Assembly: GCA_903861125.1 (NCBI GenBank)
Contig: CAIOTF010000013.1
Location: 92,407-124,406 of the forward strand
Length of the DNA: 32,000 nucleotides
Reading direction: 5' to 3'
Source of the DNA: an uncultured Ignavibacteriota bacterium
Lineage (GTDB): Bacteria > Bacteroidota > Ignavibacteria > UBA10030 > UBA8401
The translations under genes and the position numbers were made by a program. Below the pieces are notes generated by a model. That model searched no databases, was not told the DNA's origin, and saw only the letters and a list, made by a program, of their open reading frames with translations. Each line of letters starts with the position of its first letter. Position 1 is the first letter of the stretch. Shown one piece after another: positions 1 to 32,000 of this stretch.

Positions 1-3000
1 ATAGTGCCGGAAATAATGTAACGGTAACAGGTCTGAAAGTCGGAACAACATATTATTTTGCGGTATATGAATTTAACGGCCCCGCTGATGGCGTCGAAAA
101 TTACCTCACGACATCCCCGCTGACCGGCGGAAGTTCAACGCTGACTGCCACCCCTGTTACGCCAGCCAGTAATATTGTGTTCAGTAATGTGACATCAAGT
201 TCAATGACGATCGGGTGGAGTAATGGGGATGGAACAAAAAGAGTAGTGCTGGTCAAAAGCGGAAATTCTGTCGACGGAGAACCGATTGACGGAATCACCT
301 ATACTGCTTCAACAACATTTGGGAGCGGCACAGAGATCGGCACTGGAAATTACACAATCTATAATAGTAGCAGTAATTCGGTAACAGTAAACGGATTGCT
401 GCCGAATACAGTCTATTCAGTGGCGGTGTATGAGTATAAAGGGACAAGCGGCAACGAGAATTATCTTTTAGATAATCCGGGAACGGGAAGCAAAACCACC
501 CTTGCATCACTGCCTGGCACTCAATCTTCTGCGTTGGTATTCACAACGGTCGGTCCGAAAACTCTTACAATGAACTGGACTAAAGGTACTGGTGCAAGCC
601 GTCTTGTAGTGATGAAAGCCGGAAATGCGGTGGATACGGATCCTGTTGATGCGACCAGTTACAGCGCTAATACTCTCTTCGGCAGTGGTACACAGATTGG
701 CAGCGGGAATTATGTTGTGTATAACGGAACAGGAAATTCTGTTTCGGTCAGCAATCTGCTGATCAACACTACATATCATGTTGCAGTGTATGAATACAAC
801 GGAAGCGGCGAAGCGATTAATTATCTTACACCGTCGACGGTTGCAGAGAATACTACGACCGCTACGCCTACGGTCACACTCTCGAAGACATCGCTGACGA
901 ACTTTGGCAGTGTTATTGTCGGGACGAATTCATCCGAGCAAAGTTATACTGTGAGCGGCGCGAACCTGCTGGGCAATATTACCGTAACGCCGCCGACGGG
1001 ATTTCAAATATCGACCACGTCGGGATCGGGTTTTGATTCAGCAGCAATAACGCTGATTCCTGCTGCCGGAACTGTTCCGGCGACAACAATCTATGCGCGG
1101 TTCTCTCCCAGTGTTAGCGGTTCAACGAGCAAGACCATCACGCATAGCAGTGATTCATCTGTTACAAAAACAGTCAGTGTCATCGGAACCGGTGAAGGCG
1201 CATCCATTTATATCACCGGTTCGTACATGGACTTCGGGAAAATTGTTGTAAACGAAGTCTCCGCTGAACAGTCATATAAAGTTTCCGCGTCCAATGTCAT
1301 CGGCAATGTTGTGATCACCCCTCCCTCCGGATTTCAGATCTCCCGGAAACAAGGGGGGATTTTTGTTCCGACAAATCCCATAACATTAACCCCGTCCGGT
1401 AATGCGGTGGCACAGACGGATATCTATGTCCGCTTTGCTCCCGGCTCTGCAGGTAATTTCCTGGACAGCATTGTTCACTCATCTACTGGAACATCAAATG
1501 TCTCTCTGTCGGTGACCGGAACGGGCATTATCAAACCGACCTCAGGCGATAGTGCTCTGCAATTTTCATCGGTCGGTCCGAAGACAATTACATTGTCATG
1601 GAAGAAAGGGAACGGGATCAACCGTATCGTGGTGGTGAAAGAGAAAGTAACGGTAGATGCTCTTCCGGAAGATAATACTACATATACGGCCAATCCCATC
1701 TTTGGGCAAAGTTCGGAGATCGGATTGAAGAACTACGTGGTGTATAACGGTACCGGCACATACGTTACGGTAAGCGGATTGCAGCCGAATACAATGTATT
1801 ATTTTTCAATTTACCCATATAACGGCACCCCCGGTTCGGAAAAGTATCTCACGGACAATGTGGGTGACAGCAGTCAGTCCACGTCCGAACCAACAATCGT
1901 TATTACCGGTGCGTTAGCATCCTTCGGGAATGTGCATGCAGGCGAGATTTCTGCAGTGCAGAACTATTCCGTATCAGGCACAAACCTGGTGAATGGCATC
2001 TCAATCGTTCCGCCGGAAGGATTTCAAGTTTCCCTGGCATCATCCGGTCCGTTTATCGGATCGAATTCATCTCTAGCCTTGTCGCCGAATAATCAGGTGA
2101 TAGACCCTACGACGATTTATGTCCGGTGTACTCCGTTGACGGGCGGCGAGAAGAGAGATTCAATTTCTCACGTCAGTACCGGTTCGACCACACGCTATGC
2201 GCCTGTATCGGCATATTCTATTGTCGAACCGACGATACCATCATCGGCGATCATCTTCTCATCCGTTAAACCAACGTCGATGACCATCACGTGGAAAAAA
2301 GGGAATGGAACGAAACATCTGGTATTTCTTGGAACGGATTCTATATCCAATCCACTGCCGGAGGACCGCATGCATTATCCTTCATCGTTCCAATACGGAG
2401 AAGGTGCATCGCTTACGTCGAATATTTTTGCTGTCCAAAGTGATTCTTCAAACACGGTTACCGTTACGCATCTTACGCCAAATAAAAAATATTATTGTGC
2501 CGTCTTTGAATATAACGGCGACAGCACTTCCGCAGATTATCTGACCTCGTCGTATGCCTCTGCAAGCCAGAGAACGCAGCTTCCGGTTATTCTTGTGGAA
2601 GGTACTCTAGGCCTCTTTGACAAGATCGAACGGAATACGACATCGGGCGAAAAAAATTATACGGTTTCCGGTTCGGCACTGATGAACAATATTATCATAA
2701 CGCCGCCGGATGGTTTCCAGATATCTTTGACCAGCGGATTGGATTTCCGGTCATTGAATCCGATTACGCTTATCAATACTGACGGAATTGTCTCTGCGAC
2801 GGCGATCTATGTTCGTTTTGCACCGACGGTTGTCCGGGTGTATTCGGACAGTATCATGCATTCCAGTGCCGGCGCTACAACTATCTTCAGTCAGGTGCAC
2901 GGATCGTGCATAGCGTCTGAGCCGACGAAACAAGCCTCATCGATCGTGGTTTCTTCAATTGGTTCCGCTACTGCGGCAGTTGTCTGCACAGAAGGAAACG

Positions 3001-4496
3001 GCTTCAACAGGCTTATTATTGTCAGCACCGATACCCTGTCCGATCATCCGCCGGTTGATGGCACAAACTACACGGCGAACCCGGTATTCATGGCCGGTTC
3101 AATTCTCGGTCCGAACAGTTCTGTTGTGTACGGTGCGAACGGCACTTCGTGTGTTCTTACGGGATTGTTGCCGGATACCAAACATATTGTGACAGTGTAC
3201 GAATATAACGGGGAAGCAGGAACCGAAAACTATTTGACAGTAACGAAAACGCAGAAAGAATTCATAACGATGGTTGAAGCGCCGGTGTCACTTTCACCTG
3301 TGGACAAGGCAATCGATCAATCGTCAACACCGACTTTCGTCTGGAAGAAGTCACGCAATGCGGAAAAATATCTTCTTCAGGTGGCTTTGAACAAGGAATA
3401 TACCGGCACAGTTATTTCTGATACGGTCATCACCGATACAACATTCCACATGCCGATCACGCAGGCACTGAAATACGATACGCTGTATTATTGGAGAGTG
3501 GCGGGAATCAATTCCCGTGGCAGAGGTGATTTTTCTTCGGCATGTTCGTTTAGCACAGCTTCGCCGCCAAAGCTTCTTGTTGGTACAAGCCGTTTAAATT
3601 TTGGTCCGAAACAGATACATAACAAATATCAGATAAGTGTTGTAGTGCGGAACAATTCAATTACACCGCTAACGTTGGACTCTGTTCATTGTGCAACTGC
3701 TGGTTTTTCGGCGAGTATCTCTGTTCCGATGCTCACCCGCGTTGATTCATCGCTTGTGACGATTTCGTTCAGTCCGGATACTATCGGCATGTATGTAGAC
3801 ACGGTCATCGTCTATAACAATTCCGTTGACCGGTTGCTGCGTATTCCTGTTGCAGGAACTGCCCCGGCGGCATTGTTCACATCAAACAATGAATTTGATT
3901 TCAAAGAGGCTCAAGTCCGGCAGTTAAGCGAAAAAGTATTTTATATAACAAATTCATCCCCCAATGTGCTGAGGATCGATTCGATGATGAATCGGCTGCA
4001 TCAATTCGTGGTTGCGGTGGATTCTTTTCCCATTGTCATTGCCCGGGGTGATACATTCCACCTGAAGCTTCGGTGCACACCGGATTCGCTGAAAGAATTG
4101 GTTGATACACTGTATGCCTATACGAACGGAAATCCGGGAATATCCAAAGTGGTTATGAAAGCGCATGCTACGAATGTTTCGAAGGAAGATGAGAAGACTC
4201 CTGAAGTATTCACGCTGCAGCAGAATTTTCCGAATCCGTTCAATCCTAGCACAACCATAAAATTTGGTCTCACGCAGGATGCTGTTGTCTCACTGAAGAT
4301 GTATGATATTCTCGGCAGACAGGTGGGCATGCTGTTGAACAACGATCTGTTGACTCCCGGCTCGTACCGTTATGTGTGGGATGCCGGCCATTTGCCAAGC
4401 GGCGTTTATTTTTATCAGATTATTGCGGCAACGGTATCCGGAAATGTAAAAACCAACATCTTTAATGAAGTGCGAAAATTGCTTCTTGTTAAATAG
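1..4496 (+). CDS. Giant modular secreted/cell-surface protein, 5'-truncated by the window edge. It is an array of FN3-like and Ig-like modules ending in a T9SS (Por_Secre_tail) sorting domain.
   Basis: Frame 3 is open from nt 3. SAGNNVTVTGLKVGTTYYFAVYEFNG..ENYL precedes the GTG listed at 177 and repeats the module motif, so the true start lies upstream of the window. The protein contains repeated ~105-aa modules plus two PapD/ASPM-like beta-sandwich modules (LNFGPKQIHNKYQISVVVRNNS.., FDFKEAQVRQLSEKVFYITNSS..). The C-terminus is FPNPFNPSTTIKF...SGVYFYQI...LLLVK. Confidence 0.85.
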   Translation, partial: SAGNNVTVTGLKVGTTYYFAVYEFNGPADGVENYLTTSPLTGGSSTLTATPVTPASNIVFSNVTSSSMTIGWSNGDGTKRVVLVKSGNSVDGEPIDGITYTASTTFGSGTEIGTGNYTIYNSSSNSVTVNGLLPNTVYSVAVYEYKGTSGNENYLLDNPGTGSKTTLASLPGTQSSALVFTTVGPKTLTMNWTKGTGASRLVVMKAGNAVDTDPVDATSYSANTLFGSGTQIGSGNYVVYNGTGNSVSVSNLLINTTYHVAVYEYNGSGEAINYLTPSTVAENTTTATPTVTLSKTSLTNFGSVIVGTNSSEQSYTVSGANLLGNITVTPPTGFQISTTSGSGFDSAAITLIPAAGTVPATTIYARFSPSVSGSTSKTITHSSDSSVTKTVSVIGTGEGASIYITGSYMDFGKIVVNEVSAEQSYKVSASNVIGNVVITPPSGFQISRKQGGIFVPTNPITLTPSGNAVAQTDIYVRFAPGSAGNFLDSIVHSSTGTSNVSLSVTGTGIIKPTSGDSALQFSSVGPKTITLSWKKGNGINRIVVVKEKVTVDALPEDNTTYTANPIFGQSSEIGLKNYVVYNGTGTYVTVSGLQPNTMYYFSIYPYNGTPGSEKYLTDNVGDSSQSTSEPTIVITGALASFGNVHAGEISAVQNYSVSGTNLVNGISIVPPEGFQVSLASSGPFIGSNSSLALSPNNQVIDPTTIYVRCTPLTGGEKRDSISHVSTGSTTRYAPVSAYSIVEPTIPSSAIIFSSVKPTSMTITWKKGNGTKHLVFLGTDSISNPLPEDRMHYPSSFQYGEGASLTSNIFAVQSDSSNTVTVTHLTPNKKYYCAVFEYNGDSTSADYLTSSYASASQRTQLPVILVEGTLGLFDKIERNTTSGEKNYTVSGSALMNNIIITPPDGFQISLTSGLDFRSLNPITLINTDGIVSATAIYVRFAPTVVRVYSDSIMHSSAGATTIFSQVHGSCIASEPTKQASSIVVSSIGSATAAVVCTEGNGFNRLIIVSTDTLSDHPPVDGTNYTANPVFMAGSILGPNSSVVYGANGTSCVLTGLLPDTKHIVTVYEYNGEAGTENYLTVTKTQKEFITMVEAPVSLSPVDKAIDQSSTPTFVWKKSRNAEKYLLQVALNKEYTGTVISDTVITDTTFHMPITQALKYDTLYYWRVAGINSRGRGDFSSACSFSTASPPKLLVGTSRLNFGPKQIHNKYQISVVVRNNSITPLTLDSVHCATAGFSASISVPMLTRVDSSLVTISFSPDTIGMYVDTVIVYNNSVDRLLRIPVAGTAPAALFTSNNEFDFKEAQVRQLSEKVFYITNSSPNVLRIDSMMNRLHQFVVAVDSFPIVIARGDTFHLKLRCTPDSLKELVDTLYAYTNGNPGISKVVMKAHATNVSKEDEKTPEVFTLQQNFPNPFNPSTTIKFGLTQDAVVSLKMYDILGRQVGMLLNNDLLTPGSYRYVWDAGHLPSGVYFYQIIAATVSGNVKTNIFNEVRKLLLVK
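160..3239 (+). repeat. Intragenic protein-level module array in the order A-A-B-B-A-B-A-B-A. The copies are diverged and are not identical DNA repeats.
   Basis: A modules are FN3-like, with the signature W.KG.G..R.V..K........P.DG..Y.A...FG.G..IG..NY.VYNG.GNSV.V.GL.PNT.Y..AVYEYNG....NYL. They lie at approx nt 160-476, 522-827, 1539-1850, 2232-2546 and 2922-3239, and one more is partly visible at nt 3-150. B modules are Ig-like, with the signature FG.V.VG..S..Q.Y.VSG.NL.GNI.ITPP.GFQIS......IYVRF.P. They lie at approx nt 867-1190, 1203-1526, 1890-2216 and 2580-2909. A distinct module (TPTFVWKK...YLLQVA...YYWRVAG) lies at ~3273-3557. Confidence 0.7.
4206..4493 (+). other. T9SS C-terminal sorting domain (CTD) of the giant protein
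   Basis: FTLQQNFPNPFNPSTTIKFGLTQDAVVSLKMYDILGRQVGMLLNNDLLTPGSYRYVWDAGHLPSGVYFYQIIAAT...KLLLVK matches the remembered Por_Secre_tail (TIGR04183) pattern QNYPNPFNP.T.I.Y.L.....V.L.IYD..GR.V..L......G.....WD......SGVYFY.L. Confidence 0.85.
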
Positions 4497-4527
4497 CGCA
4501 TGCTGAGTCAATAAAAAAATAGATTCA

Positions 4528-5679
4528 ATGTATACAATTACTCTTGCGGGAAAACACTGTATGATAAAACCAACGAACCATTATTTCCGAATTCTGCCGA
4601 TCGTTTGGCTGCTGATGTTCTGTATTGCGTATCCTCTGTCAAAAAAGGAGAAGGCTGCAGCTGCACCGGTAGAACCAAAAAAACCAATGTATGAGCAAAC
4701 GTTCGCCATGTCGCTATTTCCGATGCTGCCGGTCGCCGTGGATTCCATTCTGCCGATAATCAGCTCCTCGTCAGTCGAGGTGAGTCCGGGTATTGCGAAC
4801 CTGTTGTTCTATAAGACAAATGTCGAAGTGATCCATCAGGTTGCTTTGAATCAATCAGAGAAAAAGTTCCTTGCCACGTACTTTGAAAACAGGGTTAGTA
4901 TGGCGTTATCCCGCGATCGCCGTTTTGGGATACTGAACGGACATGATTTACGCGTTCTGAAGATCAATGCAACGGACAGTACGTTCAAGATCCGAAACAC
5001 GCAGATGGAATCCGATATTCAACAATATGCAGCCGATCACCGTATCGACGGGATATTAACGGTAGATGTCCTCATCTCTGATACAAGGGTATTTTGTTAT
5101 TTAACGATCACCGATTTAAATTTTTTGAAGATCTGGACAAAGGAATTTTCGGCAAACTATGTCGACGTCCAGCCTGATTTAGAAGCAGAATTGCAAAAGA
5201 TGATGTCGTTGAAGAAAATTACGGGTTATACCGTTGAAAACATTACACTTGCGCTGCAAAGTTCCGGAGCGTATAACGGCACGAATAAACATCCGGATGG
5301 ATCAATGAACTTTCTTACGCTCGGGTACCGCTTCAACGTCTATTCAACCATTATCAATCGAATGAATTTTTTCATCGATTCGAGGGTTTTTTATGGTCTT
5401 AGGCTTGCGAACTTCAGTTATGCGTTCCAACCCGGCCTCTCGTTCGAATTATTGAAGAATGAAGAGGTGGGACCCCGGCTGCTCACTCTGGACCTGTCAT
5501 ACGGATATCACATTATTCCAAAGGAATTTTTATCGTCCTATATGGTAGGTCTTAGTCTCAATATGAGCCGTGACATCGGACTGACAGGGTACTATGGAAA
5601 GTTCAAGAACCAAAGCACAAAAGCAGCGTACCATGTGGCGGGAAACGCCTTTGGCATACAGATGAATTTTGTGTTGTAA
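4528..5679 (+). CDS. Hypothetical envelope protein with an N-terminal signal/anchor, a periplasmic domain and a predicted C-terminal outer-membrane beta-barrel
   Basis: This 383-aa ORF starts 31 nt after the adhesin stop. It has a hydrophobic N-terminus (ILPIVWLLMFCIAYPL), and ATG 4561 is an alternative start. The C-terminal ~150 aa show amphipathic beta-strand periodicity (FLTLGYRFNVY, FFIDSRVFYGL, YAFQPGLSFEL, LLTLDLSYGYHI, YMVGLSLNM, IGLTGYYGKF, AFGIQMNFVL). I recognise no named family. Confidence 0.6.
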   Translation: MYTITLAGKHCMIKPTNHYFRILPIVWLLMFCIAYPLSKKEKAAAAPVEPKKPMYEQTFAMSLFPMLPVAVDSILPIISSSSVEVSPGIANLLFYKTNVEVIHQVALNQSEKKFLATYFENRVSMALSRDRRFGILNGHDLRVLKINATDSTFKIRNTQMESDIQQYAADHRIDGILTVDVLISDTRVFCYLTITDLNFLKIWTKEFSANYVDVQPDLEAELQKMMSLKKITGYTVENITLALQSSGAYNGTNKHPDGSMNFLTLGYRFNVYSTIINRMNFFIDSRVFYGLRLANFSYAFQPGLSFELLKNEEVGPRLLTLDLSYGYHIIPKEFLSSYMVGLSLNMSRDIGLTGYYGKFKNQSTKAAYHVAGNAFGIQMNFVL

Positions 5680-5731
5680 ACGGAAACGTTATTGATACTA
5701 TAACCGAACATTTAATACGATTGCATCACTT

Positions 5732-6484
5732 ATGAAAAACATATTACAGACAATATTTCTTGTGCTACTATTTATGTCGATCGCTGCTTGTCAGGTTGAG
5801 ATCGAGGCAGAGCCGACACCCGGCAGCGAGGATAGCAATATTCCAAATCCTGCCATCGTCACAGACGGCAGCGTCGATGGCACAACTTCAAATCCTGTCA
5901 CTGTTGTTGATTCTGTGTCACAAAATAAGACTGAGGCAACGATAGCACAGGCCGCGGAAATAGACGTTTCACTTGCGACAATAAAAATAAGTTCGCCTCT
6001 CATTAACGTTCAATTGCTGATGAATCTGCTGAATGAAAAGACGGAGTTCGTGATCGAATATTCGGGAGCAGCCCCCCGGAAGATCACAAAACCAACCGAT
6101 CTTCCGGATAAAAAAGTTCCGACGGAAAAAGAAATATCGACACTTGTCAACGATGCAGTGGCAAAGAACGATTCGGCAAAAAAAGCGAAACAGGATTCCC
6201 TTGGCCGTAATTCCTATTCAAAAGAGGATGCTGATTATAACAAAGCAATGGCAAAATTGAACAGCGCTCAACGCCTGTTCTCGCGAAAGAGGTATGCCGA
6301 TGCACTCCGCGAGATCGATGGGGCAATAACGGCCGCGCCGAATATTGCACTTTCCCATTCAGTGAAAGGTTCAATTCATTATATGCTTAAGCAGAACCTT
6401 GAGGCAAAATCCAGCTGGGAGAGAGCCTTGGAATTGGATCCAGCACAGGACAATGTAAGGGCAATTTTATTACGAATGTATTAA
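5732..6484 (+). CDS. TPR-repeat lipoprotein
   Basis: It has a signal peptide with a lipobox (LFMSIAA-C). A low-complexity Thr/Ser/Pro/Lys-rich linker follows. The C-terminus has TPR-like helices (YNKAMAKLNSAQRLFSRKRYADALREIDGAI...KGSIHYMLKQNLEAKSSWERALELDPAQDNV). Confidence 0.7.
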   Translation: MKNILQTIFLVLLFMSIAACQVEIEAEPTPGSEDSNIPNPAIVTDGSVDGTTSNPVTVVDSVSQNKTEATIAQAAEIDVSLATIKISSPLINVQLLMNLLNEKTEFVIEYSGAAPRKITKPTDLPDKKVPTEKEISTLVNDAVAKNDSAKKAKQDSLGRNSYSKEDADYNKAMAKLNSAQRLFSRKRYADALREIDGAITAAPNIALSHSVKGSIHYMLKQNLEAKSSWERALELDPAQDNVRAILLRMY

Positions 6485-6497
6485 AAGGAATGATTCT

Positions 6498-7343
6498 ATG
6501 AATTCATCGTTTGCGGGTTATCTTCTCTTCATCGTTGCGGCGTATTTTCTTATTGTCGTCGGCGATCCCAACAATGCAGTGGCGATCCATCACTTTCAAA
6601 ACCTTTATTTCCCGACGGTGTTACTCCGTTATATCCATTACCCAGGCTTTATCTTTGTCACCGTGGGTGTGTATGCATCGGTATTGATCAGTTTTACGTT
6701 TCGCGAGATCAAAAGTGCTCTCCGGGCTCAAATACTGGCATTTTTCCCGACGAAACTTCAGTTCGAAAATTATATCCATACCATTAAGGAAATTGCTGAT
6801 TATTCTTCGAAGAACGATGTTGAAACTCTTGAAGAGTATGTTCAGAATATCAAATATCCTTTCCTACGGGACGGTCTTTTAATGATTGTCAACGGCTATA
6901 AAAAAGAAGAGATCGTTGAGATCCTTGAATCCCGGATTGCAAGCGAGCATGAACGGGATGAGATCGATGATGATGTCTGGCGAGCCTGCGCCCGGTACTC
7001 GCCGGGGTACGGTATGTTGGGAACCACCGTTGGTTTGATCCAAATGTTTTCTGCAAGCATTGATCCGGCAAAAGGATTCGGACCGATAATTGCAGCAATG
7101 GCGGTTGCATTTACCACCACATTATACGGTCTTGTGTATTCAAACTTTATCTATCAGCCCATCGCAGACAAAATAGAACGGCGCAATACCGATGAAATGC
7201 TATTGAAGTCCATGATCGCGGAAGGGATCATCATGTTGGCGGATAAAAGACGTCCTTCCTTTATTGAAGAAAAACTATCGACGTATCTGTACCGAAACAG
7301 GTCTCTGCGCAACTCAAAAATTCCGGAACTCAAAAAAGCATAA
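6498..7343 (+). CDS. motA: MotA-type proton-channel stator subunit (MotA/TolQ/ExbB family, 4-TM MotA topology)
   Basis: The 281-aa product has TM1 at aa ~8-23 and TM2 at ~50-68, followed by a ~100-aa charged cytoplasmic loop. Then come YSPGYGMLGTTVGLIQMF and IIAAMAVAFTTTLYGLVYSNFIYQPIADKI, the channel signature including both conserved prolines (P169, P221). The gene starts 13 nt after the upstream gene. Confidence 0.85.
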   Translation: MNSSFAGYLLFIVAAYFLIVVGDPNNAVAIHHFQNLYFPTVLLRYIHYPGFIFVTVGVYASVLISFTFREIKSALRAQILAFFPTKLQFENYIHTIKEIADYSSKNDVETLEEYVQNIKYPFLRDGLLMIVNGYKKEEIVEILESRIASEHERDEIDDDVWRACARYSPGYGMLGTTVGLIQMFSASIDPAKGFGPIIAAMAVAFTTTLYGLVYSNFIYQPIADKIERRNTDEMLLKSMIAEGIIMLADKRRPSFIEEKLSTYLYRNRSLRNSKIPELKKA

Positions 7344-7350
7344 TAATCTT

Positions 7351-8028
7351 ATGTTCAATAAAAAGAATCCGCATAAAAGAGGTGAAGAGGAGCATTGGCA
7401 GGTCAGCTATATCGATCTGCTTACGGCAATGCTTGCAGCCTTCACGTTATTGCTGGCAATGTCGAAGCCAGATCAGGCAAAGTTCGATTCCTTCGCCAGC
7501 GCATCGTCTGCGAAAAGCGTCCAACAGAATTTATCAACCGTTGCGAAGGAACTGATGGAGACCATCAGTAAGGATTCGACACTGAAGAACCAGGTGAAAG
7601 TAGTGTTGACGGATGACGGCGTAGAAGTCCGGTTCGCATCGGCGTTATTGTTCGCTTTGGGAAAGGCAAAAATGCAGCCCGATGGTTATGACGCCGTGAA
7701 ACATTTGTCTCCGGTTTTGCTGAAATTTGTTGAAGCACGAAAAGCCTATATCTCCGTTGAAGGACACACGGATGACCAGCCGATTATCGGCGGAAAAGAA
7801 TTCCGGTCGAATTGGGAACTCTCCTCATCCCGTGCTCTGGATGTGGTTCATTTTTTACAGGACTCGATGGGTTTTGTTCCACATCGGTTGTCGGGAATAG
7901 GATACGCCGATTCTCGGCCCCAAGATACAGGCCGTGATACACTTACGGGAAAATTTACGGATTACGCACGCACTCAAAACCGTCGGGTCGTGCTTCGAAT
8001 ATATTATTTTAACGGTTCAACACAATAA
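7351..8028 (+). CDS. motB: MotB-type stator subunit with a C-terminal OmpA-like peptidoglycan-binding domain
   Basis: ATG 7351 lies 7 nt after the motA stop, whereas the listed start at 7264 would overlap motA by 80 nt. HWQVSYIDLLTAMLAAFTLLLAM is the MotB TM helix and carries the invariant Asp (gat 7414-7416). The OmpA-like domain reads VEGHTDDQPI...SNWELSSSRALDVVHFL...GYADSRP...NRRVVLRI. Confidence 0.85.
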   Translation: MFNKKNPHKRGEEEHWQVSYIDLLTAMLAAFTLLLAMSKPDQAKFDSFASASSAKSVQQNLSTVAKELMETISKDSTLKNQVKVVLTDDGVEVRFASALLFALGKAKMQPDGYDAVKHLSPVLLKFVEARKAYISVEGHTDDQPIIGGKEFRSNWELSSSRALDVVHFLQDSMGFVPHRLSGIGYADSRPQDTGRDTLTGKFTDYARTQNRRVVLRIYYFNGSTQ

Positions 8029-8049
8029 CAATATCAGCGGTTAACTATT

Positions 8050-9807
8050 ATGAAAAAATCTCTCTGCTTTCTCTGTGCTGTTCTGGCCGTGCTTTTCCAA
8101 ACAGCGTTTTCTTCCACGGATGTTGAAAAAAAGAAACTCACCATTGAATCGGAATGTGAATGGAGGGTGTCCAACGAGATCCGTAAGTATTATCCATCCA
8201 TGAAATACCTTATTTCAGCCGACGCAACAGTGTTGGAAGAATATCCGGCTGAAGATACGGAAAAACCGACGCGCGACCTGATGCTTCCCGGCGTGAAAGG
8301 GTTCGAGACGAACGTCGAAAAAGAAAATGTCCGAATTTCGGTTGAGAAGATCGAGGTTCAGCTTTTAGCGGACAAATATTTCACTAAAAGTGATCCGGAA
8401 CTGCTTCGCCTGCTCGAAAATATCGTTTATTATTCGGGGAAATTGAGCCGTTCACGGGGAGATAAGGTGACCATCACGGAAATGTCATTCCCATCCTCAA
8501 CGCCGGTCCCACCCGTTAATGTCGATTCTGTTACGCAGGCGCATAAAGAATTAACCAGGAGCAAACTACCGGCAGTAGATACCACTAACGAAAATAACTC
8601 TGGTATGGGTGCAGATCTCTCGCTTATGAACATAAAATATATTGGGGCACTTTTTCTGGTCGGAGGAATCGCTATCGGGGTGCTGCTGCTTGTCCGTAGG
8701 AGTAAATTGGACGAGGTTCGGTATCAACAAAAAGTTACGGAACTGGATAATGAACGGCAGCAGAACGAGATTAAAAATGCCGAACCGAATGTGATGCTGA
8801 TGCTTCCCGAGAACATTCAGCGCGCAAATCAAAAAGCGGAATTAGAAAAGAAAAAATCCGAGATTATTACAACCGCCGTCGGAAGACCCGACGTCATTAT
8901 TGAGGTCATTCGTGAGATGCTTCGCGATCCTCAAAAGCAGGCGCAGGCGCAGACCGTCCTTTCGAGCCTTGGCCAGAGCATTATTGCCATTGTCCGCGAG
9001 CATGTAACCGAAACTGAAAATCATCAGTTGAGCAAACTTATTGCTGATGCGCCGCAGGTAGAAAACGAGATGGTCAATACCGCACTAGCCTCATTTCAGA
9101 ATGCGATCGTAATGCAAAAATTTACAATGGCAAATAATGAGAAAAGGAATCCATTTGCATTCCTTGAAAAACTGTCTGAGCCGCAGCTCTATCTGCTGAT
9201 GAAGGACGAACCTGCCGGAATCGTTGCAATGATTCTATCTCAAGTCAATCCGGGTATTGCCGGAAGTTTGCTGCGCAACCTTCCATCAATGCAGCAGGGT
9301 GAGGTTTCAATGGAATTGGTCAAACTGCAGCGGTTGACGAGCGATGCATACCTTTCCGTTGCACGCGACCTGGCTACTAAGGCCTCCAAAATACCGGCGA
9401 TCAACAATGTCCAGGTACAGGGTCCCGAATTGCTGATGGATATCTTCGACAACATGGACGAGTCGGACGAGCACTCGATCTTTGAATATATTAAAGTGAT
9501 GAATGTTGATCTGTACCGCGAGATCTCTTCGCAGCGCGTTGCCTTTACGTCCATCGATTCGTTTGACGATAAGATCATCCGGCAAATTATGAAGGATGTT
9601 CCCGGCGAAGAAATGGCTTTAGCCCTTAAGAATGCTCCGGAAAAAATTATAGAAAAATTCCTTTCTGTACTGCCGTCAAAAGCAAAGACGATATTGAACG
9701 AGCACATTGCGAATCTCGATTCCGTTTCGCTGGAAGAAGAACAAAAAGTGCGCAGAAAAATTACAAGGTTGGTACGAAATTATCTGCGGGTTGCAAAGAA
9801 AGCATAA
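8050..9807 (+). CDS. Bitopic membrane protein: signal peptide or TM1, a ~170-aa periplasmic domain, a TM helix, a coiled-coil linker, and a full-length FliG-like region (N, M and C domains)
   Basis: The N-terminus is MKKSLCFLCAVLAVLFQTAFSS. The TM helix is KYIGALFLVGGIAIGVLLLV (nt 8635-8694). The FliG_N-like part is QTVLSSLGQSIIAIVREH...VENEMVNTALASF. The FliG_M-like part is FAFLEKLSEPQLYLLMKDEPAGIVAMILSQVNPGIAGSLLRNLPSMQQGEVSMEL (compare EHPQ.IALILS.L.P..AA.VL..LP..LQ.EV). The FliG_C-like part is DDKIIRQIMKDVPGEEMALALKNAPEKIIEKFLSVLPSKAKTILNEHIANLDSVSLEEEQKVRRKI (compare LDDRSIQ.LL.EV....L.LALKGA...L.EKFL.NMS.RAA..L.DD....GPVRL..VE..Q..I). Confidence 0.75.
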   Translation: MKKSLCFLCAVLAVLFQTAFSSTDVEKKKLTIESECEWRVSNEIRKYYPSMKYLISADATVLEEYPAEDTEKPTRDLMLPGVKGFETNVEKENVRISVEKIEVQLLADKYFTKSDPELLRLLENIVYYSGKLSRSRGDKVTITEMSFPSSTPVPPVNVDSVTQAHKELTRSKLPAVDTTNENNSGMGADLSLMNIKYIGALFLVGGIAIGVLLLVRRSKLDEVRYQQKVTELDNERQQNEIKNAEPNVMLMLPENIQRANQKAELEKKKSEIITTAVGRPDVIIEVIREMLRDPQKQAQAQTVLSSLGQSIIAIVREHVTETENHQLSKLIADAPQVENEMVNTALASFQNAIVMQKFTMANNEKRNPFAFLEKLSEPQLYLLMKDEPAGIVAMILSQVNPGIAGSLLRNLPSMQQGEVSMELVKLQRLTSDAYLSVARDLATKASKIPAINNVQVQGPELLMDIFDNMDESDEHSIFEYIKVMNVDLYREISSQRVAFTSIDSFDDKIIRQIMKDVPGEEMALALKNAPEKIIEKFLSVLPSKAKTILNEHIANLDSVSLEEEQKVRRKITRLVRNYLRVAKKA

Positions 9808-9847
9808 CCGTGAATGCCGTAACACATTCACGCGTGCAACAATAATA

Positions 9848-9895
9848 CTCCGCAGTTTTCCGAACGATCTCATCGGATCTGCGGAGGTGTTTTTA
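9848..9895 (+). terminator. Rho-independent terminator closing the 1-9807 block
   Basis: The outer stem is a perfect 8 bp, CTCCGCAG (9848-9855) with CTGCGGAG (9879-9886). The inner stem is 5 bp, TCCGA (9859-9863) with TCGGA (9873-9877). GTGTTTTT follows. A second hairpin, CGTGAATG/CATTCACG (9809-9832), lies just after the stop codon. Confidence 0.75.
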
Positions 9896-10252
9896 GGAAA
9901 GTGTAGATGATTGCACGAACAGCATAATGCATAACCCTGTCTATCCTGCATTCACCGATGCATTGTTGTCGAGCACCTCATTTCAATAATTATTTTGTAT
10001 TGCCTCCGTATTTGTTTCGGACGATAGATATTCCGAAGTAGAAAACTATTTTTCCCCCCGTTACCATCCTTCATCACTTACATTCAATTGTTTGCCCCCT
10101 CGGGCAGCTCTGTTCTTTCCGCCTGTCGTTCAATGAATTACGTATCTGCGTAGTGTAAATTTTAATTTAAAAAATTGTAAACAATTGTTGACAGAAATAA
10201 TTTCTGGATACCAAAAATCTTTGTTTTTCCGCTATTTTGGCCATATTTGTTC

Positions 10253-10268
10253 TGGCACGATGATTGTG
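10253..10268 (+). promoter_or_regulatory. Sigma-54 (-24/-12) type promoter candidate upstream of the MerR-like gene
   Basis: TGGCACgatgaTTGTg has the -24 GG and the -12 TTG at the canonical spacing (consensus TGGCAC-N5-TTGCW), but the -12 C is replaced by T. It is intergenic, 139 nt upstream of ATG 10407. A sigma-54 activator gene is present in the same block. Confidence 0.5.
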
Positions 10269-10406
10269 ACATTATAATATGATGCTAAGAACGATTCAGC
10301 ATCGACTAAAAAAAACCGATACGTTTTTTCTCATGCTTTCTCTTGATAATGTATCCCGGAAAATTTACCGGTCTGTTTTAACAACTTTCAACACAGGATC
10401 TATACC

Positions 10407-11264
10407 ATGCAAAAAGTGATGTTTACAACAGATGAAGTTGCGAAACTGTTGAACGTGAATAAGTCTACCATAAAGCGCTGGACAAATGAAGGGAAAATAC
10501 ATTGTGAGCGTACTCCGGGTCAGCATCGGAAATTCAGCAAGGAAGATGTATTGGAATTTTCAAAGAAAAACAATTATCAGGTTGAGAAAATACACAAGGA
10601 ATTTTACGTCGATGATGATTCTACGTTGATGAAACAGTTGATTGTGCAAAACGAGGGCAATGCATTTCGTTCAATCATATTTTCATCCTCTCTTAAGAGA
10701 GAGCAGCAGGAACTCATGAGCATTATCAAAAAATTGTATACAGAAAATATTGCCTATAAGGTAATTCTTCGCGATTTCATTCTTCCTGTGATGACGAAAC
10801 TCGACCGGATCGAATCGATCGGCAAAATTGATGAAAAAAGGTGCCTGGTTGCTAAAAACACTATCGGAAATTCAATGGTTGCCTTCACCGACAGTGTTCC
10901 CAGATTAAAACGGCGCAGTTCGGTTGCAGTTCTTTTTTCATTCGATGTCTCGCTCGAAAATGACATAAAAGTAATTGAATCGAAACTTGAGGTCGATGGC
11001 TACCTCGTTATTAATCTCGGCATCCAGTATTCCTGGACAACGGTAAATCAATGGATGGTTAAAAATGATTCCAACATCTTGCTTTGCCTGGTGAAGCATT
11101 CGAAAAACGAAAATCAGCACCACAGTAATATTTCTGCGTTGGAGCGGATCAGCGAAGACCGCAATATGCTGTTTTTATGCGGGACAACAAAAATGTTCAT
11201 TGACATGGATCTGGAATATGTGGGGAAATTATACAAATCGCAAAAAGTGTTAGAAGTAGCGTAA
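10407..11264 (+). CDS. MerR/excisionase-type HTH regulator with a C-terminal B12-binding-like domain (four-helix bundle plus Rossmann-like) that lacks the cobalamin His ligand
   Basis: The HTH is FTTDEVAKLLNVNKSTIKRWTNEGKIHCERTPGQHRKFSKEDVLEF. The C-terminus follows a CarH/LitR-like layout (ILRDFILPVMTKLDRIESIGKIDEKRCLVAKNTIGNSM...VAVLFSFDVSLENDIKVIESKLEVDGYLVINLG...ILLCLV). DVSLEN occupies the position where D/E-x-H-x-x-G is expected. Confidence 0.55.
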   Translation: MQKVMFTTDEVAKLLNVNKSTIKRWTNEGKIHCERTPGQHRKFSKEDVLEFSKKNNYQVEKIHKEFYVDDDSTLMKQLIVQNEGNAFRSIIFSSSLKREQQELMSIIKKLYTENIAYKVILRDFILPVMTKLDRIESIGKIDEKRCLVAKNTIGNSMVAFTDSVPRLKRRSSVAVLFSFDVSLENDIKVIESKLEVDGYLVINLGIQYSWTTVNQWMVKNDSNILLCLVKHSKNENQHHSNISALERISEDRNMLFLCGTTKMFIDMDLEYVGKLYKSQKVLEVA

Positions 11265-11391
11265 TATATGTCTATCTCAGCGTACTACTTCCGTATCAAC
11301 GTTGGTTTACAGAAAGGGCAACAATGGTTGCCAATCGACTCCGGAAAAAAAATAAAGCGTTGATATTAAGCCAAAAAGAGCAAAAATGGAT

Positions 11392-11407
11392 TGGCACAAG
11401 GTTTGAG
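11392..11407 (+). promoter_or_regulatory. Sigma-54 (-24/-12) type promoter candidate upstream of the small ORF
   Basis: TGGCACaaggtTTGAg has the canonical GG-to-TTG spacing. It lies 37 nt upstream of ATG 11444, which leaves room for a short leader carrying AGGAGG. Confidence 0.55.
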
Positions 11408-11443
11408 TATGATATAGTATACTTATAGAAAGGAGGGTGAAAC

Positions 11444-11587
11444 ATGGTTTACATTTTACTGATACTTGCATACTTCGCGATACTATTGTTCTTCTCACGG
11501 TTTTTTGCATTTCTGAAGGGATGCGACGATTCAATGGCTCAGACAAGCGGCAATATAGAATTATCGGATAGTTCAGCTGTGAAATAG
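11444..11587 (+). CDS. Small (47 aa) single-TM membrane peptide, absent from the supplied ORF track because it is shorter than 60 aa
   Basis: A perfect SD, AGGAGG (11431-11436), lies 7 nt before ATG 11444. The translation is MVYILLILAYFAILLFFSRFFAFLKGCDDSMAQTSGNIELSDSSAVK*. The N-terminus is a hydrophobic helix and the tail is polar. A sigma-54-like promoter precedes it. Confidence 0.5.
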   Translation: MVYILLILAYFAILLFFSRFFAFLKGCDDSMAQTSGNIELSDSSAVK

Positions 11588-11639
11588 AATTAGAATGTGA
11601 CGGGTAAGACTATTGGCAGTATAACAGAAAGGTTTGTAC

Positions 11640-12119
11640 ATGAATACTCGATTATGGGATCACACTGAATTTAAGGACAATGCGGTAGTTGTGTGTGAGG
11701 ATGCCGGACTTAACAACTATCTCAATCAATTTTTGAAGTTCATCGATATGTCGTATGAAGAGATGTCGGCTGATAAGTTGGTCGAATCGATCCCCGGATT
11801 ACGTGACAAAAAGATGTCCATGATCATCTTTGAAGGAAAAGAGAACATTAAAACCATCATGAACAAGCGGTATCTTCTCCGGCGGGATCATCCGGATATG
11901 CAGTTCATCATCCTGCTGGATGAACCGGCGGAATCCGAAACCGTGAGCGAGGATAAAAATTTTCAAGATGTTAAATTTTTGCATAAGAAAGATGTTCTTC
12001 AGAAGATCTCATTATTCCTTGGATATGTGTACTCATCCAAAAAATATTCGGGAACACCAAATAGTAAGGCATACGCGAAAAATATTTCGGATCATCATAG
12101 AGTTGATATGTATGTGTAG
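11640..12119 (+). CDS. Receiver-like (pseudo-receiver) domain protein
   Basis: ATG 11640 is the probable start, because the listed start at 11634 is TTG. The sequence shows the alternating beta/alpha pattern of a REC fold (AVVVCEDAG / LNNYLNQFLKFI / MSMIIFEG / MQFIILLDE / VKFLHKKD). Glu (gaa 11832-11834) occupies the position of the phospho-acceptor Asp. The family call is weak. Confidence 0.35.
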   Translation: MNTRLWDHTEFKDNAVVVCEDAGLNNYLNQFLKFIDMSYEEMSADKLVESIPGLRDKKMSMIIFEGKENIKTIMNKRYLLRRDHPDMQFIILLDEPAESETVSEDKNFQDVKFLHKKDVLQKISLFLGYVYSSKKYSGTPNSKAYAKNISDHHRVDMYV

Positions 12120-12233
12120 CGGCAATGGCCCGGCAAGGTTCACGTATGCGCAGCAGAAGTAATTGTACAAAAGAATTGCGATGTTGAGATATATAAATTG
12201 TTTACGCAGTCAAGTAAAAACAAGGCACCAAAC

Positions 12234-13373
12234 ATGAGTAAGGAATACCCAAAAGTATCAGTGAATCCCGAAGGCAGGACTATTAACAATATTCTTATCA
12301 TTGATGATGACGAGTTATGGTTACAAATGCTCGATGTTGAGTTGAAGCATCTCAACTATACCGTGTATTGCAGCACCGGAAAAGAAACAATTGATGACTA
12401 CAAAGGGAAAAAAATCGATTTTATTCTGTGCGACATTCATATGGATGGCAAGAGCGGCTTTGATTTGTTAGAAGAGATCCGTGTTAATAATAGAATGTCG
12501 ATGATCCCGTTCGTATTAATGTCCGGCATGATGGATCCTTTCGTTATCCGTCGAGCAATGTGGCTTGGCGCTGATGATGTGCTGGAAAAACCGTTTTCTA
12601 TTAATGATCTCATCAACGTCTTCAACGCGCAAGCCGAAAGGATTGCAAGGATCCACAAGTATGCCGAAGAGCGTCTTGATACACTTCGGTCAAGCATTCA
12701 AAAAGTATTTCCATCCGAACTGTATAATTCGCTCCACATTATATCCGGAAATTCGTATATCCTTACAGAACTGACGGAGGAGATAGACCAACGTAAGCTG
12801 AAAAGGATCGGCAATTCTATCACTAAGGGAGCAAATCAGCTGCACACCATTTTTGACAATATTTCGCTGTACACTCACCTTCTAACGAACAAGGACGTCT
12901 TTGCAAAACTCTCCAAAGAATCATTCGCCTATGATTCCGGAATGGTGATTGAGAATGTGTGCAGAAATACGGCGAAGAAATATGAACGGGAGCATTGCCT
13001 GAAGATGCAAAACAATTTCAGCACTCAGGTCCGCATTGCACGGGAATACCTTGAAAAGGTTATAACCATTGTGGTGGATAATGCATTCAAGTTCTCACAG
13101 ATTGACAGCATCGTTTACGTTGATGTTAAAGAGGATAGCTCACTGTTAAAAATTACGGTGGTTGATAATGGCGACGGTCTAAACGAAGATCAATTATCTC
13201 AGATAGGTCCATTTATGCAGTTTGACAAAAATACCTACCAGCAGAGGGGTATTGGTCTTGGGATATCACTTGCAAAACTTATTGTTGAACTTCATTCAGG
13301 CATTATATCCTTTACCTCGCAAAAGGGTCAGGGTACTACTGTTTCAATCATACTTCCTATTCTACCAAAATAA
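12234..13373 (+). CDS. REC-first hybrid kinase: receiver domain, degenerate DHp and HATPase_c
   Basis: ATG 12234 is the probable start, because the listed start at 12198 is TTG. The REC domain reads ILIIDDDE...DFILCDIHMDGKSGFDL...LGADDVLEKPFS. The HATPase part has N box VVDNAFKFS, G1 box VDNGDGL and G2 box GIGLGISLAK. The H-box position reads FPSELYNSLHIISG rather than SHELRTPL..I.G. Confidence 0.8.
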   Translation: MSKEYPKVSVNPEGRTINNILIIDDDELWLQMLDVELKHLNYTVYCSTGKETIDDYKGKKIDFILCDIHMDGKSGFDLLEEIRVNNRMSMIPFVLMSGMMDPFVIRRAMWLGADDVLEKPFSINDLINVFNAQAERIARIHKYAEERLDTLRSSIQKVFPSELYNSLHIISGNSYILTELTEEIDQRKLKRIGNSITKGANQLHTIFDNISLYTHLLTNKDVFAKLSKESFAYDSGMVIENVCRNTAKKYEREHCLKMQNNFSTQVRIAREYLEKVITIVVDNAFKFSQIDSIVYVDVKEDSSLLKITVVDNGDGLNEDQLSQIGPFMQFDKNTYQQRGIGLGISLAKLIVELHSGIISFTSQKGQGTTVSIILPILPK

Positions 13374-13639
13374 TCCGTATACACCCATAATTCTTCATAC
13401 GTCACAATTAGGACGGAGAAGTGTGTGGTAACGGATTTTCCACCAAGAGTGTCTTTGGCTTGATGGAACGTCGGTTCATCCATCTCATCCCCAATTTGCC
13501 TTCTCCTGCAGTATCTCGCTCCAACGTACACTATTTTTCTTTTCAACGGAACACCCTGGTTCTGCCTCTTGTAAACATAAAATAATCCGGCACATCCGAA
13601 TAGCTCATGAATAATGTCGGTGATGGAAATTGATGCCAA
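13328..13639 (-). CDS. Possible small GIY-YIG (URI)-like nuclease domain ORF, or a remnant of one
   Basis: GLFYVYKRQNQGVPLKRKIVYVGARYCRRRQ...VLIVTYEELWVYTDY resembles GIY...YIG...R...E (compare UvrC GVYRMYD..G.VIYVGKAKDLRKRL...TEALLLE.NYIK). The start codon is TTG. The 3' end overlaps the convergent kinase gene by 46 nt. An in-frame TAG separates it from ORF 13646-13873. Confidence 0.3.
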   Translation of the reverse strand: MASISITDIIHELFGCAGLFYVYKRQNQGVPLKRKIVYVGARYCRRRQIGDEMDEPTFHQAKDTLGGKSVTTHFSVLIVTYEELWVYTDYFGRIGSMIETVVP

Positions 13640-13952
13640 CTTTTTCTATCCGCTTCGTCGTGTCTTACGTATTTGATCATTTTTTAGACATATTGAATAT
13701 TGTAACGGGCTATGACCACTAAAGTTGACAGAGGAATACAATTCCCGCGACGTAGAAAAAATCAGTAGTAATGCTTCTTTTTCATTCGTATTCGATGTTT
13801 TAATGTCTGTCAGTAATTCACTCCATAGATCTTGATAATGTATAGTATTGTACATCTGTAAATATGTAAACAAAATTCTACAATCGTCAACAGACGTTTA
13901 CGAAAGTAATCAAAAATTTACAGTATTTATGGACATTTTTTTTATTAAAACT

Positions 13953-13968
13953 TGGCGTAATTTTTGAT
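13953..13968 (+). promoter_or_regulatory. Weaker sigma-54-like promoter candidate upstream of the giant kinase
   Basis: TGGCGTaatttTTGAt has GG and TTG at the canonical spacing but deviates at -22/-21 and in the -12 GC. It lies 42 nt upstream of ATG 14010. Confidence 0.3.
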
Positions 13969-14009
13969 ATATTGTTTAACTCGATGAGTAACCTACAATA
14001 AGGATAGAT

Positions 14010-17000
14010 ATGTCAGATTATGTTTTTAGGGCGCGTAAGCCAATTCTACAGTCCGAGTTCACAATTTTTAGCGTATTTGCTAAAAGCAATGAGATCATCT
14101 GTTGGTTCCATAAACAAGGGTTTCAACTTTCTCATTTTGCGGATAATCGCTTAGCGTCTAATCCGGCAATGAAGCAATTGATAGGTGTTATTGTCGAAAA
14201 GGTCTTTCCTGCTTCACTCGGGGCGAAGATAAAAGAGCTGATTGTCGATTCCCATAAAAAGGGAGCGGCCGAAAAGCTTATTGTTGAACTTGAACTTGAT
14301 GGAACGCTTGCAATCTTTGAACTGAGGGCGATCTCTGACCGTACTTCGGATCTCGTGATGCTGATTATTACAAACATTACCGAATCGTATCATTCCCAAA
14401 CGACCATTCAGTTCCAGAAGAATTTGCATGAGCTCATATCGCAGATATCAAAAGCCCTTATTCTTGTAACGGCGGGTGATCTGGACAAGCAGATACATTC
14501 AGCGCTTGCTCAGATAGGTTCTTTGATGCAGGTTGACCGATCGTATGTGTTCCAATTGAAGCAAAATAAAAGCGTTATGGACAACACGCACGAATGGTGT
14601 AATAAAGGGGTCGATCCGCAAATTGAGAACCTTAGGGATATTCCTGCCGAGATATTCCCCTGGTGGATGGAAAAACTGAATAGGTTCGAAAATATTTCGA
14701 TACCGAATGTTTCGGAACTTCCACGTGAGGCAAAAGCAGAACGGGAAATATTGGAAGCACAGAGCATCCAATCGGTTGCCGTGGTTCCGCTTGTCTATTC
14801 TTCCGAATTGACCGGTTTCATCGGCTTTGATGCCGTCAGTCATCCAAGGTCATTCCCAAAAGAAACAATGGATCTTCTGCGTCTGCTGGGTGACTCCATT
14901 GTGAATGCCATGGAAAGAATTAAAAATGACACGCTAGTCGCTACAAACGAGCAATTGTTCCATAATGTTGTGGACAATGTTCCTGCACTTGTGTGGATGA
15001 CAGACAGCGATCAGCATTTTACTTTCTTTAACAAAGGGTGGCTCGATTTTACCGGACGACCGTTCGAACAGGATTGCCGGGAAGGCTGGTTTCAGTATAT
15101 CCATCCAAATGAGAGGGAGGATTTCATTTCTGCGTTCCGGAATGCATTCCGAGACCGCAAATTATTTACGATGCAGTTTAGGTTTTTACGCAACGACGAT
15201 ATGTACCGCTGGATTCTGATCAATGCGCTTCCGAATATGACCCGCACCGGGGAATTTGTCGGTTTTATAGGTTCATGTACCGATATCACCGTGCAGAAGG
15301 AGAATGAATACAAATATCGATTAATGTCCAAACGAATTGATATTTCAAACTCTTTGTCCGAAACCCACGACCATTTTAACACTGCGGCAAATTTATTGCA
15401 GCATTACCTTGAATTGACGCTGAACCTGTTTAGTTTCGACGGCGGCGGTATTTATCTTGTGGATGCTGAACGTGTTAAAGCGGATTTGGTTACATCGCTG
15501 AATTTACCTTCTGATTTTATCAGTCAGGTGGGTTCATTGCCGGTGGATATTGAACCGTACAAAAGTGTATTGATGAAGGGGAAACCGAATTATTTTGAAG
15601 ATGTGCCGGGAAAAAAATATGGTTTTAACTCGCTTGCATCAATTCCCTTCTATGTGGGGAAAAGCATCGGCGGTTGCATTAACATTGCAACGCAGCGAAC
15701 GCATCCGTTTGCGGATGACGATAAGAAAGTATTATTATCAATAGCAGAGGATATCGGGAAAGCGATTTATGCGCAAAAAATTGAAGAAACACTGCGGCAA
15801 AACAAGAAGAATGTTGATACGCTCTTTAATACTATCAACGACTTTTTATTTGTTCTGGATGAAAAAGGGTTTATTCTTGAGGTGAACAATGTTGTTCTGC
15901 GCCGCCTGGGATATTCTTTAGAAGAATTGCGCGCAATGCATGTAATCCAACTGCACGTTCCTGAACGAAGGGACGAAGCACAGCGGATCGTCGGAGAAAT
16001 GCTGGCCGGAACGACCGAATATTGTCCGGTGCCACTGATCGCAAAAGATGGAACGAGGATCGATGTTGAAACAAATATTGTATTGGGAAAGTGGAATAAT
16101 CAAAATGTAATTTTCGGTGTTACGCGCGATATCAGCGAACGGAAACGAACAGAAAAACGGCTGTATCAAACGGAAGAACGCAACCGCGCTCTTCTTGAAT
16201 CTTCGCCGGATGCCATCGCCTTTTTTGATAAGGACGAGGTCATTGCGTTTACCAATCAGGAATGCGTGCTTCTGCTTGGATATTCATCGAGCGAAGAAAT
16301 GCTGCAGATGAAGGCAGCCGATCTTTTCTCCGCCAATGACATCGAAGTATGGAATTCTGTTTTTTCGGAGATATTTGAAAAAAGGCATGTTAAAAACATT
16401 AAGACCGATCTTGTGAAGAAGAATGGTGCTATTTTTTCTTCGGAAATATGCTCATCGGCTATCTATGATGTGAACGGTCAACCCGAAGGCGTTATTGTCA
16501 CCATCCGTGATATTACGGACAGGCTGACCGCAGAAGAGCATTTACGGAAAAGTGAAGAAGAGAATAAAGCTATTGTCGATGCAGTACCGGACCTCATGTT
16601 CCGGATCGACCATTCAGGTATTTTTCTGGATTGCAAAGTGCCGAATTTCAGCGATCTGTATGTTCCCCCGGAAATGTTTTTAGGGAAAAACATCAAAGAA
16701 GTTCTTCCGCCTGATATATCTCAACAAGCCATGCGGGCAATGGAAAATTCATTCCGGTCAAAAGAAATGGAGCAGTTTGAATATTCATTGCCGATCGACG
16801 GGAAAACCCGATATTTTGAAGACAGGATTGTTGCGCTTTCCAATAATGAGGCTCTTTCTATTGTCAGAGACATCACCAATAGGAAAGTAGCAGAAATAAA
16901 CTTGCACCAAAGTGAACAACGATTGAATTATGCGTTTGTAGTGAGCAGCGACGGCATGTGGGACTGGGATTTGAAAGAAAACACAGTGTTTTATTCTCCG

Positions 17001-19607
17001 CGTTGGAAAAAAATGTTTGGATTTGAAATTGATGAAATCGGTTCAAGTCTGGACGAATGGAAAAACCGTGTTCATCCTTCCGAGGTTGACGCTGCGATTG
17101 AGTCTGTTCAAAAGCATCTCAAAGGAGAAACAGAAATATATTATTCCGAACACCGGGTCTTGTGCAAAGATGGTTCGTATAAATGGATTCTGGACAGAGG
17201 TAAGGTTGTTGAATGGGATCAGGAGGGGAAACCGGTTCGTATGATCGGTACGCATACCGACATTACGCAAAGGGTAGAATCTGATATCCAGATAAAAAGA
17301 ATGTCCATTGCCATAGAACAAAGTTCTGCCTCCATTATTATCACCGATCTGAAAGCGAACATTCAATATGCAAATCCGCACTTTTGCCTTATGTCAGGCT
17401 ATGAAATCGACGAAGTGATCGGAAAAAAAATGAGTATGGTAAAATCGGGATTGACTCCGACGGTTACAGTTCAATCGCTCTGGAACACCATTCTCGACGG
17501 GAAAGTGTGGCAGGGTGAATTAATCAACAAAAAGAAGAACGGCGAGTTGTACAATGAACATGTTATTATTTCGCCGATCAAGAACGCTTCCGGAGCGATC
17601 GAGAACTACATTGCTATCCAGCAGGATATCACCGAACGGAAACGAAACGAAGCGGAATTAGAATGGAATAATACACTACTGCAAATGATGGCCAATTCCT
17701 CCCCGTTAGGATTTTTGGTTGTCGATAACCGTGATGACAGCATTCTGTACTTCAATCACCGCTTCTGCGAGATCTGGGGAATCACGGATCTGGAAGATCG
17801 AATGAAGAAAGATGGGATGAAGAATAACGATATCATTCCGTATTGCATCCCAATCCTGACCGATCCCGTTTCATTCGGTGAATCATGCAAACCACTGCAG
17901 GATCCCGACAACAGTATTGTTTTAGAGGATGAAATTCCGTTCAAAAATAGTGTTACGATACGCCGGTATTCAACACAGATACGCGGAAAACAGGGTCAGT
18001 ATTTCGGCCGCTTCTATATCTTTGAGGATATAACAATCCAGAAAAAAGCCGAACAGATGCTCAAAGATAAGGAACAGCAGACAACGGAAAAATTGAACGT
18101 TGCCGAAGGAAGAATTAAAGATATGTCATTCTTCCTCGACCAGGCGAGTGATGCCATTATTGTGACCGATATGGATGACATCATTCTCTATTCAAACAAC
18201 AGCGTTGAGAATATGTACGGCTGGAATAAAGATGAATTGGCAAATAAAAAATTCTCGGAATATTTCTACGACATTGTCTCCGACAAGAAGAGCGAAATTG
18301 TACGGTCGGTTATTGAAGAACAATGGGAGAATGACTATAAGCATCTGACCAAGGACAAAATAAATATTTGGGTCCATTTGCGTGCTACCGTGATCACCGA
18401 TAGTGCAACAGGTATCAAATCGGTCTTGTATGTGATCACCGATGTAACGAAGAGTCGGCAGATGCAGGAACAGGCTTCTCATAGCCAGCGACTGGAAAGT
18501 ATCGGAACGCTGGCGAGCGGTATAGCGCACGACATGAATAACATCCTTGGGCCGATCCTTATTGCTCTTTCGCATTTCGACAGACTGCTCCCCGATGAAA
18601 AATCGAGGGAAATGAACAATATGTTGAAAGCAAATATCCTCCGGGGATCCGGTCTCATTAAACAGATATTGGGATTTTCAAGGATGTCTCATCACGATGT
18701 TATGGTCGTTCAGATTAAACATATCATTCGCGAGTTGGAACGGCTGATCAAGGAGACATTCCCGAAATCCATCATGTTCGAAATGAATGCATCCAAAGAG
18801 CTGTTCCCGATCGTTGCGAATCCGACCCAAATGCATCAGTTGCTGCTGAATCTTTGCGTGAATGCCAGGGATGCGATGCCTGACGGTGGGAAATTGGAGA
18901 TTCGTGCGGAAAACGTGATCATTGATACGATGACCGCTAAAATGAATATTGATGCGAAGGTTGGTCCCTATTGCCGGATCACCGTATCGGATAACGGCGT
19001 AGGTATTTCCCAAAGCATCATCAGTAAGATTTATGATCCATTCTTTACCACAAAAGAGGTCGGTAAAGGTACGGGACTCGGTCTGTTTAATGTTGCTTCA
19101 ATTATGAAGTCTCATAACGGATTCATCCATTTGGAATCTGAGATCGGAAAAGGAACGTCATTCCAGCTGTATCTTCCTGCATCCACAACGGAAAATATCA
19201 GCAGCGTTATTCAAAACAGCGGTGATTTTCCGAGCGGGTGCGGCGAAACGGTCCTGCTTGTGGACGACGAAGAAGTGATTAGAAATATCACGAAAGCAAC
19301 ATTGGAAGACTATCGCTATAATGTTTTGACGGCATCCAACGGCGCGGAAGCACTGGGTGTTTTTTCCATGAACAAGGAAAAGATCAAGATCGTTATACTG
19401 GATGTTATGATGCCGCATTTGGACGGTCCTTCAACGGTGCGGGCAATACGTTCGATGAGTGCAAATCCGGAAATCATAATGATGAGCGGTATCCATGCAA
19501 ACATCAAAGTGATGGGTGATCTGGGGCTTCCAACGGATAATTTTATTGCGAAACCATTTACGATTGACTCGCTGTTGAAAATAATGCAAAAAACTTTACT
19601 CCGATGA
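14010..19607 (+). CDS. Giant cytoplasmic hybrid sensor histidine kinase (about 9 PAS/PAC, 2 GAF, HisKA, HATPase_c and a C-terminal receiver)
   Basis: There are nine PAC-type endings: IITNITESY, SCTDITVQK, VTRDISERK, TIRDITDRL, IVRDITNRK, THTDITQRV, IQQDITERK, FEDITIQKK and ITDVTKSRQ. GAF-like segments are VDRSYVF...IQSVAVVPL...GFIGFD and FDGGGIYLVD...LASIPFYV...GCINIA. The H-box is LASGIAHDMNNIL (His codon 18528-18530). The N box is LLNLCVNARDAM, and the G boxes are DNGVGI and GKGTGLGL. The REC domain is VLLVDDEE...IVILDVMMPHLDG (Asp codon 19401-19403)...FIAKPF. No TM segment is evident. Confidence 0.9.
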   Translation: MSDYVFRARKPILQSEFTIFSVFAKSNEIICWFHKQGFQLSHFADNRLASNPAMKQLIGVIVEKVFPASLGAKIKELIVDSHKKGAAEKLIVELELDGTLAIFELRAISDRTSDLVMLIITNITESYHSQTTIQFQKNLHELISQISKALILVTAGDLDKQIHSALAQIGSLMQVDRSYVFQLKQNKSVMDNTHEWCNKGVDPQIENLRDIPAEIFPWWMEKLNRFENISIPNVSELPREAKAEREILEAQSIQSVAVVPLVYSSELTGFIGFDAVSHPRSFPKETMDLLRLLGDSIVNAMERIKNDTLVATNEQLFHNVVDNVPALVWMTDSDQHFTFFNKGWLDFTGRPFEQDCREGWFQYIHPNEREDFISAFRNAFRDRKLFTMQFRFLRNDDMYRWILINALPNMTRTGEFVGFIGSCTDITVQKENEYKYRLMSKRIDISNSLSETHDHFNTAANLLQHYLELTLNLFSFDGGGIYLVDAERVKADLVTSLNLPSDFISQVGSLPVDIEPYKSVLMKGKPNYFEDVPGKKYGFNSLASIPFYVGKSIGGCINIATQRTHPFADDDKKVLLSIAEDIGKAIYAQKIEETLRQNKKNVDTLFNTINDFLFVLDEKGFILEVNNVVLRRLGYSLEELRAMHVIQLHVPERRDEAQRIVGEMLAGTTEYCPVPLIAKDGTRIDVETNIVLGKWNNQNVIFGVTRDISERKRTEKRLYQTEERNRALLESSPDAIAFFDKDEVIAFTNQECVLLLGYSSSEEMLQMKAADLFSANDIEVWNSVFSEIFEKRHVKNIKTDLVKKNGAIFSSEICSSAIYDVNGQPEGVIVTIRDITDRLTAEEHLRKSEEENKAIVDAVPDLMFRIDHSGIFLDCKVPNFSDLYVPPEMFLGKNIKEVLPPDISQQAMRAMENSFRSKEMEQFEYSLPIDGKTRYFEDRIVALSNNEALSIVRDITNRKVAEINLHQSEQRLNYAFVVSSDGMWDWDLKENTVFYSPRWKKMFGFEIDEIGSSLDEWKNRVHPSEVDAAIESVQKHLKGETEIYYSEHRVLCKDGSYKWILDRGKVVEWDQEGKPVRMIGTHTDITQRVESDIQIKRMSIAIEQSSASIIITDLKANIQYANPHFCLMSGYEIDEVIGKKMSMVKSGLTPTVTVQSLWNTILDGKVWQGELINKKKNGELYNEHVIISPIKNASGAIENYIAIQQDITERKRNEAELEWNNTLLQMMANSSPLGFLVVDNRDDSILYFNHRFCEIWGITDLEDRMKKDGMKNNDIIPYCIPILTDPVSFGESCKPLQDPDNSIVLEDEIPFKNSVTIRRYSTQIRGKQGQYFGRFYIFEDITIQKKAEQMLKDKEQQTTEKLNVAEGRIKDMSFFLDQASDAIIVTDMDDIILYSNNSVENMYGWNKDELANKKFSEYFYDIVSDKKSEIVRSVIEEQWENDYKHLTKDKINIWVHLRATVITDSATGIKSVLYVITDVTKSRQMQEQASHSQRLESIGTLASGIAHDMNNILGPILIALSHFDRLLPDEKSREMNNMLKANILRGSGLIKQILGFSRMSHHDVMVVQIKHIIRELERLIKETFPKSIMFEMNASKELFPIVANPTQMHQLLLNLCVNARDAMPDGGKLEIRAENVIIDTMTAKMNIDAKVGPYCRITVSDNGVGISQSIISKIYDPFFTTKEVGKGTGLGLFNVASIMKSHNGFIHLESEIGKGTSFQLYLPASTTENISSVIQNSGDFPSGCGETVLLVDDEEVIRNITKATLEDYRYNVLTASNGAEALGVFSMNKEKIKIVILDVMMPHLDGPSTVRAIRSMSANPEIIMMSGIHANIKVMGDLGLPTDNFIAKPFTIDSLLKIMQKTLLR

Positions 19608-22024
19608 TAAAAAAAGAATTATTGGTCGTCGATGATGATGAAGTGGTCTGCAATATCGTTTCTGTTGTGATGGACGATGTATATCAGATCCGGGTTGCTC
19701 ACGACGGCAACAGTGCTATTGCAATGATCGGGGAGCGACCGCCGCATATCATATTATGCGACATCGTGATGGACAAGGGAGACGGTTATACTGTCATAGA
19801 ATTTCTCCGGTCGCGGTACGAGTTCGACGATATACCGATCGTGATGATGACCAGTTTAACGAATAAGGATCTTCAGCGCCGCGGAATGCATCTTGGTGCA
19901 GACGATGTCATTCAAAAACCTTTTTCGGAACAGGAACTGGCCCTGACATTGGCCGCTCGGGTGAAACGCCATGAACTTGAACAGAGACTGCGCAATTCAA
20001 TGGATGAATTGCGCTCTGTCTTTGATACCTTCCCCGATATGTTTTTCCGAATATCGAAAAACGGAGATATCGTAGAACGGTATGCCAATGCGAACGTATT
20101 GGAGAAACTGCAGTCGGTTAATTATAACGACCGCAACATTTATTCTTTCATACCGCACCCGGTTCATGAAACGATGCAGCATTCCATAGAACAGGTACTG
20201 ATCAGCAGAGTGGTGCACAGCATTGAGTTTGATGTCGTATTAGACGATTTCAAACAGTACTATGAAGCACGGTTCATGCCCTTCCGTATTAAGAACGAGG
20301 TTTTGTGTGTGATTCGGGAAATTACGGAAAAGAAGAGGCAGGAAGATGCATTAGTGCTTTCAGAAAAAAAATTCTCAACAGTATTCTTTTCCAGTCCTTC
20401 AATGATGTGCATCTATGACTGGGATCATGAATTGTGCATTGATGTCAATGATTCATTCTGCTCAAACACCGGTTTTTTACCGGCAGAACTGATAGGACTG
20501 CCGTTGGTTACCTCAAATATATTTCCGCTTCAATTGTTCGAAGAGATACGGAACCACAGGCAGAATGAGGAAAAAACTATTGTTACGCAGGAAATCGAGT
20601 ATGTAACGAAGAATCAAGAAGTGAGATATGGTTTGCTGCAATATGAAACCATTACGATCCGGGAGATGCTCTGCATTATCTTTTTCATCCGGGACATTAC
20701 CCAGGAGAAAGAGAGCGAAAAGATCCTGCTTGAACGGCACGATATTTTTAAGCAGATGACCGATGCAATTGACGACATCGTATGGATCCATGACGCAGAG
20801 GGAAGGGTGATCTATTATAAACCTTCGTCAAAATATTCCCTGCTGGCTCAGGACAGCTTGGGAAAAAAACCATCGGAATTGGGCGTAAAGGATATTTTTT
20901 CGAAGAATATTCTGAGAGTGATCACGGAAAATAAGAGCATCATTTCGGCTGAAACGGTCGAGATCGAGAATGAGAATGTCGACTTTACCATGCGGTGGAA
21001 TCCGATCTGCGGAGTTGGCAATAAAGTGATCGCTGTATCTGTTTTTGCAAAAATTTCGTCTCTGAAAGGTCTGCTGGAATCGAATGACATAAAGTCGAAC
21101 GATCTGTTCCGAAAGATATTTTTAAAGCTGAGGATGTTCCGGCATGGAGAAAGCCTTTTAATGATCATCAATCGTCTGCTTCTTTTCTCCCGTAATACGG
21201 CGCACTTCACGTCGCTGGCATCGCTGGATGGCGAAACAGCCTCCGACCAGCACGTAGCACGAAGAATTTCTATTGCAATCAACGAGTATCTGATGCGGGT
21301 CTATCCCGAACTGAATACCCTGGCAATGTATGCACAACTGCTGTCGGAACGATCGGTCAAGGAATTGCATGAAAATTCATTCAATAAGCTGACGGAGAAT
21401 GTTCTGAATTTGAACAAGTTTAATTACGATTATATGAGGATGATCGTATCGACGCAGGGCAGACGAAAACGTATTGTTGCAGCATTGAACTACGATTCGA
21501 TCATGGTTTTCAACAATAATTTGAAGGAGTTGAAGGCGGCAATATTAAAATTAAACAAGCATATCCGGAAGACATATTGTTCGGATGTAAACCAAACAGT
21601 GAGTGATGTTCTGAATTCCATTCGGTCCAGCACCGGGGAATATGCAATACAATTTGTACCGAAGAGTCAAAATGCACTGGGTATTATTCAGCGGTCCGAA
21701 CTGTACGAGGTGATCTTGATCATTCTAAAGAATGCGATTGAAGCGATCCAGACTCAAGGCATTACGAATATTGATCCAAGCATTGCTATTGAGACATCGA
21801 GCAATGGAGAATTTACACAAATTAAAATTTCCGACAACGGACCTGGTATAGCGGATCAGCTGCGGAACGAAATTTTTGCTTTAGGAAAATCCTCAAAGAA
21901 TGCCGGAGGCGGTTTCGGACTTTATTATGCGCACAATACCATCAAAGAGTATGGCGGCGAAATATCGTTTGCAAAAAATAACCCGATCGGAACGACATTC
22001 ACCATTAATCTATTAATACCATGA
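19604..22024 (+). CDS. REC-PAS(x2-3) atypical kinase with a GHKL ATPase domain and no canonical H-box
   Basis: Its ATG overlaps the upstream stop (ATGA at 19604-19607). The REC domain is LLVVDDDE...HIILCDIVMDKGDG...LGADDVIQKPFS. PAC endings are VIREITEKKRQE and FIRDITQEKESE. A long helical region follows. The ATPase has N box IILKNAIEA, G1 box SDNGPGI and G2 box GGGFGLYY. Confidence 0.8.
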   Translation: MIKKELLVVDDDEVVCNIVSVVMDDVYQIRVAHDGNSAIAMIGERPPHIILCDIVMDKGDGYTVIEFLRSRYEFDDIPIVMMTSLTNKDLQRRGMHLGADDVIQKPFSEQELALTLAARVKRHELEQRLRNSMDELRSVFDTFPDMFFRISKNGDIVERYANANVLEKLQSVNYNDRNIYSFIPHPVHETMQHSIEQVLISRVVHSIEFDVVLDDFKQYYEARFMPFRIKNEVLCVIREITEKKRQEDALVLSEKKFSTVFFSSPSMMCIYDWDHELCIDVNDSFCSNTGFLPAELIGLPLVTSNIFPLQLFEEIRNHRQNEEKTIVTQEIEYVTKNQEVRYGLLQYETITIREMLCIIFFIRDITQEKESEKILLERHDIFKQMTDAIDDIVWIHDAEGRVIYYKPSSKYSLLAQDSLGKKPSELGVKDIFSKNILRVITENKSIISAETVEIENENVDFTMRWNPICGVGNKVIAVSVFAKISSLKGLLESNDIKSNDLFRKIFLKLRMFRHGESLLMIINRLLLFSRNTAHFTSLASLDGETASDQHVARRISIAINEYLMRVYPELNTLAMYAQLLSERSVKELHENSFNKLTENVLNLNKFNYDYMRMIVSTQGRRKRIVAALNYDSIMVFNNNLKELKAAILKLNKHIRKTYCSDVNQTVSDVLNSIRSSTGEYAIQFVPKSQNALGIIQRSELYEVILIILKNAIEAIQTQGITNIDPSIAIETSSNGEFTQIKISDNGPGIADQLRNEIFALGKSSKNAGGGFGLYYAHNTIKEYGGEISFAKNNPIGTTFTINLLIP

Positions 22025-23400
22025 AAAAAAAGATACTTCTTGTAGACGACAATATTTCTTTCACCAATGATGTAGAATCATTGTTGGAGGGTAGATACTC
22101 CATTGTAAAGGCGCATAATGGTAAGCGTGCTCTCGAGGTGCTGAAGATCGATCATGTTGACGTGATTCTTCTTGATCTTGATCTTCCGGATATTTCAGGA
22201 TTGGAAGTACTGAAGGTCATAAAAAAAGATATTGATAAGTATGTGCCAGTTATTATCGTTACGGACTACGGCGATCTTGCCAATGTGGTTGAGACGATTA
22301 AATACGGTGCGTACGATTTCGTGCAGAAAGATTTTACCGTTGAATATCTTTCGGCAAAAATTACAAAAGCGCTGGAACACAGGGATCTTGAGCTGCATGT
22401 GAATCTTCTGCGGGATACGTTCAAGGATAAGCAGAATGTCTTCATTGCCGAATCGGATAAAATGAAAGCCATCCAGCTAGAGATCAGCAGGCTTGCGAAT
22501 CTACCCTTCGATGTGTTAATCAACGGTGAAACAGGTGTGGGGAAGGACAGAATCGCCTTTGAGATTCACCGCAGAGGACAGCATGCCGATAAACCTTTCA
22601 TTCCGATCTCGCTTCGCAGTTTGAATGAGCAACTGATTGAGTCAGAATTGTTTGGGCATGAAAAGGGAGCCTTCTCCGGTGCGGATTCGATGAAGATCGG
22701 CAAGCTGGAGGCGGCAAACTGCGGAACAATCTACATCCCCGAAGTGTCATCATTGACGGAATCGCTTCAGTTGAAACTGCTGCATTTTATGCAGTATAAA
22801 AGTCTTACTCGCGTCGGACACGATCCGAGAAAACCGGAGATCATTGTCGACATCAGAATTATCATGGCAACGAACGAAGATCTTAAAGACGTTGTTCTGC
22901 GCAGAAAAATGAGGGAAGATTTTTATTACCGCATTTCAGGAGTGATACTGAATGTTCCGCCGCTGCGTCAGCGCAAAATGGATATCATACCGATGGTGCA
23001 GTATTTTCTGCAATTATACTCTGCTCCGAATTCCACGCTGTCGTATGACATACCGCCGGCTCTGAAAACGTATCTTGAGGAATATTCATGGCCCGGTAAT
23101 GTGCGCGAACTGGAAAATTCGGTAAAGAATGCCATGGCGTATACGCATGACAACAAACTGACAAAGGATCTTTTTCCGTTAATGAACAACTCATTCTTCA
23201 ATCAGGTGCGCTCGGACGAACTTGGAGATTCGAAGGAAGATGCATTAACGTCATACAAAGTTGCCGACATGAAATTCAAGAAAAATTATTTCAATAAGCT
23301 GCTGAAAAAAACCGATGGAAATATTTCGAAAGCAGCCGAAGTGGCCGGCATCACCCGGCAGGGCTTGCATAAGATATTGAACAGCATCAAATTGGACTAA
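22021..23400 (+). CDS. Sigma-54-dependent response regulator (NtrC family: REC, AAA+ sigma-54 interaction domain, Fis-type HTH)
   Basis: Its ATG overlaps the upstream stop (ATGA at 22021-22024). The REC domain is ILLVDDN...VILLDLDLPDISG...DFVQKDF. The AAA+ domain has Walker A GETGVGKD, ESELFGHEKGAFSGA (a GAFTGA-loop variant), GTIYIPEV and REDFYYRI. The C-terminal HTH is GNISKAAEVAGITRQGLHKIL. Confidence 0.9.
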   Translation: MKKKILLVDDNISFTNDVESLLEGRYSIVKAHNGKRALEVLKIDHVDVILLDLDLPDISGLEVLKVIKKDIDKYVPVIIVTDYGDLANVVETIKYGAYDFVQKDFTVEYLSAKITKALEHRDLELHVNLLRDTFKDKQNVFIAESDKMKAIQLEISRLANLPFDVLINGETGVGKDRIAFEIHRRGQHADKPFIPISLRSLNEQLIESELFGHEKGAFSGADSMKIGKLEAANCGTIYIPEVSSLTESLQLKLLHFMQYKSLTRVGHDPRKPEIIVDIRIIMATNEDLKDVVLRRKMREDFYYRISGVILNVPPLRQRKMDIIPMVQYFLQLYSAPNSTLSYDIPPALKTYLEEYSWPGNVRELENSVKNAMAYTHDNKLTKDLFPLMNNSFFNQVRSDELGDSKEDALTSYKVADMKFKKNYFNKLLKKTDGNISKAAEVAGITRQGLHKILNSIKLD

Positions 23401-23484
23401 CAGCATAACCAACAAAAGGCGGGGAGATCAAGCATTCTACATTTGAACTCGTTTCTATACAAAGCATTATAATACCATGAAATA

Positions 23485-23515
23485 AAAAATCCTGATGAAC
23501 CGTCAGGATTTTTTA
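23485..23515 (+). terminator. Rho-independent terminator after the sigma-54 activator gene
   Basis: AAAAAATCCTGA-tgaaccg-TCAGGATTTTTT forms a 7-9 bp stem flanked by an A-tract and a T-tract. Confidence 0.75.
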
Positions 23516-23572
23516 TTGAACGGTGTAAAAATATCGTTTCATCATCAGCAAAAAATTCGTACACTGATACTA

Positions 23573-24481
23573 ATGAATACAGTAAAAAATCAACAGTTGT
23601 TCGCCATTCGTCTCTCCCTCGTCATCGGTGTATTGATGCTTGTGGGGAAATGGTATGCGTATATGATCACCGGATCGGCGGCAATCTTATCGGATGCAGC
23701 GGAATCGGTTGTGCATATCATTGCCGTAACATTCGCCGCATACAGTTTATGGCTCAGCTACCAGCCGGCCGATGAGAGCCACCCCTATGGTCACGACAAA
23801 ATCAGTTTTTTCTCTGCCGGAATTGAAGGGGGACTGATCATTCTTGCTGCTATGTTCATCATCTATGAGTCGGTCAATAAATTGGTAACCGGCATCGTAT
23901 TAGAGAACCTTGATGTCGGAACATACATTATCTTCGGCGCATCGGTGATCAATCTGGGTCTGGGCGGATTTCTGGTCTGGCGCGGGAAAAAATCAAATTC
24001 GCTCATACTGATCGCCAACGGCAAGCATGTACTGACGGACTCCTGGACAAGTTTTGGTGTTGTAGCAGGTCTCATGCTGACCCAATACACAGGATGGCTT
24101 CCGTTCGATCCGCTGGTTGCCATAGCTGTGGCTCTGAATATCCTATGGGAAGGTGGCAAACTGGTCCGCCAATCGGTCGGTGGTTTGATGGATGAAGCGA
24201 GCCCGGAAATCGAAAAAAAGATCCACGCAGTGCTGCAGGAGGAAACAGTAAAACGAGGACTGCACTATCACGAAATGAGATACCGCGACAGCGGCATCTC
24301 GGTCTGGCTGGAATTTCACCTTTTGTTCCCTAAAGGGACTATGATTGAAATCGCTCATGCTGATTCAACAGAAATTGAATCGGCCCTCACAAATGCTCTT
24401 GGACAAAATACCCACATCATTACTCATCTTGAACCATATGAAGATCATGATGAAATCCATCCTGAAGAATTGAAACATTAA
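23573..24481 (+). CDS. Cation diffusion facilitator (CDF) family metal efflux transporter
   Basis: Signature segments are ILSDAAESVVHII...ADESHPYGHDKISFF...HVLTDSWTSFGV, followed by a C-terminal cytoplasmic domain. I moved the start to ATG 23573 because the listed start at 23495 lies inside the terminator hairpin. Confidence 0.85.
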   Translation: MNTVKNQQLFAIRLSLVIGVLMLVGKWYAYMITGSAAILSDAAESVVHIIAVTFAAYSLWLSYQPADESHPYGHDKISFFSAGIEGGLIILAAMFIIYESVNKLVTGIVLENLDVGTYIIFGASVINLGLGGFLVWRGKKSNSLILIANGKHVLTDSWTSFGVVAGLMLTQYTGWLPFDPLVAIAVALNILWEGGKLVRQSVGGLMDEASPEIEKKIHAVLQEETVKRGLHYHEMRYRDSGISVWLEFHLLFPKGTMIEIAHADSTEIESALTNALGQNTHIITHLEPYEDHDEIHPEELKH

Positions 24482-24517
24482 CACTTTGCTGATTACGCGA
24501 AGTCTTTGAAATAAAAA

Positions 24518-24545
24518 ACTCCCGAATTTCTTCGGGAGTTTTTTA
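24518..24545. terminator. Bidirectional rho-independent terminator between convergent genes
   Basis: ACTCCCGAA-tttc-TTCGGGAGT forms a perfect 9 bp stem. An A-tract lies upstream and a T-tract downstream, so it can function on both strands. Confidence 0.8.
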
Positions 24546-24614
24546 TTTCTACAGCTTGAAGATTAAGTTCTTGTTCCCACGCTGAGTCCGGGAACAGGAA
24601 TCAATCGATGGCGA

Positions 24615-26078
24615 TTAGTTCTGCCAGAGTTTCAGGAAGCTATCCCATGACTGGGGAGCGATTTTCGGCATAACGTTATCACCTGCCATGTATTTACCAA
24701 GCGGAAGCGCCAGTGCCGGAAGCGATGTAACATCAACCGCCTGCACGCTTGTTCCATATTTTGCATTCATTACTTTAATGATCTCGTTTGCAAGAACGCC
24801 GGCACCGCGATTGGTCGGGTGAACGCCGTCAAGACTGAACAAACCACCGGTGATATATGCCGAGGTGTATTTTACGCCGCCGATGAGTTTCCCATTGGCA
24901 TTGATATCAGTAAAGATAGCATTGAAATCAACAACGGATGCACCTTGTGTTGCTGCTATGGAAGCAATAGAACCATTAAAATCCGACACAGCTTTTGCAG
25001 CGGTTGCAATTTCAGCAGAATCGAGCGTTAAAGCATTCGGCCAAGGATTTTGCGGATGTAATCCGAAAGGTTTTGTTGTATCGATTCCCGCAGGCAGTGC
25101 AGGGAAAGCATTATCCTTATAGAATTTTCCGGTAGCTGTTCCAATTAAGCCGGCATAAGGGCTTCCTGTTAAACAAATCAACGGATCGCTTGCGGGTGCT
25201 GAGAATTTGGTTGTGCCTGTAGCAACGCCGGATTCGCCTTTTTTCTGATAATACAGCGTCAATCCGCCGGATGCTGCAAGTTTTGCACCAACTTTAGGTC
25301 CAATAGTGGTGAAGAATGGGATTGACGTTACATTCGGTATCGTTCCCACAATTATTTTAACATTCGGCACAGACTTTCTCAATGTATCAAGTGCTTGATT
25401 GAACAGGAATGAAAACGTTGCTAATGGTGTCGGTGCAGACGGTGACGTTCCGCCCGTTGTTGCATAGCCGAGAACATCATTATTACCCAGCCAGAAGGTC
25501 ACTAATTGCGGTTGTAAGGCCTTTAAGGCACGGAACTGGCTTTTGGGCAGTCCACCAGCGCCACGGATAATTGCCGCACCAAACCCGCCCTGATACGTTC
25601 CCACGGTATCCATGAACCCTGCAAGGGGTGCACCGGGAAGACCGAGATTGTCGTATGGTCGTGCTAATGTAGCGGCATTTTCCGGTGCTGCTGCGGTCGG
25701 TGTTTCGCCTTTCGGTCCGATCACCGGATTATTTGGGTCTGCCAGCGAAATAATAACATAGCGGGCAGCTTTTCCAGTTTTCAGATCTGGATTTCCCGGA
25801 TCGGGCCAATACGGCTGTTCAAATGTTCCAAGGTTTGCTCCGGCAAGTTTCAGCTGTCCGGCGATCAAATTTGGATAGCTGTAGATCTGCGCAGATTTGT
25901 AAAGACCGCTTGATTGATAGCCGGCTGCGAGACTATTTCCGACTGCAACGTATTTATTGATCGTAACACTGCCCATTCCCGGTGTGGGAAGATCGGAAGG
26001 TGCAGAATCAGTGCATCCGATCAAAGCAGCTAAGCTGAATAAAGCCAGAATAGCGAAAAGTTTCTTTAATGCATTCAT
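24615..26078 (-). CDS. SGNH/GDSL-family hydrolase lipoprotein
   Basis: The lipobox is LAALIG-C. Block I is VAVGNSLAAGY, block III is FWLGNNDVLGY and block V is FSLDGVHPTNRG. The gene starts 35 nt downstream of the FadL-like gene on the same strand. Confidence 0.8.
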   Translation of the reverse strand: MNALKKLFAILALFSLAALIGCTDSAPSDLPTPGMGSVTINKYVAVGNSLAAGYQSSGLYKSAQIYSYPNLIAGQLKLAGANLGTFEQPYWPDPGNPDLKTGKAARYVIISLADPNNPVIGPKGETPTAAAPENAATLARPYDNLGLPGAPLAGFMDTVGTYQGGFGAAIIRGAGGLPKSQFRALKALQPQLVTFWLGNNDVLGYATTGGTSPSAPTPLATFSFLFNQALDTLRKSVPNVKIIVGTIPNVTSIPFFTTIGPKVGAKLAASGGLTLYYQKKGESGVATGTTKFSAPASDPLICLTGSPYAGLIGTATGKFYKDNAFPALPAGIDTTKPFGLHPQNPWPNALTLDSAEIATAAKAVSDFNGSIASIAATQGASVVDFNAIFTDINANGKLIGGVKYTSAYITGGLFSLDGVHPTNRGAGVLANEIIKVMNAKYGTSVQAVDVTSLPALALPLGKYMAGDNVMPKIAPQSWDSFLKLWQN

Positions 26079-26113
26079 AAATTTAGACTCCGATTGATGA
26101 TTAATTGTTCATC

Positions 26114-27304
26114 TTAAAAGTTATATCCAAAGTTTACACCAAAAAGATTTGCATTGGCCTGGTATACGCCGTCGAATTGGATCTCGGTACCGGTGACTGT
26201 TCTTTCTGCAAACTTTAAGAACATGTATGATACATCGACCGATAAACTTTCATTGATCTTATACCCTGCGCCGATATTGAATCCGTTGCGGTCTGCATCC
26301 GGAAGAAGCGGTTCGGTATAGCGATCGGTAACTGGGTTTTTGTCGAAGATGTAGCCGAATCGGATCTGGAGTGCATCCATTGTATATTCACCGCCAACAC
26401 GAAGAATATATGCATCTTCATAGTTCTTCGGCGATATGGTCGAGCTATTATTCTTTTTGAAATCTATTTTAAGTTCTTTATACGAGGACCATCCGACATA
26501 CTGATAATCCGCTTCAATTTCCAGATTTTCCATGACTTTCAGTGCGGCACCGAGAAAAGCTGTTGCGGGAAGTTCGAGAGCCGCCGATGCATCACCTTCA
26601 GGGAACAATACGCTTGTGGGGGTGAACTTTGCGGTTCCTTCTGCATTAAGTTTTACTGACGTTCGGTACGAAAAACCGACAGAAAAGTCTTGTGTTGGTT
26701 TGTACATGATACCTGCATTATATCCTGTACCCGTACCGCTAAGATCAAGGTTTACCTGAGCATCGCCCGGGCTTACCATTCGTTTGAGGGTAACTGTACC
26801 GGTAACGTAGTTCATGCCCACACCGATAGAAAGTTTGTCGGTTAATTTATATGCAATAGTTGGTGTAAAAAAGAATGACTGTAAGTCGATTTTTTGAGTG
26901 ACATACTTACCGCTCCATTGTTCAGGCCATTCTGATCCTAATCCAAACGGATTATTTACTCCAACTCCAAAAACGAGCCCTTCCATAATAGGGTATGATG
27001 CATAGACATTAATTGGGGTAAAGATCTGTGAAACCATCTCATTTTTAGTGGATTGACCCTGGTTTGTAGGACCGTAAAATGTAGCGGATGGCATAATGAT
27101 CGTAGATCCGAGATAAACAGAACCCTGCTTCTGGAACCCAAGACCCGCCGGGTTAAAATAGATTGCAGATCCGTCATAAGCACGAGCCGCCCATGCACCA
27201 CCTTGTGCCATTGCGCGTGCGCCGTGTTCATTAAGTTGAAATCCGCCCGCAAACATTGATGTGGTGACGGAGAAAACCAGTAAAACGGTGAATATGTATT
27301 TCAC
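26114..27304 (-). CDS. FadL/TodX-family outer-membrane hydrophobic-compound transporter
   Basis: The N-terminal part is AGGFQLNEHGARAMAQGGAWAARAYDGSAIYFNPAGLG. The C-terminus, FGVNFGYNF, ends in Phe as a beta-barrel signal. The start is GTG, preceded by SD AAGGAGG. Confidence 0.85.
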   Translation of the reverse strand: MKYIFTVLLVFSVTTSMFAGGFQLNEHGARAMAQGGAWAARAYDGSAIYFNPAGLGFQKQGSVYLGSTIIMPSATFYGPTNQGQSTKNEMVSQIFTPINVYASYPIMEGLVFGVGVNNPFGLGSEWPEQWSGKYVTQKIDLQSFFFTPTIAYKLTDKLSIGVGMNYVTGTVTLKRMVSPGDAQVNLDLSGTGTGYNAGIMYKPTQDFSVGFSYRTSVKLNAEGTAKFTPTSVLFPEGDASAALELPATAFLGAALKVMENLEIEADYQYVGWSSYKELKIDFKKNNSSTISPKNYEDAYILRVGGEYTMDALQIRFGYIFDKNPVTDRYTEPLLPDADRNGFNIGAGYKINESLSVDVSYMFLKFAERTVTGTEIQFDGVYQANANLFGVNFGYNF

Positions 27305-27419
27305 GAAAACCTCCTTATTGTGTTGTTTGTGGCATTGAATATGTCAATCCCATTTTTGAAAAGCAAATAGAATATTTTTATCTGGAATAATTTTTTCAAA
27401 TAAAAGACTAAAAAGTCTG

Positions 27420-28178
27420 TTATTTGCTAATCTTCTCTAAAAGTTCTTTTGCTTCTCTTCTGTATTGATCATCATCTTCGTCCTGCTTTGGAAGAGCAGA
27501 AATTGAGATAAGGAGCTCTTTTGCTTTGGAAGTATTATCTTCCTCGTTGTATGCCCGAGCTGCATCCAAACGGTAGAGAATGAATGTCGGCCTGAGTGCA
27601 ACCGACTTATCATAGTATTTCAACGATTCATCCATATTGGCCCAACCAAGGCCGAGAGGCCAGCGGATCATTTTGGATTTTTCGCATAACTTGGCATGAG
27701 TGCGTCCGAAGATATAATACGCTGCCGCATTATTTGGGTCGAGAGAGAGAGCCTTTTCGCAATCCGCCTTTACCTGTTTTACAAAATTGATTGCACTCCA
27801 TACGCCTTTGAAGAGTGCTACTCTGCCGTTAGCGATCGCTCTGCGAACATAACCGATTGCAGAATCCGGTTTTGCTTTTACAGCTTTATCTGCGTAGTCG
27901 AAGGCTTTTTGATAATATTCCAGCTGTTTTTCCTTATCGGCATCCGTTTTGTTCGGAAGGTGCTCGCCGATATCGACATAACTTCTGCTCATGCGCCATA
28001 AAACACCGAAATTATTATGCTCCATTTTTTCGGCCTGGAGAAGAACGTCCAAAGCCTTTTGGTTTTCAAACGTGACCGTGGCGAAGTTGTCAGCGTTGGA
28101 AATCAGGTCCTGGATGGATTGTGAAGAGAGTGGGCGTACACAGAAAAGCAGTACGATGAAGAGAAGAACTTGTTTCAT
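27420..28178 (-). CDS. Secreted TPR-like repeat protein
   Basis: The probable start is ATG 28178 (MKQVLLFIVLLFCVRPLSSQ, a signal peptide). The rest is helical-repeat content (YYQKAFDYADKAVKAKPDSAIGYVRRAIANG...CEKALSLDPNNAAAYYIFGRTH...YYDKSVALRPTFILYRLDAARAY). Confidence 0.65.
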   Translation of the reverse strand: MKQVLLFIVLLFCVRPLSSQSIQDLISNADNFATVTFENQKALDVLLQAEKMEHNNFGVLWRMSRSYVDIGEHLPNKTDADKEKQLEYYQKAFDYADKAVKAKPDSAIGYVRRAIANGRVALFKGVWSAINFVKQVKADCEKALSLDPNNAAAYYIFGRTHAKLCEKSKMIRWPLGLGWANMDESLKYYDKSVALRPTFILYRLDAARAYNEEDNTSKAKELLISISALPKQDEDDDQYRREAKELLEKISK

Positions 28179-28320
28179 AACAAACTCCTTAATTGTTGGG
28201 TGCACCCATAGTACGAAGTGGAATCTACGGATGCAATCGGAATTTTCAATAAATGTATGGCGATAATAAATTTGCCCACTATTTGCTTCTTTGCCAATTT
28301 AGCAATAGAATACTCATAGA

Positions 28321-28800
28321 ATGAAAAAAGAACTGAATATTCTGATCATATTTGTGGTCGTATGGTGCCTAGGGCTTATTGCCGCGCCGCTTCTTTACGA
28401 TCAAACGCTCTCAAAAATTATTTATCGTTTTTATTCTGTCGTCTGTCATCAATTTGACTCCCGCTCATTCCATATTTACGGTAAACCATTTGCAGTCTGC
28501 ATTCGGTGCACATCCATCTACGCCGGATTTCTTTTGGCTTTATGCTTTGTCCGGCTCATTCCGGAATTACGATCGAAGAAATTCAATACATGGCTTTTGT
28601 TGTCGGTTTTTTCCATTCCAATGCTGATAGACGGTTCGTTATCGATGCTGAGTATCATCAATTATTCCATGCAGTCGCGAATTATTACCGGATCGCTCTT
28701 TGGAATTGGGATGGCCTTATTGATGCATCAAATGCTGACAGAAATCATCCATACTCAACTTTTTAAAAGAACAAACGAATATGAACATACAACAGGATAA
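28321..28800 (+). CDS. DUF2085-family membrane protein
   Basis: It has four predicted TM helices. VCHQFDSRSFHIYGKPFAVCIRCTSIYAGF matches the remembered DUF2085 CHQ...R.F...G....C.RCTGIY motif. Confidence 0.7.
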   Translation: MKKELNILIIFVVVWCLGLIAAPLLYDQTLSKIIYRFYSVVCHQFDSRSFHIYGKPFAVCIRCTSIYAGFLLALCFVRLIPELRSKKFNTWLLLSVFSIPMLIDGSLSMLSIINYSMQSRIITGSLFGIGMALLMHQMLTEIIHTQLFKRTNEYEHTTG

Positions 28801-29272
28801 GGTAATACCCGCTCTTTACGGTGGGTTATTGATTGCAACAGTCTGGGCAGTACCCGGATTGAATTTTTTGAACTGTCTTTGCTGTGCAGGAGTGATGCTG
28901 GGGGGATTTCTTGCTGTTCTTCTCTATCAAAAGGACATTCCGCCGGAAAGCGGACAATTGACCCGGGAAGATTGTGTTCAACTCGGAATATATGCCGGCA
29001 TCATCTCTTCGGTTGCCGCAGTGTTGATACAATACGCCGTTACCCTGCTATTCGGTGATATCGCGATCGAGATGATGATGCGGCTTGCAGAGCGAATGCA
29101 GGTAGACCTACCGCCCGAAATTTATCCATTAATTGATGAAGCGAAAAAAGCCGAACCGAACCTGATCGGATCCTTCCTGGCTATCTTCATCTATATTGTA
29201 CCTAATACTCTGTTTTCGTTTTTCGGGGCGTTAATCGGGTGGAAGGTGTTTCAGCCGAAGAATTTGTTGTAG
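28781..29272 (+). CDS. Hypothetical polytopic membrane protein
   Basis: This 163-aa product has 4 hydrophobic segments and contains NFLNCLCCAGVMLGGF. It overlaps the upstream gene by 20 nt. I recognise no family. Confidence 0.5.
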   Translation: MNIQQDKVIPALYGGLLIATVWAVPGLNFLNCLCCAGVMLGGFLAVLLYQKDIPPESGQLTREDCVQLGIYAGIISSVAAVLIQYAVTLLFGDIAIEMMMRLAERMQVDLPPEIYPLIDEAKKAEPNLIGSFLAIFIYIVPNTLFSFFGALIGWKVFQPKNLL

Positions 29273-29296
29273 GGTGAAGCGGCATTTCATCCTGCG

Positions 29297-30496
29297 TTAT
29301 GATTTTAAGACTATCCTGAATGTTGTTCCTTCACCAATCGCACTGCGCAGCACGCTCAGTTTTCCCTGGTGATATGTTTCAATGATTCGCTTCGACAGCG
29401 ATAGCCCAAGACCCCAACCGCGCCTTTTGGTGCTGAATCCCGGACGGAAAATATCCTTATGGTATGTTGCATCGATTCCTTTGCCGGTATCGGTAACGTC
29501 TATCACCGTCCGTTTCCCTTCCTTGGCAAGAGAGAAAGCAATGGAACCTTTCCCATCCTCTATAGCGTCAAGGGCGTTCTTAATCAGGTTTTCGATCACC
29601 CATTCAAAAAGTTCACTGTTCACCAATGCAATGCAACCGTTCCCGGCAGTGATTGAGATATCGACTTTTTTCCCCATTTGCGGTATCCGCCGTTCAAAAT
29701 ACCGGATACTATGCTGAATCAGCTCGGCGACATTTTCTTCCTTTAGGTCCGGTTTTGAACCGATCTTCGAGAAACGGTCGGCAACCTTCGTCAGCCGTCG
29801 TGCATCATGTTCGAATTCCGAAACAGTTTCCAATATTGTTGGGCTTGCTTCGGATTGATGCTTCAGCAGTTCAATCCATCCCATCATACTCGTCAACGGA
29901 GTGCCAAGTTGATGTGCGGTTTCCCGCGCCATACCGACCCAGATGTTGCTCTGTTCATTCCGCTTGATGTAGCTGAATCCGATATATCCAACAAGAATAA
30001 ATAATGTCCCGATGGATAGTTCGATGAAAGGGAGCCACCGTAATTGTTTGATGAGAGGCGATTCGCCGTAATGCACTTTTTGTAAAATAAGTGAATCCTG
30101 ATACGTGACGAGGATCGGTTTATTTTCTTTGTCCATCAGCGTTATCATTTCAAAGAGGATCGTTTTCCGTTTTGCATCGGAGAAGGTCGAATCTAACGTG
30201 ATATTTTTTGTTGTGCTGATTTCGCTGTCGTCGCCATCCGTCAGGATCACCGGAAAATCGATCGCGCCGATGATCTCGTCGAAAATGAATGTATAGTCAG
30301 TTCCGCCGGACGGATTGCTGTTTGCAATATATTCAAGCGAACGTGCATAGAGCCCCGCTGTTTCCCGCTGCTTCTTTTGGAGTTTGGTAACAAGGTTATG
30401 CGTATAGAAGAGGATCGGTATGACGATACAGACTGCCGCTATGAACAGTGCAATTTTTATCCTGCCGGTCTTAGGACTGCGGGTATTGAGTTTCAT
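29297..30496 (-). CDS. Membrane sensor histidine kinase (two TM helices flanking a periplasmic domain)
   Basis: The probable start is ATG 30496, because the listed start at 30514 is TTG. The TM helices are IKIALFIAAVCIVIPILF and LPFIELSIGTLFILVGYIGF. The H-box is ARETAHQLGTPLTSMMGWIELL, the N box is ENLIKNALDA, and the G boxes are DTGKGI and GWGLGLSL. Confidence 0.85.
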   Translation of the reverse strand: MKLNTRSPKTGRIKIALFIAAVCIVIPILFYTHNLVTKLQKKQRETAGLYARSLEYIANSNPSGGTDYTFIFDEIIGAIDFPVILTDGDDSEISTTKNITLDSTFSDAKRKTILFEMITLMDKENKPILVTYQDSLILQKVHYGESPLIKQLRWLPFIELSIGTLFILVGYIGFSYIKRNEQSNIWVGMARETAHQLGTPLTSMMGWIELLKHQSEASPTILETVSEFEHDARRLTKVADRFSKIGSKPDLKEENVAELIQHSIRYFERRIPQMGKKVDISITAGNGCIALVNSELFEWVIENLIKNALDAIEDGKGSIAFSLAKEGKRTVIDVTDTGKGIDATYHKDIFRPGFSTKRRGWGLGLSLSKRIIETYHQGKLSVLRSAIGEGTTFRIVLKS

Positions 30497-30557
30497 AACA
30501 TGATGTTTGTACAAACAAAATGGTGCTGAGTGAAGATCAACGTTCCGTAGAGAGTTT

Positions 30558-31826
30558 TTATCGTTTAATCGTTTGGTCCCTCCGTGCCCCCACGGAAACC
30601 AGCGATACTTTCACTCCCGATAATTTCTCAATTGTTTCAATATATTTTTTTGTCCGTGGCGGCAGCAGTTTCCATTTTTTTGCTGTCGAAATATTTTCAT
30701 TCCAGCCTTTGTACGTTTGGAATACCGGTTCTACTGTATCAAGTGTATGAACATCAGTCGGGAATGATTTGAGAACTTTCCCATCCTTTTTGTAGGCCAC
30801 ACAGATCTTGATCTCATCAAAACTATCAAGCACGTCAAGTTTTGTTAAAGCAATTTCGCTGATACCATTGACCATCAATGAATATTTAAGACTGACCATA
30901 TCGAGCCATCCGCAACGGCGGGGCCGGCCGGTGGTTGCACCGAATTCATGGCCGATAGAGCGGAGCGTTTCACCGGTATTCTCACTCAATTCGGTGGGGA
31001 AGGGACCATTACCCACGCGGGTCGAATAGGCTTTAACGATACCAATGATCGATTTCACAGATGTTGGAGGAATACCGAGACCCGTGCATGCACCGCCGCT
31101 GGTCGGATTGGATGAAGTGACATACGGATATGTACCGTGATCGACATCCAGTAGAGCACCCTGTGCCCCCTCGGCCAGGATTCTTTTCTTCTTCCTCAAC
31201 GCATCGTTTAAGTATGAAGCAGTGTCGGTGATGTATGGATCGATCTTGTTGTCGAATTCCTGATACTCATTTACTATTTTATCGATATCGATTTCGGTTT
31301 TTCCGTACACCTTACTGAGGATCTGATTTTTTTCCTCAATGTTCCGCGTCAGTTTTTCCCGTAGTACTTTTCGGTCCAGCAGATCGACCACGCGGATGCC
31401 AGTACGCATGTATTTATCAATGTAAGCGGGACCAATACCGCGTCCGGTAGTACCAATCTTCTGCGCTCCCTGTTCGCGGATTGTGTCGAGCAATTTATGA
31501 TACGGCATGATCAAATGGGCATTGTGGCTGATGAACAGACGGCCGTCAATCTTAATGCCGAACGATTTGATCATGTTGATCTCTTCCATCAGTGCCACCG
31601 GATCGATCACAACACCATTGCCGATGACGCATTTTACATTCTTTTGGAAGATTCCTGACGGGACCAGATGAAGCACATACGTTTTATCACCGATAACAAC
31701 GGTATGGCCGGCATTCGCGCCTCCTTGATACCGTGCAACGATATCGATTTTTTCGCTGAGCATATCAACGATCTTGCCTTTGCCTTCATCGCCCCATTGG
31801 GCACCGACAACGATAGAAACTGACAT
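30558..31826 (-). CDS. purA: Adenylosuccinate synthetase
   Basis: Signature segments are MSVSIVVGAQWGDEGKGKIVD...GGANAGHTV...GTTGRGIGPAY...ATTGRPRRCGWLD. The start is ATG 31826, because the listed start at 31973 would add 49 non-homologous residues. Confidence 0.92.
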   Translation of the reverse strand: MSVSIVVGAQWGDEGKGKIVDMLSEKIDIVARYQGGANAGHTVVIGDKTYVLHLVPSGIFQKNVKCVIGNGVVIDPVALMEEINMIKSFGIKIDGRLFISHNAHLIMPYHKLLDTIREQGAQKIGTTGRGIGPAYIDKYMRTGIRVVDLLDRKVLREKLTRNIEEKNQILSKVYGKTEIDIDKIVNEYQEFDNKIDPYITDTASYLNDALRKKKRILAEGAQGALLDVDHGTYPYVTSSNPTSGGACTGLGIPPTSVKSIIGIVKAYSTRVGNGPFPTELSENTGETLRSIGHEFGATTGRPRRCGWLDMVSLKYSLMVNGISEIALTKLDVLDSFDEIKICVAYKKDGKVLKSFPTDVHTLDTVEPVFQTYKGWNENISTAKKWKLLPPRTKKYIETIEKLSGVKVSLVSVGARRDQTIKR

Positions 31827-32000
31827 ATTTTTTTGATTGTAATTGAGGGAGGAATAATTTGTAGATTGAGTATAGCAAGAATTGTCGCGAATCTCAAATA
31901 CGAAATGGATTTCGTCAATCATAAGAGCTTCTTGCAACTGCTTCCATTTTTGAGTAATTTCATTCCAGACCATACAGTATGTATTGCTACCGATGCCACC

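Follow-up and report, generated by a model that had tools for sequence, protein, structure and literature searches.

Here, I show that five closely packed genes of an uncultured Ignavibacteriota bacterium, all on the + strand between positions 4528 and 9807 of the window (the whole 32 kb stretch of DNA that was analysed), encode, in this order, an outer-membrane (OM) protein, a TPR protein, MotA, MotB and a FliG-like protein, and that the last of these combines a ring-building RBM3 domain in the periplasm, one transmembrane (TM) segment and a complete cytoplasmic FliG. The cluster looks like an undescribed rotary motor working without a flagellum; the reading favoured here, at a probability of about 0.6, is that the five genes form a self-contained flagellum-derived motor devoid of filament, rod and secretion apparatus. 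The observation made in a preliminary description of this DNA, namely an orphan flagellar-type stator with a membrane-anchored FliG in an envelope-spanning operon, is confirmed as a whole, and its statement that no system of this composition has been described agrees with the literature, in which no publication describing one was found.

As first described, the block contains six ORFs on the + strand: an upstream adhesin ORF (177-4496), g1 for the OM protein (4528-5679; 383 aa, the real start being probably the ATG at 4561), g2 for the periplasmic TPR protein (5732-6484; 250 aa), the genes of the flagellar-type stator subunits MotA (6498-7343; 281 aa, 4 TM) and MotB (7351-8028; 225 aa, ATG start, with a TTG at 7264 also possible), and the gene of the rotor protein (8050-9807; 585 aa). 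The gaps between them measure, in order, 31, 52, 13, 7 and 21 nt. A scan found no terminator-like site in these gaps, consistent with the claimed lack of hairpins between the genes; the few matches lie inside genes, and their number is not in excess (9 against 7.2 +/- 2.8 in shuffles). The strong terminator said to end the block is real, being an intrinsic terminator on the + strand (9848-9895) with a 13-bp interrupted stem plus GUGUUUUU. Its hairpin (9848-9886, followed by a T-run) was overlooked by the simple scan and assessed by separate folding against 200 shuffles, none of which equalled it (dG -20.8 kcal/mol, z -3.5).

The rotor protein begins with a signal peptide (8050-8112), followed by a periplasmic domain (aa 22-150; 8113-8499), a variable Pro/Gln-rich linker (8500-8631), a single TM helix (aa 195-215; 8632-8694), a charged cytoplasmic linker (8695-8943) and the cytoplasmic FliG part (8944-9780), with N-like (8944-9141), M (9184-9396) and C (9490-9780) domains, all on the + strand. 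Its hydropathy profile has an N-terminal signal-like segment and one TM peak (Kyte-Doolittle 2.56). Placement in the FliG family is supported by Pfam (FliG_N 32, FliG_M 39 and FliG_C 59.5 bits, all exceeding the gathering cut-offs) and by a sequence search of the PDB, in which the 585-aa protein matches T. maritima FliG best (1lkv, E 3e-20, aa 367-577). The AF2 model of the periplasmic domain (pLDDT 81) has the alpha-beta-beta-alpha-beta topology (helix-strand-strand-helix-strand), and in Foldseek its 18 best PDB matches are all FliF RBM3/S-ring domains (E 8e-6 to 1.2e-3, 17 of them at E <= 2e-4), the next fold being OsmC at E > 7e-3. This makes the protein, as modelled, a natural mini-FliF::FliG fusion without RBM1 and RBM2, by which a second flagellar component is present in the cluster. 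The FliG is thus bitopic and carries the FliG domains, as had been proposed, yet its membrane anchor is itself a FliF RBM3/S-ring domain. The Pfam profile YscJ_FliF_C reaches E 0.021 here and attains its gathering threshold in relatives. Of 47 distant members, 46-47 have the LPG and RGD motifs of the RBM3-like domain unchanged; the collar loop of this domain is greatly shortened.

The 63 rotor homologs found are 570-700 aa in length. Their linker preceding the TM is variable (45-140 aa across the family), with a coiled coil of ~140 aa in the long members. Against an 84%-identical ortholog, dN/dS of the rotor gene is 0.058, with 0.19 in the linker vs 0.02-0.06 in the rest of the protein. In the FliG C-domain, K527, within the invariant ALKNAP, is the equivalent of E. 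coli K264, and K/R544, equivalent to R281, is positively charged in 47 of 47 distant members. D/E551, equivalent to D288/289, is kept in the core family, while the acidic residue is not conserved in distant members by a rough alignment, and the equivalent of E. coli R297 is Ser. The FliM-binding motif is lost, EHPQR being swapped for a conserved K-D-E-P-x-G (T. maritima EHPQ(T/R) aligns to D-E-P-A-G).

On the stator side, the earlier assignment of a 4-TM MotA is borne out by PF01618 (MotA_ExbB, 70 bits), by the best NCBIfam models, MotP and PomA, matched over the full length (153 and 139 bits), and by PDB matches to MotA (9lu9) and PomA (8bri) at E ~1e-29; ZorA was not matched in a PADLOC profile search. 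Residues 111-113 of MotA are an invariant LE(E/D), equivalent to PomA E96/E97; K105 aligns with PomA K89, a positive charge being kept at 105/106, and both gating prolines are conserved. Likewise, MotB does have the channel Asp and the OmpA-like peptidoglycan anchor attributed to it: a single TM, by hydropathy, holds D22 (channel Asp22) and is accompanied by a plug (MotB_plug, 41 bits) and an OmpA-like peptidoglycan-binding domain (OmpA, 44 bits), the top NCBIfam model is MotD (128 bits), and WQVSYIDLLTA, NWELS..RA and NRRVVIRI are invariant in the alignment. MotA and MotB are flagellar-type stator subunits endowed with all features required for ion-driven rotation, and, as judged from the alignments, the charged residues for MotA-FliG torque transfer are conserved on both partners. 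Profile and PDB matches together leave MotA, MotB and the FliG-like protein as real and flagellar-type.

The two remaining proteins are envelope components. According to an AF2 model of moderate confidence built on a 17-sequence alignment (pLDDT 70, pTM 0.40), g1 has a signal peptide and, behind it, an alpha/beta domain in the periplasm (~nt 4693-5223), and ends in an 8-stranded beta-barrel (~nt 5230-5673); the OM beta-barrel predicted earlier is therein, but makes up only half of the protein, the other half being the periplasmic domain. In Foldseek against the PDB, the N-domain resembles the LpoB C-domain (4q6l, E 5e-6, TMt 0.71) and TolB, and the barrel resembles the OmpA TM domain, NspA, Ail and OmpX (E 1e-5 to 1e-4); a Pfam search gave no match. 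g1 leads the block in every core-family locus and has weak homologs at distant loci (E 1e-8 to 1e-4). One g1 relative shows a noise-level match to FlgT_M (E 0.09). In g2, a conserved N-terminal motif (~nt 5963-6067), SAPxxVKLxTPxLNMDVLLDLYNKDIDFxIDYSG, is joined by a low-complexity linker to a TPR module of ~90 aa at the C-terminus (~nt 6209-6484; TPR_2 26.5 bits, TPR_21 weak), whose end is invariant in the ortholog alignment. The TPR proteins encoded at the distant loci are homologs of g2 (E 5e-26 to 2e-17), and so is the C-terminus of ~990-aa proteins in L030 and L031. Of the TPR lipoprotein described before, the TPR part stands, but the lipobox Cys occurs in this genome only, other orthologs having a plain signal peptide, in a comparison in which the contig of the one close relative ends before the region.

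All related loci that are long enough to display the five genes have them in colinear order, in about 20 MAG species, and the suggested linkage of motA, motB and the anchored fliG with the barrel and TPR genes is upheld. The pattern scan covered 185,579 species genomes with two peptide patterns only, and 20 MAGs matched. In relatives sharing only the domain architecture, the order is FliFG-g1-TPR-MotA-MotB for the same five homologous parts (L027, L032 and L033) or g1-TPR-FliFG-MotA-MotB (L029). All ORFs are intact, with dN/dS of about 0.02-0.06, and the core-family flanks are conserved and of housekeeping type, with SecG and thymidine kinase upstream, and a GCV_T-family folate-binding protein, LOG, DapF and DAG kinase downstream. 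The five genes occur together in a broad range of uncultured diderm bacteria, and selection on them is strongly purifying (dN/dS 0.04-0.06).

In profile searches, no large ORF of the 32 kb window belongs to another flagellar family, and the Pfam annotation of roughly a dozen separate loci with their +/-10 kb surroundings is free of genes for the export gate, rod, hook, flagellin and FliM/N. The earlier claim that other flagellar genes are missing stands as far as separate ORFs of the window are concerned, but a FliF-derived domain sits inside the FliG-like protein. What shows independence from a flagellum is confined to the gene neighbourhood and to features of the protein, namely its own ring domain and the loss of the FliM-binding motif. 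The upstream ORF, regarded as a T9SS-tagged giant surface protein, is giant indeed, since it extends past the window start and reaches 2821 aa on the full contig, but its T9SS tail scores 26.3 bits, slightly below the cut-off of 27. In variant loci, a chaperone-usher-like fibre cluster adjoins the motor genes.

In the proposed motor, the fusion protein would polymerise via its RBM3 domain into a ring, like FliF and engineered FliF-FliG fusions, the latter being reported to assemble MS/S-rings (PMC11481574; bioRxiv 10.1101/2023.02.06.527414). The ring would show a circle of FliG C-domains beneath the inner membrane, and peptidoglycan-anchored MotA5B2 would use ion flow to push and rotate the FliF-RBM3::FliG ring, probably in one direction because there is no switch complex. 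On its periplasmic side, the ring would contact the TPR protein and the LpoB/TolB-N-like half of g1, which may be a stator or bushing scaffold, as in Vibrio and Campylobacter motors, or alternatively the driven load; overall, ion-motive energy of the inner membrane would be passed on to the peptidoglycan/outer-membrane layer. Homology is what suggests both ring formation and rotation. RBM3 is the S-ring-forming domain, and RBM1/2 hold the export gate (PMC11739650); therefore, the loss of RBM1/2 fits the absence of an export gate. Against this reading speak the variable linker of 45-140 aa, probably flexible or coiled-coil and ill-suited to stiff torque transmission into the periplasm, the lack of an axle or obvious load among the encoded proteins, the Ser in place of E. 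coli R297, the acidic D288/289 equivalent not kept in distant members by the rough alignment, and the flagella of cultured Ignavibacteria.

A long flexible periplasmic linker fits reach better than torque, as would be expected of a non-rotary transducer akin to Tol-Pal or TonB, in which MotAB would cycle on the FliG domain of a non-ring bitopic protein and the work would be passed to the TPR (CpoB-like) and LpoB/TolB-N-like OM proteins for OM tethering, constriction or peptidoglycan synthesis. The set of parts has its parallel in TolQ/TolR/TolA/TolB/CpoB/Pal, and the chromosomal context is of housekeeping type and conserved in the core family. Such a transducer is nonetheless unlikely: the periplasmic domain is a ring-building motif with close structural matches only to proteins that assemble into 33-35-mer rings, the surface offered to the motor is the FliG torque helix vs the TM-helix contact in TolA and TonB, and profile searches revealed no similarity to the TolA, TolB, CpoB and Pal families. 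It is distinctly unlikely that the genes are an accessory or alternative rotor-stator set of an ordinary flagellum, in which RBM3::FliG would join or replace FliF/FliG in the basal body, MotAB would be flagellar stators, and g1 and g2 would be scaffolds like the Vibrio T/H-ring or Campylobacter PflAB/FlgP. To be sure, all four recognisable parts are flagellar-type, and TPR-type and TolB-N/LpoB-fold proteins act as stator scaffolds in some flagella. The cultured relatives Melioribacter and Ignavibacterium are flagellated (PMC3534657), yet the genomes of flagellated isolates are not among the 20 MAGs matched by the two peptide patterns in 185,579 genomes. Moreover, the rotor protein lacks RBM1/RBM2, the export-gate housing, and therefore cannot replace FliF; the FliM-binding motif is gone, zero flagellar genes lie within 10 kb at any annotated locus, and the five genes stay together despite shuffled gene order.

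The coupling to the upstream T9SS giant adhesin raised in the preliminary description would turn the cluster into a gliding-like motor for surface motility or adhesin movement. Here, the adhesin gene stops 31 nt upstream of g1 with no terminator between, T9SS-tailed proteins are encoded within a few kb in L003, L011 and L030, and the fibre cluster of the variant loci points the same way. However, none of the other core-family loci examined has the adhesin at that place; what lies upstream at other loci is SecG, thymidine kinase, a nucleoside hydrolase or a permease. T9SS cargo genes recur in these loci, such that some adjacency could be due to chance, and profile searches detected no Gld/Spr homologs in the cluster. 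The coupling is not conserved, and a motor of this kind is very doubtful. Close to refuted is the idea that a lost flagellar locus left these genes as a decaying remnant, or that they form a Zorya-like anti-phage system on a MotAB-type motor. Remnant flagellar genes are known in non-motile lineages, rotor proteins without filaments having been reported in 11% of non-motile species (PMC12199754), and MotB weakly matches ZorB (76 bits). On the other hand, the ORFs are intact and constrained, distant lineages share the invariant motifs, the dedicated non-flagellar partners have been kept, the flagellar MotD score of MotB is higher (128 bits), the other four proteins match neither ZorA/C/D nor any other PADLOC profile, and the flanking synteny is stable and housekeeping, with no defence island.

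The flagellum-derived motor favoured here shares with the flagellar motor core (FliF MS-ring, FliG and MotA5B2) a MotA/MotB stator with plug, channel Asp, both prolines and OmpA-like anchor, a FliG with N, M and C domains and conserved torque-helix Lys/Arg, the periplasmic FliF RBM3 fold and, likely, ion-driven MotA pentamers pushing a FliG ring. It differs in that FliF and FliG are one polypeptide, in which only RBM3 is left of FliF, with a vestigial collar (~30 vs ~110 residues) and probably a cleaved signal peptide in place of TM1; RBM1/RBM2 are missing, the neighbourhood is devoid of genes for the export gate, for FliM/FliN and for rod, hook, filament and LP-ring, EHPQR is lost, and dedicated OM barrel/LpoB-fold and TPR partners are present. 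In Vibrio (MotX/MotY/FlgT/FlgP) and Campylobacter (PflA/PflB/FlgP), TPR/Sel1-type repeat proteins and OM-linked small alpha/beta-fold proteins stand beside MotAB; sequence homology to them is not detectable, and here the module comes without a flagellum and g1 bears its own integral OM barrel.

Covalent joining of FliF and FliG is also found in the engineered fusions of Salmonella and Vibrio alginolyticus (PMC11481574), which are laboratory constructs with full-length FliF in a complete flagellum, whereas the present fusion occurs naturally, is missing two thirds of FliF and lies away from flagellar genes. The Tol-Pal system (TolQRA, TolB, Pal, CpoB) is likewise an envelope-spanning 5:2 ion-driven motor with a bitopic inner-membrane protein, a TolB-N/LpoB-fold domain, a TPR protein, an OmpA-like peptidoglycan binder and a housekeeping chromosomal context; unlike it, the cluster has the flagellar MotAB branch instead of TolQR, a cytoplasmic FliG domain as motor partner and a ring-building motif, and its proteins gave no sequence-level match to Tol families in profile searches. 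Along the same line, GldLM (T9SS/gliding, to which the T9SS cargo of the host lineage provides a link), ExbBD-TonB, AglRQS and ZorAB apply ion-driven 5:2 motors to non-flagellar work at the envelope or surface; none of them uses FliG or a FliF ring domain, whereas both are present here, and MotA, without a match to ZorA, is nearest to PomA and MotP.

The 585-aa rotor protein encoded at 8050-9807 on the forward strand, here called FliFG, carries all three domains of FliG, with Pfam scores of 32 bits for FliG_N (PF14842), 39 for FliG_M (PF14841) and 59.5 for FliG_C (PF01706), each above its cut-off. Its top PDB sequence match is T. maritima FliG (1lkv; E 3e-20, aa 367-577), and with the FliG equivalog model TIGR00207, whose cut-off is 227 bits, it reaches only 91. 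Canonical FliG is a soluble protein of about 330 aa that docks non-covalently on the C-terminus of FliF; FliFG shares its N, M and C domains but places a signal peptide, a periplasmic domain and a transmembrane (TM) helix N-terminal to them. Residues were mapped through HMMER alignments to T. maritima FliG and, for the stator, to PomA. At the torque interface, K527 in ALKNAP (E. coli K264) is invariant within the core family, that is, the closest relatives with the same gene order; K/R544 (E. coli R281) is positively charged in 25/25 core and 47/47 distant members; conservation of D/E551 (E. coli D288/289) is confined to the core family; and the equivalent of E. coli R297 is Ser. The FliM-binding EHPQR motif of canonical FliG is not kept, the T. 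maritima EHPQT aligning to D-E-P-A-G and the family consensus being K-D-E-P-P-G (K-D-E-P-x-G), a replacement that fits the absence of FliM and FliN.

The part of the protein that lies outside the cytoplasm points to a second flagellar component. A common architecture is found in 63 homologs of 570-700 aa: a signal peptide, a strongly conserved periplasmic domain of about 130 aa, a variable linker (Pro/Gln/Glu-rich or coiled-coil, 45-140 aa), a single TM helix (aa 195-215), a charged linker and the FliG N, M and C domains. The AlphaFold2 model of the periplasmic domain (18-sequence alignment, pLDDT 81) consists of a helix, a long strand, a low-confidence loop, a second long strand, a helix and a strand, and this predicted alpha-beta-beta-alpha-beta topology is that of the ring-building motif. 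In a Foldseek comparison with the PDB, matches 1-18 are all to the RBM3/S-ring of Salmonella or Vibrio FliF at probability 1.0 (E 8e-6 to 2e-4 for 17 of them, 1.2e-3 for the 18th); OsmC, as the next fold, follows only at E > 7e-3. When the domain was run as a profile against PDB sequences, nothing meaningful came out, and Pfam YscJ_FliF_C is faint on FliFG itself (E 0.021); it rises above the gathering cut-off in three distant relatives recovered by the periplasmic-domain profile (P0085, P0089 and P0090), so that the link to FliF becomes visible only through structure comparison and through more distant relatives. The preliminary description had spoken of a membrane-anchored FliG; FliG does sit on a TM-bearing protein, but the anchor itself, overlooked there, is on the modelled fold an RBM3 domain of FliF, which makes the protein a natural FliF(RBM3)::FliG fusion. 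Among P0085, P0089 and P0090 there are proteins with an RBM3-like domain and no FliG, and in P0090 (532 aa) this domain is joined to a TPR repeat, hence the ring domain and a TPR partner are able to share one chain.

The S-ring domain of FliF is made up of RBM3a and RBM3b, with a beta-collar of ~110 residues between them that grips the rod; RBM1 and RBM2 hold the type III export gate (PMC11739650). Against the ~110 residues of the Salmonella collar, FliFG has a loop of ~30 residues with an invariant LPG motif; RBM1 and RBM2 are missing, the conserved periplasmic part being limited to its single domain; and, of the two TM helices of FliF, the equivalent of TM1 resembles a cleavable signal peptide. 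FliFG has thus kept the ring-building part of FliF and lost the parts serving secretion and the axle.

The stator genes lie immediately upstream. MotA (6498-7343) scores 70 bits with MotA_ExbB and 153/139 bits over its full length with the MotP/PomA models, and flagellar MotA/PomA entries lead its PDB matches (E about 1e-29); it has the features of a flagellar stator, namely four TM helices, the cytoplasmic charged pair and the MotA_ExbB fold. LE(E/D) at 111-113 (PomA E96/E97, E. coli E98) is invariant among orthologs, a positive residue stands at 105 or 106 (the K89/R88 region of PomA), and both conserved prolines are kept. MotB (7351-8028) scores 41 bits with MotB_plug, 44 with OmpA and 128 with the MotD model, and retains the invariant channel Asp22 in WQVSYIDLLTA together with intact OmpA-like motifs. 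MotP/PomA and MotD are the top models for the two proteins, yet the scores fall below the equivalog cut-offs. MotA is intact in all loci but one, the distant L032 (10000-10783), where it is called as two ORFs of 142 and 137 aa, either a frameshift or pseudogene or an assembly error. A 24-nt unit repeated twice (83% match) at 6503-6550, in the TM1-coding region at the extreme start of motA, is probably due to chance or composition.

The two remaining partners are envelope proteins. The gene at 4528-5679 (g1, 383 aa) has no Pfam match, searches with 17 family members yielding only noise, and a single-sequence search retrieved two proteins; its homologs could be collected only with a profile derived from the translated loci. 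The resulting model (17 homologs, pLDDT 70) predicts an alpha/beta domain in the periplasm and, C-terminal to it, an 8-stranded barrel; by Foldseek comparison the N-terminal half resembles the C-domain of LpoB (E 5e-6, TMt 0.71) as well as TolB, and the C-terminal half the TM domain of OmpA, NspA, Ail and OmpX. In the product of the gene at 5732-6484 (g2), a low-complexity linker joins a conserved N-terminal motif to a TPR module at the C-terminus, and only in this genome does the protein carry a lipobox Cys.

In the window these genes belong to a run of six forward-strand ORFs separated by 31, 52, 13, 7 and 21 nt and closed by a hairpin with a T-run at 9848-9895 (dG -20.8, z -3.5). The block had been proposed as tightly spaced, without internal hairpin and with a strong terminator at its end, and it proved so at the very same coordinates, no terminator-like hairpin being found in its gaps and the total of such sites overall not exceeding that of shuffled sequences; likewise, profile searches (Pfam and NCBIfam-type models) and PDB sequence matches upheld the proposed assignments of MotA, MotB and FliG. 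No conserved sigma-54 or Bacteroidota -7 promoter was found 5' of g1 across 17 loci, and searches of the window revealed no Rfam family and no relevant tandem repeat. Between the terminator and the next gene lies a non-coding stretch of ~510 nt (9896-10406), in which GC falls to about 0.38, with no Rfam match and no forward-strand ORF of at least 80 aa.

A scan of 185,579 species genomes with two peptide patterns located the core family in 20, all of them uncultured MAGs labelled Bacteroidota, Ignavibacteriae or 'Chitinophagaceae'. The order g1-g2-MotA-MotB-FliFG is colinear and tightly spaced at every locus where the contig reaches far enough, so the proposed trio of MotA, MotB and FliG is indeed linked to the barrel and TPR genes, at identities to the window proteins of 32-39% (g1), 36-56% (g2), 47-64% (MotA), 49-68% (MotB) and 41-54% (FliFG), rising to 84-93% in one close relative (L007). 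The flanks are partly syntenic and of housekeeping character: SecG and thymidine kinase upstream (L001, L003, L005 and L006, within +/-10 kb), and a GCV_T-family folate-binding protein, LOG, a transglutaminase-like protein, DapF and diacylglycerol kinase downstream. Since this wider synteny is shared by the four loci, the cluster is a stable chromosomal feature of the lineage and not an island. The periplasmic-domain profile retrieved 74 proteins from 1.84 billion representatives; beyond the core family most are 580-740 aa long, and 7/10 of those tested have FliG domains. Homologous parts recur in the order FliFG-g1-TPR-MotA-MotB (L027/28, L032, L033) and g1-TPR-FliFG-MotA-MotB (L029), and the survival of the set despite reshuffling argues strongly for a functional unit. 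Measured on the 84%-identical ortholog, with synonymous sites near saturation, dN/dS is 0.046 for MotA, 0.038 for MotB and 0.058 for FliFG, within which the FliG part has 0.024 and the linker 0.19; the genes are thus under purifying selection.

Some distant loci have other company. At L030:5104-11815 and L031:836-11040 the FliFG gene stands directly 3' of a ~990-aa protein with a g2-like TPR C-terminus (E 5e-8); in L031 MotAB is also present beside FliFG, which there bears an N-terminal LysM. Upstream of both are a DUF4402 gene (Csu/spore-coat-U-like pilin, 24.8 bits) and PapD_N-like chaperone genes (23.7 bits), which looks like a chaperone-usher-type fibre cluster adjoining the motor. L034:8456-12597 comes from a MAG labelled Deltaproteobacteria bacterium RIFOXYA12_FULL_61_11; there FliFG (644 aa) adjoins a TPR protein of 318 aa, with no MotAB nearby and with a small, divergent PilZ-domain gene upstream.

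The gene preceding g1 encodes a surface protein of 2,821 aa on the 42-kb source contig; its last 1,497 aa are encoded at positions 1-4496, where the reading frame is still open at base 1. This part is built of repeated fn3/purple-acid-phosphatase-N-like modules alternating with Ig-like units of ~100 aa, followed by Ig domains of the ASH/DUF1573 type and by a T9SS sorting tail (26.3 bits, slightly below the cut-off of 27). A coupling of the motor to this adhesin had been suggested and was dropped as a conserved trait, the adhesin being unique to the window genome in the synteny comparison and absent from the other core loci; on this point and on the FliF domain the preliminary interpretation, largely right, was incomplete. 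Downstream, at 10407-23400, there is a forward-strand run of signalling genes encoding a MerR-type HTH protein with a C-terminal part of ~230 aa, a receiver-HATPase hybrid, a receiver-PAS-kinase, an NtrC-type sigma-54 activator and a hybrid kinase of 1865 aa that contains 2-3 GAF domains and about 10 PAS domains; they are not conserved beside the motor cluster in other genomes. The other large ORFs of the window encode regulators, transporters and metabolic enzymes, and no further flagellar family was found among the large ORFs.

I tentatively propose, with a probability of about 0.4, that the cluster encodes a free-standing rotary nanomachine, in which a ring of FliF-RBM3::FliG would be spun by MotAB without secretion system, rod or filament, and would serve a task at the outer membrane or surface through its OM-barrel and TPR partners. 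By analogy with FliF and with engineered FliF-FliG fusions, which form MS/S-rings (PMC11481574), FliFG would polymerise via RBM3; peptidoglycan-anchored MotA5B2 units would engage the FliG C-domains, producing an ion-driven and probably unidirectional rotation; and the periplasmic ring would touch g2 and the LpoB/TolB-N-like domain of g1, these being either a static scaffold or bushing or the driven load. Such a motor could be a stripped-down descendant of the flagellar one or, less likely, a surviving relative of a rotor-stator pair older than the recruitment of the type III export apparatus.

The chief weakness of the rotary model is that the linker joining the ring domain to the TM helix is long and variable and that an axle is lacking, for which reason a non-rotary transducer in the manner of Tol-Pal, though unlikely, stays under consideration; the likeness to Tol-Pal is at fold level only, between the N-domain of g1 and LpoB/TolB-N, and among the families sought (TolQ/TolR/TolA, the TolB beta-propeller, Pal and CpoB) there is no Tol profile match, the Pal model giving 26 bits on the OmpA domain of MotB. 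That the genes are an accessory rotor/stator set of a flagellum is quite improbable, and is retained because cultured Ignavibacteria are flagellated (PMC3534657). A whole flagellum comprises an export gate, FliM/FliN, rod, hook and flagellin; no gene for FlhA/B, FliPQR or any of these other parts occurs in the 32-kb window, nor in the +/-10 kb around the related loci that were annotated, about a dozen in number. Two further readings are effectively excluded, namely a relic, by the low dN/dS values, and a Zorya defence system, by PADLOC, which gives generic ZorB matches on MotB (76 bits), nothing on the other four proteins, and no long-tailed ZorA, ZorC/D or ZorE.

If the free-standing motor is real, a rotor based on FliG would be known outside the flagellum for the first time. 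A conserved torque core (S-ring domain, FliG and MotAB) set upon new envelope proteins would show that the rotor-stator pair is a transferable unit, and would allow torque generation and MS/C-ring assembly to be studied in a minimal system provided by nature, free of about 40 other proteins. It bears on the origin of the flagellum, namely on whether rotor and stator could exist earlier than the export apparatus and the axial structures, or independently of them, and may reveal a new means of energising the outer membrane in diderm bacteria. A 2025 survey noted rotor proteins in non-motile genomes and asked about another function (PMC12199754), and their role in filament-less genomes would become directly testable.

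FliG has hitherto been regarded as exclusive to the flagellum, and no other 5:2 motor is known to have it as its partner. Of the GldLM motor neither GldL/GldM nor GldK/N is encoded among the window ORFs, the T9SS sorting tail of the non-conserved adhesin being the only trace. A 2025 phylogeny of MotAB defines flagellar stators as a clade by their flagellar function (PMC12505986). Full-text literature searches (non-flagellar or membrane-anchored FliG, fusions, Ignavibacteria) found no account of FliF and FliG being fused in nature and accompanied by MotAB away from a flagellar locus, in agreement with the original remark that no described system has this composition. At the level of the system, the composition thus appears undescribed; all its recognisable parts are homologs of flagellar proteins and its presumed working principle is that of the flagellum, and therefore it is not judged to be categorically new.

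What the first reader, a model, noticed from the sequence alone, without database searches (positions are those of the whole stretch)
8050..9807. Natural FliF/SctJ-like ring module fused to full-length FliG in one polypeptide
Seen in the sequence: the order is a cleavable-looking signal peptide or TM1 (aa 1-22), a ~170-aa periplasmic region and one TM helix (aa 196-215). A Gln/Glu/Lys-rich linker follows, then segments matching FliG_N (VLSSLGQSIIAIV...VENEMVNTALASF), FliG_M (DEPAGIVAMILSQVNPGIAGSLLRNLPSMQQGEVSMEL) and FliG_C. The periplasmic stretch VRISVEKIEVQLLADKYFTKSDPELLRLLENIVYYSGKLSRSRGDKVTITEMSF (nt ~8326-8490) has the strand-helix-strand pattern of ring-building motifs. Compare the FliF segment ASVTVTL....L...QI.AVVHLV.SAV.GL....VTLVDQ.G and PrgK/SctJ RBM2. 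The overall layout (signal, about two small periplasmic domains, TM, cytoplasmic tail) mirrors SctJ/PrgK. Inference: this would be a miniature MS-ring covalently joined to its torque-receiving protein, which removes the need for FliF-FliG docking. The RBM assignment is the weakest link.
Basis: partly seen in the sequence, partly recalled or inferred. Interest (0 to 1): 0.88.

Follow-up and report, generated by a model that had tools for sequence, protein, structure and literature searches.

The report
Flagellar rotor fusion with own stator
One gene joins the last ring-building domain and membrane anchor of the flagellar MS-ring protein FliF to a complete FliG, and it always travels with MotA/MotB and two unknown envelope proteins but never with other flagellar genes, which looks like a stripped-down rotary motor doing an unknown, non-flagellar job in uncultured Ignavibacteria/Bacteroidota and Fibrobacterota.

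Summary
ORF 8050-9807 (585 aa) reads: signal-like N-terminus, one periplasmic domain, variable linker, one TM helix (197-215), then FliG N/M/C, all three above Pfam cut-offs.

The periplasmic domain is a single ring-building motif. Its AlphaFold model's 17 best PDB matches are all FliF RBM3/collar structures. A family profile aligns colinearly with E. coli FliF 396-549 (93% probability): RBM3 C-terminal half, TM2 and the FliG-binding tail. So the protein is a FliF lacking RBM1, RBM2 and most of the beta-collar, fused in frame to FliG. It does not have an SctJ/PrgK two-domain layout.

The gene is the last of a five-gene module: unknown 383-aa secreted protein, TPR protein, MotA, MotB, fusion. 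The module recurs in all 17 related loci that reach far enough upstream, and in another gene order in Fibrobacterota-like genomes. In 501 kb of flanks, no other flagellar protein was detected. The FliM-binding EHPQR motif is lost; stator catalytic residues are kept.

Best reading: the rotor of a minimal MotAB-driven machine with an unknown output. Ring formation, rotation and absence of flagella in the hosts are untested. I found no published description; the nearest precedent is the Chlamydiaceae FliF-FliG fusion.

The parts
4528..5679 (+). orf383: secreted protein of unknown family, first gene of the conserved module. It has an N-terminal signal-like segment, a conserved alpha/beta-looking N-terminal half and a C-terminal half with beta-strand-like alternation ending in a conserved [VIL][NY]F[VY]L. 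It is possibly an outer-membrane beta-barrel (inference).
   Evidence: Conserved next to the other four genes in every locus with enough flank and in the distant branch (L022 376 aa, E 2e-81; L026 357 aa, E 2e-9). No Pfam, NCBIfam or PDB-sequence match. Only weak hints: OMP_b-brl E 0.031 for the L026 homologue and FlgT_M E 0.036 in 2 of 14 members. Alignment.
5732..6484 (+). TPR250: secreted TPR protein. The window copy has a lipobox-like SIAAC. It has a conserved N-terminal beta-rich motif, a variable linker and C-terminal TPR repeats.
   Evidence: Pfam TPR_2 and TPR_21; weak NCBIfam similarity to PilW/Tgl-type TPR lipoproteins. Conserved in all loci. In variant loci L028/L030 its C-terminal TPR part is fused to tandem RBM3-like repeats.
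6498..7343 (+). MotA-type stator A subunit.
   Evidence: Pfam MotA_ExbB E 1.7e-19. Best NCBIfam models are flagellar MotP/PomA/MotA, all below their cut-offs. Equivalents of E. coli Pro173 and Pro222 and a charged cytoplasmic loop [RH]-D-[IV]-E-[ST]-L-E-[ED] are conserved in the near clade (L001-L021); the loop differs in L022/L023.
7351..8028 (+). MotB-type stator B subunit (plug, TM with the conserved Asp, OmpA-like peptidoglycan-binding domain). The likely start is ATG 7351, not the TTG at 7264 that the ORF listing gives.
   Evidence: Pfam MotB_plug E 1.3e-10 and OmpA E 3.1e-11. SYIDLLTAM aligns with E. coli YADFMTAM (Asp32) in all homologues. A 225-aa gene call is on record.
8050..9807 (+). 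FliF(RBM3)-TM-FliF tail-FliG fusion protein, 585 aa (the finding).
8050..8115 (+). aa 1-22: signal-peptide-like N-terminus (or a short TM1 equivalent).
   Evidence: Hydrophobic run LCFLCAVLAVLF followed by TAFS/S. No lipobox. No SignalP run was possible.
8116..8493 (+). aa 23-148: single periplasmic ring-building motif of FliF RBM3 type (alpha-beta-beta-alpha-beta). A ~30-aa loop (aa 65-94, with the invariant motif D..LPGV.GF) sits where FliF carries its ~110-aa beta-collar insert. The invariant RGD is at aa 136-138.
   Evidence: AF2 domain model pLDDT 81.9, pTM 0.67. Foldseek top 17 hits are all FliF RBM3/collar, E 4.6e-5 to 1.4e-3. Pfam YscJ_FliF_C in 16 of 19 members, best E 3.3e-5; distant members exceed the cut-off. 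LPG and RGD are among the only five invariant columns across 29 distant members.
8494..8637 (+). aa 149-196: disordered periplasmic linker, variable in length.
   Evidence: pLDDT below 50; 45 to about 110 residues and unalignable across the family; highest dN/dS, 0.147.
8638..8694 (+). aa 197-215: transmembrane helix, equivalent to FliF TM2, followed by RRSK.
   Evidence: Hydropathy 2.56; positive-inside in 109 of 113 members; aligned with FliF TM2.
8806..8928 (+). aa 253-293: two helices homologous to the C-terminal FliG-binding tail of FliF (…GRPDVIIEVIREML).
   Evidence: hhalign of TM plus tail against E. coli FliF 458-549: 91% probability, E 9.7e-7, with controls. Helices 253-278 and 280-292 in the model.
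8929..9147 (+). aa 294-366: FliG_N, shorter than the canonical domain (about 30 residues of E. coli FliG 67-98 are missing).
   Evidence: Pfam FliG_N 299-364 matched to profile positions 7-72 of 104; alignment with E. coli FliG.
9148..9405 (+). aa 367-452: FliG_M. The FliM-binding EHPQR motif is replaced (KDEPAG; family consensus DEPPG).
   Evidence: Pfam FliG_M; alignments with E. coli and T. maritima FliG.
9406..9804 (+). aa 453-585: FliG_C with the torque helix (ALKNAPEKIIEKFLSVLPSKAKTILNEHI). Equivalents of E. coli K264, R281 (as K/R) and D288 (as E/D) are kept; D289 and R297 are not.
   Evidence: Pfam FliG_C E 4.5e-16; T. maritima FliG 1lkv E 1.4e-20; Foldseek to full-length FliG structures E ~1e-10; alignment.

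Best explanation
Identity of the protein (shown). The 585-aa protein is a gene fusion of a shortened FliF and a complete FliG. From FliF it keeps a secretion signal and only the third ring-building motif (RBM3). The beta-collar is shrunk to a ~30-residue loop. The second transmembrane helix and the C-terminal helix that normally docks onto FliG are also kept. FliG_N, FliG_M and FliG_C follow directly.

The operon (shown). The gene ends a five-gene operon: unknown secreted protein orf383, a TPR protein, MotA, MotB, then the fusion. The operon is conserved as a unit across uncultured Ignavibacteria/Bacteroidota and, in a different gene order, in Fibrobacterota-like genomes.

Mechanism (inferred).
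- Copies of the fusion assemble through their RBM3 domains into a ring on the periplasmic face of the inner membrane, as FliF does. This places a 1:1 ring of FliG underneath.
- Ion flow through peptidoglycan-anchored MotA5MotB2 units turns MotA against the FliG_C torque helix, so the ring rotates, or is at least pushed.
- There is no RBM1/RBM2 to house a type III export gate. The FliM-binding motif is absent, and no rod, hook, filament or switch genes lie nearby. The machine is therefore neither a flagellum nor a switchable motor.
- Its work is probably passed from the RBM3 face (invariant LPG loop) to the TPR protein and to orf383 in the outer envelope. The task there is unknown; moving or assembling a surface or outer-membrane component is a possibility.
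For: Domain identity:
- Pfam FliG_N/M/C are above their cut-offs.
- FliG crystal and cryo-EM structures are matched by sequence (1lkv E 1.4e-20) and by fold.
- The periplasmic domain model (pLDDT 81.9) has all 17 of its best PDB matches in FliF RBM3/collar entries, at probability 1.0.
- 16 of 19 members hit YscJ_FliF_C, and distant members exceed its cut-off (33, 29.7 and 26.7 bits).
- A family profile against E. coli FliF gives 93.1% probability, E 3.2e-7. The alignment is colinear over RBM3b, TM2 and the FliG-binding tail. Controls score far lower: reversed FliF 14, 30 shuffles with the TM kept at most 26.9, real 53.9.

Topology: positive-inside in 109 of 113 members.

Functional gene: dN/dS 0.059.

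Partnership:
- The same five genes occur in all 17 of the 21 genome loci that reach far enough upstream.
- They occur in permuted order in L022/L023 and L026/L027, with unrelated flanks such as ftsAZ, rpoBC and bamA.
- Tight spacing in the window: 52, 13, 7 and 21 bp.

Stator competence: MotB Asp32 equivalent, plug and OmpA domain, MotA Pro173/Pro222 equivalents and a charged loop are conserved. K264, R281 and D288 equivalents are kept in FliG_C.

Not flagellar:
- No YscJ_FliF (RBM1/2) hit and EHPQR lost.
- Of 28 E. coli flagellar proteins, only FliG finds anything in 501 kb of module flanks.

Link between RBM and TPR: in L028/L030, tandem RBM3-like repeats are fused to the module's TPR domain.

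Compatibility of covalent fusion with ring assembly: engineered FliF-FliG fusions assemble rings and motors in Vibrio and Salmonella (PMC11481574; Francis 1992 and Thomas 2001 as cited in PMC4768692).
Against: - Ring formation, stoichiometry and rotation were not tested; no multimer modelling was available.
- The query's own YscJ_FliF_C score (18.8 bits) is below the cut-off (23.8). A 19-sequence profile found no FliF among PDB sequences and gave no significant hhalign match.
- The N-terminal half of RBM3 aligns to the right place in FliF, but not significantly.
- FliG scores only 91 bits against the FliG equivalog model (cut-off 226.7). MotA and MotB are also below all flagellar equivalog cut-offs.
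- Two of five torque-helix charges are not conserved.
- Whole genomes could not be inspected, so the hosts may also own ordinary flagella; some cultured Ignavibacteria do (own knowledge).
- orf383's location and fold are guesses.
- One variant locus (L029) has orf383-like, TPR and RBM3 proteins with no FliG or MotAB adjacent. The periplasmic part may therefore work without a motor.
Confidence: 0.6

Rival explanations
1. Energy-transducing scaffold rather than a spinning rotor. The FliF/FliG protein, ring or not, serves as the docking and activation site for MotAB. The ion-driven movement is used as in Tol-Pal, TonB or Agl-Glt systems, to pull on or remodel outer-envelope partners (TPR protein, orf383). 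The cell-division site is one possible location. No continuous rotation of a ring would be involved.
For: - The partner set recalls Tol-Pal/CpoB and Agl-Glt (own knowledge): a TPR protein, an OmpA-type peptidoglycan anchor and a possible outer-membrane protein.
- In one clade (checked in L002; inferred for L003-L007 from matching gene sizes and order) the module lies directly after ftsA-ftsZ.
- JGI labels one member 'FliG/TolA-binding protein'.
- L029 has the periplasmic trio without a motor.
- The long, variable periplasmic linker (45 to about 110 aa) is unlike FliF.
Against: - Every element needed for the flagellar torque interface is retained: FliG_C torque helix, flagellar-type MotA loop and MotB plug.
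- RBM3 and the FliF tail are kept under strong constraint (dN/dS 0.06 and 0.025).
- No TolA, TolB or TonB-like gene is in the module.
- The flanks differ between clades, so the ftsAZ adjacency is not general.
Confidence: 0.22
2. It is the organism's real flagellar rotor. This would be a lineage-specific flagellum in which FliF and FliG are fused and shortened, with the remaining flagellar genes encoded elsewhere in the genome.
For: - MotA and MotB are of flagellar type, with plug, OmpA domain and best NCBIfam hits to MotP/PomA/MotD.
- fliF and fliG are adjacent in ordinary operons, so fusion is easy.
- Engineered fusions are functional (PMC4768692, PMC11481574).
- Some Ignavibacteria are flagellated (own knowledge).
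Against: - RBM1/RBM2, which surround the export gate, are absent, with no YscJ_FliF hit, and the beta-collar is reduced to a loop.
- The FliM-binding EHPQR motif is lost.
- The conserved neighbours are non-flagellar proteins, and no flagellar gene occurs in 501 kb of flanks from 29 places.
- The module sits in housekeeping contexts.
- FliG scores far below the equivalog cut-off.
Confidence: 0.08
3. A decaying remnant of a lost flagellum, or a FliG/MgtE_N-like cytoplasmic domain reused as a regulatory or ion-sensing module on a membrane protein, with no mechanical role.
For: Weak MgtE_N hit over aa 462-551 (E 1.9e-4, below the cut-off). Some distant members score better on MgtE_N than on the FliG domains (P0104).
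Against: - Strong purifying selection on every part.
- The architecture is conserved in more than 100 clusters across two phylum-level groups.
- Strict co-occurrence with MotAB.
- All three FliG domains and the FliF docking helix are retained.
Confidence: 0.05

Closest known systems
FliF (flagellar MS-ring protein) together with FliG (rotor/switch protein) of the bacterial flagellar motor, driven by MotA5MotB2
   Same: - RBM3 fold, second TM helix and C-terminal FliG-binding helix of FliF.
- All three FliG domains with a recognisable torque helix.
- Flagellar-type MotA/MotB encoded alongside.
   Different: - One polypeptide instead of two.
- No RBM1/RBM2, so no housing for the type III export gate.
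- Beta-collar reduced from about 110 residues to a ~30-residue loop.
- Signal-like N-terminus instead of a clear TM1.
- Long variable periplasmic linker.
- Shortened FliG_N, and EHPQR (FliM site) lost.
- No FliM/FliN, export, rod, hook or filament genes nearby.
- Conserved partners are a TPR protein and an unknown secreted protein.
Chlamydiaceae FliF-FliG fusion protein (Bergeron 2016, PeerJ, PMC4768692)
   Same: A natural single polypeptide with a shortened FliF periplasmic part, a TM helix and a FliG-like cytoplasmic part, in organisms or contexts without a flagellum.
   Different: As described in that paper, the chlamydial protein:
- is about 330 aa;
- keeps an RBM2-like segment plus one unassigned RBM-like segment;
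- lacks the SpoIIIAG-like RBM3;
- has two TM helices;
- carries only a FliG_M-like region;
- is discussed as a possible partner of the injectisome.

The present family keeps RBM3 only, has full FliG N/M/C plus the docking helix, and is linked to MotAB. The two were not compared directly here, because no chlamydial sequence was at hand.
Engineered or spontaneous FliF-FliG fusions of Salmonella and Vibrio (Francis 1992 and Thomas 2001, cited in PMC4768692; Vibrio FliFG S-ring structure, PMC11481574, PDB 8z4d/8z4g)
   Same: Covalent FliF-to-FliG linkage in FliF-then-FliG order, giving a forced 1:1 stoichiometry. These fusions assemble rings and working motors, which shows that the arrangement is mechanically viable. 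8z4d is among both the fold hits and the sequence hits here.
   Different: They are laboratory constructs of full-length FliF within complete flagella. The present protein is natural, lacks two thirds of the FliF periplasmic region, and sits in a non-flagellar operon.
Other envelope machines driven by MotAB-like 5:2 motors (Tol-Pal, ExbBD-TonB, GldLM of the type IX secretion/gliding system, AglRQS-Glt, Zorya)
   Same: An inner-membrane ion-driven motor encoded with periplasmic and outer-membrane partners, TPR proteins among them, to do work in the outer envelope (own knowledge; overview in PMC12505986).
   Different: In those systems the force is carried by an extension of the motor or by a TonB/TolA/GldM-type periplasmic arm, and none uses FliG or an RBM ring. 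Their B subunits usually lack the plug and OmpA-type domain that the stator here has (PMC12505986).
SctJ/PrgK inner-membrane ring lipoprotein of injectisomes
   Same: Sec-dependent export, RBM-type fold, a C-terminal TM helix and a cytoplasmic tail.
   Different: SctJ is a lipoprotein with two RBMs homologous to FliF RBM1/RBM2. Here there is no lipobox and only one RBM, and that RBM is of RBM3 type. PrgK (2y9j_Y) is only rank 26 with E 0.03.

Membership tests
FliG (Pfam FliG_N/FliG_M/FliG_C; NCBIfam TIGR00207) | Three armadillo-like domains N, M and C in that order | tested here: met
   All three Pfam domains are above their gathering scores. Full-length FliG structures are matched over about 310 columns.
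FliG (Pfam FliG_N/FliG_M/FliG_C; NCBIfam TIGR00207) | Score at or above the equivalog cut-off, meaning the same function as flagellar FliG | tested here: not met
   TIGR00207 gives 91 bits against a cut-off of 226.7, and the match covers aa 354-577 only.
FliG (Pfam FliG_N/FliG_M/FliG_C; NCBIfam TIGR00207) | EHPQR motif of FliG_M that binds FliM | tested here: not met
   E. coli RDEHPQ aligns with KDEPAG (family consensus DEPPG), and the R160 position is Glu.
FliG (Pfam FliG_N/FliG_M/FliG_C; NCBIfam TIGR00207) | Charged residues of the torque helix that face MotA (E. coli K264, R281, D288, D289, R297) | tested here: inconclusive
   K264 is K, R281 is K/R and D288 is E/D, so these are conserved. 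D289 is H/R/T and R297 is not conserved.
FliG (Pfam FliG_N/FliG_M/FliG_C; NCBIfam TIGR00207) | Encoded among flagellar genes (fliF, fliM, fliN and others) | tested here: not met
   No other flagellar protein was detectable in the window or in 28 related loci, 501 kb in all.
FliF / MS-ring (Pfam YscJ_FliF plus YscJ_FliF_C) | RBM1 and RBM2 (SctJ-homology region, Pfam YscJ_FliF) | tested here: not met
   No YscJ_FliF hit even at E up to 1. Only one folded periplasmic domain is present.
FliF / MS-ring (Pfam YscJ_FliF plus YscJ_FliF_C) | RBM3 fold | tested here: met
   The Foldseek top 17 PDB hits are all FliF RBM3/collar, E 4.6e-5 to 1.4e-3, TM-score (query-normalised) up to 0.56.
FliF / MS-ring (Pfam YscJ_FliF plus YscJ_FliF_C) | Pfam YscJ_FliF_C at or above the gathering score (23.8 bits) | tested here: not met
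   The query scores 15.7 bits as the whole protein and 18.8 bits as the domain alone. Related family members do pass: P0073 33.0, P0092 29.7, P0068 26.7 and P0104 25.6 bits.
FliF / MS-ring (Pfam YscJ_FliF plus YscJ_FliF_C) | Long beta-collar insert within RBM3 | tested here: not met
   A ~30-residue low-confidence loop (aa 65-94) lies between two long strands, where FliF has about 110 residues. The LPG motif resembles FliF GVPGALS; the E. coli FliF sequence is.
FliF / MS-ring (Pfam YscJ_FliF plus YscJ_FliF_C) | C-terminal TM helix followed by the FliG_N-binding helix | tested here: met
   hhalign 91-93% probability over FliF 396/458-549, with controls.
FliF / MS-ring (Pfam YscJ_FliF plus YscJ_FliF_C) | Self-assembly into a ring of about 33-34 subunits | not testable with these tools
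   No multimer prediction or experiment was available.
SctJ/PrgK/EscJ injectisome inner-ring lipoprotein | Lipobox cysteine after the signal peptide | tested here: not met
   The N-terminus MKKSLCFLCAVLAVLFQTAFSS has no [LVI][ASTVI][GAS]C lipobox, and the family alignment shows no conserved Cys.
SctJ/PrgK/EscJ injectisome inner-ring lipoprotein | Two RBMs (RBM1 plus RBM2) and closest fold match to SctJ | tested here: not met
   One RBM only. PrgK 2y9j_Y is rank 26, E 0.03, behind 17 FliF RBM3 entries.
Flagellar-type stator MotAB (the partner genes) | MotB plug, conserved TM Asp and OmpA-like domain; MotA Pro173/Pro222 equivalents and charged cytoplasmic loop | tested here: met
   The NCBIfam equivalog cut-offs are not reached.

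The most novel reading that the evidence does not exclude
The five-gene module is a self-contained rotary engine that does not depend on a flagellum. A ring of FliF-RBM3/FliG fusion subunits would be turned by MotAB. It would have no export apparatus, rod, hook, filament or switch, and would drive an unknown outer-envelope device built from the TPR protein and orf383. This would show that the torque-generating core of the flagellum can exist and be selected for on its own. It could be a reduced descendant of a flagellum. More speculatively, it could be a relative of the motor module that existed before it was joined to a type III secretion system.
Probability: 0.45. Interest if true: 0.92.

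Novelty: new variant of a known kind. Interest (0 to 1): 0.8.

Why it matters
FliF, FliG and MotAB are known almost only as parts of the flagellum. In the Chlamydia case they appear as an orphan of unknown role.

This family is different. It is conserved across more than 100 sequence clusters, in Ignavibacteria/Bacteroidota and Fibrobacterota-like MAGs. It keeps just the rotor-stator core and pairs it with new envelope partners.

If it rotates, it is the smallest natural FliG-based motor known. That would give:
- a minimal system for studying MS-ring and FliG-ring assembly and torque generation without the C-ring switch or the export gate;
- a new output for a rotary motor in non-flagellar biology;
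- a concrete test case for modular scenarios of flagellar origin, asking whether the motor can stand apart from the secretion system.

If it does not rotate, it would be a new type of MotAB-coupled envelope machine.

Tried and rejected
Negative or unavailable searches:
- A profile of 19 periplasmic domains against all PDB sequences found no FliF at E up to 10.
- The same 19-sequence profile against E. coli FliF by hhalign was not significant (0.9% probability), although it aligned at the start of RBM3. The match became significant only with a 93-sequence family profile spanning aa 1-300.
- orf383 has no hit in Pfam, NCBIfam, PDB sequences or the 5.8-billion-protein collection beyond its own family.
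- Promoter and terminator scans of 4300-10600 were not above shuffles.
- There is no sigma54-like site in front of the module within the window.
- No Rfam family or tRNA is in the window.
- Seven literature searches found nothing on this module.

Ideas rejected:
- SctJ/PrgK-like two-domain lipoprotein layout: there is one domain, no lipobox, and PrgK ranks low.
- Fusion as an assembly or frameshift artefact: it is conserved in over 100 clusters, with dN/dS 0.059.
- The upstream 2821-aa T9SS adhesin as part of the module: it is not conserved next to the module elsewhere.
- The hhalign match being driven by the TM helix alone: shuffles that keep the TM score at most 26.9 against 53.9 for the real sequence.

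Full report
**1. The observation**

The ORF at 8050-9807 (+) is real and encodes 585 residues.

Pfam finds FliG_N (aa 299-364, E 1.7e-7), FliG_M (379-449, E 1.2e-9) and FliG_C (481-577, E 4.5e-16). All are above their gathering scores. The C-terminal 336 residues match T. maritima FliG 1lkv at E 1.4e-20, along with eleven other FliG entries. The full-length AlphaFold model matches full-length FliG structures (3hjl, 8wiw, 8umx) at E about 1e-10.

There are two hydrophobic segments, aa 5-23 and aa 197-215.
- In 109 of 113 family members the 15 residues after the main TM helix carry more K/R than the 15 before it (mean 3.5 against 0.96). FliG is therefore cytoplasmic.
- The N-terminal hydrophobic run is short (median 13 uncharged residues) and is usually followed by small residues at -3/-1. 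This is typical of a cleaved signal peptide, but I could not run SignalP.
- There is no lipobox.

**2. What the periplasmic part is**

The region holds one folded domain, aa ~25-148. It is followed by a linker (149-196) that is disordered in the model and unalignable and variable in length (45 to about 110 residues) across the family.

Modelled alone with 19 homologues, the domain reaches pLDDT 81.9 and pTM 0.67. Its order is helix, long strand, ~30-residue loop, long strand, helix, strand, which is the ring-building-motif topology.

A Foldseek search of the PDB returns FliF MS-ring RBM3/collar structures as its 17 best matches. These include Salmonella 6scn, 6sd1, 6sd3, 8zdt, 7cg7, 8t8p, 7bk0, 8wjr and 7d84, and Vibrio 8z5v and 8z4d. 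E-values run from 4.6e-5 to 1.4e-3, with probability 1.0. Next come OsmC/Ohr proteins at E above 1e-2. PrgK (2y9j_Y) is rank 26 at E 0.03.

Sequence evidence agrees but is weaker.
- The query hits Pfam YscJ_FliF_C (last 59 profile positions) at 15.7-18.8 bits, below the 23.8 cut-off.
- 16 of 19 family members have that family as their top hit (best E 3.3e-5).
- More distant relatives pass the cut-off (33.0, 29.7, 26.7 and 25.6 bits).

A profile of the family's first 300 residues (93 of 113 sequences used) was aligned to E. coli K-12 FliF, fetched. It gives 93.1% probability, E 3.2e-7. The alignment is colinear:
- query 111-293 against FliF 396-549 of 552;
- alpha2-beta3 of RBM3, SRGDKVTITEMSF against KRGDSLNVVNSPF;
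- the second TM helix;
- the extreme C-terminal FliG-binding helix, RPDVIIEVIREML against DPRVVALVIRQWI.

Controls score far lower: reversed FliF 14; 30 shuffles that keep the TM helix at most 26.9; MotB 14; the real sequence 53.9.

The first half of RBM3 aligns at the right place (query 4-42 against FliF 226-270), but not significantly. A 19-sequence profile found no FliF among PDB sequences.

Across 29 very divergent members only five columns are invariant. They include LPG, in the loop that replaces the collar, and RGD. E. coli FliF has GVPGALS and KRGD at the corresponding places.

Conclusion: the protein is FliF without RBM1, RBM2 and most of the beta-collar, fused in frame to FliG with the docking helix retained. 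The comparison with RBM2 and SctJ/PrgK, and the 'two domains', were not.

**3. Differences from canonical FliG**

- FliG_N is about 30 residues shorter.
- The EHPQR motif that binds FliM is replaced: RDEHPQ becomes KDEPAG (family DEPPG), and R160 becomes Glu.
- In the torque helix, the equivalents of K264, R281 (K/R) and D288 (E/D) are kept. D289 and R297 are not.
- The NCBIfam FliG equivalog model gives 91 bits against a cut-off of 226.7.

**4. Context**

The gene is the last of five closely spaced genes on the + strand:
- orf383 (4528-5679; no family);
- a TPR protein (5732-6484);
- MotA (6498-7343);
- MotB (7351-8028; plug plus OmpA domain);
- the fusion.

In 21 related genome loci, all from MAGs labelled Ignavibacteriae, Bacteroidota or 'Chitinophagaceae', all 17 that reach far enough upstream have the same five genes in the same order. 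The flanks differ between clades:
- ftsA-ftsZ upstream in L002 (inferred for L003-L007 from matching gene sizes and order);
- unrelated metabolic genes downstream in L011 (L010 and L013-L017 have matching gene sizes);
- a MerR/kinase cluster in the window, L001, L009 and L012.

A profile of the periplasmic domain searched against 1.84 billion representatives found 83 proteins at E up to 1e-3. About 60 of them have RBM, TM, FliG_M and FliG_C in the same order.

The distant branch carries NCBI names such as 'FliG-like protein [Fibrobacteres bacterium]'. There the same five genes occur in another order (fusion, orf383-like, TPR, MotA, MotB). In L022/L023 they lie between housekeeping genes, and in L026/L027 directly after rplAJL-rpoBC on a closed 3.49-Mb contig.

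tblastn with 28 E. coli flagellar proteins against 501 kb (the window plus 28 loci) found only FliG, that is, the fusion itself.

The stator looks competent. The MotB Asp32 equivalent and the MotA Pro173 and Pro222 equivalents are conserved in all homologues. The charged cytoplasmic loop ([RH]-D-[IV]-E-[ST]-L-E-[ED]) is conserved in the near clade. The best NCBIfam models are flagellar MotP/PomA/MotD, all below their cut-offs.

According to PMC12505986, the plug and the OmpA-type domain are marks of flagellar rather than generic stators.

**5. Is it a working gene?**

Against the 84%-identical orthologue in L001, dN/dS is 0.059 overall. By region: RBM 0.063, tail plus FliG 0.025, periplasmic linker 0.147. 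dS is high, so these values are rough.

**6. Mechanism**

Shown:
- domain identities;
- topology, by the positive-inside rule;
- operon conservation;
- retention of stator catalytic residues and part of the torque interface;
- loss of the FliM site and of the RBM1/2 region.

Inferred:
- RBM3-mediated ring assembly with a 1:1 FliG ring beneath;
- MotA5B2 pushing on FliG_C;
- no switching and no type III export;
- output passed from the RBM3 face to the TPR protein and orf383.

Support for the RBM-TPR link comes from variant modules (L028, L030). There, two or three RBM3-like repeats sit on a separate protein whose C-terminus is the module's TPR domain. That protein lies next to a ~600-aa FliG protein and MotAB.

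That covalent FliF-FliG linkage is compatible with ring assembly and rotation is known from engineered Salmonella and Vibrio fusions (PMC4768692, PMC11481574).

What the machine does is unknown. orf383's C-terminal half looks like a beta-barrel, with alternating pattern and a conserved terminal [VIL][NY]F[VY]L. The only database hints are an OMP_b-brl hit at E 0.031 for one homologue and FlgT_M at E 0.036 for two.

**7. Rivals**

- (a) A Tol-Pal/Agl-Glt-like force transducer in which the ring is a docking platform rather than a spinning rotor. The partner types, the ftsAZ adjacency in one clade, and the motor-less trio in L029 speak for it.
- (b) The host's real flagellar rotor. This is made unlikely by the loss of RBM1/2 and EHPQR and by the context. 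It is not excluded, because whole genomes could not be inspected.
- (c) A remnant or a regulatory domain. This is contradicted by conservation and constraint.

**8. Comparison with what is known, and novelty**

The nearest precedent is the Chlamydiaceae FliF-FliG fusion described by Bergeron (PMC4768692). By that paper's description it is about 330 aa, is RBM2-like, has only a FliG_M-like region and has no MotAB link. No chlamydial sequence was compared directly here.

Public annotations call family members 'FliG C-terminal domain-containing protein' or 'FliG-like protein'.

Seven full-text searches found no description of the RBM3-FliG fusion or of the five-gene module. The library lacks most subscription papers, so this is not proof of novelty.

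I rate it a new variant of a known kind: the flagellar rotor-stator core in a new, apparently non-flagellar setting. Interest is high because it could be the smallest natural FliG-based motor, and because it bears on how the flagellar motor module relates to the secretion apparatus.

The main open points are ring formation, rotation, the output, and whether the hosts also have flagella.

Noticed in passing
window 177-4496 (+): C-terminal 1439 aa of a protein that is 2821 aa on the full contig. It has fibronectin-III/Ig-like repeats and a type IX secretion C-terminal sorting domain. It ends 31 bp before the first module gene, but it is not found next to the module in other loci.
   Followed up: partly
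window 10407-23400 (+): Dense regulatory cluster: MerR-type HTH protein, orf161, response-regulator/kinase hybrid, 1865-aa PAS/GAF hybrid kinase, a second RR-PAS-kinase, and a sigma54 activator. The first four also follow the module in L001, L009 and L012. They may regulate it.
   Followed up: partly
window 10253-10268 and 11392-11407 (+): Two intergenic sigma54-like -24/-12 matches (TGGCAC-N5-TTG), upstream of the MerR-like gene and of orf161. None is in front of the motor module within the window. The whole-window count (22) slightly exceeds the shuffles (mean 14.5).
   Followed up: no
window 9809-9832: A 9-bp-stem hairpin starts two bases after the fusion gene's stop codon. The scan reported it on the minus strand. 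It may mark the end of the operon; a 600-bp gap follows.
   Followed up: no
L028 6876-14137 and L030 661-6596: Variant modules. Two or three tandem RBM3-like repeats sit on a separate protein (P0073, 532 aa; P0068, 452 aa) whose C-terminus is the module's TPR domain. These loci also have an extra TPR protein and a ~600-aa FliG protein with no detectable RBM. MotA and MotB follow in L028; the L030 contig ends before any stator genes could be seen.
   Followed up: partly
L029 6191-9278: A 392-aa protein of no known family in the position of orf383 (homology not detected), a TPR protein, and an RBM3 protein with a C-terminal TM helix (P0092, 425 aa) lie together with no FliG or MotAB next to them. 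A Mrp/ParA-type ATPase follows. This may be a motor-less version of the periplasmic part.
   Followed up: no
L002 3791-6276 (inferred also L003-L007); L026/L027 1-9729: The module sits directly downstream of ftsA-ftsZ in one clade (checked in L002; matching gene sizes in L003-L007). In the Fibrobacterota-like genomes it sits directly downstream of rplA-rplJ-rplL-rpoB-rpoC. This is unusual company for a motility-type operon.
   Followed up: no
window 7264-8028 (+): The mechanical ORF for MotB starts at a TTG that overlaps MotA by 80 nt. The homologue alignment and the recorded gene call point to ATG 7351, giving 225 aa.
   Followed up: yes
window 24615-27304 (-): A GDSL-family lipase gene lies next to a FadL/TodX-type outer-membrane transporter gene. 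This is probably a lipid or hydrophobic-substrate uptake pair, unrelated to the finding.
   Followed up: no

Follow-up and report, generated by a model that had tools for sequence, protein, structure and literature searches.

A conserved gene for a one-helix membrane protein, probably under sigma-54 control, at the head of a phosphorelay gene run in an Ignavibacteria-type lake bacterium

The window, the whole 32,000-nt stretch of DNA from an uncultured Ignavibacteriota bacterium that we analysed, contains a gene of 47 codons that encodes a conserved membrane protein with a single transmembrane (TM) helix, and the element upstream of this gene is best read as a sigma-54-type promoter. Taken as a whole, the account that we consider likely is that a sigma-54 transcript originates from 11392-11406 with this gene as its first cistron, and that the gene product is an output of the signalling circuit encoded around it. 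The elements that a sequence-only reading of the same DNA had listed for the gene (TGGCAC, TTGA, AGGAGG, the ATG and the stop codon) are all found where it had placed them, and the features of the locus are collected in Table 1.

Table 1. Features of the peptide locus and the surrounding block, in window coordinates
Feature	Position	Strand	Basis or remark
MotA/MotB/FliG-type cluster	ends 9807	+	Pfam
P1, sigma-54-type motif TGGCACgatgaTTGT	10253-10267	+	139 nt upstream of the MerR/HTH_17 gene; identical in G013
285-aa MerR/HTH_17 protein gene	10407-11264	+	Pfam
Candidate activator-binding site (UAS), GTTnACA-type half-sites	11305-11333	+	orthologue alignment A2
Antisense 79-aa ORF, judged not to be a gene	11307-11546	-	frame broken in both orthologues
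Overlapping sigma-70-type match: TTGGCA, 16-nt spacer, TG-n-TATAGT	11391-11418	+	10/12 plus extended -10
P2, sigma-54-type promoter: -24 TGGCAC, N5, -12 TTGA (GG-N10-GA)	11392-11406	+	comparative
Predicted 5' leader of about 26 nt, carrying the SD AGGAGG	11418-11443	+	usual -12 geometry
47-aa peptide gene	11444-11587	+	ATG 11444, stop TAG 11585-11587
159-aa protein gene, without Pfam match	11640-12119	+	Pfam
REC-HATPase protein gene	12198-13373	+	Pfam
P3, sigma-54-type motif TGGCGTaatttTTGA (GG-N10-GA)	13953-13967	+	42 nt upstream of the 1865-aa kinase gene
1865-aa GAF/PAS hybrid kinase gene	14010-19607	+	Pfam
REC-PAS-HATPase protein gene	19604-22024	+	Pfam
REC-AAA+-HTH_8 sigma-54 activator gene	22021-23400	+	Pfam Sigma54_activat 7e-51

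Judged by comparison with related genomes, the frame at 11444-11587 is a genuine gene for a one-helix membrane protein. When 41 related genomes were searched for in-frame matches, syntenic orthologues were recovered in two sister species, one of 55 aa (genome G013) and one of 47 aa (genome G001), and both genomes share the gene order MerR-like protein, peptide, 159-aa protein, REC-kinase and then the 1865-aa kinase. Purifying selection on the gene is shown at the codon level: against the G013 orthologue, dN is 0.175 and dS is 1.74 over the first 33 codons [dN/dS = 0.10], the dS of the comparison with G001 being saturated, and third-codon-position differences predominate in all three pairwise comparisons of the orthologues. 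The Shine-Dalgarno (SD) sequence AGGAGG (11431-11436) is separated from ATG 11444 by a 7-nt gap, and 29 of the 30 members of the peptide's family have an SD-like core between -18 and -4. The proposal of a conserved membrane-peptide gene made in the sequence-only reading is thus borne out by synteny, dN/dS and the family alignment, the frame being kept in two sister species, of which the closer gives a dN/dS of about 0.1. Its description of the gene as unlisted stands for the first ORF track, and does not stand for public collections, where the identical 47-aa protein is already present (P0004, Atlas).

The frame is short and has no Pfam or NCBIfam family, and one could suppose that it has no protein function, being either a chance frame or a leader ORF of irrelevant sequence. 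We attach next to no probability to this reading, against which stand the dN/dS of the gene, residues that are invariant in 32 sequences from many genomes and contexts, profile matches with E-values down to 1e-18 when a library of 1.84 billion sequences was searched, and the retention of the SD and of the start position; moreover, a pure leader role is excluded by copies that are separate from the genes on either side, some having a promoter motif of their own and others facing the operon next to them in convergent orientation. The antisense ORF of 79 aa, which had earlier been called unsupported, does overlap the peptide gene, and its frame is interrupted by one stop in G013 and by five stops in G001; on this comparative reading it is no gene. 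The public runs that contain the DNA of the stretch are lake and freshwater metagenomes, and no RNA run is listed as containing it. Within one study in which the organism is present, two metatranscriptomes gave no contig on the stretch, and one DNA run gave such a contig.

The peptide belongs to a family that, by profile and database searches, is unnamed and lineage-restricted, being found mostly in one order of Ignavibacteria-type bacteria. Family members are 37-55 aa long and have an N-terminal TM helix followed by a juxtamembrane motif. An alignment of 32 of these sequences needs no gaps between Met1 and about residue 33; in it M1, Y10, F23 and D28 are invariant, 29 of the 32 have C27, and the residues that follow the TM helix have the consensus F-G-R-F-L-K-E-C-D-x-S-M. 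The window peptide has Y10, F23, C27 and D28 in register from Met1 and matches the family profiles with E-values of 8.6e-23 (A1 model) and 8e-15 (A5 model). The peptides of the kinase block (group A) form a slightly divergent subtype, with R-F-F-A and not S-F-G-R at positions 19-22. Profile searches place the family in 34 of the 55 genomes of the GTDB family, with 1-4 copies each, and the present genome has three (the window copy, C44:405-560 and C38:162267-162395); inspection of the surroundings of two copies revealed neither a repeat nor a mobile element. The search of related genomes also gave weak peptide matches close to contig starts. Across the class, 11 of 201 sampled genomes contain the family, nearly all within one order, and the library of 1.84 billion sequences holds 106 cluster representatives at E ≤ 0.001, almost all of 34-90 aa and matched from residue 1. 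Public relatives that bear a name are 'hypothetical protein' entries from Bacteroidota MAGs. For eight family members, neither Pfam (E up to 10) nor NCBIfam returned a family model, and the sub-threshold hits are TM-type noise [SMIM43, HemY_N, FeoB_associated and a Leptospira 'sigma-54-regulated' family at E 0.05]; the ESM Atlas search reached a top score of 0.75, which is below a meaningful level, and a literature search on sigma-54 in Ignavibacteria and on the peptide family found nothing.

The single strong hydrophobic segment of the peptide [KD19 mean = 2.38, 19-residue Kyte-Doolittle] lies in a predicted TM helix at about residues 2-22, which is followed by the conserved juxtamembrane motif and a variable tail. 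When supplied with the family alignment, AF2 models one helix spanning residues 2-41 [block-mean pLDDT 94 for residues 1-10, 96 for 11-20 and 90 for 21-30, with a weaker tail], and F20, F23/L24, C27 and M31 fall on one face of the juxtamembrane helix. The positive-inside rule relates the distribution of K/R residues to membrane topology, and read by this rule the charges across the family [1 K/R and 16 D/E in the four N-terminal residues, 73 K/R in residues 18-33] predict an N-out/C-in topology with a cytoplasmic C-terminus. None of the MerR-like protein, the 159-aa protein, the three kinases and the activator has a hydrophobic segment of at least 1.6 by KD19, and by this measure the earlier reading was right to call the peptide the block's only membrane-embedded product.

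As had been noted from the DNA itself, the peptide gene heads a run of genes on the plus strand. The gap between it and the 159-aa gene measures 52 nt in the window, 30 nt in G013 and 39 nt in G001, and no terminator-like site was found between these two genes in any of the three. From the short gaps and the lack of a terminator-like site, we infer that the 159-aa gene and the REC-HATPase gene (11640-13373) are probably co-transcribed with the peptide gene from P2. A search of solved structures with the 159-aa protein gave nothing below E 0.4, and a search of 9800-14100 against Rfam matched no family. The surroundings also encode T9SS sorting domains and a FadL-type porin, features that indicate a Gram-negative bacterium from the FCB group.

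P2 is composed of TGGCAC (11392-11397), the spacer aaggt and TTGA (11403-11406), with 10 nt between the GG at 11393-11394 and the GA at 11405-11406. In its -12 element, TTGA stands in place of the canonical TTGC(A/T), the conserved C being replaced by A. Taken alone, the motif is only mildly unusual compared with chance, as TGGCAC-N5-TTGA occurs once in the window versus 0.08 expected and at least one match was found in 7 of 100 shuffles, but the comparative data raise it well above that level. The 15-nt block TGGCACAAGGTTTGA is invariant in the three species (window, G013 and G001) while its flanks diverge, and in the three-species intergenic alignment the invariant stretch is TGGCACAAGGTTTGA(A/G)TAT. 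Within 120 nt upstream of the ATG, GGCA[CT]-N5-TTGN is found in 19 of 30 family members versus 2 of 209 neighbouring genes, the 30 members coming from related genomes and not representing independent events, with flanking sequences and contexts that differ. All of these family motifs are located at -76 to -41; several are canonical TGGCAC/T-N5-TTGC, and the -12 variants in the family are TTGC, TTGT or TTGA. The motif is absent upstream of the C44 and C38 copies and of a subgroup of paralogues, and sigma-54 control would therefore be common in the family and not universal.

The genome as a whole gives a consistent picture of the motif. Intergenic matches to TGGCA[CT]-Nx-TTGN number 27 at N5, 3 at N4 and 6 at N6, and for TGGCAC-Nx-TTGA the intergenic share is 6/11 at N5, 0/11 at N4 and 1/9 at N6; this census uses our own rough long-ORF mask, under which 90% of bases are coding, and no gene caller, and the raw whole-genome counts, without the split into coding and intergenic sites, are not discriminating. 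The intergenic N5 sites precede genes, including a dnaK-like and an hsp20-like gene. Given this enrichment specific to N5 and the location of the sites ahead of genes, TTGA looks like an accepted variant of the -12 element in this organism. The genome also encodes rpoN [Sigma54_DBD, E = 8.4e-57, in a 486-aa frame] and has 14 genes with a strong Sigma54_activat match, one of them in the kinase block, whose product has the Walker A motif, the GAFSGA loop at residue 216 and the receiver Asp.

Two more motifs of this type, P1 and P3, lie within the block (Table 1), and P3 is kept in both G013 and G001 with TGTAAAC/GTTTAC sites upstream. Ahead of P2, the half-sites GTTTACA (11305-11311) and GTTGCCA (11327-11333) are found 59-88 nt upstream of the -24 GG, and the segment that they delimit is among the better-conserved parts of orthologue alignment A2. 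When the 160-nt regions upstream of P1, P2 and P3 in the three species are considered together, TGTTGAC is present in 6 of 8 and TGTAAAC in 5 of 8. The block's own REC-AAA+-HTH_8 protein is a candidate activator of P1-P3, and from these sites it may be expected to act on P2. The invariance of the block, its recurrence in the family and the N5 census together make a sigma-54-type promoter the most likely reading of the upstream element, in agreement with what the sequence-only reading had proposed; with 11406 as the final position of the -12 element, transcription would start near 11418.

The element overlaps a sigma-70-type match, TTGGCA-N16-TG-n-TATAGT, and an alternative is that the housekeeping sigma factor transcribes the peptide gene from this match, the likeness to a -24/-12 promoter being either incidental or due to a regulator site that overlaps the -35. 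We regard this as unlikely, although the match agrees at 10/12 positions, has the extended -10 TG and is the top sigma-70-type match in 10900-12300, and although the -12 of P2 is the non-canonical TTGA and the paralogues without a sigma-54 motif must use another promoter. The corresponding sequence in G013 reaches only 9/12 and is without the TG, and at the orthologous place in G001 there is no match, whereas the GG-N10-GA block is invariant. Furthermore, sigma-70-like matches in the region number 4 versus 5.0 expected from shuffles, and it is the -24/-12 motif that recurs upstream of 19/30 family members in differing flanks.

A second alternative holds that the 15-nt block is no promoter element and serves as an operator for the adjacent MerR/HTH_17 protein or another repressor. 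A MerR-type regulator gene is located immediately upstream in all four genomes compared, MerR proteins bind inside promoters, and the spacer aaggt is also invariant, which goes beyond the strict needs of a -24/-12 promoter. However, MerR operators are usually palindromes and the block is not palindromic; family members in unrelated contexts, with no MerR gene on that side, have GG-N10-G[CTA] with other spacers; and the genome-wide intergenic enrichment is specific to N5. An operator reading is, in our judgement, very improbable.

With P2 read as a sigma-54-type promoter, we propose the following mechanism. The block's activator, once phosphorylated by the relay, would bind the GTTnACA-type sites about 60-90 nt upstream, and an NtrC-type activator, most likely the block's own, would open P1, P2 and P3. 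Sigma-54 RNA polymerase would use TGGCAC-N5-TTGA to start near 11418, with the peptide as the first cistron and the consensus Shine-Dalgarno sequence serving its translation, and whenever the phosphorelay turns on its regulon the cell would produce the peptide along with the 159-aa protein and the REC-kinase. The product would be an inner-membrane peptide that crosses the membrane by a single TM helix, its short N-terminus, acidic or neutral, lying outside and its C-terminus in the cytoplasm. Its conserved working part may be the helix that extends out of the membrane into the cytoplasm, and the peptide probably binds a larger protein on the cytoplasmic side of the membrane, in the role of a small accessory protein or modulator.

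Which larger protein this could be is a question on which the contexts of the family bear. We inspected twenty family loci and found at least five settings, with no partner gene that recurs across them. The first (A) is the kinase block, seen in three species. In the second (B), found in six genomes including the C38 copy of the present one, the gene is convergent to an operon for a MerR protein, a multihaem cytochrome, a cytochrome b561, a YeeE-like sulfur transporter and a rhodanese. Other copies are placed inside arrays of ice-binding-like proteins with T9SS sorting domains (C), adjoin genes for OmpA-family and receiver-domain proteins (D) or lie upstream of genes for LysE and AI-2E transporters (E). 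In setting C, a leader element of about 80 nt is repeated upstream of several genes, the peptide paralogue included.

A fourth genome, G007, belongs to the same genus and keeps the complete kinase block, including a FliF-FliG fusion and the MerR-like protein [identities: 159-aa protein 44%, REC-kinase 64%, 1865-aa kinase 64%, REC-PAS kinase 59%, activator 80%], with a sigma-54-like TTGGCATattgtTTGG motif immediately upstream of the 159-aa gene. Its 199-nt gap contains no peptide ORF. Since the block of G007 is complete and has no peptide ORF, we conclude that the kinase block works in the absence of the peptide. Of the four genomes, G007 has diverged furthest, and its state fits a gain or a loss of the peptide gene alike.

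These data speak to the suggestion, offered as speculation in the sequence-only reading, that the peptide serves specifically to anchor the block's soluble kinases in the membrane or to modulate them. The peptide is indeed the sole product of the block with a TM segment, its gene is co-oriented and probably co-transcribed with the 159-aa and REC-kinase genes in three species, the group-A peptides are a slightly divergent subtype, and in one context group (L049) a paralogue is also immediately upstream of a receiver-domain gene. Yet G007 retains all seven genes of the block and the sigma-54-like promoter with no peptide ORF, and most members of the family are in kinase-free contexts; the peptide gene and the kinase genes are thus not always together. 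Tethering or modulation of the kinases is left unsupported by this distribution, and we rate such a dedicated role, conceivable for the group-A subtype, as rather unlikely. Complex prediction was applied to two sets of proteins, one combining the peptide, the 159-aa protein and the REC-kinase, the other combining the C38 paralogue and the YeeE-like and rhodanese proteins encoded next to it. The first set scored 0.00 versus a mark of 0.32 and the second also 0.00, scores that are no evidence against binding.

Our best guess is that the peptide is an output of the circuit and not a structural part that the circuit requires. A bolder possibility, which we think quite improbable, is that the Cys-Asp cytoplasmic helix of the family senses a redox, sulfur or metal cue at the membrane and feeds back to soluble signalling proteins. 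If this were true, the sensing peptide would be the membrane-side input that is otherwise missing for the TM-less phosphorelay of the block, and the family would represent an undescribed class of small membrane proteins that is often sigma-54-induced.

Membrane proteins of this size commonly escape annotation, and hardly any of them are understood. What the locus provides is a clear link between one specific promoter class and a family of conserved small proteins, in Ignavibacteria-type lake bacteria that have received little study, together with a first calibrated view of the sigma-54 promoters of that lineage, TGGCA[CT]-N5-TTG followed by any base. The calibrated motif should help in reading the many activator-controlled loci of the lineage, including the three-promoter phosphorelay block of the window. 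A change to any general concept would require that the peptide be given both a partner and a role in signalling.

Among known systems, the enterobacterial pairs MgrB/PhoQ and SafA/PhoQ are cases in which small membrane proteins partner sensor kinases. Like the window peptide, MgrB, SafA and CbrX are TM-helix peptides, the group spanning about 30-65 aa, and each is either encoded alongside a two-component system or induced by one. CbrX of Pseudomonas is encoded immediately upstream of the kinase CbrA, which has the sigma-54 activator CbrB as its response regulator. A cryo-EM structure shows CbrX bound to CbrA, and growth assays show that signalling does not require it (PMC13022988). This dispensability has its counterpart in G007, the relative of the window block that is without the peptide. 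However, CbrX is a two-helix hairpin that is translationally coupled to cbrA, whereas the window peptide has one helix and its gene is followed by a 52-nt gap. None of MgrB, SafA and CbrX has a sequence relation to the window peptide (no Pfam hit), and their kinases are membrane proteins that are contacted through TM or periplasmic parts, while the window kinases have no TM segment. The topology of MgrB is, in addition, opposite to that predicted for the window peptide.

CcoS/FixS (PF03597), an assembly factor of the cbb3 oxidase of about 50 aa, resembles the peptide in size, in its N-terminal TM helix and in a short conserved acidic juxtamembrane motif, and in one paralogue R-S-G-Q-F...D-D is reminiscent of the CcoS motif. 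We rejected a kinship with this family: the eight members searched gave no Pfam hit to it (E up to 10) and none in NCBIfam, and the family copies have no ccoN, ccoG or ccoI neighbours, the adjoining genes being unrelated.

PspB and PspG of the E. coli phage-shock response are small inner-membrane proteins whose -24/-12 promoters are opened by an AAA+ activator. They have no sequence similarity to the window peptide, which gave no Psp family hit, and no pspA-like or pspF-like genes were seen beside the family copies in the contexts inspected. They resemble it in being small inner-membrane proteins with a sigma-54-type promoter and, if our reading of the peptide is right, in being outputs of a circuit and not enzymes. 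On the comparative evidence, then, the peptide gene, although no member of these families by sequence, is a conserved gene for a small membrane protein, probably under sigma-54 control, that is similar in kind to the known ones.

Besides P2, the sigma-54-type promoter of the 47-aa membrane peptide gene, the kinase/activator block carries two sister promoters, P1 and P3, both of which are kept in the orthologous loci. Upstream sites of the GTTnACA/TGTTGAC type are common to all three promoters. The block looks like a sigma-54 regulon unit with three promoters, which is probably autoregulated.

The full motor-adjacent block is also present in the genus-mate G007 (locus L064, G007:C49:1-18000), with a TTGGCAT-N5-TTGG motif immediately 5' of the 159-aa gene. 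The peptide gene is absent there: in the gap at 15128-15326 of this locus (minus strand), the sole frame, of 6 codons, is remnant-like.

Coordinates of promoters, repeated elements, the convergent operon and peptide family copies close to contig starts
Feature	Location	Strand	Position relative to gene
P1, -24/-12-type promoter	window 10253-10267		upstream of MerR-like gene
P3, -24/-12-type promoter	window 13953-13967		upstream of 1865-aa kinase gene
Sigma-54 motif, canonical or near-canonical	G000:C38:85834-85849	-	47-60 nt upstream
Sigma-54 motif, canonical or near-canonical	G000:C15:38494-38509	-	47-60 nt upstream
Sigma-54 motif, canonical or near-canonical	G000:C38:157460-157475	-	47-60 nt upstream
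MerR/cytochrome/sulfur-transporter/rhodanese operon	L041 (G000:C38:156000-166853) 1643-6228		
Repeated element	L046 (G014:C41) 1181-1301		
Repeated element	L046 2407-2527		
Repeated element	L046 3549-3669		
Repeated element	L046 3898-4018		
Family copy	G000:C44:405		
Family copy	G013:C154:40		
Family copy	G013:C234:298		
Family copy	G012:C21:277		
Family copy	G016:C235:256		
Family copy	G018:C34:576		
Family copy	G062:C76:407		

In six genomes of three genera (the host and five others), a peptide gene copy is always convergent with the end of a conserved operon encoding a MerR regulator, multihaem cytochrome c, cytochrome b561, a split YeeE/YedE-like sulfur transporter and a rhodanese fusion. 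In G001, which has a peptide orthologue, the stretch from the peptide stop to the following gene contains a sigma-70-type match (10/12, TTGACA-18-TAGACT; L003 1463-1434, minus strand). In that species only, this match may serve the downstream genes as an internal promoter.

An element of about 80-120 nt recurs upstream of four successive genes, one of them a peptide paralogue, in an ice-binding-like/T9SS cluster of G014. Its conserved core reads AAGGATTAAC...TTTCGGGCGATTAC...CATCGGTATACT. The element had no Rfam match at threshold; it may be a promoter or leader common to the four genes. Many family copies sit 40-600 bp from a contig start, which may reflect assembly breaks beside a neighbouring repeat, or chance; around the C44 copy of the host, no repeat was seen.

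Elsewhere in the host genome, the three other sigma-54 motifs precede genes that are, as judged by N-termini only, dnaK-like, hsp20-like and large pyruvate phosphate dikinase-like (C38, C15 and C38, respectively), which suggests that the sigma-54 regulon of the lineage includes chaperone genes. Among the 14 strong activators of this genome, that of the block (window 22021-23400) has the lowest PF00158 score: it reaches 175 bits, and the other 13 span 189-242 bits. Its sigma-54 contact loop reads GAFSGA, not GAFTGA.
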